From: Lachnospiraceae bacterium
GTDB taxonomy: Bacteria; Bacillota; Clostridia; Lachnospirales; Lachnospiraceae
Assembly (NCBI GenBank): GCA_051888725.1
Contig: JBJFCA010000163.1
Span: forward strand, 1 to 46,823
Reading direction: 5' to 3'
Length of the DNA stretch: 46,823 bases
Shown: positions 1 to 46,823 of the stretch, piece after piece
Position numbering within the stretch: the stretch's first letter is position 1
Layout: every line of letters begins with the position of its first letter
Made by a program: the position numbers and the translations under genes
The notes under the pieces: model-generated
Seen by the model: only the letters and a program-made list of their open reading frames with translations
Databases searched by the model: none
Told to the model about the DNA's origin: nothing

Positions 1-246
1 GCAGAACACCTTTTCTCCCGGTTTCACACCTGCAAGCTTAACAGCTAAATGCAGTGCTGCAGTGCCGGCAGAAAGTGCAACGGCAGCCTTACATCCAACA
101 TACTCTCTTACACTCTTTTCCAGGTGCTCCAGATTGGGGCCTACCGTAGATACCCAGTTAGTATCAAAGGCCTCTTTTACATATTGCTGCTCTTCTCCAT
201 GCATGGTGGGCGATGCCAGCCAGATTTTATTCTCAAATGGTTTCAT
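1..246 (-). CDS. DegT/DnrJ/EryC1/StrS-family sugar aminotransferase (PglE/EpsN-like), N-terminal part, truncated by the window edge
   Basis: Not in the ORF track. Manual translation from ATG at 246 gives MKPFENKIWLASPTMHGEEQQYVKEAFDTNWVSTVGPNLEHLEK...AVALSAGTAALHLAVKLAGVKPGEKVFC. The GTAALHLA motif is typical of the family. Starts 5 nt after the capD-like stop. Confidence 0.9.
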   Translation of the reverse strand, partial: MKPFENKIWLASPTMHGEEQQYVKEAFDTNWVSTVGPNLEHLEKSVREYVGCKAAVALSAGTAALHLAVKLAGVKPGEKVFC

Positions 247-250
247 ATTG

Positions 251-2110
251 TTATGCCTGTCCTTCCTTTGCATGATAGGTCGGTACGATCTCCTTGATTA
301 ACCCTTTGATGTCACTGCTCTCATCTTCAGATGCAACCTCCAGTCTGCGGAGCTGTTGAAAGAATAATGTCTCGTCCAGTTCAATGGGTTTACCGATATG
401 GATCAGTTCATTCTCTGTATTCTGCAATCCCTCTTCATCCATCAAAAGCTCTTCGTATAATTTTTCCCCGGGACGAAGACCTGTAAACTCAATCTTGATA
501 TCTTCATCAACCCTGTAGCCCGAAAGCCGGATCAGATTTTTAGCCAGATCCAAAATTTTAACAGGTTTTCCCATATCCAGTACAAAGATCTCTCCTCCTT
601 TTGCATAAGCGCCTGCCTGGAGAACAAGAGACACCGCTTCCGGGATTGTCATAAAATACCGGATGATATCCGGATGGGTTACCGTCACGGGACCACCGGC
701 TGCAATCTGTTTGCGGAACAGGGGAATCACACTGCCGTTGCTGCCAAGTACATTGCCAAAACGAACCGCCACGAATTCCGTATCATAATGTCTGTTGAAA
801 ACCTGAATGATCATCTCACAGATTCTTTTGGAAGCCCCCATAATATTGGTGGGATTCACTGCTTTATCCGTAGAGATCAGCACAAATTTTTTCGTACCGG
901 CATAAGCGGCTGCCTGTGCAGTTTTCCATGTTCCCATAACATTGTTTTTTACCGCTTCATTAGGACTGTCTTCCATGAGAGGCACATGTTTGTGTGCCGC
1001 AGCATGATATACAATATCCGGTTTATACTTTTCAAATATGGTGTACATTCTTTTTGTATTTCTCACAGAGCCGATTAGTACCACAAGATCCAGCTTGGGA
1101 TAATCATGCTTTAATTCCTGCTGAATATCATAGGCATTGTTTTCATAAATATCGAGTATGATCAGTCTGGATGGTTTATGTGCCGCAATCTGTCTGCATA
1201 GTTCGCTGCCAATAGATCCGCCTCCGCCGGTTACCAGTACACAACTTCCCTGTACATAACCGATAATGGAATCTATGTCCACCTTAATTGGATCCCGGCC
1301 CAGAAGATCTTCTACATCAACGTCTTTTAATTTGCTGACGTTGACTTCTCCGTTCACCAGCTGGTACATACCGGGCAGTGTCCGCAGCTTACAGGTGGTT
1401 TCTTTACAAATATCAATGATTTCACTGATCTTAGAACGGGATACCGATGGCATTGCTATAAATATTTCATCAATCGCATACGTATCCACTGCCTCTTTGA
1501 TTTTTCCCCTGCCACCGATAATCTTGATTCCCTGAATAAATTTGCCATGTTTATTCACATCATCATCAATCAGACACTTGATCTGCATATGGGTGTATTT
1601 GCTGTTTATAATATCTTTAATAATCAGGTTTGCTGCCTCACCGGCACCTATGATCATAATGTTAACGGCATGCTCTTTTTTTCTGCCCTTTTGCTTTAGG
1701 CTTCTTAAAAAGCGATAACTGAAACGGCTGGCAAAGGTAAATGCAATCAGAAGGAATACAAACATGAAATAGTAACTGCGGGGAACCGGTTTTCCTGCAA
1801 CCATAAGTCCGATTCCGTTCAGTGCCGCCGTCACTCCGCAGGCTGCTACAATATTCTGCAGTTCATTCACACTGGCAAATGCCCACAGGCTGTTATACAG
1901 CCTTAGAATTTCAAACACTATCACCGTGATCAGCATGGTCACCGGCATAAAAGAATAAACGGAGTCAAGGAATATCTGGTCTATGTCCTTGTATACAAAT
2001 TCATAGCGGATCCATAACGCCAACACCGACGACGCAAAGACTGCTGCCAGATCATAAATGAGTAAAAATATTCTTCTATACAAAAGTGCCGTGTTAATTG
2101 TCTTTTTCAT
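251..2110 (-). CDS. CapD/PglF-type membrane-bound UDP-GlcNAc 4,6-dehydratase (polysaccharide biosynthesis protein)
   Basis: 619 aa. Four N-terminal TM segments, IIGAGEAA, TGGGGSIGSE, HAAAHKHVP, STDKAVNPTNIMGASK, RFGNVLGS, GLRPGEKLYEEL. Confidence 0.93.
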   Translation of the reverse strand: MKKTINTALLYRRIFLLIYDLAAVFASSVLALWIRYEFVYKDIDQIFLDSVYSFMPVTMLITVIVFEILRLYNSLWAFASVNELQNIVAACGVTAALNGIGLMVAGKPVPRSYYFMFVFLLIAFTFASRFSYRFLRSLKQKGRKKEHAVNIMIIGAGEAANLIIKDIINSKYTHMQIKCLIDDDVNKHGKFIQGIKIIGGRGKIKEAVDTYAIDEIFIAMPSVSRSKISEIIDICKETTCKLRTLPGMYQLVNGEVNVSKLKDVDVEDLLGRDPIKVDIDSIIGYVQGSCVLVTGGGGSIGSELCRQIAAHKPSRLIILDIYENNAYDIQQELKHDYPKLDLVVLIGSVRNTKRMYTIFEKYKPDIVYHAAAHKHVPLMEDSPNEAVKNNVMGTWKTAQAAAYAGTKKFVLISTDKAVNPTNIMGASKRICEMIIQVFNRHYDTEFVAVRFGNVLGSNGSVIPLFRKQIAAGGPVTVTHPDIIRYFMTIPEAVSLVLQAGAYAKGGEIFVLDMGKPVKILDLAKNLIRLSGYRVDEDIKIEFTGLRPGEKLYEELLMDEEGLQNTENELIHIGKPIELDETLFFQQLRRLEVASEDESSDIKGLIKEIVPTYHAKEGQA

Positions 2111-2120
2111 AGTATCCTTC

Positions 2121-4514
2121 CTAAAGGGATTTTGTTTGTTTTATCTTAGGCATGAGCAACACCAAAACGAAAAACAGGGCAAAGCCTGTAGGGATATAAG
2201 GCAGCATGACCCATTCCACAAGTCCGCAGACTCCAAAGGTACCAATTACCGCTACCGGTATGATGCCTGCTTTTTCCCCCCGGTGCTTTGCATAGTAGAG
2301 TATACTTCTGATAGCGAATACCACACAGAAAATCAGAAAATAAATACCCGCACCGATTCCGAAATCATATGCTACCTGAATATACGCATTGTGTGCATGG
2401 GCAATCATCTTCCCGTTATCTCCCGGAATCGCTACATCTTTATGCCCCTTCCAGTCTAAGAGAGAAAGATATTTTTTATAAATATCCATGCGGCCGTTGG
2501 AATAATCCACATTGCCGCCAATTCCTTCCTTTTCTTCCGTCAGTTCCGGTGAGGCATATGCTTTATTGCCTTCCTGCTCTTCCCCGGTCTGCGTTACTGC
2601 ATCGGACTGCCCCTTGTCATAATAGGTTAGTTTGGCATCAAATACTGCAAGAAATTTCCTTACTGTAATGTAACGGAAGGAATCCCATTCCTCTCCTTCT
2701 TTGATGGAATCCTGAAACCATTCTATCTCAAATGTCTGTGGTTTGTTATACACAGCAGGGATAATCCGGCAAGCCGTAAAGGTGCTTACAAAAAAGCCAG
2801 ATATCATGAGCAGCAAAAGGCCCGCCCGGCACATAGTCCGGACGATTCCATCCTTAAACTCAGTAAATGCCGTTACCAGCACCAGTAATACACACAAAAT
2901 TGCTGCTGCGTAAAGTCCCGTACGGGAAGCGGTAAGCAGCATAAATCCCGCTGAAAGACCAAATATCCATATTTCCTTCAGACACAGGGACAGTTTCCTG
3001 TTCTTTGCATATTTCACCAGAAAAACCGCAAGTGCAAGAACCATTACAAAACAGTCATATACTGCTGCAGAAGTTACCGTATGAAAAACACCCGGATATC
3101 TGGTATGGGTATAAAAATGAAACGGTCTGTGTAACCAGGCATAAATACTGATGCCGATAAAATGAATAAACACACCATTGACAAAACTCGTCAGGTATTT
3201 CTCCCTGCTGCCTCTTTGGTCAATCACCCTGAAAGCAAACAATGTCCAAAGTATCAGCAATAGAATGGGCCATTCTTTTCCGTTTCTGCTTCTCACAAAT
3301 TCTGTCAGAAGAAGTAACAGCATAACACTGTAAACAGGAGAAATTTCCTTCCAGAATTGTCTTTTGTTTTTTATATTCAGTATCAGATTATGGATTACAT
3401 TTATTACAATCATGCCCCATAAACTATAAGCCACAGCAGTGCCTCTGGAAACGACCAGGCTTTCTTCACCTGCTGCATGCTGCATACAATACCAGATACT
3501 CACTCCTGTAGCAATCGCCACATAAACCGGCTGATATACATTGAATAATTCTTTTTTTGTAAAACTGCACAAAATCGCCAGGGCAAAGCATGCAAGTGTC
3601 AGATTGCTTGCTGTCTTCTGATCAAAGTTGGACAGTGCATTCAGATATCGGACACAGCCTAACATGACGCCTGCAAAGCAAACTGACTGTAAAATACCGG
3701 GAAGTTTTGCAGTGCATTCCTCAAAAGTAATCGTTTTTTCTTCCGTCTCAGGTCTTTTTCGCAGTAAACAGTACAAAGAAAAGAGCAGAAACAACAGAAT
3801 TCCCACTTCATAAAAAATGATATCCACTGTTTCCGTTGCCAGCCTTCTTGCCGGAAACACATTATATGCTGCAAATACAGATCCTGCGACTACAAGAATT
3901 GCCGCAGGCAGACGCCAAAGCATATCCAGACCGACCTTACTCTCTTTTCTCCTGCGGAAAAACAGTTCTGTAAGACCTGCCAGTATCATGCAGACAACAA
4001 GTATCAGGCCCCCGATAAAAAGATATTGTTTCGGAGTAAAAAACACTCTGTATCCATAAAGAACATCCATATTGATGCCGTCTTTCATGGAAATCAACAG
4101 CTCATTGCCCGGACTTTCAACAGAAAAATAGTAAACCTCTCCCCCCTTCCATTCCCCACGCATGGGAATGGTAAACATTCCGGGTACATTATCTTCTGTC
4201 AATATAATCCGGCTATATTCCAGCTTGTTCAGATTGGCATCAAACAATCGAAAATAAAGGGGGGTTCCCTCTATATCCTCTGAATTTTCATTATATACAT
4301 AAAAGCTTATGGAGCGCAGGCAATCGTTGACCGGAATAAACTGTTGCAGAATCGTACCTTCGCTCACCACAATAGCGTCCGAATCCTCGCCTGCCTCTCC
4401 CAGATATTGCCATGGACGTATCAGCTTTAACGGCCAGACAGAGAGTATTGTCAGGAAAGATAGGAGCAGTATGGTTGCCTGAATGACTCTTTTTATTGTA
4501 ATTTTGTTTTTCAA
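2121..4514 (-). CDS. Large polytopic membrane protein with C-terminal O-antigen ligase/Wzy_C-like domain
   Basis: 797 aa, TTG start. Many hydrophobic segments. LTASRTG, SNGRMDIY and HAHNAYIQVAYDFGIG match the ligase-type SR...R...HN signature. Confidence 0.7.
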   Translation of the reverse strand: MKNKITIKRVIQATILLLSFLTILSVWPLKLIRPWQYLGEAGEDSDAIVVSEGTILQQFIPVNDCLRSISFYVYNENSEDIEGTPLYFRLFDANLNKLEYSRIILTEDNVPGMFTIPMRGEWKGGEVYYFSVESPGNELLISMKDGINMDVLYGYRVFFTPKQYLFIGGLILVVCMILAGLTELFFRRRKESKVGLDMLWRLPAAILVVAGSVFAAYNVFPARRLATETVDIIFYEVGILLFLLFSLYCLLRKRPETEEKTITFEECTAKLPGILQSVCFAGVMLGCVRYLNALSNFDQKTASNLTLACFALAILCSFTKKELFNVYQPVYVAIATGVSIWYCMQHAAGEESLVVSRGTAVAYSLWGMIVINVIHNLILNIKNKRQFWKEISPVYSVMLLLLLTEFVRSRNGKEWPILLLILWTLFAFRVIDQRGSREKYLTSFVNGVFIHFIGISIYAWLHRPFHFYTHTRYPGVFHTVTSAAVYDCFVMVLALAVFLVKYAKNRKLSLCLKEIWIFGLSAGFMLLTASRTGLYAAAILCVLLVLVTAFTEFKDGIVRTMCRAGLLLLMISGFFVSTFTACRIIPAVYNKPQTFEIEWFQDSIKEGEEWDSFRYITVRKFLAVFDAKLTYYDKGQSDAVTQTGEEQEGNKAYASPELTEEKEGIGGNVDYSNGRMDIYKKYLSLLDWKGHKDVAIPGDNGKMIAHAHNAYIQVAYDFGIGAGIYFLIFCVVFAIRSILYYAKHRGEKAGIIPVAVIGTFGVCGLVEWVMLPYIPTGFALFFVLVLLMPKIKQTKSL

Positions 4515-4556
4515 GGCTTCACCTCTATTACCTTTCCCTCACAAAATATCTAAAGT

Positions 4557-4585
4557 AGTATACCATAAGCAGACTCTTTTTACAA
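4557..4585 (-). promoter_or_regulatory. Putative sigma-A promoter for the ligase-like / capD / aminotransferase genes
   Basis: Minus strand TTGTAA-N17-TATACT with extended -10 (TGG-TATACT), in the 130-nt intergenic gap. Confidence 0.7.
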
Positions 4586-4643
4586 CCAGCCCTGCTTGTC
4601 TGCCATTACATAAGAGCTTCCTCTGCGCTCCTTGGCCTTTTTT

Positions 4644-5396
4644 CTACTTATCCCCACCTGTCAGATTTAAATTTACACCGTTCATATACCCACACTCTTC
4701 CGACAACAAAAATTCAATGGCCGCCACAGTTTCCTCCACGTTTACATTCCGTTTCAGAGTACAGCTTTGCCTGTTCATCTCGATGATTCTCTCATCAATT
4801 TCACTTAAGAACTCTGTTTCCATCATATTGGGAGAGATGCCGTTTACGCAGATTCCCTTCTCTGCATATTCCATTGCCATACTCTTCATCAGACCGAGCA
4901 GCGCATATTTTGTCACCACATATTGTGACATGAATTTCGGCGGCATTCCCAAAGTAACGGCTGACAGCATAATCACGACCCTGCCGCTTCCTTTTTTCGC
5001 CATTTCCGGCAAAATGTGTCCGCCTATGGTAAGCAGGGAATGCACCTGCAGTTCCATATCCGCAGCAATTGCCTGCCAGTCAGCTTTCTTTAGTTTATTA
5101 TAAACTAATTTTTTAGCCGGCAGATGCACAAGGCAGTCCGGGCAGTCTCCCGCCTCTTTCATGACAGAAAGCATTCCTTTTACGTCTTCTTCTTTTGTCA
5201 AATCCGCTTTGATTGGAATAATTTCCACATTGGGCTCATTTTGTCGCAGTTCATTTAATTTTTCCCCATGGGAAGAAAAATGCGCATATATTTTCATATG
5301 TCTTCCATCATCTGTATGTCTGCCACACAAATTCTGAATCAGCTTTCTCCCTACTTCGGAAGAAGCTCCCGTAATCAGATATACCTTATTCTCCAT
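4644..5396 (-). CDS. SDR-family oxidoreductase (FabG/ketoreductase-like)
   Basis: 250 aa. LITGASSEVG Rossmann-like start, catalytic YVVTK (YxxxK), VNGISP, C-terminal YMNGVNLNLTGG. Confidence 0.85.
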   Translation of the reverse strand: MENKVYLITGASSEVGRKLIQNLCGRHTDDGRHMKIYAHFSSHGEKLNELRQNEPNVEIIPIKADLTKEEDVKGMLSVMKEAGDCPDCLVHLPAKKLVYNKLKKADWQAIAADMELQVHSLLTIGGHILPEMAKKGSGRVVIMLSAVTLGMPPKFMSQYVVTKYALLGLMKSMAMEYAEKGICVNGISPNMMETEFLSEIDERIIEMNRQSCTLKRNVNVEETVAAIEFLLSEECGYMNGVNLNLTGGDK

Positions 5397-5811
5397 CTTC
5401 CATGACTCCTATCTGCATACTGCCACGCAGTACTTTTTCCTGCTTTTGATTGGTTATGGTTACTTTTAATTTTATCACGGGGAAATGCTCGTTTTTTTCT
5501 GTCACTTCACCCTGAATCTTTAGCGTATCCCCTATAAACACCGGCTTTGCAAACTTCGTCTCCACGCTGTGAATCAGACTCTTTTCTCCCGGCAGGTATA
5601 CACCTGCAAGCGTGGATAAAAAGGATGCTGTCAGCATACCGTATGCCACCCTTCCCGGAAAGCCCTTCTTTCGGGCAAACTCCTCATCTGCATGAAGCGG
5701 ATTACAATCCCCGGTAATGGCATAAAAATGCTGCAGCATCTCTTCCGTTACCGATACGGTAAAACTCTCTGTCTGTCCTATAAAAATCTCATCAAATGCA
5801 TATTGATTCAT
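5386..5811 (-). CDS. MaoC/PaaZ-family hot-dog dehydratase
   Basis: 141 aa. Hydratase-2 motif TGDCNPLH, plus AYGML, LPG and FAKPVFIGD. Confidence 0.9.
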   Translation of the reverse strand: MNQYAFDEIFIGQTESFTVSVTEEMLQHFYAITGDCNPLHADEEFARKKGFPGRVAYGMLTASFLSTLAGVYLPGEKSLIHSVETKFAKPVFIGDTLKIQGEVTEKNEHFPVIKLKVTITNQKQEKVLRGSMQIGVMEDGE

Positions 5812-6881
5812 GGTATCTCATCTCCGTCATAAGCTGTATTCTCGACTTTGTCTAAAATGACTCTTTTCGCTTCACCGGACCGCTCCTTCCAGGTCTCATA
5901 TGCCAGATCCCAGGATGCATATTTCTCCTGCCCTCTTTTATCCGAAAGATCATAATGCTCCAACAGATACTTTTCCAGAAAATCCGTACATTTCTCTGCA
6001 CCCAGGGCATTGGCATGTCCGCCACCGTCATAAAAATCCGTAGCAAAGTCAATGCCGATTTCTTCCCGATATGCATTCATATCCAAAAACTGATAACCAT
6101 ATGACTGTACAATTTCCTGCATATAATTGCACATTTTCTGTTCATCATAAGTAAAATCCGTAGGGGAAATCACAAACAATGCCTGAAGATCATTGGCGGA
6201 TAAATACTCCAACAGTTCCCGCAATGTTTCTTCCTGTTCTTCCGGTATCGGCTTTGTTTCAGTAATACCACAAAGGTTGACTGCTTCTCCGGGTTCCACC
6301 TGTTCTTTTAACAAATATCCCTTCAGAGGGCTTTTCTTCTCATACAGGAAGGTCTTATACTGCTCCGGCAAAACCATGGTTTTCCAGTTATCGTGGTACT
6401 TGATAATATCGAAATAGTACGTATACCGTTCTGACACATCCGGTACCAGATCGTTGATGGTACGAATTCGATTACAAGAGTACTTCATGTTATCCGTAAC
6501 GCCTCTGGTATAAGCCATGTTTTCCATCATATGCTCATCCGTATAAGTAAACATTCTCATTTCAAAAATGAAAAGCTCCGGCGACTGGGTCTTAAGCGCT
6601 TCCTCCACCAGATGTATTGCTGCTTTGGGACGCTGTACATTGCTTGCTAACGGGTATGCGGTAAATCCGCATTCTCCCCACATTTTAGGCCCGGCAAAGC
6701 AGGGATAAACCGGACTGGAGCCGATCATCACCACGTCTATGGTATCATCCGGCTCTGCATAAAACCCCGTAAAAATATCCTTGATTACGCCGCCGGTGCG
6801 TACCATGTACGTAACCGGTATCAGCATGACCACAAACAGAAGACAAAAAAGAACGGATTTGAAAGCCTGTTTTTTATTCAT
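5808..6881 (-). CDS. Membrane-anchored SGNH/GDSL-like protein (DltD/AlgJ/PatB-type extracytoplasmic acyltransferase)
   Basis: 357 aa. N-terminal TM anchor, MIGSSP block-I serine and FYDGGGHANALG catalytic-His block. Directly follows an MBOAT gene. Confidence 0.75.
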   Translation of the reverse strand: MNKKQAFKSVLFCLLFVVMLIPVTYMVRTGGVIKDIFTGFYAEPDDTIDVVMIGSSPVYPCFAGPKMWGECGFTAYPLASNVQRPKAAIHLVEEALKTQSPELFIFEMRMFTYTDEHMMENMAYTRGVTDNMKYSCNRIRTINDLVPDVSERYTYYFDIIKYHDNWKTMVLPEQYKTFLYEKKSPLKGYLLKEQVEPGEAVNLCGITETKPIPEEQEETLRELLEYLSANDLQALFVISPTDFTYDEQKMCNYMQEIVQSYGYQFLDMNAYREEIGIDFATDFYDGGGHANALGAEKCTDFLEKYLLEHYDLSDKRGQEKYASWDLAYETWKERSGEAKRVILDKVENTAYDGDEIP

Positions 6882-6893
6882 TTCTTCTCCTCC

Positions 6894-8423
6894 TTAAAAG
6901 CCTCTGTAAATAAATTCCGCAGTACTGTATCCCGGTCCGTAGTACCCCAAAAGGATGACACCAAAAAGTGCCGCATAGAGAATGATCCACCTGCATACAA
7001 TGGGCATGGCTGCCAGTCTGTCACGTACGGATTTCTTTCCCTGCAAAACAGAAACCCAAAAAAGTATCAGCAACGAAGCCACTGCAATGAGCATCTCTAT
7101 GCCGTCAAGTCCCAGTGTAAGCAGACTGCCGTTTACGAAAATGTCCGGATTAAACTTAGCAAAGAGCTGTCTGTAAATATGCAGCCCCTCTGTAAAGCTG
7201 TCTGCCCTGAAGAAAACAAAGCTCGCACTTACAAGCAGGAAAGTCCTAAGCTGCTGCCAGATTCGAAACCACCGGGCAGTGTCCGTAACATGGCACCATG
7301 TTTTCATTTTTTTCCACACCGGTTCCAGGGCTTCCCCCGATACGATATAAAACCAGTGGATCAGCCCGGAGCCCATGATAAATTTCCAGGCACCGCCGTG
7401 CCACATACCCACGGCAAACCAGAGTACAAACATGGCAAGGAAGGTTGCAATTTTTTTCCCTGCTTTTTTACCGAATTTCTTTTTACAGGATGCCTGCAGA
7501 TTCGTAAACCATTTTGTCCGAAGAAGCGGATAAAACAGATAATCCTTCAGCCACGTTCCCAATGTAATGTGCCATCTTCGCCAGAATTCCTGAATGGAAC
7601 GGGAAAAAAAAGGTCTGTCAAAGTTTTCCGCCACCTTGATGCCCAATGCTTCGGAAAGGCCGATCACGATATCCATTCCGCCGGAAAAATCAGTGTAAAG
7701 CTGAAAGGCAAAGCATATGGCAGCAATGATGATATAAAACCCGCTGTAGGTAACAATGTCGCCATAAACGGTATTGACGATCACAGCCAGCCGTTCAGCA
7801 ATCACCAGCTTTTTGAAAAAACCCCACAGCATCCGCTGTAACCCATAAGTAAACTGTCTGTAATCAAACTTTTTCGGGTTGTAAAGCTCGCCCTCCACAT
7901 CCCGGTAACGTAAAATGGGACCTGAGATCATCACCGGAAAATAAAATCCAAACAATGCAAATTTAAAGAAATTGCGCTGGGGTTTTGCAATCTCATAGTA
8001 TACATCAAAAAGATATCCCAAAAGTGCCAGCGTATAAAAGGAAATGCCGAGAGGTGCCAGTATCTGTACGGTCTTTAACAGGCTGCTGCCCGGGAAAAGG
8101 CGCATGGCAACGGCATTATAGGTATAAACAGCAAAATTACAGTATTTTAACGTTGTCAGCATAAGAAGGCAGAAAACGACAACAAGTGAAAGGGCAATTT
8201 TTTTCTTTTTCTGCTCTTTCACTCTATCAATATACAAGGCTGCGCCATATATAATTGTAATTGTCACGGCCGGATATAGAATCAGATAAGCGTTTCCGGC
8301 CGTAAAAAAATATCCGATGCTTGCCACAAGCAGAACCACCCACCGGGCTTTTCCGGGTGTGAGATAGTACACCAGAAAAAGTGCTGCCACGAAGCACAGA
8401 AAATAAAATGATGTAATCGCCAT
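6894..8423 (-). CDS. MBOAT O-acyltransferase (AlgI/DltB/PatA family)
   Basis: 509 aa. PLGISFYT, SGPILR, QLYTDFSG, ENFDRPF, FWRRWHITLG, GMWHG (catalytic His). Ends in FIYRGF. Confidence 0.95.
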   Translation of the reverse strand: MAITSFYFLCFVAALFLVYYLTPGKARWVVLLVASIGYFFTAGNAYLILYPAVTITIIYGAALYIDRVKEQKKKKIALSLVVVFCLLMLTTLKYCNFAVYTYNAVAMRLFPGSSLLKTVQILAPLGISFYTLALLGYLFDVYYEIAKPQRNFFKFALFGFYFPVMISGPILRYRDVEGELYNPKKFDYRQFTYGLQRMLWGFFKKLVIAERLAVIVNTVYGDIVTYSGFYIIIAAICFAFQLYTDFSGGMDIVIGLSEALGIKVAENFDRPFFSRSIQEFWRRWHITLGTWLKDYLFYPLLRTKWFTNLQASCKKKFGKKAGKKIATFLAMFVLWFAVGMWHGGAWKFIMGSGLIHWFYIVSGEALEPVWKKMKTWCHVTDTARWFRIWQQLRTFLLVSASFVFFRADSFTEGLHIYRQLFAKFNPDIFVNGSLLTLGLDGIEMLIAVASLLILFWVSVLQGKKSVRDRLAAMPIVCRWIILYAALFGVILLGYYGPGYSTAEFIYRGF

Positions 8424-8435
8424 TGGCTGCTCCTG

Positions 8436-8672
8436 TTATTTCTGCAAAATAATGTCTACCATTTCACCCACGTTCTTCATGGTGACTACCTGTCCCATGG
8501 TAAACTTAAACCCAAATTCCTGCTCTACCGCAGCCACCAGATTAATGTGCTCTAAGGAATCCCAGTCCTCAATATCCGCAGAGGTCGTCGTTTCGTTTAC
8601 GGTAATATCCTCATCATCAAACACGTCCTGAAATACTTTATTCAGTCGTTCAAACACTTCTTCTCTTGTCAT
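8436..8672 (-). CDS. Acyl carrier protein
   Basis: Acidic ~78 aa protein with WDSLEHI phosphopantetheine-attachment motif. Start set to MTREEV (ATG at 8672, purine-rich RBS). Confidence 0.9.
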   Translation of the reverse strand: MTREEVFERLNKVFQDVFDDEDITVNETTTSADIEDWDSLEHINLVAAVEQEFGFKFTMGQVVTMKNVGEMVDIILQK

Positions 8673-8708
8673 GCTTCTTTCCTCTTTCCTGTTCTCCATT
8701 CCAGCCGG

Positions 8709-10490
8709 TTACTCTTCTACCGCAATGAAATGATTTTTTTTCTCATACTGTGCGGGAATTTCGAATTCCCATACGGCATTGCCTGCTTCGTCCCTATTCT
8801 GCAAGGAAAATCCCTGCAATCCGTAAAAATTCTCTACCATTTTGTTCTTGGCAGTGGGATAATAATATCCCCGTATTTTGCGAATGCCGCAGGCTTTGCA
8901 CTTTTCCACCAGACAATCCATCATGGCATATTCCATATCTCGCTTTAATACCCTGCAGCTCATCAGCCAGAGATCCACATGCAGCGTGTCCTGCTCCTTA
9001 CGCCCGATAACCACTGAGACAACACCGTTATCCCCGAATTTATCGGTCAGCCTGCCATATAAAGTGATATAGGATGCATCTTTTGCAATCTCTTCAATCT
9101 CTGCCTGACTAAACCGTCTGGTGGTCAGGTTAAACTGGTTACTCTTATTGGTAAGCTGGGCGATCCGCGCCATGTATAAGGGGGTAAATGCCCTGATTTC
9201 AGCACTCATCTGAAGGGATTTTAAGTATTCGCCATAATCGGTAAAGCTTTCCTTCAGTTTATCCCGTTCCTGATTGGCTTTGTACATTTCATTTCTTCTG
9301 GTATCGTCCTCTGAAAGGGAAGTTACTTCAAAAAAGCCGGACCGGTCTATCAGCTTCACATACTCTTCCGGCTTTTCTACCCGGGGTACCGCTACCCTGG
9401 GGAGGCTCTGCCTTATGATCTCCTGCTCTGCCGGATTATCATCCACAAACACCAGACTGTCCGGCCCGATATTTAATTCCGATGCAATCTGTGCCACGCT
9501 TTTACTCTTGGGCTCCCAGTTTGCTTTTATAATTACAAAGTCCTCAGGCTTTAGCACGCCATCCGGTCTGTTTAAGCCTGCCAGTGCATTCTCTTCTTCA
9601 TTTTTGGAACTCACATTCAGCATAATGCCGATCTTTTTCTGTTCCTTAAGGTAAGTCTGGAACTCTGCATAGACCTGCCCCATAGAGGTTTCCTGACCGA
9701 TTTCGATATTTTCCGGTCCATCATCCCCTACGACACCACCCCAGAGGGTATTGTCAAGATCCAGTACCAAAGCTTTTTTATTCTTCCCGTAAACAGACTT
9801 TATGATATTGGCAAGGTTAAAGGCAAGAGTGGGAATGGCAGGCACGCAAAGTGCGTACTTGTACATATGCCAGTAAAAAGAATCTCCCCACTTATCAAGC
9901 CCGTAGCAGGCTGACAGATACTGGATATCCTGCAGATAAAAATTCTCCTGCCCGGCTGCATAATCCGCAAACATGGCATTCAGACGATTGATAAAATAAA
10001 CCCGTCCGCTGTGATTCACCGCATCCTGGTTTCCAAGAAGTCTGTAATAAGGAAACTCGAAATTATTCTGGATAATGGGACAGTGATAGGTCTTTCCAAG
10101 CTGCTCCCACATCATATGAAAATGTTCAAAAGTCTCCTTCAGAAGATGCTCTGTCTGCTCCTTTGCATCTCCCGGCTCCGGATATGTCATAATATTACGG
10201 TTACTGGTATGAATATAAATCAAATCAGGCGCAAAGTCCTTTAACACCTCATTTTCAAACATGGCATCCTGCCAGTACTGCCCGTATTCCGATTCATAAA
10301 ATTCCGGTTCGATCCCATAATTTAAAAGAAACAGTTCCAGTACCTTGATAATGTCATGGGTTGTGCTGCCGCCTAAAACCGCAATTTTCTTTCTGATTCT
10401 GCTTTCCCCGTCCGAAAGAAGTGTTTTCTTAATACTCTTGGCCTTTTTTAAGATCCACTCACTGTCAAAGGGATATTCCAGTTCCTGCAT
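8709..10490 (-). CDS. FkbH-like HAD-IIIC phosphatase / glyceryl-ACP transferase with N-terminal extension
   Basis: VLDLDNTLWGG (DxDxT), SSKN, FVDDNPAE, QLTNKSNQFNLTT, DKFGDNG and LMSCRV (acyl-accepting Cys). Start set to MQELEY at 10490 behind GAGGAG. Confidence 0.92.
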   Translation of the reverse strand: MQELEYPFDSEWILKKAKSIKKTLLSDGESRIRKKIAVLGGSTTHDIIKVLELFLLNYGIEPEFYESEYGQYWQDAMFENEVLKDFAPDLIYIHTSNRNIMTYPEPGDAKEQTEHLLKETFEHFHMMWEQLGKTYHCPIIQNNFEFPYYRLLGNQDAVNHSGRVYFINRLNAMFADYAAGQENFYLQDIQYLSACYGLDKWGDSFYWHMYKYALCVPAIPTLAFNLANIIKSVYGKNKKALVLDLDNTLWGGVVGDDGPENIEIGQETSMGQVYAEFQTYLKEQKKIGIMLNVSSKNEEENALAGLNRPDGVLKPEDFVIIKANWEPKSKSVAQIASELNIGPDSLVFVDDNPAEQEIIRQSLPRVAVPRVEKPEEYVKLIDRSGFFEVTSLSEDDTRRNEMYKANQERDKLKESFTDYGEYLKSLQMSAEIRAFTPLYMARIAQLTNKSNQFNLTTRRFSQAEIEEIAKDASYITLYGRLTDKFGDNGVVSVVIGRKEQDTLHVDLWLMSCRVLKRDMEYAMMDCLVEKCKACGIRKIRGYYYPTAKNKMVENFYGLQGFSLQNRDEAGNAVWEFEIPAQYEKKNHFIAVEE

Positions 10491-10517
10491 TTTTTTACTC
10501 CTCTGTCCATGCCCTCT

Positions 10518-10546
10518 ATCATACCATACGCACCGGATTCCATCAA
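10518..10546 (-). promoter_or_regulatory. Putative sigma-A promoter of the FkbH-ACP-MBOAT cassette
   Basis: Minus strand TTGATG-N17-TATGAT with extended -10 (TGG-TATGAT). The -35 overlaps the upstream GT2 stop codon. Confidence 0.6.
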
Positions 10547-11478
10547 CTGTCCCTGCCCACAATCTCCTTCACCACATATTGTGGCGAATTGTTCATGCAG
10601 ACGTAGATTCTGCCGATGTACTCACCGATCATACCCATCATAAGCATGAGCATGCCACCGATAAACATGATGGCCGACATCAGGGAACTAAAGCCTACCG
10701 GCACTGCCGGATTTACAAATTTCTTGATGACGGTATAAATGGCGTAAAGAAATCCTAAGCCTGCACAAATCGTTCCTGCCATGGTTGCAAACCGAAGCGG
10801 CTTTACGGAAAACGAAGTAAAGCCATTAACCCAGAGAGCCAGAAGCTTACTGAAATTATATCCGGAGGTACCGATTTCCCGCTCCCTGTGTGTTACATCT
10901 ACATTGATAATGTTCTTGGTGCTGCGAAGCACCAGACCAATCACATAAGGAAATGCATTGGTGTAGCGAAGCACCTCATCGATTACAAACCTTCTTGCCA
11001 CAAAGTAGCTGGATACATATAAATCCTTTGGTTTCCCCAACATGACTCTCGTCATCAGTTCGTTAATCTTACTGCCAAAGTTACGGAACCAGGAATGTTG
11101 TTTATGGGCATATCTGGCATACACCACATCCGCACCATCTTCTATACCGGCAAGCAGCTTTCCGACTTCGTCTGCCGGTGTCTGCCCATCATCATCCAGA
11201 CATACCACCAGATCTCCCTTTGACTGGGCAAATCCCGCCATCAGCGCTGCATGCTGTCCGAAGTTTTTGGAAAGATTGACACCTTTTATTCTGCCGTCCT
11301 TCTCACAGATGTTGCGAATCACTCCGAAGGTATCATCCGGGGAACAGTCATTGACCAGTATCACTTCATACTCATAAGAAGTAAGACCTGCCATGGCATC
11401 GGTGATCTCTTTGACCACACCTTCTATTGTAAGCGCTGATTTGTAACAGGGAATAACAAAACTGACTAACTGCGACAT
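10543..11478 (-). CDS. GT2 polyprenyl-phosphate glycosyltransferase (ArnC/GtrB/DPM-synthase-like)
   Basis: VIPCY, VNDCSPD, SKNFGQHAAL, LDDDGQ, two C-terminal TMs and GEYIGRIY. Start set to MSQLVSF at 11478 behind AAGGAG. Confidence 0.9.
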   Translation of the reverse strand: MSQLVSFVIPCYKSALTIEGVVKEITDAMAGLTSYEYEVILVNDCSPDDTFGVIRNICEKDGRIKGVNLSKNFGQHAALMAGFAQSKGDLVVCLDDDGQTPADEVGKLLAGIEDGADVVYARYAHKQHSWFRNFGSKINELMTRVMLGKPKDLYVSSYFVARRFVIDEVLRYTNAFPYVIGLVLRSTKNIINVDVTHREREIGTSGYNFSKLLALWVNGFTSFSVKPLRFATMAGTICAGLGFLYAIYTVIKKFVNPAVPVGFSSLMSAIMFIGGMLMLMMGMIGEYIGRIYVCMNNSPQYVVKEIVGRDS

Positions 11479-11507
11479 TTTTATACTAACTCCTTTCACA
11501 GTCTGTT

Positions 11508-13286
11508 CTATGAGGCCGGCTGTACCTGATATATACTGAAGACTTCCTGTCCCTCTGCATATACACTGTCTACTTTTTTCAGTTTGACAGCGTAATTCTG
11601 ATCGGCATAAAAAGCAGGCAGCCATTCTTCCAGCAGCGGATATCCGGAAAGCTCCGGTGATTTCACCACAATATAAACATCTTCCGTTAACAGGGCTTCC
11701 TGCATGGAAGAAAATCCAAACTTTTCATATTTTTCCCTTGTTAAAGGACTTTTATCTGCCCAGCCGCCCATAATATCAAGATTGGAGAGGCCGGCAGGAG
11801 AGGCTGTCAGCATTTTTTCCGAATACGCCACACTGGAATATACATCCCAGAAATAAAAACTGTCTTTTCGTTCCTTAACATATTCCTGCAGTGACAGGTA
11901 CGCCTGATTAACCTGCTCTCTGCGTGCAAACTCCTGTCCGGTTTTCGTAATGCCGGCTCCTGCATATAAAAAACAGATTATCAGCATAGCCAGTGCCGAG
12001 CCACAGGAAAGGATTGTCACGATTTTTTTCCGCGGCTGTTTGTGACATTCTGTAAGAAGTATGGCAAGCAGAATCAAACATTCCATCAGATAAAGGGAAT
12101 GGGTAATTCTCACAGGGCTTCTGCCCCGGTACAGAATAAAAAGCCACAGTCCGCTACGTACTGCAAAGAGAAAAGGCAGCTCCCAAAGGATATGCCAGTT
12201 TTTGTTGCAAAGCGCTGCTGCAAACACCAGCACATACAAAGTAATCGCCACTAAATTCCAGGGGCGGTCCGTTTCATACAAAAGGCGATATTTTAATTCC
12301 CATACAGCCTGCTTCAGTTTTGCCGTAAAAGAAGGCTGTACCCCTTTTTTTAATTCTGCGGCATAAGCAGCCACCTGACCCAGTACGTCAGCATTGATCT
12401 CTTCATCCAGGCCAAAATTATAATTGACAAGAAGGGTCTGTTCACTTTTGGTCAATCCTATACTTTCATAAAAGGCCTCATTTCCATCATAAGAAGGTAT
12501 ATACTGAAAATCATACAATTCTGTTCTGTTATCAAAGAATCGGTTAAATTCCTTCCACTGCTCGCTGCCATAGGCCAGTATATGCACGCCCTGACTTACG
12601 ATCATCCCTGCAAGAATCAGTCCAAACACCGAAAAATACTTCTGAAAATTTAGTTTTGTGAAAACAGGGGTTTCCCTTACCCAGCGGCACACTCCCGTTA
12701 CACAGATGAACGGCAGCAGCATCAAAAGGAGTTCCGTCCGCATCTGATACGCCAGAATAACCAGAACAATGCTGATTGTATTGTTTCTTAAAAACCCTTT
12801 CAACGTAGATGCGGGAGCTGAAGTAAAAAACAAAAATGCAGCCGTGGAAGCAAGCAGTGCCGCCGTAACGGTATACTGCACAAATACCAGATCCGATAAA
12901 AACAGCGTAATCAGAAGACCTGCTTCTATTACCAGCTGGACTGCCTTCTTCCATCTTTTGTCATAAAAACTTAAAAATCTTTCTGTTAGCAGATAGAGGC
13001 ATCCATACTGGCAAAGCAGAAAGAAAATCCCATACCAGGGAATATTTCTGCCAATGTGGTATAACAGGCTTAAGAAAAAGCTCAGCGGATAAAGCATCTG
13101 GATATTATGACCGGACGGAGTCCCTGTATAAATTCCCGCCACGATGTCTTTCATCAGCATATCGTCATTTAAGTCATAATAATAATCAAAAAAAGTGGCT
13201 GTGACGACGCAGAAAAGAGAAGAAAACAGAAATGCCCATATGCAGTTTTTCTTGTTCTTCAGTATCGTCTTGAAATCCGTTTTCAT
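11508..13286 (-). CDS. Polytopic membrane protein, possible GT-C fold glycosyltransferase
   Basis: 592 aa with about 11-12 hydrophobic segments. Acidic DLNDD motif after TM1. Adjacent to a polyprenyl-P GT2. Confidence 0.55.
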   Translation of the reverse strand: MKTDFKTILKNKKNCIWAFLFSSLFCVVTATFFDYYYDLNDDMLMKDIVAGIYTGTPSGHNIQMLYPLSFFLSLLYHIGRNIPWYGIFFLLCQYGCLYLLTERFLSFYDKRWKKAVQLVIEAGLLITLFLSDLVFVQYTVTAALLASTAAFLFFTSAPASTLKGFLRNNTISIVLVILAYQMRTELLLMLLPFICVTGVCRWVRETPVFTKLNFQKYFSVFGLILAGMIVSQGVHILAYGSEQWKEFNRFFDNRTELYDFQYIPSYDGNEAFYESIGLTKSEQTLLVNYNFGLDEEINADVLGQVAAYAAELKKGVQPSFTAKLKQAVWELKYRLLYETDRPWNLVAITLYVLVFAAALCNKNWHILWELPFLFAVRSGLWLFILYRGRSPVRITHSLYLMECLILLAILLTECHKQPRKKIVTILSCGSALAMLIICFLYAGAGITKTGQEFARREQVNQAYLSLQEYVKERKDSFYFWDVYSSVAYSEKMLTASPAGLSNLDIMGGWADKSPLTREKYEKFGFSSMQEALLTEDVYIVVKSPELSGYPLLEEWLPAFYADQNYAVKLKKVDSVYAEGQEVFSIYQVQPAS

Positions 13287-14479
13287 TATTTTCTGTAAAA
13301 CTCCACAATCTTCTTCACCGCATGGATAACATCTTCCACGTCTCTGTCTGTCAGGGAATAATATAACGGCAGGCTCATGATTTCCTCATAAAGCTTTTCT
13401 GCCTTGGGGCAAAGCCCCTTTTCATATCCCATCTCTTCATAGTAAGGATGTCTGTACACCGGAATGTAATGTACATTACAGCAGATATTTTCCGCTGACA
13501 TGGCATCAAAAAACTGTCTCCGGTTAATGGTAAGCTTCTCCGGTTTGATCCTTAAAATATACAGATGTCTCGTGGTATCCGACTCCGGTATCTCTTCCTG
13601 TACTGTTACCTCCGGTATCTTTGCAAATGCCTCATTGTATTTTTGTACGATCTCTTTTCTTCTCTTTTGGAACACAGGCAGTTTATTCAGCTGGCTTATG
13701 ATCAGTGCTGCCTGTATGTCCGTCATACGGTAATTCATACCGAGAGCAATCTGCTCATAATACCAGGGACCTTCGCTCTCCCGCTTCAAAAGATCCTGCT
13801 TTCTGGTAATGCCGTGTGAACGGTACAAAAGAAGCTTCTCATAGTATTCCCTGCTGTTCGTTAATACCGCACCGCCTTCCCCGCCGGTTACCGTCTTCAC
13901 CGGATGAAAACTGAAAGTGGTCATATCCGCTATGGAACCTACCTGCTTTCCGTTATATCCGGTGCCAATGGAGTGTGCACCATCTTCGATCAACACCAGT
14001 CCCTTTTCCCTGCATAAGGTCGTAAGCCTGTCCAGTTCCACAGCCTGTCCGGTGAAATCTACCGCAACAACTGCTTTGGTGTGCTCCGTAATACATGCCT
14101 CCACGCACGCCGGATCAATATTGTAGGTCTTTTCATTAATGTCCGCAAAAACAGGTCTGGCGCCGCAATACAGAGCACAGTTTGCAGATGCGGCAAATGT
14201 GATGGGAGTGGTAATGACTTCGTCTCCCTCTCCAACGCCTGCTGCCTGACAGGCAATGTGAAGTGCCGCCGTACCATTGCTGCATACCACGGCATAAGAA
14301 GCCCCTGTCAGTTCGCACAGTTTCTTTTCCAGTTCTTCTATTTTGGGTCCGCAGGTAAGGAAATCACTTCTAAGAACCTCCTCTACTGCCTGAATGTCTG
14401 CTTCATCTATATATTGATGTCCGTAAAAAAGCTTTGTATTCCTGACGGGAGTTCCTCCGTCAATTGCCGGTTTTTCCAT
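13286..14479 (-). CDS. pseC: UDP-4-amino-4,6-dideoxy-N-acetyl-beta-L-altrosamine transaminase
   Basis: YGHQYID..DI..V..VL.SDFLT.GP, NGTAALH, EDGAHSIG, FSFHPVKTVTGGEGG, NVHYIPVY. Start set to MEKPA at 14479. Clustered with pseG/I/F. Confidence 0.88.
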   Translation of the reverse strand: MEKPAIDGGTPVRNTKLFYGHQYIDEADIQAVEEVLRSDFLTCGPKIEELEKKLCELTGASYAVVCSNGTAALHIACQAAGVGEGDEVITTPITFAASANCALYCGARPVFADINEKTYNIDPACVEACITEHTKAVVAVDFTGQAVELDRLTTLCREKGLVLIEDGAHSIGTGYNGKQVGSIADMTTFSFHPVKTVTGGEGGAVLTNSREYYEKLLLYRSHGITRKQDLLKRESEGPWYYEQIALGMNYRMTDIQAALIISQLNKLPVFQKRRKEIVQKYNEAFAKIPEVTVQEEIPESDTTRHLYILRIKPEKLTINRRQFFDAMSAENICCNVHYIPVYRHPYYEEMGYEKGLCPKAEKLYEEIMSLPLYYSLTDRDVEDVIHAVKKIVEFYRK

Positions 14480-14557
14480 GCTATCAAATCCTTTCCGTAA
14501 CCTTCTGATGCAATCCTTCTCCTTTTGGAAAAAGTTTATCACAAGCCCCCTGTTCTT

Positions 14558-15595
14558 TCAAGAAAGAATCGCATCCGCGATTCTCTCGGCGCCCCGCCCG
14601 TCTACAAGGGTACGTGCCTTGCTGCTGTAAGCCATACGCTTTTCCCTGTCCCCGCAAAGCTGCCCCAGTATCCGGATCACTGCCGGAGCCAGTTTCTCTT
14701 TATCCACAAGGTAGTTGCCGCCACCTGCGGCATACTGAAGCCTTAAGAAAGACTCCACGATCCTTTCCTGATTGGCTGCAAAAGAAAACGTGATCGTGGG
14801 CACCCCTACGGCACATAATTCATACATGGTGGAGCCGCCGGCACTGATTGCCACATCACACTGCCGCATCAATTCCGCCATATTGGTTACGTTGCTGTGA
14901 ATCCGGATATTTCCGTGTGCTGCTGCCAGCGCCTGCAGGCTGTCACGATGGGGGTTCAGACTGCCGCAGATTACATGGTAAATTTTATTCTTTGTTTCCT
15001 CCTGCCGCAGGGCTTCCTCTAAAAATTGTCCTGCAAGATTGTAACTGTCGCTTCCGCCGGTAGAGATGAGGATCTGCTCTGCCCTGTCCTTAACGGTATA
15101 AGGTACCCCGGAAAATTCCTGCCGCAGGGGAACATAGGATGTTCCCAGGCAAAACCGTGCCGGCTGCCCGCAGGCGTCCTGACCACCTGCAAGCTTTCCG
15201 TATCCCATCTCTTTGGCATAAATATTATAATTAATCAGTAAATCTACCGGATAGGAAAAAGCAAAAATATCATCCAGGTATATCGTCCTCGTCCTCCGGC
15301 GCACCTCTCTTAAATACTCCGGTGTCACATAATAACTGTCAATCAGTATGGCAGACGGCTTAAGTGTATCAAGCAGTACCGTCAGTTTTCCTGTCTCCTC
15401 TTCCATATGGCTGTAATCCGTATGCAGCACGTGGCAGGGTATTCCTTTTCCCTGAAGCAGGGGCACTGGATTTTCATCTGCCACAAGAAAACAGACCTGC
15501 TCTCCTTTTTCACGCAGTCTGTCTGCAATGGCTGTGCATCTCATCACATGCCCCATTCCGATTTTACTGTTGGCGTCTGCCCTGATTACAATCAT
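14558..15595 (-). CDS. pseG: UDP-2,4-diacetamido-2,4,6-trideoxy-beta-L-altropyranose hydrolase
   Basis: RADANSKIGMGHVMRC, IDSY, GGSD, SAGGSTMYE, ANQ and VDGRGAERI. Confidence 0.92.
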   Translation of the reverse strand: MIVIRADANSKIGMGHVMRCTAIADRLREKGEQVCFLVADENPVPLLQGKGIPCHVLHTDYSHMEEETGKLTVLLDTLKPSAILIDSYYVTPEYLREVRRRTRTIYLDDIFAFSYPVDLLINYNIYAKEMGYGKLAGGQDACGQPARFCLGTSYVPLRQEFSGVPYTVKDRAEQILISTGGSDSYNLAGQFLEEALRQEETKNKIYHVICGSLNPHRDSLQALAAAHGNIRIHSNVTNMAELMRQCDVAISAGGSTMYELCAVGVPTITFSFAANQERIVESFLRLQYAAGGGNYLVDKEKLAPAVIRILGQLCGDREKRMAYSSKARTLVDGRGAERIADAILS

Positions 15596-15640
15596 ACTTT
15601 CTCCATTCTTCGATGCGCTTTATCCCGGGTCTTAAAAGCG

Positions 15641-17140
15641 TCAGTCCTCCTGCTTCCGGTAACAGCAAAAGCCTTCCTCCTGTATTTTCTCATAGCCCAG
15701 TTCTTCAAATAAACGACAGGAAGCAGCGTTTTTATCCTTCACCCTGGCAGTAAGCTTTTTGACGTCCGGATGGGCAGCAAGGAAAAAGGCTTCTCCCTCT
15801 TTCAGCATGGCCCTTCCGTATCCCCGTTCTCTGCAGGCTTGTGCAATGCTGTAACTGATTTCAAAAGTTTCTTCCGAAATCCGGTCGAGCCGGTACATTC
15901 CCACCGGAGTGTCTCCATGCAGACAGATATACAGGTGCCTGTCTTTATTTTGCAGTACCTCCTTCAGCCATTCCACATGTGTTTCCCAGGGAATCGGCTC
16001 TGTATGAAAGGACTGTTTTCTGGTCTCCTCTTCATTGGCCCAGTCAAACAACAGACCTGCATCCTCCATGTCTGCCTTACGAAAAGTCAGATATCCTTCC
16101 ACTGCGTCCGCAGTAAGAGGCATTCCCCGGTCAATATCCTCTCTGCATATCTTCCCTAAAACATGCGGATACTCTCTGGGATGCAGACCATAGCCCGGAC
16201 GGATGATGCGTATATTTTCCTCCGTGAAGGGCTCTCCCTTTTTGATGTCCTTTACTACAAAAACAGAGCGTCTGAATACCAGACTGTTTTTCTCCTGGAT
16301 ACTTGCTCCGTACATGGGGCTGCCCAGTGCTGCCTCTGTGTTTCTGATGGTATCCACCATTTCCTTAAATTCTGCAGGGGTCATGGAGAAGGACGAATCC
16401 GGATTTTCAATCTCCCTGCTGATACAAAAATGCTTTTCGATTACATTGGCACCCAGCGCCACCGCTGTGGCAGCTGACAAAGATCCCATGGAATGATCGG
16501 ACAGACCGACGGGGATCCCAAATTCTTTTTTCATATCCGTTATGGTCCTTAAATGCATATCTGCCGGATCCGCCGGATATGCACTGGAACACTTCAGCAG
16601 TGCCAGCTGCCGGTTTCCGGTCGCAAAAATGGTATCTACGGCTTCTCTAATTTCCCGAAGCGTCGCCATACCGGTGGACATGATGATGGGCTTCCCCTTG
16701 GATGCCACATAGGAAAGCAGGGGCAGATCCACCATTTCAAAGGATGCAATCTTGTAAAATGAAAGCCCGATATTCTCCAAAAAATCCACTGCCGTATTGT
16801 CAAAGGGTGTGGAAAGAAAATCGATACCGGTTTTTTCGGCTTCTTCCTTCAGTTCGTGCTGCCATTCCCACGGCGTGAATGCTTTGCCATAGAGCCGGTA
16901 GAGGTTCTCTCCCTCCCAGGTACCGTTGTCAATGTGAAAATAACGGTTATTGCAGTCAATCGTCAGGGTGTCCGGCGTATAGGTCTGAATTTTAATACAG
17001 TCCGCACCGCTTTCCTTCGCTGCATGGATGATTTCCTTTGCTCTCTCTAAGCTGCCCGCATGATTAGCAGACATCTCTGCAATAATATAGGCCGGCTGTC
17101 CGTCACCCACAAGCCGGTTTCCGATTCGAAACTGTTCCAT
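15641..17140 (-). CDS. pseI: Pseudaminic acid synthase fused to a C-terminal PseH-like GNAT acyltransferase
   Basis: IIAEMSANHAGS, KIQTYT, KIASFE, GLSDH, IEKH and SAF domain (RRS...IRPGYGL). Then ~150 aa FRKA...LLFDWANEE.TR..SF...I.W..H..W...RERGYG...N.AS..LFE.LG (GNAT). Confidence 0.9.
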   Translation of the reverse strand: MEQFRIGNRLVGDGQPAYIIAEMSANHAGSLERAKEIIHAAKESGADCIKIQTYTPDTLTIDCNNRYFHIDNGTWEGENLYRLYGKAFTPWEWQHELKEEAEKTGIDFLSTPFDNTAVDFLENIGLSFYKIASFEMVDLPLLSYVASKGKPIIMSTGMATLREIREAVDTIFATGNRQLALLKCSSAYPADPADMHLRTITDMKKEFGIPVGLSDHSMGSLSAATAVALGANVIEKHFCISREIENPDSSFSMTPAEFKEMVDTIRNTEAALGSPMYGASIQEKNSLVFRRSVFVVKDIKKGEPFTEENIRIIRPGYGLHPREYPHVLGKICREDIDRGMPLTADAVEGYLTFRKADMEDAGLLFDWANEEETRKQSFHTEPIPWETHVEWLKEVLQNKDRHLYICLHGDTPVGMYRLDRISEETFEISYSIAQACRERGYGRAMLKEGEAFFLAAHPDVKKLTARVKDKNAASCRLFEELGYEKIQEEGFCCYRKQED

Positions 17141-17150
17141 GATAAGCCTC

Positions 17151-17870
17151 TCATTCTGCCGCTTTCGCAGCTTTTTTCTGCATCACGCGATATTTTACCT
17201 CTGCGATTTCCCAGTCTTCCTCTGTATCAATATCCTGTACCTCTAAATCAGGAAGTTCAAAAGGAACCGTCTTCGTCATAATCAGTCTCTTCTGTTCCAG
17301 AAAATCCTTCACGCGGATAAAATAAAACTGTCCTGCGTCATGATAAAAAGGTTCTAAGTCCTGTGATCTGGTAAACATATGCTCCGGCCATTTAAAGCTT
17401 AAATAATCGCCGCATTTCACCACGCTTCTCTGTGGCGGAAAGCTGTAACGCACCACCGGGAGCAGGCTTTCCGCCTGCTTGTCCTGCATGATCTTAAAGG
17501 CGTCTGTAAGCTTCTTGGCCGTCACAAACGGCGCAGTAGGATAAAGGCAGCATGCCACATCAAATTCCTTTCCCAGCTTCCGGTACGCTTCCAGTACCTC
17601 CAGCATCACATCTGTTGTATTGGCATAATCATTCGCCGTATCCGCACTGCGGAAAAACGGCACCGCAGCCCCTGCCTCCCCGGCAATTTCCGCAATTTTT
17701 TCATCATCCGTGGAAACCATGACTTCCTCAAAGATGCCCGCACTTAACGCTGCCTGAATTGTATACGTGATGATCGGCTTTCCGCAGAATTCCCTGATGT
17801 TTTTCCCGGGAATCCGCTTACTGCCTCCTCTTGCGGTAATTACTGCTATGGTACGTATTTTTTCACTCAT
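17151..17870 (-). CDS. pseF: Pseudaminic acid cytidylyltransferase (CMP-Pse synthetase)
   Basis: ITARGGSKRIPGKNI, VSTDD, CLYPTAPF, RSQDLE..YHDAGQFY, QDIDTEEDW. Start set to MSEKIR at 17870. Confidence 0.92.
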   Translation of the reverse strand: MSEKIRTIAVITARGGSKRIPGKNIREFCGKPIITYTIQAALSAGIFEEVMVSTDDEKIAEIAGEAGAAVPFFRSADTANDYANTTDVMLEVLEAYRKLGKEFDVACCLYPTAPFVTAKKLTDAFKIMQDKQAESLLPVVRYSFPPQRSVVKCGDYLSFKWPEHMFTRSQDLEPFYHDAGQFYFIRVKDFLEQKRLIMTKTVPFELPDLEVQDIDTEEDWEIAEVKYRVMQKKAAKAAE

Positions 17871-18928
17871 TTTTTGTTCTTCCCTTTCCCCTCGGACCCG
17901 GTATTTCGTATCTTTCGGTATCCGTTCAGCAAACAGTAATACAAATAAAAACAAACCGGTGACTTCATTAACAGCCGGATCAGCTTCTGCTCTTCGGCTC
18001 CGGTCCTCTGTCTGTAATAGGAATTATCTGCAAAATCCGGCAGTGTTGCCAGCACCTTGTTCTTAAGCTCCCTCACAAAACGCAGCTTTCCTTTCATTCT
18101 GCCGCCCATACAGCCAAAAAGCGTATTCACGAAAGCAAGCTCCGTATATTTATAATCAAATTCTTCCTGAAATTCCTCATAAAAACCGTATTTTCTGCTC
18201 TTTTCCAGCAAAAGCTCCATGGCCCTGATCCGGTCATGGCATTTCTGCCCGGAAATATAGTGCACCGTGGAGGACGCATGCTGGTAATAATAATACAGGG
18301 GCTCTGCCACCCGTTCAAACCGGGTACCGTGCAGAAGCCACAGCGAAGACATACAGTTATCCTCATAAAAAATGTCCTCCGGGAACCAGAGGTCGTTCCC
18401 TGTGATGATTTCCCTGCGGTAGATCTTGACTACCATGCTGCCCGGCTGCAGGATCAGAAGCTTCTTTTTTTCATGGGTTAATACGCCTGTCTGCAGGGCT
18501 GTATTATTCTCGACCACAGTCCCGGGAGCAAAGGAATGTTCCGCCGTAAACTGGTAGTCACATCCCACGATATCCGCACCGGTTTCTTCTGCTTTCGCAA
18601 GCAGCTTTTCGAACATGTCCGGCGCAGCCCAGTCATCGCTGTCCATCATGCCGATGTACTCTCCTTTGGCCTCCCGGATCCCCCTGTTTCTGGCTCCGCC
18701 CTGATGGTGATTCTCAGGAGAGGCAATCACCTTCAGCAGCCCGGGATTTTCTTCTTTCAGTCCTGTAAGCACCGCAAGGGATTCGTCCGTGGATGCATCA
18801 TCCACCGCTATAATCTCATAAGTAATCTGCTTTTCCCTGAGGGTCTGGTGCAGAAGTGACTGTATGCAGTAAGTAAGCTTTCCGTCCGCAGCCATATTAT
18901 AGACCGGCACAATAATACTAAGCTTCAT
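17867..18928 (-). CDS. GT2 glycosyltransferase
   Basis: MKLSIIVPVYN, VDDASTD, GGARNRG, MDSDD, FYED. Start set to 18928. Confidence 0.9.
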   Translation of the reverse strand: MKLSIIVPVYNMAADGKLTYCIQSLLHQTLREKQITYEIIAVDDASTDESLAVLTGLKEENPGLLKVIASPENHHQGGARNRGIREAKGEYIGMMDSDDWAAPDMFEKLLAKAEETGADIVGCDYQFTAEHSFAPGTVVENNTALQTGVLTHEKKKLLILQPGSMVVKIYRREIITGNDLWFPEDIFYEDNCMSSLWLLHGTRFERVAEPLYYYYQHASSTVHYISGQKCHDRIRAMELLLEKSRKYGFYEEFQEEFDYKYTELAFVNTLFGCMGGRMKGKLRFVRELKNKVLATLPDFADNSYYRQRTGAEEQKLIRLLMKSPVCFYLYYCLLNGYRKIRNTGSEGKGKNKK

Positions 18929-20678
18929 CCACCTTTTCTCCCTTTTCCTGTACGATACCGCCGTTTTCCACCCGGTAAACGATCTCACAGTTTGCAATGG
19001 TCTGCAGTCTGTGGGCAATGATGACGAGCGTCTTTTTCCCATGCAGTCTGTTGATGGCATCCATAATGGCTGCCTCTGTATCATTGTCCAGGGCCGAAGT
19101 CGCTTCATCCAGAATCAGGATCTTGGGGTCCTCATACAGGGCTCTTGCAATACCGATACGCTGTCTCTGTCCTCCGGAAAGCCGGATGCCTCTTTCTCCG
19201 ATACCGGTATTCAGCCCATCCGGCAGGCTTTTTACAAATTCGTCCAGCTGGGCTTCTTTTAAGACCTCCCAGACGCGCTCTTCATCTATTTTCTCATCCG
19301 GTACTCCAAATGCCACATTCCTTAAAATGGTATCGTCCAGCATAAAGATCATCTGGGGTATATAGCCGATATTTTTAAGCCATGCACGGTAATCGTCCTC
19401 AATATCCGTCTCGTCTGCATATACATGTCCTTCTGAGGGTTTCAACAGTCCCAGCAGAATATCTACCACCGTGGTCTTCCCGGCGCCGGAAGTTCCCACG
19501 ATACCTACTGCAGCCCCGATGGGTATGGTCATATGGGCATCCTTAAAAATGTATTTCTCGGTATTGGGATAGGCATACGTAATATGGGACAGTGTGATGC
19601 TTTTTTCAACGGGAAGCTTCCGGGAAGCCTCGTTTGCAAAGGACATATCCGTATTTTCGTTGTCAATCTCATCCTGCAGGTTGTCGCTGACGCCCATGAA
19701 AAAGGGTTCAAAATAAGCCATGGAGTTGATCTGGTTGTTGATCCGGTTCACACAGGGCAGAAGCACCAGTGCTGCCGCCGCAAACGTGGTCAGCGTCTGC
19801 ATCATATCCCCGGAAGGAACCCCCTTAAGCATCATAAACAGCATGTAGCCGATCATACACATGACACAAACCGTTTCTATCACCAGCTTGGGAATGTTGT
19901 TGTAAAGACTGTATTTTTGAACGGCATCCACATAACCCCGGCCGCATTTGACATATTCGGAAACGAAATACTGTTCCTTCCCGGCAATCTTCACTTCCTT
20001 AATTCCCTGTACGGTCTGCAGGATCCATTTAAAAAGACCGCTGTAATAATTCTGATTGTCCTCTCCTGCTTTGTGCATGACAGGCTTTAACACCTTTTTA
20101 ATGACCCAGAGCAGTACAAGCAGCACGCCCGCAATCAGGATCGTCATGGCAGCATCCTGCACAAGGCAGTAAAGCACCAGGAATACAAAAATAATACCGT
20201 CTGACAAAAGCTGCAGAAGGGCAAGAATCAGGGCATACATATTGTTTACGTCGGAAGTGATGCTTCTTTGTACCACTGAAGTATCCGCATTCAGGTAAAA
20301 TTCATAATTCCTGCGCAGATAATTCTTCATCATGCGTTCGGAGGTACGGAACTGATTTTTATAGACAAAAGCATACGTACACTTCAGCTGGAAGTAAAGA
20401 AACACATTCTTCACAATAAAAATACCGATCAGGGAGCACATGACAATCACCGAAAACCGCATGGTACTGCCGCCTCCAAGCATCTGGTACAGGGTATTCA
20501 CCAGTTCGCTGTTTTCAATGGCATTGGCATCCATCACGATACTGACCACAGGCACGATCATGCCGACACCGGCTACCTGCAGCCCCGCCCCGATCACCAT
20601 CATCAGGACCAGAAAAAACATGGTGACCTTCTGCTTTTTATCCAACAGTTTATTCAGCTTTTTTAGTATCTTGCTCAT
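18918..20678 (-). CDS. ABC exporter (TMD+NBD fusion), PglK/MsbA-like lipid-linked glycan flippase
   Basis: 586 aa. Six TMs, Walker A GTSGAGKT, LSGGQRQR, ILDEATSALD and IAHRL. Embedded among glycosyltransferase genes. Confidence 0.88.
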   Translation of the reverse strand: MSKILKKLNKLLDKKQKVTMFFLVLMMVIGAGLQVAGVGMIVPVVSIVMDANAIENSELVNTLYQMLGGGSTMRFSVIVMCSLIGIFIVKNVFLYFQLKCTYAFVYKNQFRTSERMMKNYLRRNYEFYLNADTSVVQRSITSDVNNMYALILALLQLLSDGIIFVFLVLYCLVQDAAMTILIAGVLLVLLWVIKKVLKPVMHKAGEDNQNYYSGLFKWILQTVQGIKEVKIAGKEQYFVSEYVKCGRGYVDAVQKYSLYNNIPKLVIETVCVMCMIGYMLFMMLKGVPSGDMMQTLTTFAAAALVLLPCVNRINNQINSMAYFEPFFMGVSDNLQDEIDNENTDMSFANEASRKLPVEKSITLSHITYAYPNTEKYIFKDAHMTIPIGAAVGIVGTSGAGKTTVVDILLGLLKPSEGHVYADETDIEDDYRAWLKNIGYIPQMIFMLDDTILRNVAFGVPDEKIDEERVWEVLKEAQLDEFVKSLPDGLNTGIGERGIRLSGGQRQRIGIARALYEDPKILILDEATSALDNDTEAAIMDAINRLHGKKTLVIIAHRLQTIANCEIVYRVENGGIVQEKGEKVDEA

Positions 20679-20720
20679 TTTAATCTCCTTCTAAATGCCC
20701 GCTGCATGTGTACCTCAACC

Positions 20721-21812
20721 TTAAATCTGTTCATTCTGTCTGTGAATCAGCGGGTCTTCGTACCGGTCCATAAAATCGGGACCCAGGCGCACCATCTCAT
20801 CCGCAAACTGTATGGCTTTGATTTCCGTAAGGACTGCCACGACCTTCTTAAAATGCAGATCCGGGAAAAAGTTCAGAATCTCCATGGGCAGCGTGGCGTC
20901 AAACTGGGGATACTGTGCAAATAAAGTCCGGTAATCCAAAGCATCCCTCGGGTGGGGCTTAATGAAAATCGTGCCTTCTTTTTGGTACTGTTCTATGATA
21001 TCTTCAAAAATCTGTTTTCTCACATCCAGTGAGCAGAGCGGATCCGTTAAAATCAGAATCTTGTCACCTTTTTCATTGGCTTCCCTGATCTGCTCCCGTA
21101 ATTTCTTTTCATCCCGCACAAAAGCTTTAATGAGGATTTCTTTATCCTCCTTTGTCAGGGCATCTGCAAGTGCCTGTCTGGAGACCTCCACATATTTCGG
21201 GCAGGTGTGGGCAATGGCTTTTATGTCATTGACTTCCATATCTATACAGTATTTGCCGTAGCCGTTCTGCACAAAGATCAGATTCAGCCGGCTGGATAAA
21301 AAGGCCTTTAAGCCAAACATCCCCCTGTTATCGTAACGGGCCGCATCAAAATTTTTCAGACAGTTAAGCCCGTCCTCCATGGCATGATACGGAATTTTGT
21401 TCTGATTCAGATAATATCCGATGGGGTCGGAATCGCAATAGACATAAATGTCCTGATACTGCCGTAAGTCCACCGGTATGAAAGGCGCTTCCGCCTTTGC
21501 GTATTCCCTGGTAAACCGGATACGGGAGAGCATATTGAAAAAAATATTTCCCTTATCCTCCCGGTATTTTGCAAGCTGTGGAAAATAATCTTCTCTTTTT
21601 TCTTCAAAGATAAGTACTTCCTTAAAAACACCGGTACTCTCCACCCGTTCCTTCAGGTTTTCAAAATTGTTGGACATGGTGGAAAGCATCAGCGTTGCCT
21701 CTCCACGCTCCGTTTCCGGTTTTCGCAGTTCTTTTAAGTATGTGACATATACATGATAATACGTATGGCAGATATAAATCCGTCCGTTTTTTACAGGTTT
21801 TCCTTTTTTCAT
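20721..21812 (-). CDS. CpsK/Lst-like (GT52-type) nonulosonic-acid transferase, candidate pseudaminyltransferase
   Basis: YICHTYYH N-terminus, MEDG (D/E-D/E-G) and IKPHPRD (HP) sialyltransferase motifs, LPMEIL. Confidence 0.72.
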   Translation of the reverse strand: MKKGKPVKNGRIYICHTYYHVYVTYLKELRKPETERGEATLMLSTMSNNFENLKERVESTGVFKEVLIFEEKREDYFPQLAKYREDKGNIFFNMLSRIRFTREYAKAEAPFIPVDLRQYQDIYVYCDSDPIGYYLNQNKIPYHAMEDGLNCLKNFDAARYDNRGMFGLKAFLSSRLNLIFVQNGYGKYCIDMEVNDIKAIAHTCPKYVEVSRQALADALTKEDKEILIKAFVRDEKKLREQIREANEKGDKILILTDPLCSLDVRKQIFEDIIEQYQKEGTIFIKPHPRDALDYRTLFAQYPQFDATLPMEILNFFPDLHFKKVVAVLTEIKAIQFADEMVRLGPDFMDRYEDPLIHRQNEQI

Positions 21813-21866
21813 GTATCCGTGAAGCCTTTCTGTTTACCGTTCTTGTACCATTCTTTCGCCGTCCGC

Positions 21867-22853
21867 CTACAGCTTCTTTATCTTTGCATGCAGCATCCTG
21901 ACGCCTTTGGGACAGCTGCCCAAAAGCAGCAGATAAATCTTGTTCTTCCCTGTCAGGTACGGGGAAGTAACCGCATCCCACATATGCTTTCTGATATAGG
22001 AAACACATTCCCTGTAACGGCTGTTGCTTTTCTGCATCCTGACAATGGGGATATGCAAAAGATACATCAGGCGCTGGTACAATCCGAAGCGTATTGCGAC
22101 CTTTACAAGATCCGGATAGTTTTCTCTGACCACAGAGTATACCATATCCGCATTGTCCACGCAGTCCGCATACACCCTTGAAAATGCATCTTTTTCTTCT
22201 TTACGGGTGTTGCTGCCGATCCGGTAAAACACATGATACCCGTATCCTGGGATACTGTAAATACCCTGTGTTTTCTGCAGCATGTGTGTCAGCAGGAAAA
22301 AATCTTCATTCAGCACCCCAACGGGAAACTGTTCTTCCAAAAACAGTTCTCTTTTGATTAACTTCGTACAGAAAGAACAATCCCCCCTGTGGAGAAGCAG
22401 CTCACGCAGAAAATCCTTACTGCTGATAAAGACTTCTTCCGCAGGCGGCATGCAGATATCCGGCAGCTTCTCACCGGCGGCATCTATTTCATTGCGCCCG
22501 ATCTGGGCTATTTGGGCATCTGATTTTACGATTGCTGCGTAAAGCCTTTCATACATATCCGGCTCAATATAGTCGTCGCTGTCCACAAAGCCTAAGTATG
22601 CTCCCCGCGACTCCCTGATTCCCAGATTCCGTGCGGAAGAGGAACCGCCGTTTTTCTTATGAAAGACTCTGATACGCTCATCCTCTTCCCCGAGGCTGTC
22701 GCACAGCTGCCCCGTGCCGTCCGTTGACCCGTCATCCACCAGAAGAATCTCCAGATTCCGGTAGGTCTGCCGGCAGACAGACTCCACACACCTTGGCAGA
22801 CAGTCTATGATATTGTAAACCGGGATAATAACACTGATTAACGGTTCACTCAT
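21867..22853 (-). CDS. GT2 glycosyltransferase
   Basis: ISVIIPVYN, VDDGSTD, SSARNLG, FVDSDD, NED. Confidence 0.92.
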   Translation of the reverse strand: MSEPLISVIIPVYNIIDCLPRCVESVCRQTYRNLEILLVDDGSTDGTGQLCDSLGEEDERIRVFHKKNGGSSSARNLGIRESRGAYLGFVDSDDYIEPDMYERLYAAIVKSDAQIAQIGRNEIDAAGEKLPDICMPPAEEVFISSKDFLRELLLHRGDCSFCTKLIKRELFLEEQFPVGVLNEDFFLLTHMLQKTQGIYSIPGYGYHVFYRIGSNTRKEEKDAFSRVYADCVDNADMVYSVVRENYPDLVKVAIRFGLYQRLMYLLHIPIVRMQKSNSRYRECVSYIRKHMWDAVTSPYLTGKNKIYLLLLGSCPKGVRMLHAKIKKL

Positions 22854-24045
22854 ATTTTTCCTCCTGCATCCGGCGATACATCCTGCCGGGGGAAACCGGC
22901 TTTGCCGGGCTTAAGATACCATCTTTTTCCGGCAGCACCTGCCCTCTTTGCAATCCCTGTAAGAAGGGAATCAGCTTTTTTGCCGCCTCAGAAGCATTCC
23001 ATTCCAGGCTGATGGTATTGTATGCTTCCCTTCCTAAAGATTCCATCTTATCTTCATTTTGTATCAATTTTGTAAGTTTTTGATAAAAAACTTCAAAATT
23101 ACCATTGGGATAAATAAGACCGTTTCTGTCCGGCTTTATTAAAAACGGCACGGCTCCGATCCCCACACATGCCACCACCGCCATACAACTGTTCATGGCT
23201 TCGTTCAGCACAGCGCCCCAGCCTTCCCCATAATCGCTGGTAAACAAAAAAATGTCAGCCTCCTCCATCCGCTTCCTTACTTCTTCCGGTTTTTGAAAGC
23301 CTGCAAAATGCACCTCGTTTGTAAGCTCCCTCTCCCGCACCATTCGGGTAAGCTCCTCTTCCATCTCTCCGCCGCCCACCATGGTCAGGGTGAAATCATA
23401 TTGCTCCTTCTTAAGTCTTTCTGCTGCAAGAATCGCCATTTCCGGGTGTTTCCAGTCAATGAAGCGCCCGGCCCAGAGCAGGGATACCTTTCCGGTAAGA
23501 CTGCGCCTCTCCTTTTTCTTCCCAAGAAGACTGTCCACATCCTGTTTGATAAACGCAGGAAAATATCCCCATTTCAACATTTTGTGGGGATAGGCATGTA
23601 CAAGATGAAAATCACTTGCTACATAACCGCCGCAGCACAAAAGATAAACCGGTGCTTTCCGGTATCTTACGTGATCCCGGTACTTTTGCAAAAGCCCTCT
23701 CGGTGAAATTGCTTTCCACTGCCCCGTCTTGTATAGTCTTTCACTGAGTCGTACGATAATCCTGCCTTCTCTTAGTCTGTCCGCTATATAGCTTTCATCA
23801 TCCACGCCGCCGAACAGCACAATATCGCTCTCCGCAATCAGTTTCCTGCAGAAATACTCTTCTTCGTAAAAAAGATGCAGATAGGGAAGCTTTGACAGAT
23901 CCTGTGCCCATCCCATTTTCACCCGTTCTTCTTCCATGGGCTGTGTCTGTATAAAATAAAAGTTTTCACCCAGATTTTCCCGCATGGCATTACAAAAAGG
24001 AATCTGGTGATGGTTAATGTAGTTGGAAACAAAAACAACCTTCAT
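22846..24045 (-). CDS. GT4 glycosyltransferase
   Basis: WAGRFIDWKHP and EGWGAVLNEAM (EX7E). Confidence 0.9.
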   Translation of the reverse strand: MKVVFVSNYINHHQIPFCNAMRENLGENFYFIQTQPMEEERVKMGWAQDLSKLPYLHLFYEEEYFCRKLIAESDIVLFGGVDDESYIADRLREGRIIVRLSERLYKTGQWKAISPRGLLQKYRDHVRYRKAPVYLLCCGGYVASDFHLVHAYPHKMLKWGYFPAFIKQDVDSLLGKKKERRSLTGKVSLLWAGRFIDWKHPEMAILAAERLKKEQYDFTLTMVGGGEMEEELTRMVRERELTNEVHFAGFQKPEEVRKRMEEADIFLFTSDYGEGWGAVLNEAMNSCMAVVACVGIGAVPFLIKPDRNGLIYPNGNFEVFYQKLTKLIQNEDKMESLGREAYNTISLEWNASEAAKKLIPFLQGLQRGQVLPEKDGILSPAKPVSPGRMYRRMQEEKYE

Positions 24046-24052
24046 ATAGTTC

Positions 24053-25336
24053 CTATTCCTCCTTCTTTGCCATTGCCTGATAAATTTCCGTCAGCTGTCT
24101 GTAATTCGTATCCGGATCGTGTGTAAGTGCGGCACGCTCCCTCGCCTGCTCTCCCAGCTTACCGGCAAACGATGCATCTTCAAAAATCCGGCACACTGCA
24201 GCCGTCAATGCCGCCGTATCCTGATGGGGATAGAAAAGTCCCTCTTTTTCATCTGTCATAAGGCTTTCCGTTCCGCCCACCTTGGAGCTTACCACAGGCA
24301 TTCCAAGGAGCATGGCTTCTCCCACGGAATTGGGAGAGTTTTCCATGGATGAGGCTGATACAAATACATGACTTTGCAAATAGGCTTCACACATTTCTTC
24401 TGCAGAGAGCCTGCCTAAAAAGAAAACCTTGTCCTGCAGACCGCACCGGCCAATCTCATCCCGCAGATATTTTCCGTAAGAACTGATTTTTAATTTTTCC
24501 TTCAGGGTCTGAAACCGTGTAATATCGTCTCCTGCCACATAAACCGTTGTTTCCGGGAAACGGGCAAGGATTCCCGGCATAGCCCACAAAAGGTAATGCA
24601 GACCCTTCAGCGGATAGTTGCCCTGGCTGACAAAGATACGGTAAGGCGTACAGTGGGCAAACTGCCATTTATGCTTGTAAAACACGGGACGCAGGGTTTC
24701 ATTCAGCACATGATACCGGGCTTTCGGATTGATCGAACCGGATACCCTGCGGTCAAACTCTGTCCGGCCTGCCAGATGCCCTGCCCCTTTGATGGCCTCG
24801 GCCTCCTGCTGCCCCCGCATGGCAAATTTTTTCTGCTGCAGGGCAATATTGTCGCACTTTAAGAAATCCCGCAGCAAAAAGCGGTTTCGGATCCTTTCCG
24901 GCAGGTCTGCCATATAAGCTGCGGCACATTCTCCACACATGCCCTGCAGTCCGATCAGGATTTTTTCCTTACTTACGACCTTTGTCATGGCAAGGGTATG
25001 GGGATATTCCGTACCAAAGCAATGCACAATATCCGGGTTGAAATCCTGTGTGATGCTTTTCAGCCGTCCGACCAACGCTTCTTCATAACGCTCCGGATTT
25101 TTCACATCCTCCCGGAAGCCATAATAAGAGATTCCATCCGTCTCTCCAAAAAAGCGGACATCCTCTTTCCCTGTATCCATGGGAAAGCAGACCCCCAGAC
25201 AGATACCGCTTTCTTCCCTGTGCGCAAGGAGTGCACCGGATAATCCTGTCAGCCAGCCTTCTTTATTACTTGCTTCATATCCTAATTTTTGGGCAATTAT
25301 GGGAAGCATAATATTACACAGCCAGAGTACCCTCAT
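24053..25336 (-). CDS. GT4 glycosyltransferase
   Basis: YPLKG and ENSPNSVGEAMLLGMPVVSS (EX7E). Confidence 0.9.
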   Translation of the reverse strand: MRVLWLCNIMLPIIAQKLGYEASNKEGWLTGLSGALLAHREESGICLGVCFPMDTGKEDVRFFGETDGISYYGFREDVKNPERYEEALVGRLKSITQDFNPDIVHCFGTEYPHTLAMTKVVSKEKILIGLQGMCGECAAAYMADLPERIRNRFLLRDFLKCDNIALQQKKFAMRGQQEAEAIKGAGHLAGRTEFDRRVSGSINPKARYHVLNETLRPVFYKHKWQFAHCTPYRIFVSQGNYPLKGLHYLLWAMPGILARFPETTVYVAGDDITRFQTLKEKLKISSYGKYLRDEIGRCGLQDKVFFLGRLSAEEMCEAYLQSHVFVSASSMENSPNSVGEAMLLGMPVVSSKVGGTESLMTDEKEGLFYPHQDTAALTAAVCRIFEDASFAGKLGEQARERAALTHDPDTNYRQLTEIYQAMAKKEE

Positions 25337-26124
25337 TTTCTAAGTCCTGCCTTTATTTTTTCATACCACGCAGCAAAGCGCTTACTATCTGCCAGTTTTC
25401 TTCTTAAGGGTGCAAGTGTCACAAAAAGATACAGTCTGCAGATTAAAAGCTGCGGCCCGCTTAAGTATTTACGGGTGATTTCTTTGTGCTCTTCCCTGTC
25501 CCTTCGTTTATTTTCTTTGCTTTCCGAATAGCCTCCGCCCTCATAGTCCGCTACCGTAAAATGAAGGGCAAGCGTCTTCGCTTTCCGCTCCAGCACACAC
25601 CATAGGAAATGCTCGTAATCCGCACGGATTCTGTATTCGGGAAGGTACTGCCTTTCCTTAAAAAGCTTTCGCCTGTAAAAGCAGGCCTGATGGCAGGGAA
25701 TATTCCGAAAACAGACAAACGGCGTAATGCTGCCCGGTGCCACCTGCAGACTGTCCGTTTTTTCACAGTACGTATCACCGTAATAAATATCCGCCTCCGG
25801 ACTGTCCTTTATCATCTTTGCCGTACGTTTCAGAACCTCTGCATCATGAAAGCTGTCTCCGCAGTTTAAGAACAGGACAAACTCGCCTGCTGCCTCTGTC
25901 ACAGCCTGATTCATGGCATCATAAATACCGGTGTCTTTCCGGACGATCTTTCGTATTTTTTCCTTTTCGGGTAATGCATCCAAAGAACCGTCCCTGCTGC
26001 CGCCGTCTTTAATCAGGATCTCATAATCCTCAAAATCCTGTTCCAGTATACTGTCCACTGTTTTTATTAACTTTTGTCCCGGATTTAAGGATACGACCAG
26101 GATGGAAAACTGTACGTAATTCAT
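25333..26124 (-). CDS. GT2 glycosyltransferase (WfgS/WcaE-like)
   Basis: KDGGSRDGS, DTGIYDAMN, FLNCGD, HQA and ADYE. Confidence 0.9.
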   Translation of the reverse strand: MNYVQFSILVVSLNPGQKLIKTVDSILEQDFEDYEILIKDGGSRDGSLDALPEKEKIRKIVRKDTGIYDAMNQAVTEAAGEFVLFLNCGDSFHDAEVLKRTAKMIKDSPEADIYYGDTYCEKTDSLQVAPGSITPFVCFRNIPCHQACFYRRKLFKERQYLPEYRIRADYEHFLWCVLERKAKTLALHFTVADYEGGGYSESKENKRRDREEHKEITRKYLSGPQLLICRLYLFVTLAPLRRKLADSKRFAAWYEKIKAGLRK

Positions 26125-26146
26125 GTTACCTCATTTCTTTGATCAG

Positions 26147-27229
26147 CTAATCCCAGATAAAAGTGTGGTAGGGAAGAAGCCGGATACTGATATCGTATGC
26201 CTTGTACAGGTATACGGCAAAATACAGGGCAAACGCCGCCCCGATACAGATTTTGAAAAAAAGCTGTTTCTTTCTGTCCGCAATTTTGTCAAGGACTGCC
26301 GGAATCAGGAAAATGTTGCTGATACTTAAGTAATAGGCAATACGCGATACCTCCGGAATAAAGGAGCCAAAGCAGTAAATCAGCAGCGCACCCACATTAA
26401 GAAGAAAGTAAAAGGTATTTTTCTTGTTTCCTTTTATGGCCGTTTTATAAAACAGCAGTGCAAAGATTACTATGGCAGCACATTTCAAAATATTGATCAC
26501 AGACAGATTTGACCTGTCAAAGGCTGAATTCTCGTAATACGGATAGATGAGGAAAATCACTCTGCGGTAAATATCCGGCACGAGCAGTGCACTGGCACAG
26601 GCAAACGCCAGAAAAGCGGCCATCCATTTTTTCCACCGGCATGTGGCCAGAAAATACACGGGAATTACCAAAAGTACACTTTTATGAAAAAGTGCGGCAA
26701 AAAGAATCCAGCCCACAAAGGAAAACCACCGTTTGGAAATGGCGTATTTCATGGCAAACAGTGCCACCGACAGGGCAAAATAGTAACGTACCGTATTCAA
26801 ACTGTTAAAATAAAATCCCTGGGTCATAAGAAGAAACAGCGCTGCGGAAAAATCCACACTCTGGTCGTAGATTGCTTTGAGAAAGAAATAGACGGTAGCC
26901 ACGGAAAACAATGCCAGAATAATCCTGTCGCTTACCACACCGGTCCCAAACAGATACTGGATACCGGCTGTCAGCAGATTAAAGCCGACTTCTGAGGATA
27001 CATGCTGGCGCAGGGAAATCCTTTGAAACAATTTCAGGTATTCCCCGTAATCGTTGCCCACCGATACCCTGCAGGCAGAGACGCCTGCAAGTAAAAAGAA
27101 AACAGCTGCAAAAAGGATCCCGTTAAGCATCCTTTTTCTGCTGACACCGTACGGACTGTCCGCAACGCCGGTGTCGATCCCGTATGCAATTAAAACGGTA
27201 AGTCCCGTTAAGACAATATACAAGATCAT
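26147..27229 (-). CDS. EpsG-family polysaccharide polymerase (Wzy)
   Basis: 360 aa with ~10 TMs. R.SVGNDY..Y, E.GF, N.VRY and LFHKS motifs of the EpsG family. Confidence 0.82.
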   Translation of the reverse strand: MILYIVLTGLTVLIAYGIDTGVADSPYGVSRKRMLNGILFAAVFFLLAGVSACRVSVGNDYGEYLKLFQRISLRQHVSSEVGFNLLTAGIQYLFGTGVVSDRIILALFSVATVYFFLKAIYDQSVDFSAALFLLMTQGFYFNSLNTVRYYFALSVALFAMKYAISKRWFSFVGWILFAALFHKSVLLVIPVYFLATCRWKKWMAAFLAFACASALLVPDIYRRVIFLIYPYYENSAFDRSNLSVINILKCAAIVIFALLFYKTAIKGNKKNTFYFLLNVGALLIYCFGSFIPEVSRIAYYLSISNIFLIPAVLDKIADRKKQLFFKICIGAAFALYFAVYLYKAYDISIRLLPYHTFIWD

Positions 27230-28026
27230 TCTGCCTGTTCCTTTTCTTCCCTTTTTCCCTGTCTTATGCCCTGACGCATCAGGCGGAATGCTTCACCGGG
27301 AGATTTCTCCACGCAAAGCTTTTGTCTGTGGGCCAGTATAAACCTAAGCGCCATGAGAGAAGCCGCTCCTTTGTAAAGAAAATGGTACAATACCCCTCTG
27401 TCAAAGAAAAACTTGTCATGATAACCGGTAAACCAGGTGGATTCTCCGGTTTCCTCCCTGCCGATGACAGCAGGATCCGTATAGACCCTGCACCCCTTGT
27501 CCATAAGCTCCTTTATAAACAGACTGTCCTCGCCGTTACTGTATTTTGCGCCGCCTCCAAACAGCAGGGAAAAACGTACGTCAAATTTCTTCAGGCTTTC
27601 TGTCCGCAGTGCAAAGCTGACGGCGCCGTATCTCCCACAGTTATAGAAACGGACTCTCTTCTTTTTGCTGATATGATAGGTACGTCTGCTTTCGTCCACA
27701 TCCACGTTAAAAACAAACATATCCGCCCGGGGATTTTCCGCAAATGCCTGCGTGATCTTATCCACATAGTCATCTGCATAAACAATGTCCTCATCCGAAA
27801 ATAAGCAGATATCTCTATCTGCTTTTTCAATGGCATGGTTTCTGCTTCTGCCGATGCCTCTTTCCCGGTAGCTGTAACAGGCAACCCGGTGACCCTCATG
27901 AAGGAAAGTCTCTTCCCCTTCCGTATCACACTGGTTGATGATTACCGCATCGGAGGATAAATTCATTTTTTGAGCAAGCTTCTTAGGATCTGCATGCATG
28001 GCAGAGACCAGTACCTGAATTTCCAT
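27226..28026 (-). CDS. GT-A/GT2 glycosyltransferase
   Basis: QVLVSAM, IINQ, ERGIGRSRN, FSDED, GED. Confidence 0.85.
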   Translation of the reverse strand: MEIQVLVSAMHADPKKLAQKMNLSSDAVIINQCDTEGEETFLHEGHRVACYSYRERGIGRSRNHAIEKADRDICLFSDEDIVYADDYVDKITQAFAENPRADMFVFNVDVDESRRTYHISKKKRVRFYNCGRYGAVSFALRTESLKKFDVRFSLLFGGGAKYSNGEDSLFIKELMDKGCRVYTDPAVIGREETGESTWFTGYHDKFFFDRGVLYHFLYKGAASLMALRFILAHRQKLCVEKSPGEAFRLMRQGIRQGKREEKEQAE

Positions 28027-29090
28027 TACGCATCCTTCCCGGCCGTTTTCGCAGATTTTTGAAATGGCCCGTAATAGGCTCGAAGCAGGGATTCATCTGC
28101 ATCGAAAAGCACAGCTGCGCATACCTTCGTGCCTTTGATGCAAAGCTGCTGCAGCATCCTCTGTATTCTTTTCCCGTTATGTGCGCCGCTTTTTACTGCA
28201 ATTAACACCTCTGTATTGTCATTTCTGTCTGACATAATTTCCCTGATATCTTTCATGGCAAGCTCCCTGCAGCCGGTTTTTGCGCGCAGTGCGTTTACCA
28301 CCTCTGTCTTCTCATCATCCGCCGCATCATCCACAAATATAATCACAGGCGTCTGTTCCCCGTATACGGCTTCAAAGCTCTCCTTAAGCTCCGGCGCGGA
28401 AAGCGTACCGATCATGGGAAGGCGGTATCTGCAGGCAAACAGCTCCGGCACGTAAACCGAATCATCCACCGTAAGACGGTAAAGCACAAACAGGCCGGAG
28501 AGAAGAAATCCCACAACTGCTCCTAAAACTGCCGTATTTACGGTTCTGTCATCTATAAGCTTTAAGCTTGCCCCGTCCGGTACCGTCAGGGGTCTGGTCC
28601 ACAGAATTCTTTCCTGTGTATCCGCAAAATCATCCACTGCCTGTACAATTGCCCGGGCGATGGCAACACTTTTGGCCGGCTCCGGCGTGGTTACCGTCAC
28701 GGACAGTACCCGCCCGTCCGGCAGCAGCACAGAAGAAATACTGTTTAAATATTCCTCTTTGGTTACCGTTTGCGAAAGCTGCTCCAGCACATCACTCACA
28801 AAATCATCGGAAACCACAAATTCTTTCCAGGCATCCTGGGTAAAACACACCCATCCCAGTGGCTCTTCCTCGCCTCTGTAATACTCCAGATACACGGAAA
28901 GTCCAGCCTCATATTCTTTTTCCGGGGGCAATAATCTGCGGCACAGAAAATATACACCCCCAAAAAGGATGGCGCCGACGATTGTGCCAATGACAATCAC
29001 ATATATTTTTCTGAGAAATCTTAAGCAAAGCAGCTTGCCGTCTATTATTTCCCGGGCATACTCATACGCTGCCGTATCCTGTTCTTTCAT
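28026..29090 (-). CDS. Wzz/CpsC-like polysaccharide co-polymerase with degenerate C-terminal tyrosine-kinase-like remnant
   Basis: Two TMs flanking an extracellular loop, second TM GAVVGFLLS, then LPMIG and VLIAVKSG...VCAAVLF. Start set to MKEQD at 29090. Confidence 0.65.
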   Translation of the reverse strand: MKEQDTAAYEYAREIIDGKLLCLRFLRKIYVIVIGTIVGAILFGGVYFLCRRLLPPEKEYEAGLSVYLEYYRGEEEPLGWVCFTQDAWKEFVVSDDFVSDVLEQLSQTVTKEEYLNSISSVLLPDGRVLSVTVTTPEPAKSVAIARAIVQAVDDFADTQERILWTRPLTVPDGASLKLIDDRTVNTAVLGAVVGFLLSGLFVLYRLTVDDSVYVPELFACRYRLPMIGTLSAPELKESFEAVYGEQTPVIIFVDDAADDEKTEVVNALRAKTGCRELAMKDIREIMSDRNDNTEVLIAVKSGAHNGKRIQRMLQQLCIKGTKVCAAVLFDADESLLRAYYGPFQKSAKTAGKDA

Positions 29091-29113
29091 TCTGATACCC
29101 CTGATCTTTACTA

Positions 29114-30496
29114 TTACTCTTCGCCTTTTTCTTTTTTCAGTGCCGTAATCTGGTTGCTTTCCACACCTTCCGTGCTGTCCGGCCAGAGAAGCACCTTGAC
29201 CGTAAGCAGCATCAGTTTCAGATCCAGCCATACAGAATAGTTTTCGATATAGGTCAGATCCAGCTTCAGCTTATCATAAGGTGTGGTATTGTACTTGCCA
29301 TACACCTGGGCATAGCCGGCCAGTCCCGCTTTTACTTTCATACGGAAGGCAAACTCCGGCATAACCTCCAGATACTGGGCAATGATCTCCGGTCTTTCGG
29401 GTCTGGGACCGATAAAGGACATGTCACCCCGGATAATATTGATTAACTGGGGCAGTTCATCCAGTCTGACCTTTCTGATAAACTTGCCTACCGGTGTGAT
29501 GCGTGAGTCCTGCTTGGAAGCCAGTCTTGCCACACCGTCTTTTTCCGCATCGACTCTCATACTGCGGAATTTTAAGATCTTAAATTCTTTTCCCCCCGTT
29601 GTGCATCTTATCTGTTTGTAAAGCACGGGGCCTCCGTCATAAAGCTTCACGGCAATCGCCGTAAGCAGCATGAATGGGGATGTAATCAGAAACAGAATCA
29701 GTGCACAGACAAGGTCAATACATCTTTTGATAAAACGCTGTTCAATGGTCAGGGCATATTCCCTGGTCAGTAAAATCGGTGTATCAAATAAATGCAGTTC
29801 CTCCGCTCCTTTTAAAATTACATCCGGAATCTTGGGCATACAGTAGGTACGCAGATTCTGCCCATAACAGAATTTCAGCAGCGTATTCCTCTCTTCCATG
29901 GGAATGTCCCACAGAACCACTCCGTCATAATTTTTCAGGGCTTCCCTTTCAATCTCCCGAACGCCCTCTTTAATATGGATACATTTACGAATATCAAATT
30001 TATCTTTTCTTTTTTCAAATTTGGCTCTGATGTCTGCAATAGGCCTGTCCCCATGCACCAGAAGCAGTTTTCTTGGCGGAAACATATGCTTGTACAAAAA
30101 GCCTGCGGACATCGTCCACACAATAATGAATACAATCTGCAGCCCCATCATGACTGCATATTTTTCAAGCGGGAACAAATGCCGGATGAGCAGGGAAAGC
30201 TGGCCATAGGTCACACCATTTACAATCACAAGCGCCAGAATCTGTGAAAAGATGATTTCCGCATTCTTCAGATAGCCGATCCGCATACATCCGTACATAT
30301 GAAAAAAGAAAAACAGCAGGATTCCGTAAATGGCAAGAAGCAGGGCATGACCTTTTCCCCACCATTCCAGGTATACCTTTACCAGTCTGTAGTAATCATG
30401 AAACCAGAAATATGCATAAAGCCCAATCAGTCCCGCCAGACAGATACCGGATAAAAAAAGAACTGCCAGACGTTTCAGAGATTCCATCTTACGCAT
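29114..30496 (-). CDS. Priming polyprenyl-phosphate sugar-1-phosphate transferase (WcaJ/CpsE/WbaP family)
   Basis: Four N-terminal TMs, KRCIDL, KFRSM, DSRITPVGKFIRKVRLDELPQ and GDMSFIGPRPE. Start set to MRKMES at 30496. Confidence 0.93.
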   Translation of the reverse strand: MRKMESLKRLAVLFLSGICLAGLIGLYAYFWFHDYYRLVKVYLEWWGKGHALLLAIYGILLFFFFHMYGCMRIGYLKNAEIIFSQILALVIVNGVTYGQLSLLIRHLFPLEKYAVMMGLQIVFIIVWTMSAGFLYKHMFPPRKLLLVHGDRPIADIRAKFEKRKDKFDIRKCIHIKEGVREIEREALKNYDGVVLWDIPMEERNTLLKFCYGQNLRTYCMPKIPDVILKGAEELHLFDTPILLTREYALTIEQRFIKRCIDLVCALILFLITSPFMLLTAIAVKLYDGGPVLYKQIRCTTGGKEFKILKFRSMRVDAEKDGVARLASKQDSRITPVGKFIRKVRLDELPQLINIIRGDMSFIGPRPERPEIIAQYLEVMPEFAFRMKVKAGLAGYAQVYGKYNTTPYDKLKLDLTYIENYSVWLDLKLMLLTVKVLLWPDSTEGVESNQITALKKEKGEE

Positions 30497-30560
30497 TGTC
30501 TTACCATGCCTTTCCATAGCCTGCAGTCTTGTGCAAAACACAAAGCTGCGTGTACCTTAA

Positions 30561-30589
30561 AGTATAACACTTACAACCGAAAGCCGCAA
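30561..30589 (-). promoter_or_regulatory. Putative sigma-A promoter of the main glycan operon
   Basis: Minus strand TTGCGG-N17-TATACT with extended -10 (TGT-TATACT). Confidence 0.6.
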
Positions 30590-30592
30590 CCT

Positions 30593-31360
30593 TTACACTC
30601 TGCGCCTCACGGCCCGCAATGCCCAGAAAAAGAAATTATACATACTGTACCATAGGGAAAGCTTCTCTTCCTTCCGGTACAGATTCCAGATGCGTCTGCA
30701 CGCTTTCAGCTTATTGGCGGAAAGTGTTCCGCTGCTGCGGCGGTATTTTACCAGATTCTCATTTAATCCGTACGCCGTATATCCCTGCCTTAAAATCCGG
30801 AACCAGAGTGCCGTATCCTCGCTTTTTACAAGGGGCATTGCCAGATTTTCCTTTTGAATCTTCTGTGTGTCAAACATTACCGTAGAGGTAAAAATAGTGG
30901 TATTCTGCAGTGCCTGTCTGTAGGATAACGTCTCCGGTACCTGTACGATCTTTCCCAGGCCTTTTCCGTCTTCATCCGCAAATTCATATCCGGTAAAGCA
31001 GAATGCCGCATTCTTTTCCTTAACAAACGCAAGCTGGTGGGAAAGTTTAAACGGCTCCCAGAGATCATCTGCATCCAGGTATGTAAGATACCTGCCCGTT
31101 GCCTTTGTAAGCCCGTAATTTCTGGCTGCCGCTGCTCCGGTATTGGCAATGGGATAAACATGAATCCGGTCATCCGCATGCTTTGACAGATACTCCTTTA
31201 AATATTCTCCTGTTCCGTCCGTGGAGCCGTCCTCCACCAGAATCAGTTCCCAGTCCGTAAATTCCTGATGTAAGACGCAGGCTATGGTTTCCCCTATAAA
31301 ATCTTTTACATTATAGACCGGAACCACAATACTGACCTCCGGGTTTCTTTTATCTTCCAT
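30593..31360 (-). CDS. GT2 glycosyltransferase (TuaG-like)
   Basis: VSIVVPVYN, EDGSTD, AAAARN, LDADDLW.P.KL..Q, SED.ALW, SANK. Start set to MEDKR at 31360 behind GGAGG. Confidence 0.88.
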   Translation of the reverse strand: MEDKRNPEVSIVVPVYNVKDFIGETIACVLHQEFTDWELILVEDGSTDGTGEYLKEYLSKHADDRIHVYPIANTGAAAARNYGLTKATGRYLTYLDADDLWEPFKLSHQLAFVKEKNAAFCFTGYEFADEDGKGLGKIVQVPETLSYRQALQNTTIFTSTVMFDTQKIQKENLAMPLVKSEDTALWFRILRQGYTAYGLNENLVKYRRSSGTLSANKLKACRRIWNLYRKEEKLSLWYSMYNFFFWALRAVRRRV

Positions 31361-31384
31361 TCCCGCTGCCTCCCTTGACAAATG

Positions 31385-32251
31385 TCATTCTGACCGGTAC
31401 AGCCGGTATATGACATAATGCTCTGTTTCATCAAAATACCGATAGCTGTCCTGTTTGTCCAGTGCCTCACTAAGACTGCCTTTCTGCAGTCTTTCCTTTT
31501 CAAAAATAAGGATGTGAAAATCCCTGGAGGTACATATGCTTAAATAATTCTCCGAAATTTCTATTTCATCCATGCCAATCAGCGTACCATTGACCCAGTC
31601 ATGCATCTCTTTTACATCTGCGGCGTAAGTGTCATAGGTATAGGCATTCAGTTCCTCCTCCCATAAAAATCTTCCGTATGGAAGCAGGATACGCCCGTCG
31701 CAGCTTCTTAAGTAACCGGCAATCTCGTCCGGTGCAAGCACTGTCAACGTTTCTCCCTCCGCAAGCGGCAGCCTGTGAAGCACTTCTTCCGTTTCCGCAG
31801 GAAATACATCCCCGTAATCTGTCCGCTGTGTCTTTTCTTCTGCCAATTTCATGGTACCGCACAAAAAAAGCAGTACCATCATCATAAATATGCAGATGAC
31901 CTCCGCCAGACTGCGTTTTCCGGATTCTGTCATCTTTTTAAGAACCGGAATATCATTCAGGCAGACCGGCAGGGTAATCGTCAGCATATAAGCAATCAGC
32001 AGCGTCACCGGCAAAAGCAGCCACAAATCGGCATAGCCGTAATATGCTGTCTGATACAGCAGAAGCAGTTTTGCCGTAAACGGGCACAATAACAGCAGAA
32101 GCAATACCGCAGAATACCACTTCAGCTCCCTGATTTCACTTTTTTTATAAAACAACAGTATAAAAACCGTAATCAGAAACAGCACAAGAAACTGGCCGCT
32201 GCCCTTCATTAAACCAAAGCCGTCCCACATGGACTGAAGAAGGTTTCTCAT
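31385..32251 (-). CDS. Membrane protein of unknown function (4 TMs plus soluble C-terminal domain)
   Basis: 288 aa. ATGA-coupled to the upstream membrane protein. Confidence 0.75.
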   Translation of the reverse strand: MRNLLQSMWDGFGLMKGSGQFLVLFLITVFILLFYKKSEIRELKWYSAVLLLLLLCPFTAKLLLLYQTAYYGYADLWLLLPVTLLIAYMLTITLPVCLNDIPVLKKMTESGKRSLAEVICIFMMMVLLFLCGTMKLAEEKTQRTDYGDVFPAETEEVLHRLPLAEGETLTVLAPDEIAGYLRSCDGRILLPYGRFLWEEELNAYTYDTYAADVKEMHDWVNGTLIGMDEIEISENYLSICTSRDFHILIFEKERLQKGSLSEALDKQDSYRYFDETEHYVIYRLYRSE

Positions 32252-33165
32252 ACACCCGGTGCCCCCTTCTTAAATTTTTGCATCAGTCTCTGACGATATT
32301 TCTGACCAAAGAAACGGATGAGGGTCACAATGGCAGCCATAAGCAGCACATATCCCGCTCCGTAAAGTGTCCAGACCATACAGGCCTCCGCCAGTATGCA
32401 GAGTACCACGCCACGATATCTTTTCTTCATCAGGCAAAGCAGCGCATAAGGCAGGAGAATACAGGCCCGTATTGTCTCGCCCCGCCAGCCGCCAAACAGT
32501 AAAAGAGAACTGTCTGTTGCACTTCCATAGCAGCCAAACTGAAAAACAAATGCGGTAAACAAAAGAAAGATCATCTGATTTTTAAAATTTTTCGGGAACA
32601 GAAATCTTGCCCAGAGTCCATAAACGATATATGCAAAAATAAGGGTAAACATAGGAATCACCCGGTATATCAGGTACGCAGATGAGCAGGATGTGAGCCG
32701 GGATAAAAGGGTATAAAGAAACGGCAGCCCGAGAATCTTCTGCCGAAGCGGCATACCGGATGTAAAGGGCATACCGGTCATGGGATTCACGGTATAAACA
32801 GCGTCTTCCCACAAAAACGTCTGTACTGTCTCCCCGGTAATATCTCCGGTAGTAAGCGGTGCATGCATAAAACAGTTAAAAATAATCTGCAGTGTAACAA
32901 GAAACAGAAAAGCAAGCACATAGCCCGGATACTTGCGGATGCCGCTCAACACCTCTGACTTGCTGCCGTCCTCATTTTTTTGCCGTCTTTTCCTGAAATC
33001 AGACACGAAAAAAAACACCAACGCCGCAATCCATAACGGTATTGCTGCTTTGGCACACAAGGATACGGAAAGCCCGCCGAAAAGAGCCGCAAGATGAAGC
33101 ACTTGTGCAATTCCAAATAAAATTATACTTCTTTCAATCAGTTTTTCACCCAGTATATCCTGCAT
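32248..33165 (-). CDS. Polytopic membrane protein, DUF6077-like
   Basis: ~305 aa, hydrophobic. Y..NP.TG and W.GE...A..LLP motifs recalled from DUF6077 proteins. Start set to MQDIL at 33165 behind GAGGT. Confidence 0.6.
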   Translation of the reverse strand: MQDILGEKLIERSIILFGIAQVLHLAALFGGLSVSLCAKAAIPLWIAALVFFFVSDFRKRRQKNEDGSKSEVLSGIRKYPGYVLAFLFLVTLQIIFNCFMHAPLTTGDITGETVQTFLWEDAVYTVNPMTGMPFTSGMPLRQKILGLPFLYTLLSRLTSCSSAYLIYRVIPMFTLIFAYIVYGLWARFLFPKNFKNQMIFLLFTAFVFQFGCYGSATDSSLLLFGGWRGETIRACILLPYALLCLMKKRYRGVVLCILAEACMVWTLYGAGYVLLMAAIVTLIRFFGQKYRQRLMQKFKKGAPGV

Positions 33166-33202
33166 AATTACCTCATATCTGAAAGCTATTATTGACAGTA
33201 CC

Positions 33203-33231
33203 ATCTTACCATACTCCCCAAATGAGTACAA
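33203..33231 (-). promoter_or_regulatory. Putative sigma-A promoter for the DUF6077-like / membrane protein / TuaG-like genes
   Basis: Minus strand TTGTAC-N17-TAAGAT with extended -10 (TGG-TAAGAT). Confidence 0.55.
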
Positions 33232-33266
33232 GAAAGAAAAAAGCAGGGCACTAAACCCTGCTTTTC
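33232..33266 (-). terminator. Rho-independent terminator after the Spo0A-C-domain gene
   Basis: Minus strand AAAAGCAGGG-tttagtg-CCCTGCTTTT followed by TTCTTTC, directly after the stop codon. Confidence 0.85.
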
Positions 33267-33644
33267 TTACATCGCTTTGATATCCAGACGCACTTTATCC
33301 GCAATGCGGGCAATATATTCGCTGTTGGTCGGTCTGCTTTTACCCTCTTTTGCCGAATATCCGAACAGTTTTGTAAAGGTCTGTGCATTTCCTCTCTCCC
33401 AGGAAACCTCAATGGCATTCCGAATAGCCCGTTCTACCTTTTCTCCCGTTGTCTGGAATCTTTTGGCAATCACGGGATACATCAGTTTGGTTACGCTGGA
33501 AACCACCTCCACATCTCTTCCCGTCATCATAATGGCATCACGCAAATAATAATACCCTTTTAAATGAGCCGGGACCCCGATATCCAGCATCACTTCCGTG
33601 ATATAGGTCTCCAATTCAATATCATCAATTACACTAATATCCAT
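33267..33644 (-). CDS. Stand-alone Spo0A C-terminal (DNA-binding) domain protein, no receiver domain
   Basis: IGVPAHLKGYYYLRDAI, TKLMYP.IAK, VERAIRNAIEVSWERG, PTNSEYIARIADKVRL. Only ~125 aa. Start set to MDISV at 33644 behind AAGGGGG. Confidence 0.9.
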   Translation of the reverse strand: MDISVIDDIELETYITEVMLDIGVPAHLKGYYYLRDAIMMTGRDVEVVSSVTKLMYPVIAKRFQTTGEKVERAIRNAIEVSWERGNAQTFTKLFGYSAKEGKSRPTNSEYIARIADKVRLDIKAM

Positions 33645-33742
33645 ATTTTGTTTTCCCCCTTTTACAGTCAAACCCGGGTCAGTTTATACAATAACAATAG
33701 TATGTTATCATGGAGACTCGAATTTGAAAAGCAAAACTAATT

Positions 33743-33764
33743 TTTCTTAACACTTTCTTAACAC
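33743..33764. promoter_or_regulatory. Perfect 11-bp tandem repeat, candidate OmpR/PhoB-family (WalR- or PhoP-like) operator
   Basis: TTTCTTAACAC x2. Reads TGTTAA-gaaag-TGTTAA on the minus strand, ~100 nt upstream of the Spo0A-C gene. Confidence 0.55.
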
Positions 33765-33768
33765 TGTA

Positions 33769-34698
33769 TCACAATTCCTCTTTTAACAAATAGATCGGTC
33801 TTTTCTTCACCTCCATATATGTTTTGGCAAGATACTGTCCCACAATACCGAGGCAGAAAAGCTGTACGCCGCTGATCAGGGAAATAATGCAGACTAACGA
33901 CGGCCAACCCGATACCGGATCCCCGAAAATCAGTGTCCGGATTACAATAAAAATAATCAGGATAAAAGCTAACAGACAGAACAGTACTCCCATGAAAGAA
34001 GCAATGGACAACGGTACTGTGGAGAATGCGGTAATCCCATCAATGGAATACAGAAGCAGTTTCCAGAAATTCCATTTGGTTTCCCCCTTAAGGCGTTCCA
34101 CATTTTCAAACTCGATCCATTTGGTACGGAATCCCACCCATCCGTAAATGCCTTTTGTAAAGCGGTTATACTCCTGCATCTCTAAGATGGCATTTACCAT
34201 CTGCCGTTTCATCAGCCGGTAGTCTCTTGCGCCATCCATCATCTCTGTCTTGGAGATATGCTTCATCATGCGATAAAACATACGGGCAAAAAATGACCGG
34301 ATCGGAGGCTCCCCTTTCCTTGTCACCCTTCTTGTTGCCACAGAGTCATACCCTTCTTCAAGATAAGCAAACATCTCCGGCAAAAGAGAAGGCGGATCCT
34401 GCAAATCTGCGTCCATGATAACTACATAATCTCCCCTGGATTTTTCCAGTCCGGCATACATGGCAGCCTCTTTTCCAAAGTTTCTGGAAAAGGAAAGAAG
34501 TCTCACCCGGCTGTCCTTTTCATGCAGCTTTCTGACCTCCGCAGCCGTGTGGTCCGTGGAGCCGTCATCCACATATAAAATTTCAAATTCTATTTCTTTT
34601 TCCTTTAAGAAACCTGTGCTTTTACAAAACTCCTCATAAAAATAAGGCACGTTTTCTTCTTCGTTAAAGCAGGGGACAATTACACTTAAAAGTTCCAT
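33769..34698 (-). CDS. GT2 undecaprenyl-phosphate glycosyltransferase (GtrB/YkcC/CsbB-like)
   Basis: SVIVPCFNEEEN, SFSRNFGKEAA, MDADLQDPP, DYRLM, two C-terminal TMs, EVKKRPIY. Start set to MELLS at 34698. Confidence 0.92.
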   Translation of the reverse strand: MELLSVIVPCFNEEENVPYFYEEFCKSTGFLKEKEIEFEILYVDDGSTDHTAAEVRKLHEKDSRVRLLSFSRNFGKEAAMYAGLEKSRGDYVVIMDADLQDPPSLLPEMFAYLEEGYDSVATRRVTRKGEPPIRSFFARMFYRMMKHISKTEMMDGARDYRLMKRQMVNAILEMQEYNRFTKGIYGWVGFRTKWIEFENVERLKGETKWNFWKLLLYSIDGITAFSTVPLSIASFMGVLFCLLAFILIIFIVIRTLIFGDPVSGWPSLVCIISLISGVQLFCLGIVGQYLAKTYMEVKKRPIYLLKEEL

Positions 34699-34754
34699 TC
34701 TCTTCACTCTTTTCTGCATCTGCAGTCAGTTTTGCTGTTTTCGTTTCCTTCATT

Positions 34755-34783
34755 AGAATAGCAGATTATGAAGCACATGTCCA
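34755..34783 (-). promoter_or_regulatory. Putative sigma-A promoter of the GtrB-like gene
   Basis: Minus strand TGGACA-N17-TATTCT with TGC extension. Confidence 0.5.
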
Positions 34784-34896
34784 CAAAGCGTTTCAAATTC
34801 CTTTTTTACTTTCCAAAAAAGTTTGCCTATTGTATAATGATTTTAAATCTTCATTTTTTATTAAGGTTTTCCGTCCCTTTGGAAGCCCGTCACCAC

Positions 34897-34925
34897 TTGA
34901 ATATCGTTTTCTGTGGTGATATAAT
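34897..34925 (+). promoter_or_regulatory. Putative sigma-A promoter of the DUF212 / DUF3048 genes
   Basis: TTGAAT-N17-TATAAT with extended -10 (TGA-TATAAT), 23 nt before the ATG. Confidence 0.75.
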
Positions 34926-34948
34926 TGATGAGTTGAAAGAGGTATTTC

Positions 34949-35407
34949 ATGAATTTTTTCACGGATTTAACACAGAACAAAGTATTACTCAGTGCGGTCA
35001 CCGGGTGGCTTGTGGCACAGATTTTAAAAACAATCATACATCTATTGTTTACGAAAAAATTTGTAGCGGAAAGACTGGTCGGAAGCGGGGGAATGCCCAG
35101 CTCCCATTCCGCTACCGTATGTGCACTGGCAACAGCTACCTGTTATTTTTACGGTGCACAGAGCTTTGAGTTTGCAATAGCCGTTATCATGGCGATCATC
35201 GTCATGTATGACGCCATGGGAGTGAGGCGTGAAACCGGTATACAGGCCAGGGTGCTGAATGAAATGATGCAGCTGTTTGCCGACATGGGAAGTGACATGC
35301 CCCCTCAGGAAAAGCTGAAAGAATTTGTAGGGCATACACCGCTTCAGGTGGTAATGGGTGCCCTGCTTGGGATTATCGTTGCTTTATTCTACTGTGTCCT
35401 GCTGTAA
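34949..35407 (+). CDS. Divergent PAP2-family (DUF212/YuiD-like) membrane protein
   Basis: AQ..K, GSGGMPSSHSA, VMYDAMGVRR..G.QA..LN, LKE.VGHTP.QV..G. Confidence 0.92.
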   Translation: MNFFTDLTQNKVLLSAVTGWLVAQILKTIIHLLFTKKFVAERLVGSGGMPSSHSATVCALATATCYFYGAQSFEFAIAVIMAIIVMYDAMGVRRETGIQARVLNEMMQLFADMGSDMPPQEKLKEFVGHTPLQVVMGALLGIIVALFYCVLL

Positions 35408-35476
35408 TTTCCGTTTTTTGTTATTGTTTTACCTTTTTTCATATGATTAGGTTAAAAACGAAAGAGAGGATTTTTT

Positions 35477-36649
35477 ATGAAGAAGAGGAGTATACTCTTA
35501 TTATTATCCCTGACCGTCCTGCTGAGTTTCACGGGATGCGGCAAGGATGATAACGAGCAGCCCTTAAAGCCCAGCGATCTTGCTGAAACAATCGAGGATC
35601 ATACCGAAACGGACACCTCTGCTCCGGAGACCACAGAGGAATCCAAAGAAGCTGACAGTGAAGTTCCTCCCGCAGAAGGCATGGTACGCAGCGATGTGAC
35701 AAATGAATGGATTGATGAGGAAATTGCTGCCTCCCGTCCCATTGCCGTAATGTACCCTACAGACCGTAACTCACAGCCGCAGTACGGAATTGGTTCTGCC
35801 GGTGTCCTGTACGAATGCATGGAAGAGGGCGAAATGTCCCGTCAGATGGGTATTATCGAAGACTGGAAAAATATGGAGCTTATCGGTAACATCAGAAGCT
35901 GCCGTGATTATTATGCTTACTGGAGCATGGAATGGGACGCTTTTCTGATCCATTGGGGCGGACCTTTCTATCTGGTAGACGTTGTAAAACGAGATGACGT
36001 ACACAATCTTTCCGCATGTACCATCGGTGCCGGTGATGTTGTCGCTCCGGCAACCGGAAGCAGTGCCTTTTACCGTTATCCTAAAGGATCTGCTCCTTCC
36101 ATCCATAACGGTTTCACGGACGGTCCAAAGCTTTATTCTACCATTGAAAGCTTAGGTTATCCTTTTGAGCACAGAGAGCAGTACTATGAACCGGAACATT
36201 TCAATTTTGCTTCTTATGCCGAACCCAATACATTGGAAAATGCAAGTGGTTCCTTTGAAGCAACGGAAATTGATCTGTCCAAGATCTTTACCACTACCAA
36301 GAGTTCCTTCTCCTACGACGAAGAAACAGGCACGTATAAGAAATATCTTTACGGTTCACCCCAGATTGATGAGCTGACCGGTGAACAGCTTACCTTTGAA
36401 AATGTTATTATCCAGGATACTTACTGGGAATATCGTCCCGATCACAAATATCTGGTATTCCAGGTACATGACAGCGGACGTTCCGGATACTATTTCACCA
36501 AGGGACGCGGTATTAAAATTACCTGGTCCAAAAAGGATGACTACTCTCCTACCAAATACTACGATATGAACGGCAATGAAATTGAAATCAACACCGGACA
36601 CACTTATATCGGTATTGCACAGGCCGGACGTGAACCGATCTATAAATAA
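35477..36649 (+). CDS. DUF3048 (YerB-like) lipoprotein
   Basis: Signal peptide with FTGC lipobox and acidic linker. RPIAVM, PQYGI..A..LYE...EG..SR, GNIRSCR.Y and HWGG. Confidence 0.82.
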   Translation: MKKRSILLLLSLTVLLSFTGCGKDDNEQPLKPSDLAETIEDHTETDTSAPETTEESKEADSEVPPAEGMVRSDVTNEWIDEEIAASRPIAVMYPTDRNSQPQYGIGSAGVLYECMEEGEMSRQMGIIEDWKNMELIGNIRSCRDYYAYWSMEWDAFLIHWGGPFYLVDVVKRDDVHNLSACTIGAGDVVAPATGSSAFYRYPKGSAPSIHNGFTDGPKLYSTIESLGYPFEHREQYYEPEHFNFASYAEPNTLENASGSFEATEIDLSKIFTTTKSSFSYDEETGTYKKYLYGSPQIDELTGEQLTFENVIIQDTYWEYRPDHKYLVFQVHDSGRSGYYFTKGRGIKITWSKKDDYSPTKYYDMNGNEIEINTGHTYIGIAQAGREPIYK

Positions 36650-36679
36650 GCAACAGAACGTATAAAAAGCGAATGATGC

Positions 36680-36727
36680 AAAAAGAGCTGCTTTTGAAAT
36701 GATATCATATCAAAAGCAGCTCTTTTT
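36680..36727. terminator. Bidirectional rho-independent terminator between the convergent DUF3048 and HPr genes
   Basis: AAAAAGAGCTGCTTTTGA...TCAAAAGCAGCTCTTTTT, an 18-bp inverted repeat with a T-tract on each strand. Confidence 0.88.
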
Positions 36728-36774
36728 ATGTACAATCTGAATTTATACAGTTTCCTGTTTCTGTTTCGTGTTTG

Positions 36775-37044
36775 CTATTCACCCAGTCCATTTTCAATTG
36801 CCGTTACCAAATCTTCAAGTGCTTCTTTCTCGTCAATGCCTTCACAGGTGATTTCTATTTCATCTCCGCATTTTACGCAAGCCCCAAGTACACTCAAAAC
36901 ACTCTTTGCGTTAGCGGTATTGTCTCTGAATGAAAACGTGATCAGGGATTTAAACTTCATAGCTTCCTTACACAATATCCCGGCCGGACGCAGGTGCAGA
37001 CCTGTCGGGTTCTTTATCACAACCTTCTGGCTAACCATACCCAC
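36775..37044 (-). CDS. HPr-family phosphocarrier protein
   Basis: NPTGLHLRPA (His15), NAKSVLSVL (Ser46) and G.DE..AL. AGGAGG RBS. Start may be ATG at 37038. Confidence 0.92.
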   Translation of the reverse strand: MGMVSQKVVIKNPTGLHLRPAGILCKEAMKFKSLITFSFRDNTANAKSVLSVLGACVKCGDEIEITCEGIDEKEALEDLVTAIENGLGE

Positions 37045-37064
37045 AATACCTCCTTATTAAGTTC

Positions 37065-37093
37065 AGTATACCATTATTTGGATAAAACCACAA
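37065..37093 (-). promoter_or_regulatory. Putative sigma-A promoter of the HPr gene
   Basis: Minus strand TTGTGG-N17-TATACT with TGG extension. Confidence 0.6.
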
Positions 37094-37099
37094 GTTAAA

Positions 37100-38461
37100 T
37101 TAGAACATGATATCCTGGATCAGATTTGCCAGATGCTCTGCTTCTGCCTGAATCTGTGCTTTATCTTTTCCTTCGATCATGACTCTCACAAGGGGTTCCG
37201 TACCGGATGGACGAATGAGTACCCTTCCCTCACCCGCAAATTTATCTTCCAGTTCCTGAATAGCCTGTGCAATCTCCGGATACTCCAGATAATGCTCCTT
37301 TTTGTGGTTTGCTACTTTGGCATTCACAAGTGCCTGCGGCAGTTCCTCCATAATAGTGGAAAGCTCCGACAACGGTCTGCCGGTCTCAACCATTACCTGC
37401 AGCAGATGCAGTGCACTGAGCAGACCGTCTCCGGTTGTATTCTCATCTAAGAAAATCACATGCCCGGACTGCTCTCCTCCGAGGCTTGCGCCGATTTCTT
37501 TCATTCTTTCCAATACGTATCTGTCACCGACTTTGGTCTGTTCTGTGGTGATGCCGTTGTCCTTAGCCATCAGGAAGAAGCCCAGATTGCTCATTACCGT
37601 TACCACAATGGTATCCTTCTTAAGCGTTCCTTTTTTCTTCATAAAGTTGCCGACAATGGCCATAATCTTATCGCCATCCACTATTTTTCCGTTTTCATCT
37701 ACTGCCAGCAGTCTGTCTGCATCCCCGTCAAAGGCAAGACCCACCTGCGCTTTTTCCACAAGAACACGACCCTGCAGCTCTTCCATATGTGTGGAACCGC
37801 AGTTGGCATTGATATTGGTACCGTCCGGATTATTATGAATGGCAACCACCTGCGCTCCCAGCTCCTTTAAGGCTTCCACGGAAGTGTAGAAGGACGCCCC
37901 TTCTGCGCAGTCCACCACGACCTTCAGGTTGCTTAAATCCACCGGCACAGCACGAATGGCATGATTGATGTATTCTTCCCTTGCATCCGTACGGTATTTG
38001 ATCTTTCCCACGCCGGAGCCTGTAGGGAATTTTACACCCTGCATATTACTTTTGATAAGGCTTTCAATCTCATCCTCCAGTTCGTCCGGAAGTTTATATC
38101 CGTCCCCATCAAAAAACTTAATACCGTTAAACTCCACCGGATTATGGGATGCCGAAATCACAACACCCGCATCCACCTTATATTTATGTGTCAGATACGC
38201 AATAGCCGGTGTGGGAATCACACCCACATAAATGCAATTGGCTCCTACGGAGCAGGCACCTGCCATCAAGGCATTGGCCAGCATATCTCCTGAAATTCTC
38301 GTGTCACATCCTACCATAATCGTGGGCTTGTGGGCTTTCTCCTTTGTAAGCACGCTGGCACCCGCCTGCCCTAACTGCATAGCCAAAAGCGGTGTCAATT
38401 CTTCATTTGCCACGCCTCTCACACCGTCTGTTCCAAATAAGCGACCCATATCCTTCACCAT
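37100..38461 (-). CDS. glmM: Phosphoglucosamine mutase
   Basis: LFGTDGVRG, ISASHNP, FDGDADR, GGEQSGH, RPSGTEPLVRVM. Follows cdaA-cdaR. Start could be 38449. Confidence 0.96.
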   Translation of the reverse strand: MVKDMGRLFGTDGVRGVANEELTPLLAMQLGQAGASVLTKEKAHKPTIMVGCDTRISGDMLANALMAGACSVGANCIYVGVIPTPAIAYLTHKYKVDAGVVISASHNPVEFNGIKFFDGDGYKLPDELEDEIESLIKSNMQGVKFPTGSGVGKIKYRTDAREEYINHAIRAVPVDLSNLKVVVDCAEGASFYTSVEALKELGAQVVAIHNNPDGTNINANCGSTHMEELQGRVLVEKAQVGLAFDGDADRLLAVDENGKIVDGDKIMAIVGNFMKKKGTLKKDTIVVTVMSNLGFFLMAKDNGITTEQTKVGDRYVLERMKEIGASLGGEQSGHVIFLDENTTGDGLLSALHLLQVMVETGRPLSELSTIMEELPQALVNAKVANHKKEHYLEYPEIAQAIQELEDKFAGEGRVLIRPSGTEPLVRVMIEGKDKAQIQAEAEHLANLIQDIMF

Positions 38462-38494
38462 GTCCTTCCTGATTCTGCATTTTATTTACTGCCG

Positions 38495-39790
38495 CTACTG
38501 CACCTTCATAATCTTTACCTGAACCTTCAGAGGCTGCGTAATGGTAATATCCTCCGCCAGTGAAATAAAGACTTCTGCTTCATAAGTTCCTTCAGCCGGC
38601 TCCGTGATCTGATACTTTTCCATCAGCTGCTTGATGCTGATATACCCTGTAATGTCATTTTCTTTCCATACATCAATATCCGCACGCCGCCCCTTAACGG
38701 GTATGCTGTAGAATTCCTTCAGATCCTCAATTTCTGCCGTATAGCCTTCCGGAAGTCCTGAAAACTGTATTTTATCTCCATGAATCGAAAGCTGGGATTC
38801 ATACTCTTTCTCAATATGCACAACGGCGGTTATCTTACCGGATGCCTTCTCATTGGCAAGGATTACATTCTCCGGCAGATAATCCTGAATATTTAAATTA
38901 AAGGTCGTGTCTTCTGCACAATCGGTAATATCAAGTGCTGTTTCAGGAATTGCAATCTCATAAATATTGGCAATCTTTTCCGTAGGACCGGCGAGGGTCA
39001 CATTTTCCATACTTGCAGTAATCTCTCCGGTAAGCAGATATCCCTGTGCCGGTGTACCGGAAGCCGTATAACGGACTGCCACTGTCTTGGTGTTTAAGAT
39101 TTCCACATTCACTCTTACCTTGGAAGTATTCATGTTCAGATTATCTATTGGAATCTCCTTGGAATCCGCATCATACAGCTTGACTTCCGCATAAGTGGAA
39201 ATATTGCCTGAGGCATCTGTCACATCTACGATTACCTTTGCTGTCTGAATCCTGCTGACGACAGATTCAGGCCCGGATATTTCGATCCGGTTCTGATCAG
39301 GTGAAGTATCGCTGATCATATATCCCTTTGCTACAGATCCTGTTGTTTCCGTCTCCAGTTCCAGACGCTTTGTTTTCTTTTTTTCAATATTCAGCTTTAG
39401 AATCTGATTACTGCCGGTAATATTGGTAATCTGCTCATTGTAGCGTTGGGAATAAAAACGTATCTCCACGGTATTGGCTACCGTCAGATTACTGAAATTG
39501 GCCTCTGCCACAATGTCACTGGTATTCAGTTCATCGCGGATGGACTTCTTGGCAGTGACAGATACTCTGGAGACCACATCCGTTTTATCCAGAATCTCAT
39601 AGACCATGTTCTCATCTGTGAGTACTTCCGTATTGACCAGCTTCACCGGTATATTGTAAAAGACTTTCTGATCTTCCGGGTTTTCAATCGTCATGACAAG
39701 CAGCCACAGGAAAAAGGCTGCGGCAAGGGAAAAAAGCTTCAAAGCCCAGTTGTTCAGAAAGATATTAAGGATTTTATTTTTCTTTTTCAA
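38495..39790 (-). CDS. cdaR: CdaR/YbbR-family regulator of diadenylate cyclase
   Basis: NNWALKLFSL..A..LW..V N-terminal TM, repeated YbbR domains (ISGPES, LAGPTE). Lies between cdaA and glmM. Start uncertain (TTG at 39790; ORF open to 39850). Confidence 0.88.
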   Translation of the reverse strand: MKKKNKILNIFLNNWALKLFSLAAAFFLWLLVMTIENPEDQKVFYNIPVKLVNTEVLTDENMVYEILDKTDVVSRVSVTAKKSIRDELNTSDIVAEANFSNLTVANTVEIRFYSQRYNEQITNITGSNQILKLNIEKKKTKRLELETETTGSVAKGYMISDTSPDQNRIEISGPESVVSRIQTAKVIVDVTDASGNISTYAEVKLYDADSKEIPIDNLNMNTSKVRVNVEILNTKTVAVRYTASGTPAQGYLLTGEITASMENVTLAGPTEKIANIYEIAIPETALDITDCAEDTTFNLNIQDYLPENVILANEKASGKITAVVHIEKEYESQLSIHGDKIQFSGLPEGYTAEIEDLKEFYSIPVKGRRADIDVWKENDITGYISIKQLMEKYQITEPAEGTYEAEVFISLAEDITITQPLKVQVKIMKVQ

Positions 39791-40661
39791 CTTTCTCTGT
39801 CTTGCTCCTTCCCTTAAAGAATTTGTAACTTCTGCGGCTGTCCTCATCATTTTCAGGCTGCAGCTTCTGCAGGCGTGCTTTCAGGCTGTCCCCGTCCAGA
39901 TTGCGTTCCAGACTGCCTTTATAAGCCACACTGATTTTTCCGGTTTCTTCGGAAACAATTATGGTTACCGCATCCGTCACCTCGGAAATTCCCACACCTG
40001 CCCGATGTCTGGTACCCAGATTTTTGTCCAGACTCATATTGTCAGACAACGGCAGATAACAGGTGGCTGAGGTAACCCTGTTACCACGGATGATTACAGC
40101 TCCGTCATGAAGCGGTGTGTTGTGTTCAAAAATATTAATCAGCAGCTGGCTGGTAACCAGACCATCTACTTCGATGCCCGTTCTTTCAAAATCTCCAAGC
40201 GGCTGCTTACATTCGATGACAATAAGAGCGCCTGTCCTTACCTTTCCCATTTCCACACAGGCCTTCACAATTTCATTGATTGTCCTGCTGCTGAAGGCAT
40301 TATCCTCCCCCTTGGAGCCTGAAAAAGGAAGTACATTGGTAATGATTTCCTTGTTGCCCAGTTCCTCCAGAGCTTTTCTAAGCTCCGGCTGCAGCACAAC
40401 GATAAACGCCGTTACTGCAAATCCAAGAATATTTTTACCCAGCCACAAAATGGTAGTCATACGGAAATATGCTGCAACCAGCCAAAAAAACAGTATAATA
40501 ACAAGACCCTTAAGCAGTGCCCAGGCTCTTGTATTTTTAATCCAGATCAGGATATGGTAAAAGAGAAAAGAAATAATCAGAATCTCCACCAGACTTGATA
40601 TATCCATATCCGGCATCCGTCTTATGATGTTTTCCGTCAGATTTTGAAATTGCGACTGCAT
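39774..40661 (-). CDS. cdaA: Diadenylate cyclase (c-di-AMP synthase)
   Basis: Three N-terminal TMs, QPELR.ALE.LG, GALIV, TPLHDGA, GTRHRA and VSEETG.IS. Confidence 0.96.
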   Translation of the reverse strand: MQSQFQNLTENIIRRMPDMDISSLVEILIISFLFYHILIWIKNTRAWALLKGLVIILFFWLVAAYFRMTTILWLGKNILGFAVTAFIVVLQPELRKALEELGNKEIITNVLPFSGSKGEDNAFSSRTINEIVKACVEMGKVRTGALIVIECKQPLGDFERTGIEVDGLVTSQLLINIFEHNTPLHDGAVIIRGNRVTSATCYLPLSDNMSLDKNLGTRHRAGVGISEVTDAVTIIVSEETGKISVAYKGSLERNLDGDSLKARLQKLQPENDEDSRRSYKFFKGRSKTEKVEKEK

Positions 40662-40680
40662 ATTATCCTACCGTTATTCC

Positions 40681-41841
40681 TTAAAATTCTTCAAAATCGT
40701 CATCTTCCTGCTGATGATTCTGTGTACTGATTGTCATGGACGCTGCCTGCCTGCCCATATTTTTATGGTCAGCACTGCGTGGGGCTGTTCTCTGTCCGCT
40801 GTTACCTGCATTGTTAACGGATGCTGTCCGGCGGGGCTGTGAACCTATGTTTCTTCCTGTTCTCACCGGCTGTGACGCTACAGAGCCCGTATGACCGGTA
40901 TGAGCTGCATGACCCATCTGGGAATTGATTTTTTTCACTGTTTTCTCAGGTGCCGCAACTGTCATCTTGGGAACGGCTTTGACATAATAATAATACTCAT
41001 CATCCTCAAACTGCACCTTTTCCGTCCGGCTGTAATCCACGCCGAATACAAAGAACTGCAGTACCATGGCGATTCCAAGTGATACGATGGAACCTAACAG
41101 AATCCCGATGACCGAAACATTGGTATCATACATCAGATCTCCCAATAACAGGATCATCACATTTACGATCGTACCTGCAATAGATGCAATTGTCCAGGAA
41201 TGGTCAATGGAAAGTCTTCTGATCACATAAACCAGTTCCATGGTAAACACAAAGGCAACCACCGTAATTAACATGTCTTTATTGCCCAGTATTCCGTCAA
41301 TCACCATCCGCAGCCGGGCAGTTGCCTCTCCTGCATCCGTTGCCCCCAGTGCGGTGGAGTTCTGGGAAATAAAGCGAAGGATATAATAGACGACTGTGCC
41401 GCAGGCAACCGTAATCGCCGACAAAGGCGTTCCGATGAGTCCCATCGCAAGCGGCATTACATAAGGAATCTTAAGTCCGAAGCAGATGGGGGTAAGCACA
41501 ACGCAGAGTGCATCCTTAGGGGTGAACCTGAAAAACAAAAGGAACATGATCAGGAACAGGCAGAACACCACAACGGCTGCTTCCAACGCCAGTGTGTAAC
41601 AATGCAGCAGGATAAATACCGCAGCAATAAAAATGATAAACCCAACCGGCAGGAACGAACACACAAGTGCTGCAATCAGAAGGATTGCCATGCTGTTAAT
41701 CCTGGTCATATATCCCAGTTGATTCTTAATACTGACAAAAGCAATGAATGCAATTAAAAACTTCACCACCGGAAATATATAGGTTTCGTATTTACTGTAT
41801 ATTTTCTTGATTGCTTCTTTTATTTCCAATAAATTACTCAT
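40681..41841 (-). CDS. Polytopic membrane protein of unknown function with low-complexity C-terminal tail
   Basis: About 8-9 TMs, DYSRTEKVQFEDDEYYYYVKAVPK motif, polar tail ending EDDDFEEF. Start set to MSNLL at 41841. Confidence 0.8.
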   Translation of the reverse strand: MSNLLEIKEAIKKIYSKYETYIFPVVKFLIAFIAFVSIKNQLGYMTRINSMAILLIAALVCSFLPVGFIIFIAAVFILLHCYTLALEAAVVVFCLFLIMFLLFFRFTPKDALCVVLTPICFGLKIPYVMPLAMGLIGTPLSAITVACGTVVYYILRFISQNSTALGATDAGEATARLRMVIDGILGNKDMLITVVAFVFTMELVYVIRRLSIDHSWTIASIAGTIVNVMILLLGDLMYDTNVSVIGILLGSIVSLGIAMVLQFFVFGVDYSRTEKVQFEDDEYYYYVKAVPKMTVAAPEKTVKKINSQMGHAAHTGHTGSVASQPVRTGRNIGSQPRRTASVNNAGNSGQRTAPRSADHKNMGRQAASMTISTQNHQQEDDDFEEF

Positions 41842-41852
41842 AACCCTGCCTT

Positions 41853-42251
41853 TCATGAATAGTTGTTTTTCTCATAAAGAGATGCAAGTTTTTTCAAATT
41901 AGCATAATAATTCTTCAGGCTTTTTCTCGCTTTATTATACCGGTAGGTACACACGAAAAAGGTGATTACCGCATAGCTGATCACCACTATGCAGTATATG
42001 ATCAGAACATTTCTGGCAAACACAAATAAATCAATCTTATACAGATTCAGCATAAATGTCTCAAGATCATACAGGATATACATAATAAATACCACTGCAA
42101 ACGCTATGGTTGCGCTGATCACAGACTTTGCCATCTGGATGCCGATATAATCGCTTCGGAAATAATTCCCGATAGCCACGTTTTTCCTGCCTTCTCCGTT
42201 TTCGTAGGAAGCCAGCTTGGTCATCAGAATGACTCTTTCTTCGTTTAACAT
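41853..42251 (-). CDS. Small two-TM membrane protein of unknown function
   Basis: 132 aa. MLNEERVILMTKLASYE...YFRSDYI, with an RBS and tight operon spacing. Confidence 0.8.
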   Translation of the reverse strand: MLNEERVILMTKLASYENGEGRKNVAIGNYFRSDYIGIQMAKSVISATIAFAVVFIMYILYDLETFMLNLYKIDLFVFARNVLIIYCIVVISYAVITFFVCTYRYNKARKSLKNYYANLKKLASLYEKNNYS

Positions 42252-42268
42252 AGTTTCATGCCTTTCTT

Positions 42269-42682
42269 TTATTTGGTCAGATAGCGCATCCTTCCATTAT
42301 CCCTTTTATCCTCGGAAACTGACGGTGCCTTTGCTGCCGTATTCTCCCTGACAGAGCCTGCTAACCCCATTGCCAGCTCCCTGCGGCATTTGTCGCAGTA
42401 CCTGCCGCTCTTTATGGCAGTACCGCAGGATTCACAGTGCAGCGTGATGGCAGAACCCTCTGCAATCTCCAGACGTTCCTCCCTGAGCCACTGCTGGATC
42501 TGTCCCACTTCCACGTCACATTCCTCAGCTACCTGTGTAACAGTAACCCCCGGATTGGATCTGATATATTCTTTGACCCTCTGGAAATCCTCTTCCAGCG
42601 CTGCCCGGCATGCCGGACAAAGATGCGGACCGACTACATAGTTAAAAATTTTACCACACTTTCTGCAATTACGTACATTCAT
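42269..42682 (-). CDS. YvyF-like flagellar-operon zinc-finger protein
   Basis: NCRKCGKIF...CPAC, F..VKEYIR..PG, W.REERL, CESCG..I.SGRYCDKC. Follows comF. Confidence 0.85.
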   Translation of the reverse strand: MNVRNCRKCGKIFNYVVGPHLCPACRAALEEDFQRVKEYIRSNPGVTVTQVAEECDVEVGQIQQWLREERLEIAEGSAITLHCESCGTAIKSGRYCDKCRRELAMGLAGSVRENTAAKAPSVSEDKRDNGRMRYLTK

Positions 42683-42715
42683 ATTTTTTCCCTATCCTTC
42701 CCGGTATTCTCTCCG

Positions 42716-43438
42716 TCAATCAGGGCCTCCTATGGATAAAGTCAGAAAATAAACTTTCTCCACACCGGCCTCTAAAAGTACCGCCGTCAGGGCATCCATC
42801 GTGCTTCCCGTAGTATATATATCATCAATAAGTATAATCGTCTTTAATTTTACATCATTTGCAACAATTTTGAAAGCCTTTTTCAAATTATTTTGCCTTT
42901 GTATCAGATTCAGTTCCTTTTGCGGGATTGTATTCTTCACCCGCACGACCATCCGGCCGGCTACCGGTACTAAAACCCGTCTCCCCAGTTCTGCCGCCAG
43001 CAGTTCAGCCTGATTATAACCTCTTTTTTGAAGTCTTTCTTCATGAAGCGGTACCGGAATCAGGGCATCCGGACGAATGGCTTTGATATAGGATGCAAAA
43101 GCTTCTGCCATTTGTTGTCCGAAAAAAGCAGCATATTCCTGCCTGCCGCTATACTTAAAGCGATATATGGCTCCTGCTGCATGTGTATAAACATACAGCC
43201 CCCTTCCGGCGCAAAACAAATGTCTGTGGTTTTCGCAATCCATACAGTATTCCTGTTGTGTAAGTAGCGGTTTCCCGCATTTCATGCAATAAATCCCGCT
43301 TACTTTTACAAGCTGATTCCGGCATTTTAAGCAGGCTCCTCCTTCCCCCACAGGCACCGGTCTGTCACAGACCGGACAACGGAGCGGAAACAACAGTTTT
43401 TCGATTTTTCTGATTTTCAATCTTCCTTCTTTCCGCAC
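42716..43438 (-). CDS. comF: ComF-family protein (double zinc ribbon plus PRTase domain)
   Basis: FPLRCPVC, C.KC, CMKCG, CMDC, PVPLH..R...RGYNQAE and LIDDIYTTGST. Confidence 0.92.
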   Translation of the reverse strand: MRKEGRLKIRKIEKLLFPLRCPVCDRPVPVGEGGACLKCRNQLVKVSGIYCMKCGKPLLTQQEYCMDCENHRHLFCAGRGLYVYTHAAGAIYRFKYSGRQEYAAFFGQQMAEAFASYIKAIRPDALIPVPLHEERLQKRGYNQAELLAAELGRRVLVPVAGRMVVRVKNTIPQKELNLIQRQNNLKKAFKIVANDVKLKTIILIDDIYTTGSTMDALTAVLLEAGVEKVYFLTLSIGGPD

Positions 43439-43455
43439 ACATCCTTCTTACGCAC

Positions 43456-45696
43456 TTAAGCCAACTCCCTGATTCTCTCTTTCAGTGCCGTAAATCTTTT
43501 ATTTACTTCCGCATTTGCAATCATCTGGGCAACCACGGTGCGGCTTCCCAATATTGTCACACAGGATTTTGCCCTGGTCACACCGGTATAAAGCAGATTC
43601 CTGTTAAACAGCATTTTGGGACCACTTAAAAGCGGCATAATCACAGCCGCATATTCACTGCCCTGGGATTTGTGTATAGTGATGGCGTAAGCAAGTTCCA
43701 GTTCTTCGGCCTGCGAAAACGCATAATTTACTCTTCTGTGCTCGTCATATTCCACAGTCAGTGTTTCGGCATATTCGTTGATCTCTGTTATTCTGCCCAT
43801 ATCTCCGTTAAAAATTCCCAGTCCGCTGTCAACGGGAATCCCGTATTTGCTGACAATCTCCCATTTCAGTTCATAATTGTTTTTGATCTGCATGACCTTG
43901 TCGCCTTCCCTGAAAAGCGTGCTGCCAAAAACATGCTCTTTTTTACGGGGAGACGGCGGATTCATGTATTTCTGCAGGGTGGGATTTAAGGTTTCCACGC
44001 CCAGGCTGCCCTTTCTCATGGGTGTCAGTACCTGGATATCGAAGCTTTCTGCCTGCACATACCGGGGAAGCTTTTCTGTAATCAGCTGCACCATATGTTT
44101 GTATATGACGTTTGCATCATCTCTTTCCAGGAAGAAAAAGTCCCTGCTTTTATTGTCCAGGGCAATCTGCTCTCCACGGTTGATCTTGTGCGCATTGACC
44201 ACAATGTCGCTTGTTCCCGCCTGTCTGAAAATTTTAGACAGTACCACACAGGGAAATGCCCCCGATGCCATCAGATCCCGTAAAACCTGCCCGGGTCCTA
44301 CACTCGGCAGCTGGTCCACATCTCCTACCAGTATCAGTCTGGTACCGGGAATCACAGCTTTTAAGAGTGCCTGGAAAAGATAAATATCCACCATGGACAT
44401 TTCGTCAATAATGATGACATCTGCTTCAAGGGGATTTTCTTCATTTCTTTCAAAACCTGCCCTGCGTCCTTCCCCCGACAACGTGCCATTCAGTTCTAAC
44501 ATTCTGTGAATGGTTCTGGCTTCATAGCCGGTAGCCTCGGTCATACGTTTTGCCGCACGCCCCGTAGGTGCTGCCAGAAGAATATCCATCTTCTCCTGTG
44601 CAAAGTAACGTATGATAGTGTTGATGGTAGTAGTCTTTCCCGTACCGGGACCACCGGAAAGAATCAGTACACCGTTTTTTACACATTGCAGTACCGCTTC
44701 CTCCTGCAGGTTATCCAGTTCCAGTTCTTCTGCATCCGTAATGGCTTCTATTTTTTTTCTGATGAGGCTTTCCGTAGACGGAAGCATCCCTTCTTCTCCA
44801 TACATGGGCAGATTTAAGTCGCGCAGCATGGAGGCACAGCTTAACTCCGCATAATAGGAAGCTGCCGTAAAAATCTGTACCGTTTCCGATTCAGCATCTG
44901 TTTTTAAAATCAGCTTTTTCTCCATGGCAAGATTTTCTACCTGTGGGAAAATATTCTCTTCGTCTACCATCAAAAGTTCACCTGCACGCTGCAGGAGAAG
45001 CTCTTTGGGCAGATACATATGCCCTTCTGCCGTCACCTGACTTAAGCAATAGAGAATACCGCTTCTGATGCGGTAATCCGAATCGGTATGAATTCCGATT
45101 CTCGTTGCAATTTCATCTGCCGTCCTGAAGCCGACGCCTTCAATATCTTCCGTCATCTTGTAAGGATTTTCCTGTATCATACGGTAGAGCCCGTCGCCAT
45201 AAGTGTTATAGATCTTAACTGCCAGTGTATTGGAAATGCCATATTGCTGTAAAAACAGGAAAGCTTCCCTGAGGTCCCGTTTCTCCTCCATCTGGGATGC
45301 AATTTCTCTGGCCATTCTGTCGCTGATTCCCTTTACTTCTACCAGCCGTATAGGTTCTTCCTCCATGATCCGAAACGTATCCGCTCCAAACTTTTTTACA
45401 ATACGTGATGCCAGTGCTGCACCAATCCCCTTAATGGCACCTGATGCCAGGTATCTCTCCATTCCCGCAGCATCCTTCGGGGTCACGGTACGGTAAGCTG
45501 TCACCTTAAACTGTCTGCCGTATACCGGATGCTCCGTATAATCGCCTTCTGCCTGAATGCTTTCACCCTGGGTAATGCCCTTCATCATTCCCACCAGAAC
45601 CGTTTCTCCTTCATCTCCGGACAGTTCCAGTACCGTATACCCGTTTTCAGCATTTTGAAACACAATATGTTCCACAAATCCTGTGATTTTTTCCAT
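43456..45696 (-). CDS. recD2: ATP-dependent RecD-like DNA helicase
   Basis: 746 aa. HhH (GIG/GIS/GVGF), GGPGTGKTT, APTGRAAKR, IDEMSM, GDVDQLPSVGPG, AYAITIHKSQGSE, LYTGVTRA. Confidence 0.95.
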   Translation of the reverse strand: MEKITGFVEHIVFQNAENGYTVLELSGDEGETVLVGMMKGITQGESIQAEGDYTEHPVYGRQFKVTAYRTVTPKDAAGMERYLASGAIKGIGAALASRIVKKFGADTFRIMEEEPIRLVEVKGISDRMAREIASQMEEKRDLREAFLFLQQYGISNTLAVKIYNTYGDGLYRMIQENPYKMTEDIEGVGFRTADEIATRIGIHTDSDYRIRSGILYCLSQVTAEGHMYLPKELLLQRAGELLMVDEENIFPQVENLAMEKKLILKTDAESETVQIFTAASYYAELSCASMLRDLNLPMYGEEGMLPSTESLIRKKIEAITDAEELELDNLQEEAVLQCVKNGVLILSGGPGTGKTTTINTIIRYFAQEKMDILLAAPTGRAAKRMTEATGYEARTIHRMLELNGTLSGEGRRAGFERNEENPLEADVIIIDEMSMVDIYLFQALLKAVIPGTRLILVGDVDQLPSVGPGQVLRDLMASGAFPCVVLSKIFRQAGTSDIVVNAHKINRGEQIALDNKSRDFFFLERDDANVIYKHMVQLITEKLPRYVQAESFDIQVLTPMRKGSLGVETLNPTLQKYMNPPSPRKKEHVFGSTLFREGDKVMQIKNNYELKWEIVSKYGIPVDSGLGIFNGDMGRITEINEYAETLTVEYDEHRRVNYAFSQAEELELAYAITIHKSQGSEYAAVIMPLLSGPKMLFNRNLLYTGVTRAKSCVTILGSRTVVAQMIANAEVNKRFTALKERIRELA

Positions 45697-45730
45697 TTTA
45701 CGCTAATCCTTTCAAAGCTCCCATAACACG

Positions 45731-45755
45731 AAAAGGACTGCCTTTGGCAGTCCTT
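45731..45755 (-). terminator. Putative terminator after the flgJ-like gene
   Basis: Minus strand AAGGACTGCC-aaa-GGCAGTCCTT followed by TT. The T-tract is short, so read-through is possible. Confidence 0.65.
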
Positions 45756-46101
45756 ACAGATTATAGTTCCGTTTCATTTGTTCGTAGAGCATCTGTGCCA
45801 GTCCCAGGCTTCCCTGTTCCGTGGATTCACTGGCAATTTCCTGTATCATGTTATCCTTGTAATAATCCATCAGATTGGAAGTGTAGGAAGAAGTGTTTTC
45901 GGATTCCGGAATGGTCTTGACCATTTCCTTAAACATCTGCTCCACGAAATACGCTTCAAATTCCTTGCAGGCATCCATCAGTTCTTCATCAGTTGCATTG
46001 CTGTAATCCTTTTTATTCTGTTGTTCCAATTTTGCAGCTGTCTGGGAATTCTGTGTTTTAAAAAGATCCATATAGCTGTCTGTGAGACTGCTGATATCCA
46101 T
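45754..46101 (-). CDS. flgJ: FlgJ-like rod-binding protein (no muramidase domain)
   Basis: L.DAC.EFEA.FV.QM.K.M and LGLAQMLYEQM. Directly after flgG. Confidence 0.82.
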   Translation of the reverse strand: MDISSLTDSYMDLFKTQNSQTAAKLEQQNKKDYSNATDEELMDACKEFEAYFVEQMFKEMVKTIPESENTSSYTSNLMDYYKDNMIQEIASESTEQGSLGLAQMLYEQMKRNYNL

Positions 46102-46123
46102 AATCTAACCCTCACCTTTCTGA

Positions 46124-46822
46124 CTATCTTCGTAAGTTGTTAGCCTGCTGAAGCATTTCATCCGATGCCGTAATCGCCTTGGAGTTCATTTCATAAGCTC
46201 TCTGTGCCACAATCATATTGACCATTTCATCCACGACCTGCACATTGGATGCTTCCAGGAAATTCTGCCAGACGGAACTCTTATTCACCGTTGTACTGGT
46301 TGCTTCATTGATCGGTTCCCCGCTTGCAGCCGTCTGCTGATACAGGGTACTTCCTCTCTTTTCCAGTCCGCCGGGATTGGAGAACTGGTAAATACCGATA
46401 TTGATTCCCAGAGGCTGGGGATTATTCTTTTCATCGGGGTAGCAGATTTCCCCTCTGCTGGTCACGGAAATTTTGCTGGTCTCATATTTTTTATCTAAAA
46501 TAATGGATTTTCCCGTGGAGTCCTGTACCGGCCTGCCGTCAGTATCCGCAAGCATCATACCGCCATTATCCGCTCTGGTCCACAAAAAATTACCGTTTCT
46601 GGTGTAGTATGTGTTCCCGTCCTCGCCCTTTACTGCAAAAAAACCGTTACCGGTAATGGCAAATGCGGTGTTGCTCTCGCTTGCAGTCATACTGCCATCC
46701 GTAAAAATCGTGGTCATGGATGCATTCCGTACACCTAAGCCCACCTGTGCTCTGGTCGGTTTCTGGGCGCCGTTTGCAGATGTTGTTTTTGTCTGCAGGG
46801 TCTGATATAAAAGAGATTTGAA
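46124..46822 (-). CDS. flgG: Flagellar basal-body rod protein (FlgG/FlhP type), 5' end beyond the window
   Basis: Frame is open to the window edge (FKSLLYQ...QVGLGV). AITGNGFF, YTRNGNF, LEASNVQVVDEMVNMIVAQRAYEMNSKAI..SDEML. Confidence 0.9.
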   Translation of the reverse strand, partial: FKSLLYQTLQTKTTSANGAQKPTRAQVGLGVRNASMTTIFTDGSMTASESNTAFAITGNGFFAVKGEDGNTYYTRNGNFLWTRADNGGMMLADTDGRPVQDSTGKSIILDKKYETSKISVTSRGEICYPDEKNNPQPLGINIGIYQFSNPGGLEKRGSTLYQQTAASGEPINEATSTTVNKSSVWQNFLEASNVQVVDEMVNMIVAQRAYEMNSKAITASDEMLQQANNLRR

Positions 46823-46823
46823 T

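Follow-up and report, generated by a model that had tools for sequence, protein, structure and literature searches.

A six-gene FkbH-ACP-MBOAT-SGNH-MaoC-SDR cassette that may place lactyl groups on a surface glycan of a Lachnospiraceae bacterium

We analysed a 46,823-nucleotide stretch of DNA from a Lachnospiraceae bacterium (the window) and found six intact minus-strand genes at 4644-10490 encoding an FkbH-type loader, an acyl carrier protein (ACP), an MBOAT acyltransferase, an SGNH-fold protein, a MaoC dehydratase and a short-chain reductase (SDR). By analogy with known pathways, the cassette probably transfers some three-carbon acyl group by an FkbH-ACP-MBOAT-SGNH route. The narrower reading that we prefer, in which all six genes form one carrier-protein-fed pathway placing lactyl on the surface glycan of the locus, is modestly favoured.

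The intergenic gaps from FkbH to SDR are 36, 12, 12, -4 and -11 nt, a purine run of the GGAG/GAGG type lies 5' of all six starts, and the cassette is set among glycosyltransferases, Wzy, a PglK-like transporter and a ligase-like gene (Table 1). An earlier note had described six co-oriented genes, overlapping or at most ~36 nt apart, within a glycan locus; the ORF coordinates and gaps confirmed this, and the motifs that it listed (DLDNT, SCR, DSL, WHG, GSS...H, DxNPxH and YxxxK) were all found in the cassette proteins. Its statement that ketosynthase and adenylation enzymes are absent was borne out by a Pfam scan of the 40 window proteins, which returned neither a ketosynthase nor an AMP-binding protein. 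Five of seven metagenome relatives have the identical six-gene order at 73-94% identity (one of the other two has a broken SGNH gene, the other is a 1.5 kb contig), and of 148 more distant FkbH loci (68 from the family and the best 80 of 598 from GTDB), 11 contain all six genes, with the order shuffled. Because of this recurrence, the gene set is more than a chance arrangement. On one flank, six of seven close relatives share the neighbouring gene for a 797-aa membrane protein; the protein has no Pfam match, and its Atlas neighbours include Wzy_C, on 12% of members with a score of 0.99, and O-antigen ligase, with a score of 0.92. On the other, the GT2 region matched NF007986 and NF047588 under cut-off, and Atlas leads for the 592-aa membrane protein were PMT_2, YfdI_N and GT87, on 21-26% of members.

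Table 1. Features of the cassette and its flanks, in window coordinates.
Feature	Coordinates	Strand	Basis and remarks
797-aa membrane protein, O-antigen-ligase-like (lead only)	2121..4514	-	Atlas neighbours
Short-chain reductase (SDR), 250 aa	4644..5396	-	PF13561/PF00106; atypical GASSxxG nucleotide motif
MaoC/PhaJ-type hotdog dehydratase, 141 aa	5386..5811	-	PF01575
Membrane-anchored SGNH-fold protein, 357 aa	5808..6881	-	AlphaFold fold match; no family match
MBOAT acyltransferase, 509 aa	6894..8423	-	PF03062; catalytic His342, C-terminal FIYRGF (Tyr506)
Acyl carrier protein, 78 aa, WDSLEH type	8436..8672	-	PF00550
FkbH-type loader, 593 aa	8709..10490	-	TIGR01686, PF21211; FkbH_N + HAD-IIIC + C-terminal Cys domain
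ArnC/GtrB-like GT2 and 592-aa membrane protein (GT-C-like, lead only)	10543..13286	-	NCBIfam, Atlas
Pseudaminic acid genes pseF, pseI (fused GNAT), pseG, pseC	13286..17954	-	TIGR03584, TIGR03586, TIGR03590, TIGR03588, all above cut-off

FkbH scored 308.6 bits on TIGR01686 (cut-off 146.65), its N-terminal domain matched PF21211 (FkbH_N) above the curated Pfam cut-off, and residues 18-395 matched the uncharacterised BF1531 (PDB 3slr, E 4.2e-54). The residues of the HAD DxD and DD motifs and the cysteine (D244, D246, D350, D351 and C512) are present in 56 of 56 aligned homologues. Members of the FkbH family load glycerate from 1,3-bisphosphoglycerate onto a partner ACP, and the window protein is predicted to do the same with the cassette ACP. 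More broadly, FkbH domains put unusual units on ACPs (PMC4552970). The ACP scored 25.2 bits on PF00550 (cut-off 20.8), with its serine kept in 120 of 120 aligned ACPs. Its WDSLEH motif marks the FkbH-linked type, whereas ACPs beside AMP-ligases are of the LDSF type; identity was 69-79% to four FkbH-type ACPs and 10-24% to ten ACPs of the other type.

DltB is the closest solved relative of the MBOAT, aligning to positions 10-400 of the 503-position profile (E 6e-50); beyond this the window protein has ~100 extra C-terminal positions, and it scored 145.6 bits on the DltB model TIGR04091, below the cut-off of 375. H342, conserved in 34 of 34 aligned homologues, aligns to the DltB WHG. The C-terminus, FIYRGF, fits the acyl-shuttle motif FXYXXF defined in a 2025 mechanistic paper and borne by PatA and DltX, in which the PatA tyrosine is acylated and passes the acyl group to PatB (PMC12148441). 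Y506 was found in 34 of 34 homologues and F509 in 32 of 34, and a relaxed form of the motif ends 54 of 56 full-length MBOATs from the best 80 of 598 GTDB FkbH loci. No separate DltX microprotein with FXYXXF was found in the cassette, where gaps of 12-36 nt are too small to hold one. The shuttle motif, which the earlier note did not name, strengthens the Dlt-like machine proposed there, with the qualification that a separate DltX is absent, the motif being fused to the MBOAT as in PatA and AlgI.

The SGNH label required testing because neither Pfam nor NCBIfam gave a match for the 357-aa protein. An AlphaFold model built from 108 sequences had a pLDDT of 95.1. The best Foldseek match was DltD (6pfx, E 1.5e-4), but with a TM of 0.38 and an rmsd of 14 Å; VIA-align gave Z scores of 12-13 to TesA, PatB and OatA-C over ~150-170 residues, and DltD was absent from its 50 rows. 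PF04914, the DltD family, did not match the window protein and matched 3 of the 108 aligned relatives. The predicted triad, assigned from the alignment, is S56 (107/108), D285 (101/108) and H289 (108/108). Together with the single N-terminal hydrophobic segment, these fold matches uphold the proposal of a membrane-anchored SGNH protein, which is predicted to be the terminal O-acyltransferase with a Ser56/Asp285/His289 triad.

Gene neighbourhoods were counted for genes co-oriented with FkbH and within 6 kb of it. FkbH scored above cut-off in 60 of 300 family genomes. Around the 68 family FkbH loci we found ACP in 54, MBOAT in 29, both in 28, SGNH in addition in 23 and all six genes in 3; the corresponding numbers for the best 80 of 598 GTDB loci, ranked by likeness to the window FkbH, were 49 with ACP and MBOAT, 40 with SGNH in addition and 8 with all six, and both sets of counts lean to the window clade because these same family loci supplied the search profiles and likeness decided which GTDB loci were included. 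Co-occurrence in other genomes, whose absence the earlier note had named as refuting its reading, was found for FkbH, ACP and MBOAT at 77 of these 148 loci (best 80 of 598 for GTDB) and for all six genes at 11. In the reverse direction, among the 300 family genomes, FkbH lay within 6 kb of 8 of the 9 closest MBOATs compared with 1 of 69 at ranks 81-149; MBOATs at ranks 1-16 were all in FkbH genomes compared with 10 of 69 at ranks 81-149 (baseline 60/300). Kinship-corrected co-occurrence of MBOAT and SGNH gave a median p of 0.07. As judged from gene neighbourhoods, the parts of the cassette are linked.

In the window MBOAT clade (10 rows, support 97), FkbH and/or an FkbH-type ACP always lay within 5 kb. 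The sister clade (10 rows, support 91) instead stands beside AMP-binding DltA-like ligases and an ACP of a different type, sometimes with an Asp/Glu racemase, so the loader appears to have been swapped between the two clades. This swap, which the earlier note did not name, and the MBOAT-FkbH linkage support the suggestion that FkbH takes the place of DltA and the ACP that of DltC. MBOATs are not the only partners of the FkbH-ACP donor half: in other genomes it also adjoins PseH-like GNAT, AAC(3)-like or WcbI proteins, and from these neighbours it appears to feed non-MBOAT transferases as well.

The cargo was expected to be glyceryl or lactyl, and the MaoC-SDR pair makes lactyl the likelier here. 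MaoC matched (R)-specific enoyl-CoA hydratases (5cpg, E 9.8e-20; 1iq6, E 2.6e-14), with D35, N37 and H40 in 30 of 30 aligned homologues. The SDR was best matched by an enoyl-ACP reductase-like Pfam model; its nucleotide motif is the non-canonical GASSxxG, and Y159 and K163 are kept in 21 of 21 aligned homologues. A review, in the passage relevant here, describes DH-KR proteins that turn glyceryl-S-ACP into lactyl-S-ACP (PMC4765723); by analogy, MaoC is predicted to convert glyceryl-ACP to pyruvoyl-ACP and the SDR to reduce this to lactyl-ACP. All 18 genomes with MaoC matches of at least 100 bits contain FkbH, compared with 1 of 17 for generic MaoC, and 13 of 14 close SDR homologues are in FkbH genomes. 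MaoC and SDR co-occur in 20 loci (independent pairs, median p 0.03), and one locus, L143, has a MaoC-SDR fusion adjoining FkbH and MBOAT. At seven of the 20 FkbH-MaoC-SDR loci an MBOAT was missing from the surrounding 6 kb, though five of the seven end within 3 kb on one side.

That the same relay carries another cargo (glyceryl, pyruvoyl or a different C3 derivative), with MaoC and SDR acting otherwise or on part of the pool, is unlikely but is the strongest competitor. Among the 77 FkbH-ACP-MBOAT loci (best 80 of 598 for GTDB), 36 have no MaoC, SDR or VOC gene nearby, including L020 with the closest MBOAT (59% identity), 12 have MaoC and SDR, and 8 have MaoC without SDR. The closest relatives of the window MBOAT vary in their tailoring genes, so MBOAT sequence is no predictor of lactyl. 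Gellan bears O-linked L-glycerate, going by an entry in the reference list of PMC4432689 (Kuo 1986). Against this, the window MaoC and SDR genes overlap their neighbours (-4 and -11 nt) and keep their catalytic residues, and their subfamilies are almost confined to FkbH genomes.

From the observed genes, residues, folds and linkage we infer the reactions, their stereochemistry and the acceptor of the preferred lactyl pathway. FkbH, as family knowledge and conserved residues suggest, would dephosphorylate the substrate and use Cys512 to hand D-glycerate on to the phosphopantetheine of the ACP. On the model of the FR901464/lankacidin DH-KR chemistry, MaoC would eliminate the 3-OH to give enol-pyruvoyl/pyruvoyl-ACP, which the SDR would reduce to lactyl-ACP. 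As in PatAB and Dlt, MBOAT His342 would then shift the acyl group to its own Tyr506, from which SGNH Ser56 would take it to O-acylate the exported glycan.

It is distinctly improbable that the two halves are uncoupled, with FkbH, ACP, MaoC and SDR N-acylating pseudaminic acid in the cytoplasm and MBOAT and SGNH forming an ordinary acetyl-CoA O-acetylation pair. The pseF, pseI, pseG and pseC genes lie 2.8-7.5 kb upstream of the cassette; N-glyceroyl pseudaminic acid exists, in Tannerella, with its genes reported unidentified (PMC5378307); in a genome of the same genus the gene order is pseF-FkbH-ACP-GNAT-pseI-pseG (L004), and L045 combines pseI with FkbH-ACP-MaoC-SDR and lacks an MBOAT; and non-Dlt MBOAT/SGNH pairs use acyl-CoA (PMC12148441). 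However, the window FkbH nests within MBOAT-linked FkbHs (support 96), and its grouping with four Pse-type FkbHs, a group chosen once the first tree had been seen, was rejected (p-AU 2e-5). pseI was found in 0 of 77 other FkbH-ACP-MBOAT loci (best 80 of 598 for GTDB), many of them short DNA pieces; of the 27 genomes with homologues of the PseI-fused GNAT, 16 lack FkbH; and the MBOAT clade tracks FkbH and the FkbH-linked ACP type. An acceptor made elsewhere (lipid, lipoteichoic acid, peptidoglycan or glycoprotein) is least probable of all, since the cassette is embedded among glycan genes and close relatives share its nearest flanks, even though several genomes have an ACP-MBOAT-SGNH unit apart from glycan genes and FkbH (L149, beside addAB) and Dlt and PatAB acylate lipoteichoic acid and peptidoglycan, respectively (PMC12148441).

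More tentatively, and short of what we would call likely, FkbH-ACP could be a general and so far undescribed 'glycerate hub' for bacterial surface glycans, in which swappable tailoring genes set the acyl group and transferases the linkage. In some loci an epimerase-like VOC gene takes the place of MaoC, and no locus has both. No tailoring gene would give D-glyceryl, such a methylmalonyl-CoA-epimerase-like VOC gene L-glyceryl, MaoC with SDR lactyl, and MaoC with transketolase a branched acid; MBOAT-SGNH would make extracellular O-esters, and GNAT or AAC(3)-like proteins cytoplasmic N-amides. If real, the hub would join Dlt as a second MBOAT pathway supplied by a carrier protein, with a range that extends from gut Firmicutes to Sinorhizobium, and it would name the missing genes for glyceryl and lactyl substituents, among them gellan L-glycerate and N-glyceroyl pseudaminic acid. 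For the cassette itself, the genes are candidates for glyceryl and lactyl glycan substituents, and a glycolytic intermediate would be routed directly onto the surface of a gut commensal. Surface acyl substituents govern recognition by antibodies, phages and enzymes.

MBOAT/SGNH pathways other than Dlt are described as having no carrier protein and an acyl-CoA donor (PMC12148441); if our reading is true, the cassette is a common exception to this rule (FkbH in 60/300 family genomes, with ACP and MBOAT at 28/68 family loci). Our literature search, incomplete in coverage, found no paper on an FkbH-ACP donor route for MBOAT-SGNH machinery. Like Dlt, the cassette has the parts for an acyl relay that starts on a phosphopantetheinyl carrier, runs through an MBOAT and the tyrosine of FXYXXF, and ends at an SGNH protein anchored in the membrane (Dlt mechanism per PMC12148441), and its PF00550 carrier gene lies 12 nt from the MBOAT gene. 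In contrast to Dlt, FkbH rather than an adenylating DltA precedes the ACP, which is of another type (10-24% identical to ligase-linked ACPs), the MBOAT itself bears the shuttle motif and falls under the DltB cut-off (145.6 against 375), and tailoring enzymes are present, with a hydroxy acid rather than an amino acid as the predicted cargo. By this comparison the cassette appears to work like Dlt but is not Dlt. PatA/PatB and AlgI/AlgJ share an MBOAT with catalytic His and fused FXYXXF adjoining an anchored SGNH gene, but are acyl-CoA users that 'lack a similar carrier protein' (PMC12148441), whereas the cassette operon includes both ACP and loader. Nonulosonic-acid loci such as that of Campylobacter cj1302 (PMC7099621) also have an FkbH-domain gene within a surface-glycan locus, but there the acylation is cytoplasmic and N-linked, and the sampled Pse-linked FkbHs belong to another clade, with GNAT instead of MBOAT. 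FkbH/OzmB proteins are glyceryl-ACP loaders in polyketide pathways. The lactyl starters of FR901464 and lankacidin share FkbH, ACP, dehydratase and ketoreductase, a set that can make glyceryl- and then lactyl-S-ACP, as the relevant part of the review has it (PMC4765723); this likeness rests on protein families, linkage and catalytic residues (dehydratase Asp/His intact, reductase YxxxK). The cassette differs from these modules in consisting of stand-alone proteins and in having a membrane acyltransferase as its predicted sink, and a ketosynthase was absent from the 40 window proteins. On this reading the cassette is a recombination of two known chemistries.

The six genes assigned to the cassette by the earlier note were all confirmed at the claimed place. 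All are on the minus strand, FkbH first, followed by ACP, MBOAT, a 357-aa protein, MaoC and SDR; the gaps are 36, 12, 12, -4 and -11 nt, and five of the six proteins passed curated family cut-offs. They lie within a glycan locus that also holds glycosyltransferases, pseudaminic-acid genes, an initiating sugar transferase, Wzy (EpsG), a transporter resembling PglK and a ligase-like membrane protein. The genome carrying the window is 68% complete, and homologue names make a Lachnospiraceae host probable. A promoter/terminator scan gave 30 promoter-like sites versus 23.3 +/- 5.5 in shuffled sequence and was not used as evidence. The cassette is real, intact and widespread, reaching beyond Firmicutes to records titled Methylomonas, Desulfovibrio and Acidobacteriaceae and to Rhodobacteraceae and Sinorhizobium plasmids. 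An FkbH-derived three-carbon acyl group probably passes to the ACP, then through the MBOAT and the SGNH-fold 357-aa protein to the glycan. We infer all reactions of the cassette from sequence, and the acceptor from gene position only.

Locations of the cassette, the pseudaminic-acid genes and related loci (L-numbers denote fetched loci)
Feature	Location	Strand
Six-gene cassette	window, 4644-10490	minus
pseF, pseI, pseG and pseC	window, 13286-17954	minus
PseI with C-terminal PseH-like GNAT fusion	window, 15641-17140	minus
Longer MaoC protein adjoining FkbH, MaoC and SDR Pfam matches	L143:11848-13437	
Longer MaoC protein adjoining FkbH, MaoC match only	L126:793-2172	
Longer MaoC protein adjoining FkbH, MaoC match only	L187:10757-12265	
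FkbH and ACP beside BadF-type ATPase and two 2-hydroxyacyl-CoA dehydratase subunits	L034:5243-8361	
MBOAT, 409-aa protein, ACP and FkbH adjoining rkp capsule export genes	L186, S. meliloti 1021 pSymB 621244-642577	

The 357-aa protein is the only cassette member without a family match. Its earlier labelling as SGNH is upheld by the fold of a predicted structure and by its conserved residues. The model built from 108 sequences has an SGNH fold (pLDDT 95.1); a single-sequence model (pLDDT 42.8) was set aside. Foldseek ranked DltD first, weakly (E 1.5e-4, TM 0.38), and VIA-align gave Z 12-13 to TesA, PatB and OatA-C, with DltD absent among the rows listed. A profile search of alignment A2 against the PDB returned CgnD as its sole match (E 0.024). 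Among the 108 aligned rows, Ser56 was kept in 107, Asp285 in 101 and His289 in 108. The window MBOAT aligns with DltB over positions 10-400 of a 503-position profile and then extends to end in FIYRGF, an instance of the acyl-shuttle motif FXYXXF. Its catalytic His342 and the motif tyrosine, Tyr506, are invariant among 34 aligned MBOATs, and in a second set a relaxed form of the motif closes 54 of 56 full-length sequences. According to PMC12148441, the tyrosine of FXYXXF is acylated by PatA, the acetylated FXYXXF peptide is the donor to PatB, and DltX bears the same motif; MBOAT/SGNH pathways besides Dlt are described there as lacking a carrier protein, since acyl-CoA is the donor. On the strength of the FIYRGF ending and the invariant His342 and Tyr506, the cassette MBOAT and SGNH are a predicted shuttle pair of the PatA/AlgI build, with no separate DltX.

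Among 300 other genomes of the family, 60 carry an FkbH scoring above cut-off. We examined all 68 family FkbH loci and the best 80 of 598 GTDB loci. FkbH, ACP, MBOAT and SGNH recur together elsewhere, as the gene-neighbourhood check proposed in the earlier note had asked. Co-oriented and within 6 kb of FkbH, ACP and MBOAT occurred in 28/68 family and 49/80 best GTDB loci, ACP, MBOAT and SGNH in 23/68 and 40/80, and all six genes in 3/68 and 8/80; these counts are not neutral, as the profiles were built from the 68 family loci and the 80 GTDB loci favour the window's clade. The reverse test, from MBOAT to FkbH, is cleaner. MBOAT is common (173/300 genomes), and the test scored at most five candidates per genome. 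Among the 149 non-self matches listed, FkbH lay within 6 kb of 8 of the 9 MBOATs closest to the window's versus 1 of the 69 at ranks 81-149, and every MBOAT at ranks 1-16 came from an FkbH genome. At ranks 10-20, with FkbH within 6 kb in just 1 of 11, the link holds at the genome level. Close MaoCs were in FkbH genomes in 18/18 cases and generic MaoCs in 1/17, by a bit-score split picked after the list was seen; for close SDRs the figure was 13/14. Three split cassettes (L149, L152, L161) have an FkbH-type ACP and MBOAT with no local FkbH; their genomes carry FkbH on another contig (L055, L011, L013), which in genome G205 has no adjoining ACP.

An AMP-binding, DltA-like ligase was present in 7 of 20 loci around top MBOATs, 19 of these 20 having been picked for no nearby FkbH. 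ACPs of the ligase loci share 10-24% identity with the window ACP, and FkbH-type ACPs 69-79%; the MBOATs of the ligase loci form a clade separate from the window's. The same export module appears with two loaders that are paired with distinct ACP types, and this loader swap is our strongest reason to think that the ACP, rather than acetyl-CoA, would feed the window MBOAT. The ligase loci with ACP, MBOAT (fused FIYxxF) and SGNH (L157-L160, L162, L164, L168) are themselves a candidate Dlt-like aminoacylation system. Some ligase-type loci carry a further enzyme, which is an Asp/Glu racemase in L159, L160 and L166 and a PLP decarboxylase in L165 and L168; the own-genome member, L156 (G000:C152), lies on a contig that ends before any ligase.

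Enzymes of the FkbH family take glycerate from 1,3-bisphosphoglycerate and load it onto ACPs. The HAD aspartates and Cys512 of FkbH were kept in 56/56 sequences, and the sole solved relative is the uncharacterised BF1531. MaoC residues Asp35, Asn37 and His40 were kept in 30/30, with (R)-specific enoyl-CoA hydratases as nearest relatives, and SDR residues Tyr159 and Lys163 in 21/21. PMC4552970 has FkbH proteins putting unusual units onto ACPs, with no more specific claim, and the review PMC4765723 describes conversion of glyceryl-S-ACP to lactyl-S-ACP by DH-KR proteins in FR901464 and lankacidin biosynthesis. An apparent MaoC-SDR fusion near the window pair (P0124) was rejected as evidence, since it is known from one sequence only and its linker resembles a frameshift; two others, P0123 and P0125, seem to be chimeras. 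Longer MaoC proteins adjoin FkbH at three loci (table), and L023 (G296:C69), on a contig of 4 kb, has a 1338-aa open frame that includes an FkbH domain.

By tailoring genes, the 77 FkbH+ACP+MBOAT loci comprise 36 with none nearby, 19 with VOC, 12 with MaoC and SDR, 8 with MaoC alone and 2 with SDR alone. MaoC and SDR are associated across the FkbH tree (kinship-corrected median p 0.03, 7/148 rows left out by length). MaoC and VOC share no locus among 148 FkbH loci (both 0, MaoC only 35, VOC only 34, neither 79; Fisher p 4e-5), an exclusion that loses significance once kinship is corrected for (median p 0.06 and 0.13). The VOC/glyoxalase protein, of ~130 aa, stands beside FkbH-ACP in 34/148 loci (among them L021, L027, L036, L044, L113, L116, L117, L130, L145, L169 and L188). 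It keeps four metal ligands (H/E/H/E) in 31/31, its best NCBIfam match, below cut-off, is methylmalonyl-CoA epimerase in 4 of 5 tested, and it is a candidate D- to L-glyceryl-ACP epimerase. Glyceryl-ACP would thus have alternative fates: unchanged, epimerised, or dehydrated and reduced. Since the window carries the MaoC+SDR set, lactyl is our best guess for the group passed to the glycan, favoured by a little over even chances; against it, the nearest relatives of the window MBOAT include loci without tailoring genes. Glyceryl and lactyl are both among the known polysaccharide substituents given in PMC4432689, which cites L-glycerate in gellan.

Other gene sets accompany FkbH or ACP genes. Seven loci combine FkbH-ACP-MaoC with split transketolase genes (L053, which also has an aldo-keto reductase, L076, L077, L082, L090, L098 and L103), a set that might lengthen pyruvoyl-ACP into a branched polyhydroxy acid. 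DUF4910 lies beside ACP, in most cases together with an AAC(3)-like acetyltransferase, in L039, L041, L047, L052, L092, L101, L176, L178 and L179; MaoC is often present, a Sir2 gene occurs in L039 and L041, and FkbH adjoins or is elsewhere in the genome. The BadF-type ATPase and dehydratase genes of L034 (table) recur beside FkbH and ACP in L012 and are a possible radical tailoring set.

The donor half could instead serve a cytoplasmic N-acylation route of the upstream pseudaminic-acid genes. No MBOAT lay nearby in 7 of 20 FkbH+MaoC+SDR loci, so the donor half appears able to serve other transferases, and a same-genus genome has FkbH-ACP-GNAT within a pse cluster. N-glyceroyl pseudaminic acid is known, its genes being described as not identified in PMC5378307, and a Campylobacter flagellar glycan locus includes an FkbH-domain gene (PMC7099621). 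However, Pse-linked FkbHs form another clade, and their grouping with the window FkbH was rejected by a tree test, the group having been named after the tree was seen and the tree made by a quick method with L023 and L060 left out. pseI was found in 0/77 other FkbH+ACP+MBOAT loci within the DNA fetched; for Pse/MBOAT exclusion, the kinship-corrected test was short of pairs (p 1). Homologues of the window's PseI-fused GNAT occur without FkbH in 16/27 genomes, and no pseB scored above the NCBIfam cut-off among 29 window proteins scanned. Four loci (L004, L042, L061, L008) have FkbH, ACP and a PseH-like GNAT inside pseudaminic-acid clusters; of their FkbHs, 3/4 are short and belong to a separate clade, and these genes are candidates for making N-glyceroyl pseudaminic acid.

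We favour transfer of the acyl group to the glycan by MBOAT and SGNH. In S. meliloti, the arrangement of L186 (table) is shared by L189 (strain ml47). The 409-aa protein is annotated as a TonB receptor, L186 has a VOC match upstream, and the FkbH of strain 1021 is split in two ORFs. The gene between MBOAT and ACP was tried as an SGNH protein and found no confirmation (hhalign probability only 2.7%). Literature joining FkbH and MBOAT concerned cyanobacterial peptides only, and FkbH papers, judged by title, were mostly on natural products, with none among those listed on MBOAT glycan acylation. The cassette is a variant of the MBOAT-SGNH acyl-shuttle kind; no description of the cassette was found in a literature search with most subscription papers outside its reach. 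It works like Dlt, yet it is no member of that system, lacking DltA, a DltB score above cut-off and a separate DltX. Its build is that of PatAB and AlgIJ with a carrier added, and it shares its predicted donor chemistry with a polyketide starter module but has no ketosynthase among the 40 window proteins scanned.

Follow-up and report, generated by a model that had tools for sequence, protein, structure and literature searches.

Carrier-bound conversion of glycerate to lactate has been found described only for antibiotic assembly lines in the literature that we searched. In FR901464 and lankacidin biosynthesis, DH-KR proteins turn glyceryl-S-ACP into lactyl-S-ACP (PMC4765723, in the part of the text available). 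A second set of relevant systems acts at the cell envelope, and the accessible part of a 2025 paper on MBOAT/SGNH pathways (PMC12148441) describes them, Dlt excepted, as drawing on acyl-CoA with no carrier protein, gives the acyl-Tyr shuttle hexapeptide of PatA as FIYANF, and contains no mention of FkbH. Lactyl and glyceryl groups do occur on bacterial polysaccharides, and the available parts of PMC4432689 and PMC7685785 give no gene route to them.

We analyzed a 46,823-nt stretch of Lachnospiraceae DNA (the window; contig JBJFCA010000163.1 of assembly GCA_051888725.1), the minus strand of which encodes, according to its list of open reading frames, a GT2 gene, FkbH, ACP, MBOAT, a 357-aa SGNH-like protein, MaoC, and SDR, in that order. 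The FkbH-like glyceryl-ACP loader (HAD-IIIC; 8709..10562) scores 308.6 bits against TIGR01686, for which the cut-off is 146.65, matches FkbH_N, and carries DLDNT and MSCR motifs; its true start is probably later, because most homologues align from about residue 25. It is followed by a dedicated acyl carrier protein (ACP; 8436..8699; PF00550, WDSL motif) that falls below the cut-offs of the NCBIfam ACP models, by an MBOAT acyltransferase of 509 aa (6894..8423; PF03062, WHG motif, C-terminal hexapeptide FIYRGF), and by a membrane-anchored SGNH/DltD-like protein of 357 aa (5808..6881), likely the outer acyl transferase, a weak assignment. Last come a single hot-dog MaoC dehydratase of 141 aa (5386..5811; PF01575), predicted to be a glyceryl-ACP dehydratase and belonging to a YGML-type clade, and an SDR of 250 aa (4644..5396; PF13561 and PF00106), predicted to be a 2-oxoacyl(pyruvoyl)-ACP reductase of a GASS[D/E]xG subfamily. 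The first-pass annotation of this DNA had described a stand-alone MaoC and SDR that overlap and end the FkbH cassette, and the coordinates, the 11-bp overlap of the two genes, and all eight of eight close relatives, most of them Lachnospiraceae, in which the order FkbH-ACP-MBOAT-SGNH-like-MaoC-SDR is kept, agree with that description. The SGNH-like and MaoC genes overlap by 4 bp (ATGA), AGGAG lies 9 nt ahead of the SDR ATG, and the SDR at the cassette end is followed by a 129-bp gap with one sigma-70-like site at 4585-4557, a weak one because the scan returned 19 sites against an expected 14.4 +/- 3.6.

The cassette is surrounded by glycosyltransferases, a flippase, and pseudaminic acid genes. 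Between positions 13286 and 21812 are PseC, PseG, a PseI-PseH(GNAT) fusion, PseF, a PglK-like ABC flippase, and a GT52/polysialyltransferase-like gene, and the locus probably builds a pseudaminic-acid-containing glycan. Large membrane proteins stand on both sides of the cassette (2121-4514 and 11508-13286), a position kept in close relatives; the 797-aa protein has only a weak Wzy_C/O-antigen-ligase match (E 0.0014), and the 592-aa protein has no family match. None of the window ORFs scanned matched PKS/NRPS, and a family search of the ORFs of the cassette returned no further tailoring or cytoplasmic acyltransferase gene. The source genome, which is 68% complete, contains an AcpS-family match and, on another contig (C59), a separate FabG-like gene adjoining an ACP-like gene. 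The same genome has a second ACP-MBOAT-SGNH-like locus (L133, G000:C152:5000-13536), which lies at a contig end, so that its loader is out of view.

The SDR had been noted at first pass to keep YxxxK and to have an atypical Rossmann motif. Both features are present in the window protein (TGASSEVG, S145, Y159xxxK163), with the refinement that the motif is a family-wide signature and not a quirk of one copy. Across 150 aligned relatives (146 comprising 50%-cluster representatives and the window protein itself, plus 4 closer matches), the loop reads G-A-S-S, then D (95), E (33), A (13), S (7), G (1), or T (1), then I/V/L and G; the second Rossmann Gly is D/E in 128/150 and kept as Gly in a single one. 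Since the loop is conserved across these 150 relatives, TGASSEVG is a subfamily signature and not decay. S13, Y159, S/T145, and D/N65 are found in 150/150, G10 in 149/150, and K163 in 148/150, and the position of the NAG motif reads HLPA/HLAA, with Q/S in place of the Asn of classical SDRs. A divergent SDR can lack the second Rossmann Gly and still bind cofactor, as FabI does. The predicted structure is a complete Rossmann fold (pLDDT 96.8) for which FabG/PhaB are the nearest solved structures, and the cofactor would probably be NADPH, because strand 2 ends without an acidic residue. The protein differs from FabG/PhaB in both the TGxxxGxG and the NAG motif and scores below the curated cut-offs of their models (TIGR01830, 94.3 vs 297.75; TIGR01829, 99.5 vs 302.1), and in a quick tree of 76 SDRs it falls in a 56-row clade (SH-aLRT 95) apart from FabG-like proteins.

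The MaoC protein scores 79 bits against PF01575 (cut-off 27) and keeps D35 and H40 of DxNPxH, a dyad kept without exception in 39 clade members. In a quick ML tree with 88 domains (112 before near-identical rows were dropped) and 139 columns, the protein falls in a 69-row clade with a long stem and SH-aLRT 99, outside of which are 16 generic MaoCs and three proteobacterial fusions. HGML is replaced by YGML/FGML in most rows of the clade, and the nearest solved structures are (R)-enoyl-CoA hydratases. Clade members show FkbH, ACP, or SDR linkage in all cases except L102, a link that is partly by construction because many of the rows were found via SDR. L102 (G095:C18), which sits among purine genes, is the one in-clade MaoC for which neither ACP, FkbH, nor SDR was seen nearby; about 86 kb off, at L052 of the same genome, is a broken SDR adjoining FkbH-ACP.

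How does this pair compare with the polyketide starters? The plasmid p1 PKS of Burkholderia sp. FERM BP-3421 (WP_273995518.1) begins with MaoC, adh_short, FkbH, ACP, and KS, and pSGRIFU1 of Streptomyces griseofuscus encodes a 499-aa MaoC-SDR protein, ACP, and FkbH adjoining a PKS gene, which we take to be the lankacidin set. The FR901464/spliceostatin and pSGRIFU1 starters match the window in all four functions and in the Pfam families used (MaoC with DxNPxH, SDR with YxxxK, FkbH, and ACP); as in the FR901464/lankacidin type, FkbH and ACP stand in one unit and the MaoC Asp/His and SDR S-Y-K residues are in place. However, DH and KR are fused in the PKS starters and are separate genes in the window, which has no fused DH-KR feeding a KS/condensation domain; the window MaoC is a single hot-dog, whereas in the PKS DH* a degenerate second repeat of this fold is present; and the product primes a PKS/NRPS in the FR901464-type system, whereas the window pair lies in a glycan locus with MBOAT as the likely acceptor. 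Kinship to DH*/KR* beyond superfamily level was not found: the window MaoC is 29% identical to DH*, which the generic and clade MaoC profiles score equally (36.0 vs 33.7 bits), the window SDR aligns with KR* at 14%, and PKS KRs fall outside the SDR clade, on long branches. Because DH*/KR* are matched no better by the window proteins than by generic family members, the PKS system is an analogy and not an orthologue, and the window MaoC and SDR are best read as a recruitment parallel to PKS lactyl starters. As to the precedents initially put forward for the pair, FR901464 holds up, its MaoC and adh_short being of the Pfam families seen in the window pair, and bryostatin was not confirmed in the literature searched.

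Linkage to FkbH was followed through a family sample of 300 genomes, one per genus, with thresholds of E <= 1e-30 for FkbH and E <= 1e-25 for SDR. FkbH was present in 53/300 genomes and SDR in 13/300, all 13 within the FkbH set and 10 of them with SDR no more than ~10 kb from FkbH; the hypergeometric value for this co-occurrence, 4e-11, is overstated because kin genomes are not independent. The MaoC search of the family returned 33 places outside the own genome. The 16 MaoCs of at least 45% identity are all in FkbH genomes, 12 of them at an FkbH locus, three by DUF4910, and one among purine genes. The weaker places (16 of 17 fetched) lie in crotonase/CoA-transferase operons, sugar loci, and pseudaminic acid operons, and none of these 16 loci holds FkbH or a clade SDR in the stretch fetched. 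When FkbH places were taken as the starting point (57 of 60 fetched), eight had both MaoC and SDR, four MaoC only, one SDR only, and 44 neither, a count in which one locus holds a broken SDR and 22 have MBOAT; since only 8/57 hold both, MaoC and SDR are an optional add-on, and neither gene depends strictly on the presence of the other. In a context-blind test, the MaoC clade profile was run against 300 genomes of the order and all 13 matches were fetched, a match being called in-clade if it scored higher on the clade profile than on a generic MaoC profile. All six in-clade MaoCs had the YG motif, an adjoining SDR, and FkbH in the locus; six of the seven lower-scoring HGM-type MaoCs were without both SDR and FkbH, and the seventh (L227), an intermediate, is in a MaoC-SDR-FkbH-ACP locus. 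A phylum-wide search with a broad SDR profile was swamped by FabG-like matches, with only G334 clear (ACP-MaoC-SDR with FkbH), and there were no relatives among the viral contigs searched.

Metagenomic loci show the same association in rearranged form. From a scan of metagenomes the best 80 of 217 SDR relatives were kept, several of their loci being near-duplicates. In this set, MaoC was within 400 bp of SDR in 70/71 loci with at least 200 bp upstream, ACP within 1.5 kb of SDR in 53/58 loci, and FkbH present in 16/20 full-flank loci and in 30/40 with at least 3 kb upstream. The four full-flank loci without FkbH within 7 kb are three ACP-MaoC-SDR-LbH loci and L168. At L168 and L169 the MaoC-SDR pair comes after NeuB, a formyltransferase, and PseG, and L168 is without ACP. 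Gene order is shuffled among loci, and ACP-MaoC-SDR stay together with or without MBOAT. MaoC-SDR or MaoC-SDR-ACP fusions adjoin FkbH on proteobacterial plasmids. Two fusion types are represented (L123, L125, L126, P0134): in Niveispirillum, FkbH adjoins a PKS-like DH-KR that retains a remnant of a second hot-dog, and on Maritalea and Erwinia plasmids a MaoC-SDR-ACP fusion, also seen in an Oleiphilaceae protein, lies by FkbH. Three records initially considered as in-clade MaoC-SDR fusions (P0292, P0294, P0295) were rejected, being one-member, one-contig records with a missing or junk junction that are probably frameshifted overlaps. About 55 canonical 400-aa MaoC-SDR fusions exist, and MaoC-SDR pairs also occur with canonical motifs; these fusions were left out of the linkage evidence because their gene context was not visible. 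MaoC and SDR are thus supported as an accessory of the FkbH/ACP module, and to this extent the first-pass claim stands: the genes occur in the same genomes, remain neighbors where loci are rearranged, and encode proteins of clades tied to FkbH/ACP.

The remainder of the cassette resembles known envelope acylation systems. Like Dlt (DltA/C/B/X/D) and PatA/PatB, the window combines an MBOAT that has WHG, with its catalytic His, and a C-terminal F-x-Y-x-x-F motif (FIYRGF vs FIYANF in PatA) with a putative SGNH-like partner, and the carrier protein is common to the window and Dlt. It differs from Dlt/PatAB in that the loader is FkbH and not an adenylation enzyme, that the carrier-bound group is apparently tailored, and that the MBOAT itself includes the shuttle motif. 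The cassette is not a Dlt pathway proper, having FkbH in place of a DltA-type loader and an MBOAT well under the threshold of the DltB model (TIGR04091, 145.6 vs cut-off 375). In the SGNH-like protein, G54/S56 (GSS) and D282, H289, and N291 (D..HxN) are conserved in 16 homologues; five of the 16 members have a weak GDSL_2 match, the window copy scores below that cut-off, PDB matches have E >= 0.2, and the single-sequence model is unusable (pLDDT 42.8). By analogy with these systems, export of a C3 group via MBOAT onto the glycan of the locus is plausible. The first-pass annotation had spoken of an exported group; export through MBOAT would suit the window but is not universal for the MaoC-SDR pair, as MBOAT is found in 10/20 full-flank SDR loci among the best 80 of 217.

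Taking these comparisons together, we consider it rather likely, by analogy, that MaoC and SDR convert glyceryl-ACP to lactyl-ACP, and that MBOAT and the SGNH-like protein then carry the lactyl group through the membrane to a surface glycan. At the outset, 1,3-bisphosphoglycerate would supply the D-glycerate to be loaded by FkbH on ACP, an established FkbH reaction for which the motifs are present. Following the PKS precedent, MaoC (D35/H40) would remove the 3-OH to give an enol that tautomerizes to pyruvoyl-S-ACP, and SDR (S145/Y159/K163, probably with NADPH) would reduce the 2-ketone to lactyl-S-ACP. If MBOAT acts as PatA and Dlt do, the acyl group would move first to the Tyr in the FIYRGF of the MBOAT, from there to a Ser of the SGNH-like protein, and finally to a hydroxyl of the glycan that the locus builds. 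Because the PKS starter is not detectably orthologous, the glyceryl to pyruvoyl to lactyl sequence is an inference by analogy, and because the chemistry is already known from polyketide starters, the surprise is limited.

The main rival to lactyl export is a different ACP-bound product, since MaoC-only, SDR-only, and further-tailored cassettes exist. Here the pair would still act on the FkbH-loaded ACP, but the final group would not be plain lactyl: pyruvoyl could be exported or elaborated, SDR could oxidize or epimerize C2 of glyceryl, or a cytoplasmic transferase could replace MBOAT as user. We regard this as unlikely, though it has material behind it. FkbH-ACP-MaoC without SDR is seen in 4/57 loci and FkbH-ACP-SDR without adjoining MaoC in one plus the broken copy; some cassettes (L062, L194, L188, L205) contain inserted genes of transketolase-like, aldo-keto reductase, or methyltransferase type; and in many loci LbH, GNAT, AT3, or AAC(3)-like transferases stand in place of MBOAT. 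Against this, an additional tailoring or cytoplasmic acyltransferase gene is missing from the window cassette, an in-clade MaoC occurs elsewhere in each of the two genomes whose FkbH loci have SDR only (G131 and G095), and dehydration with 2-keto reduction is the only chemistry that we found described for FkbH, MaoC, and SDR together (PMC4765723, available part).

Several variant loci are of interest in their own right. Split transketolase-like genes lie inside FkbH-ACP-MaoC cassettes at L062 (G234:C1), which also has the aldo-keto reductase, and at L194, and could add a C2 unit to pyruvoyl-ACP, yielding a branched acyl group. In-clade SDRs at L049 (G075:C2) and L050 (G279:C16) are accompanied by an AMP-binding ligase instead of FkbH/MaoC, the L050 locus including ACP and the L049 locus MBOAT and the SGNH-like gene, a layout that would suit direct loading of a 2-oxo acid followed by its reduction. 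Five loci (L078, L079, L103, L104, L105) combine an AAC(3)-like N-acyltransferase, DUF4910, (FkbH), ACP, and an in-clade MaoC, frequently with a Sir2 gene added and SDR missing; this set is reminiscent of the glyceroyl-pseudaminic acid genes cj1295-cj1302 of Campylobacter. At six others (L084, L092, L094, L096, L097, L098), FkbH and an ACP-like gene lie amid pseudaminic-acid-type genes without MaoC/SDR, and these are candidates for glyceroyl-modified nonulosonic acids.

A more distant reading, raised as an alternative in the first-pass annotation, is that MaoC and SDR work independently of FkbH, with crotonyl- or acetoacetyl-thioesters as substrates and (R)-3-hydroxybutyryl-CoA/ACP as a product destined for pseudaminic acid or a different sugar. 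PhaJ-type (R)-enoyl-CoA hydratase and FabG/PhaB, the types to which the closest solved structures belong, share folds and catalytic residues with the window MaoC and SDR (including the DxNPxH dyad at D35/H40), the window holds pseudaminic acid genes, the L168 pair after NeuB and PseG has no FkbH or ACP nearby, and 3-hydroxybutanoyl-pseudaminic acid exists (PMC7685785, available part). Yet the window proteins have YGML and GASS[D/E]xG where PhaJ/FabG have HGML and GASRGIG, fall in separate clades, and score below the listed NCBIfam cut-offs; the HGM motif, grouping with the crotonase/Pse MaoCs, and a neighboring sugar N-acyltransferase are all lacking. The reading is further weakened because the MaoCs of Pse operons belong to another group, with an LbH transferase (PseC-MaoC-PseG-LbH-PseI at L118; also L121); they and the crotonase-operon MaoCs, which are 32-44% identical and keep HGM, fall outside the clade, with FkbH or a clade SDR in the stretches fetched at none of 16 loci, whereas in the window PseI is fused to a PseH-like GNAT and no LbH transferase was found among the Pse genes. 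One enzyme alone would also suffice for this product, and the dependence on FkbH would be left unexplained, so that we hold it to be quite improbable. That the SDR has lost cofactor binding and is a noncatalytic partner of MaoC or ACP, as the second Gly of TGxxxGxG kept in one relative of 150 and the HLPA/HLAA reading of NAG might suggest, is very unlikely, because the catalytic triad is conserved, with Y159, K163, S/T145, G10, and D/N65 near-invariant and a full Rossmann fold modeled.

No description of an FkbH-ACP-MaoC-SDR(-MBOAT) glycan module was found in the literature searched, which included few subscription papers, and the available parts of PMC7600079, PMC11575545, and PMC13721041 contain nothing on this module. 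What is added here are the clade definitions, the negative control provided by MaoCs without FkbH, and the non-orthology to PKS domains. The likely lactyl-ACP product involves four soluble proteins, which makes the claim directly testable by intact-protein mass spectrometry.

Evenly poised between acceptance and doubt is a broader proposal, of a widespread and previously undescribed plug-in system. In it, a glycolytic intermediate would be edited on a dedicated ACP by interchangeable enzymes and then used by transferases that are likewise interchangeable, one of them an ACP-fed MBOAT-SGNH exporter. Cassettes with no editing enzyme would then give glyceryl, those with MaoC pyruvoyl, those with MaoC and SDR lactyl, and those with further genes for transketolase-like proteins or methyltransferases larger groups; the two clades, of MaoC and of SDR, would have been recruited independently of the PKS lactyl starters and would predict lactylation of gut-bacterial surface glycans from sequence alone. 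The lactyl groups on E. coli polysaccharides are ethers made by another route. If the lactyl-export reading is true, it would show by which genes bacterial glycans can acquire lactyl groups in ester or amide linkage and would add a second carrier-protein-fed MBOAT pathway besides Dlt, and the YGML MaoC and GASS[D/E]xG SDR signatures would predict whether a surface is decorated with glyceryl or with lactyl.
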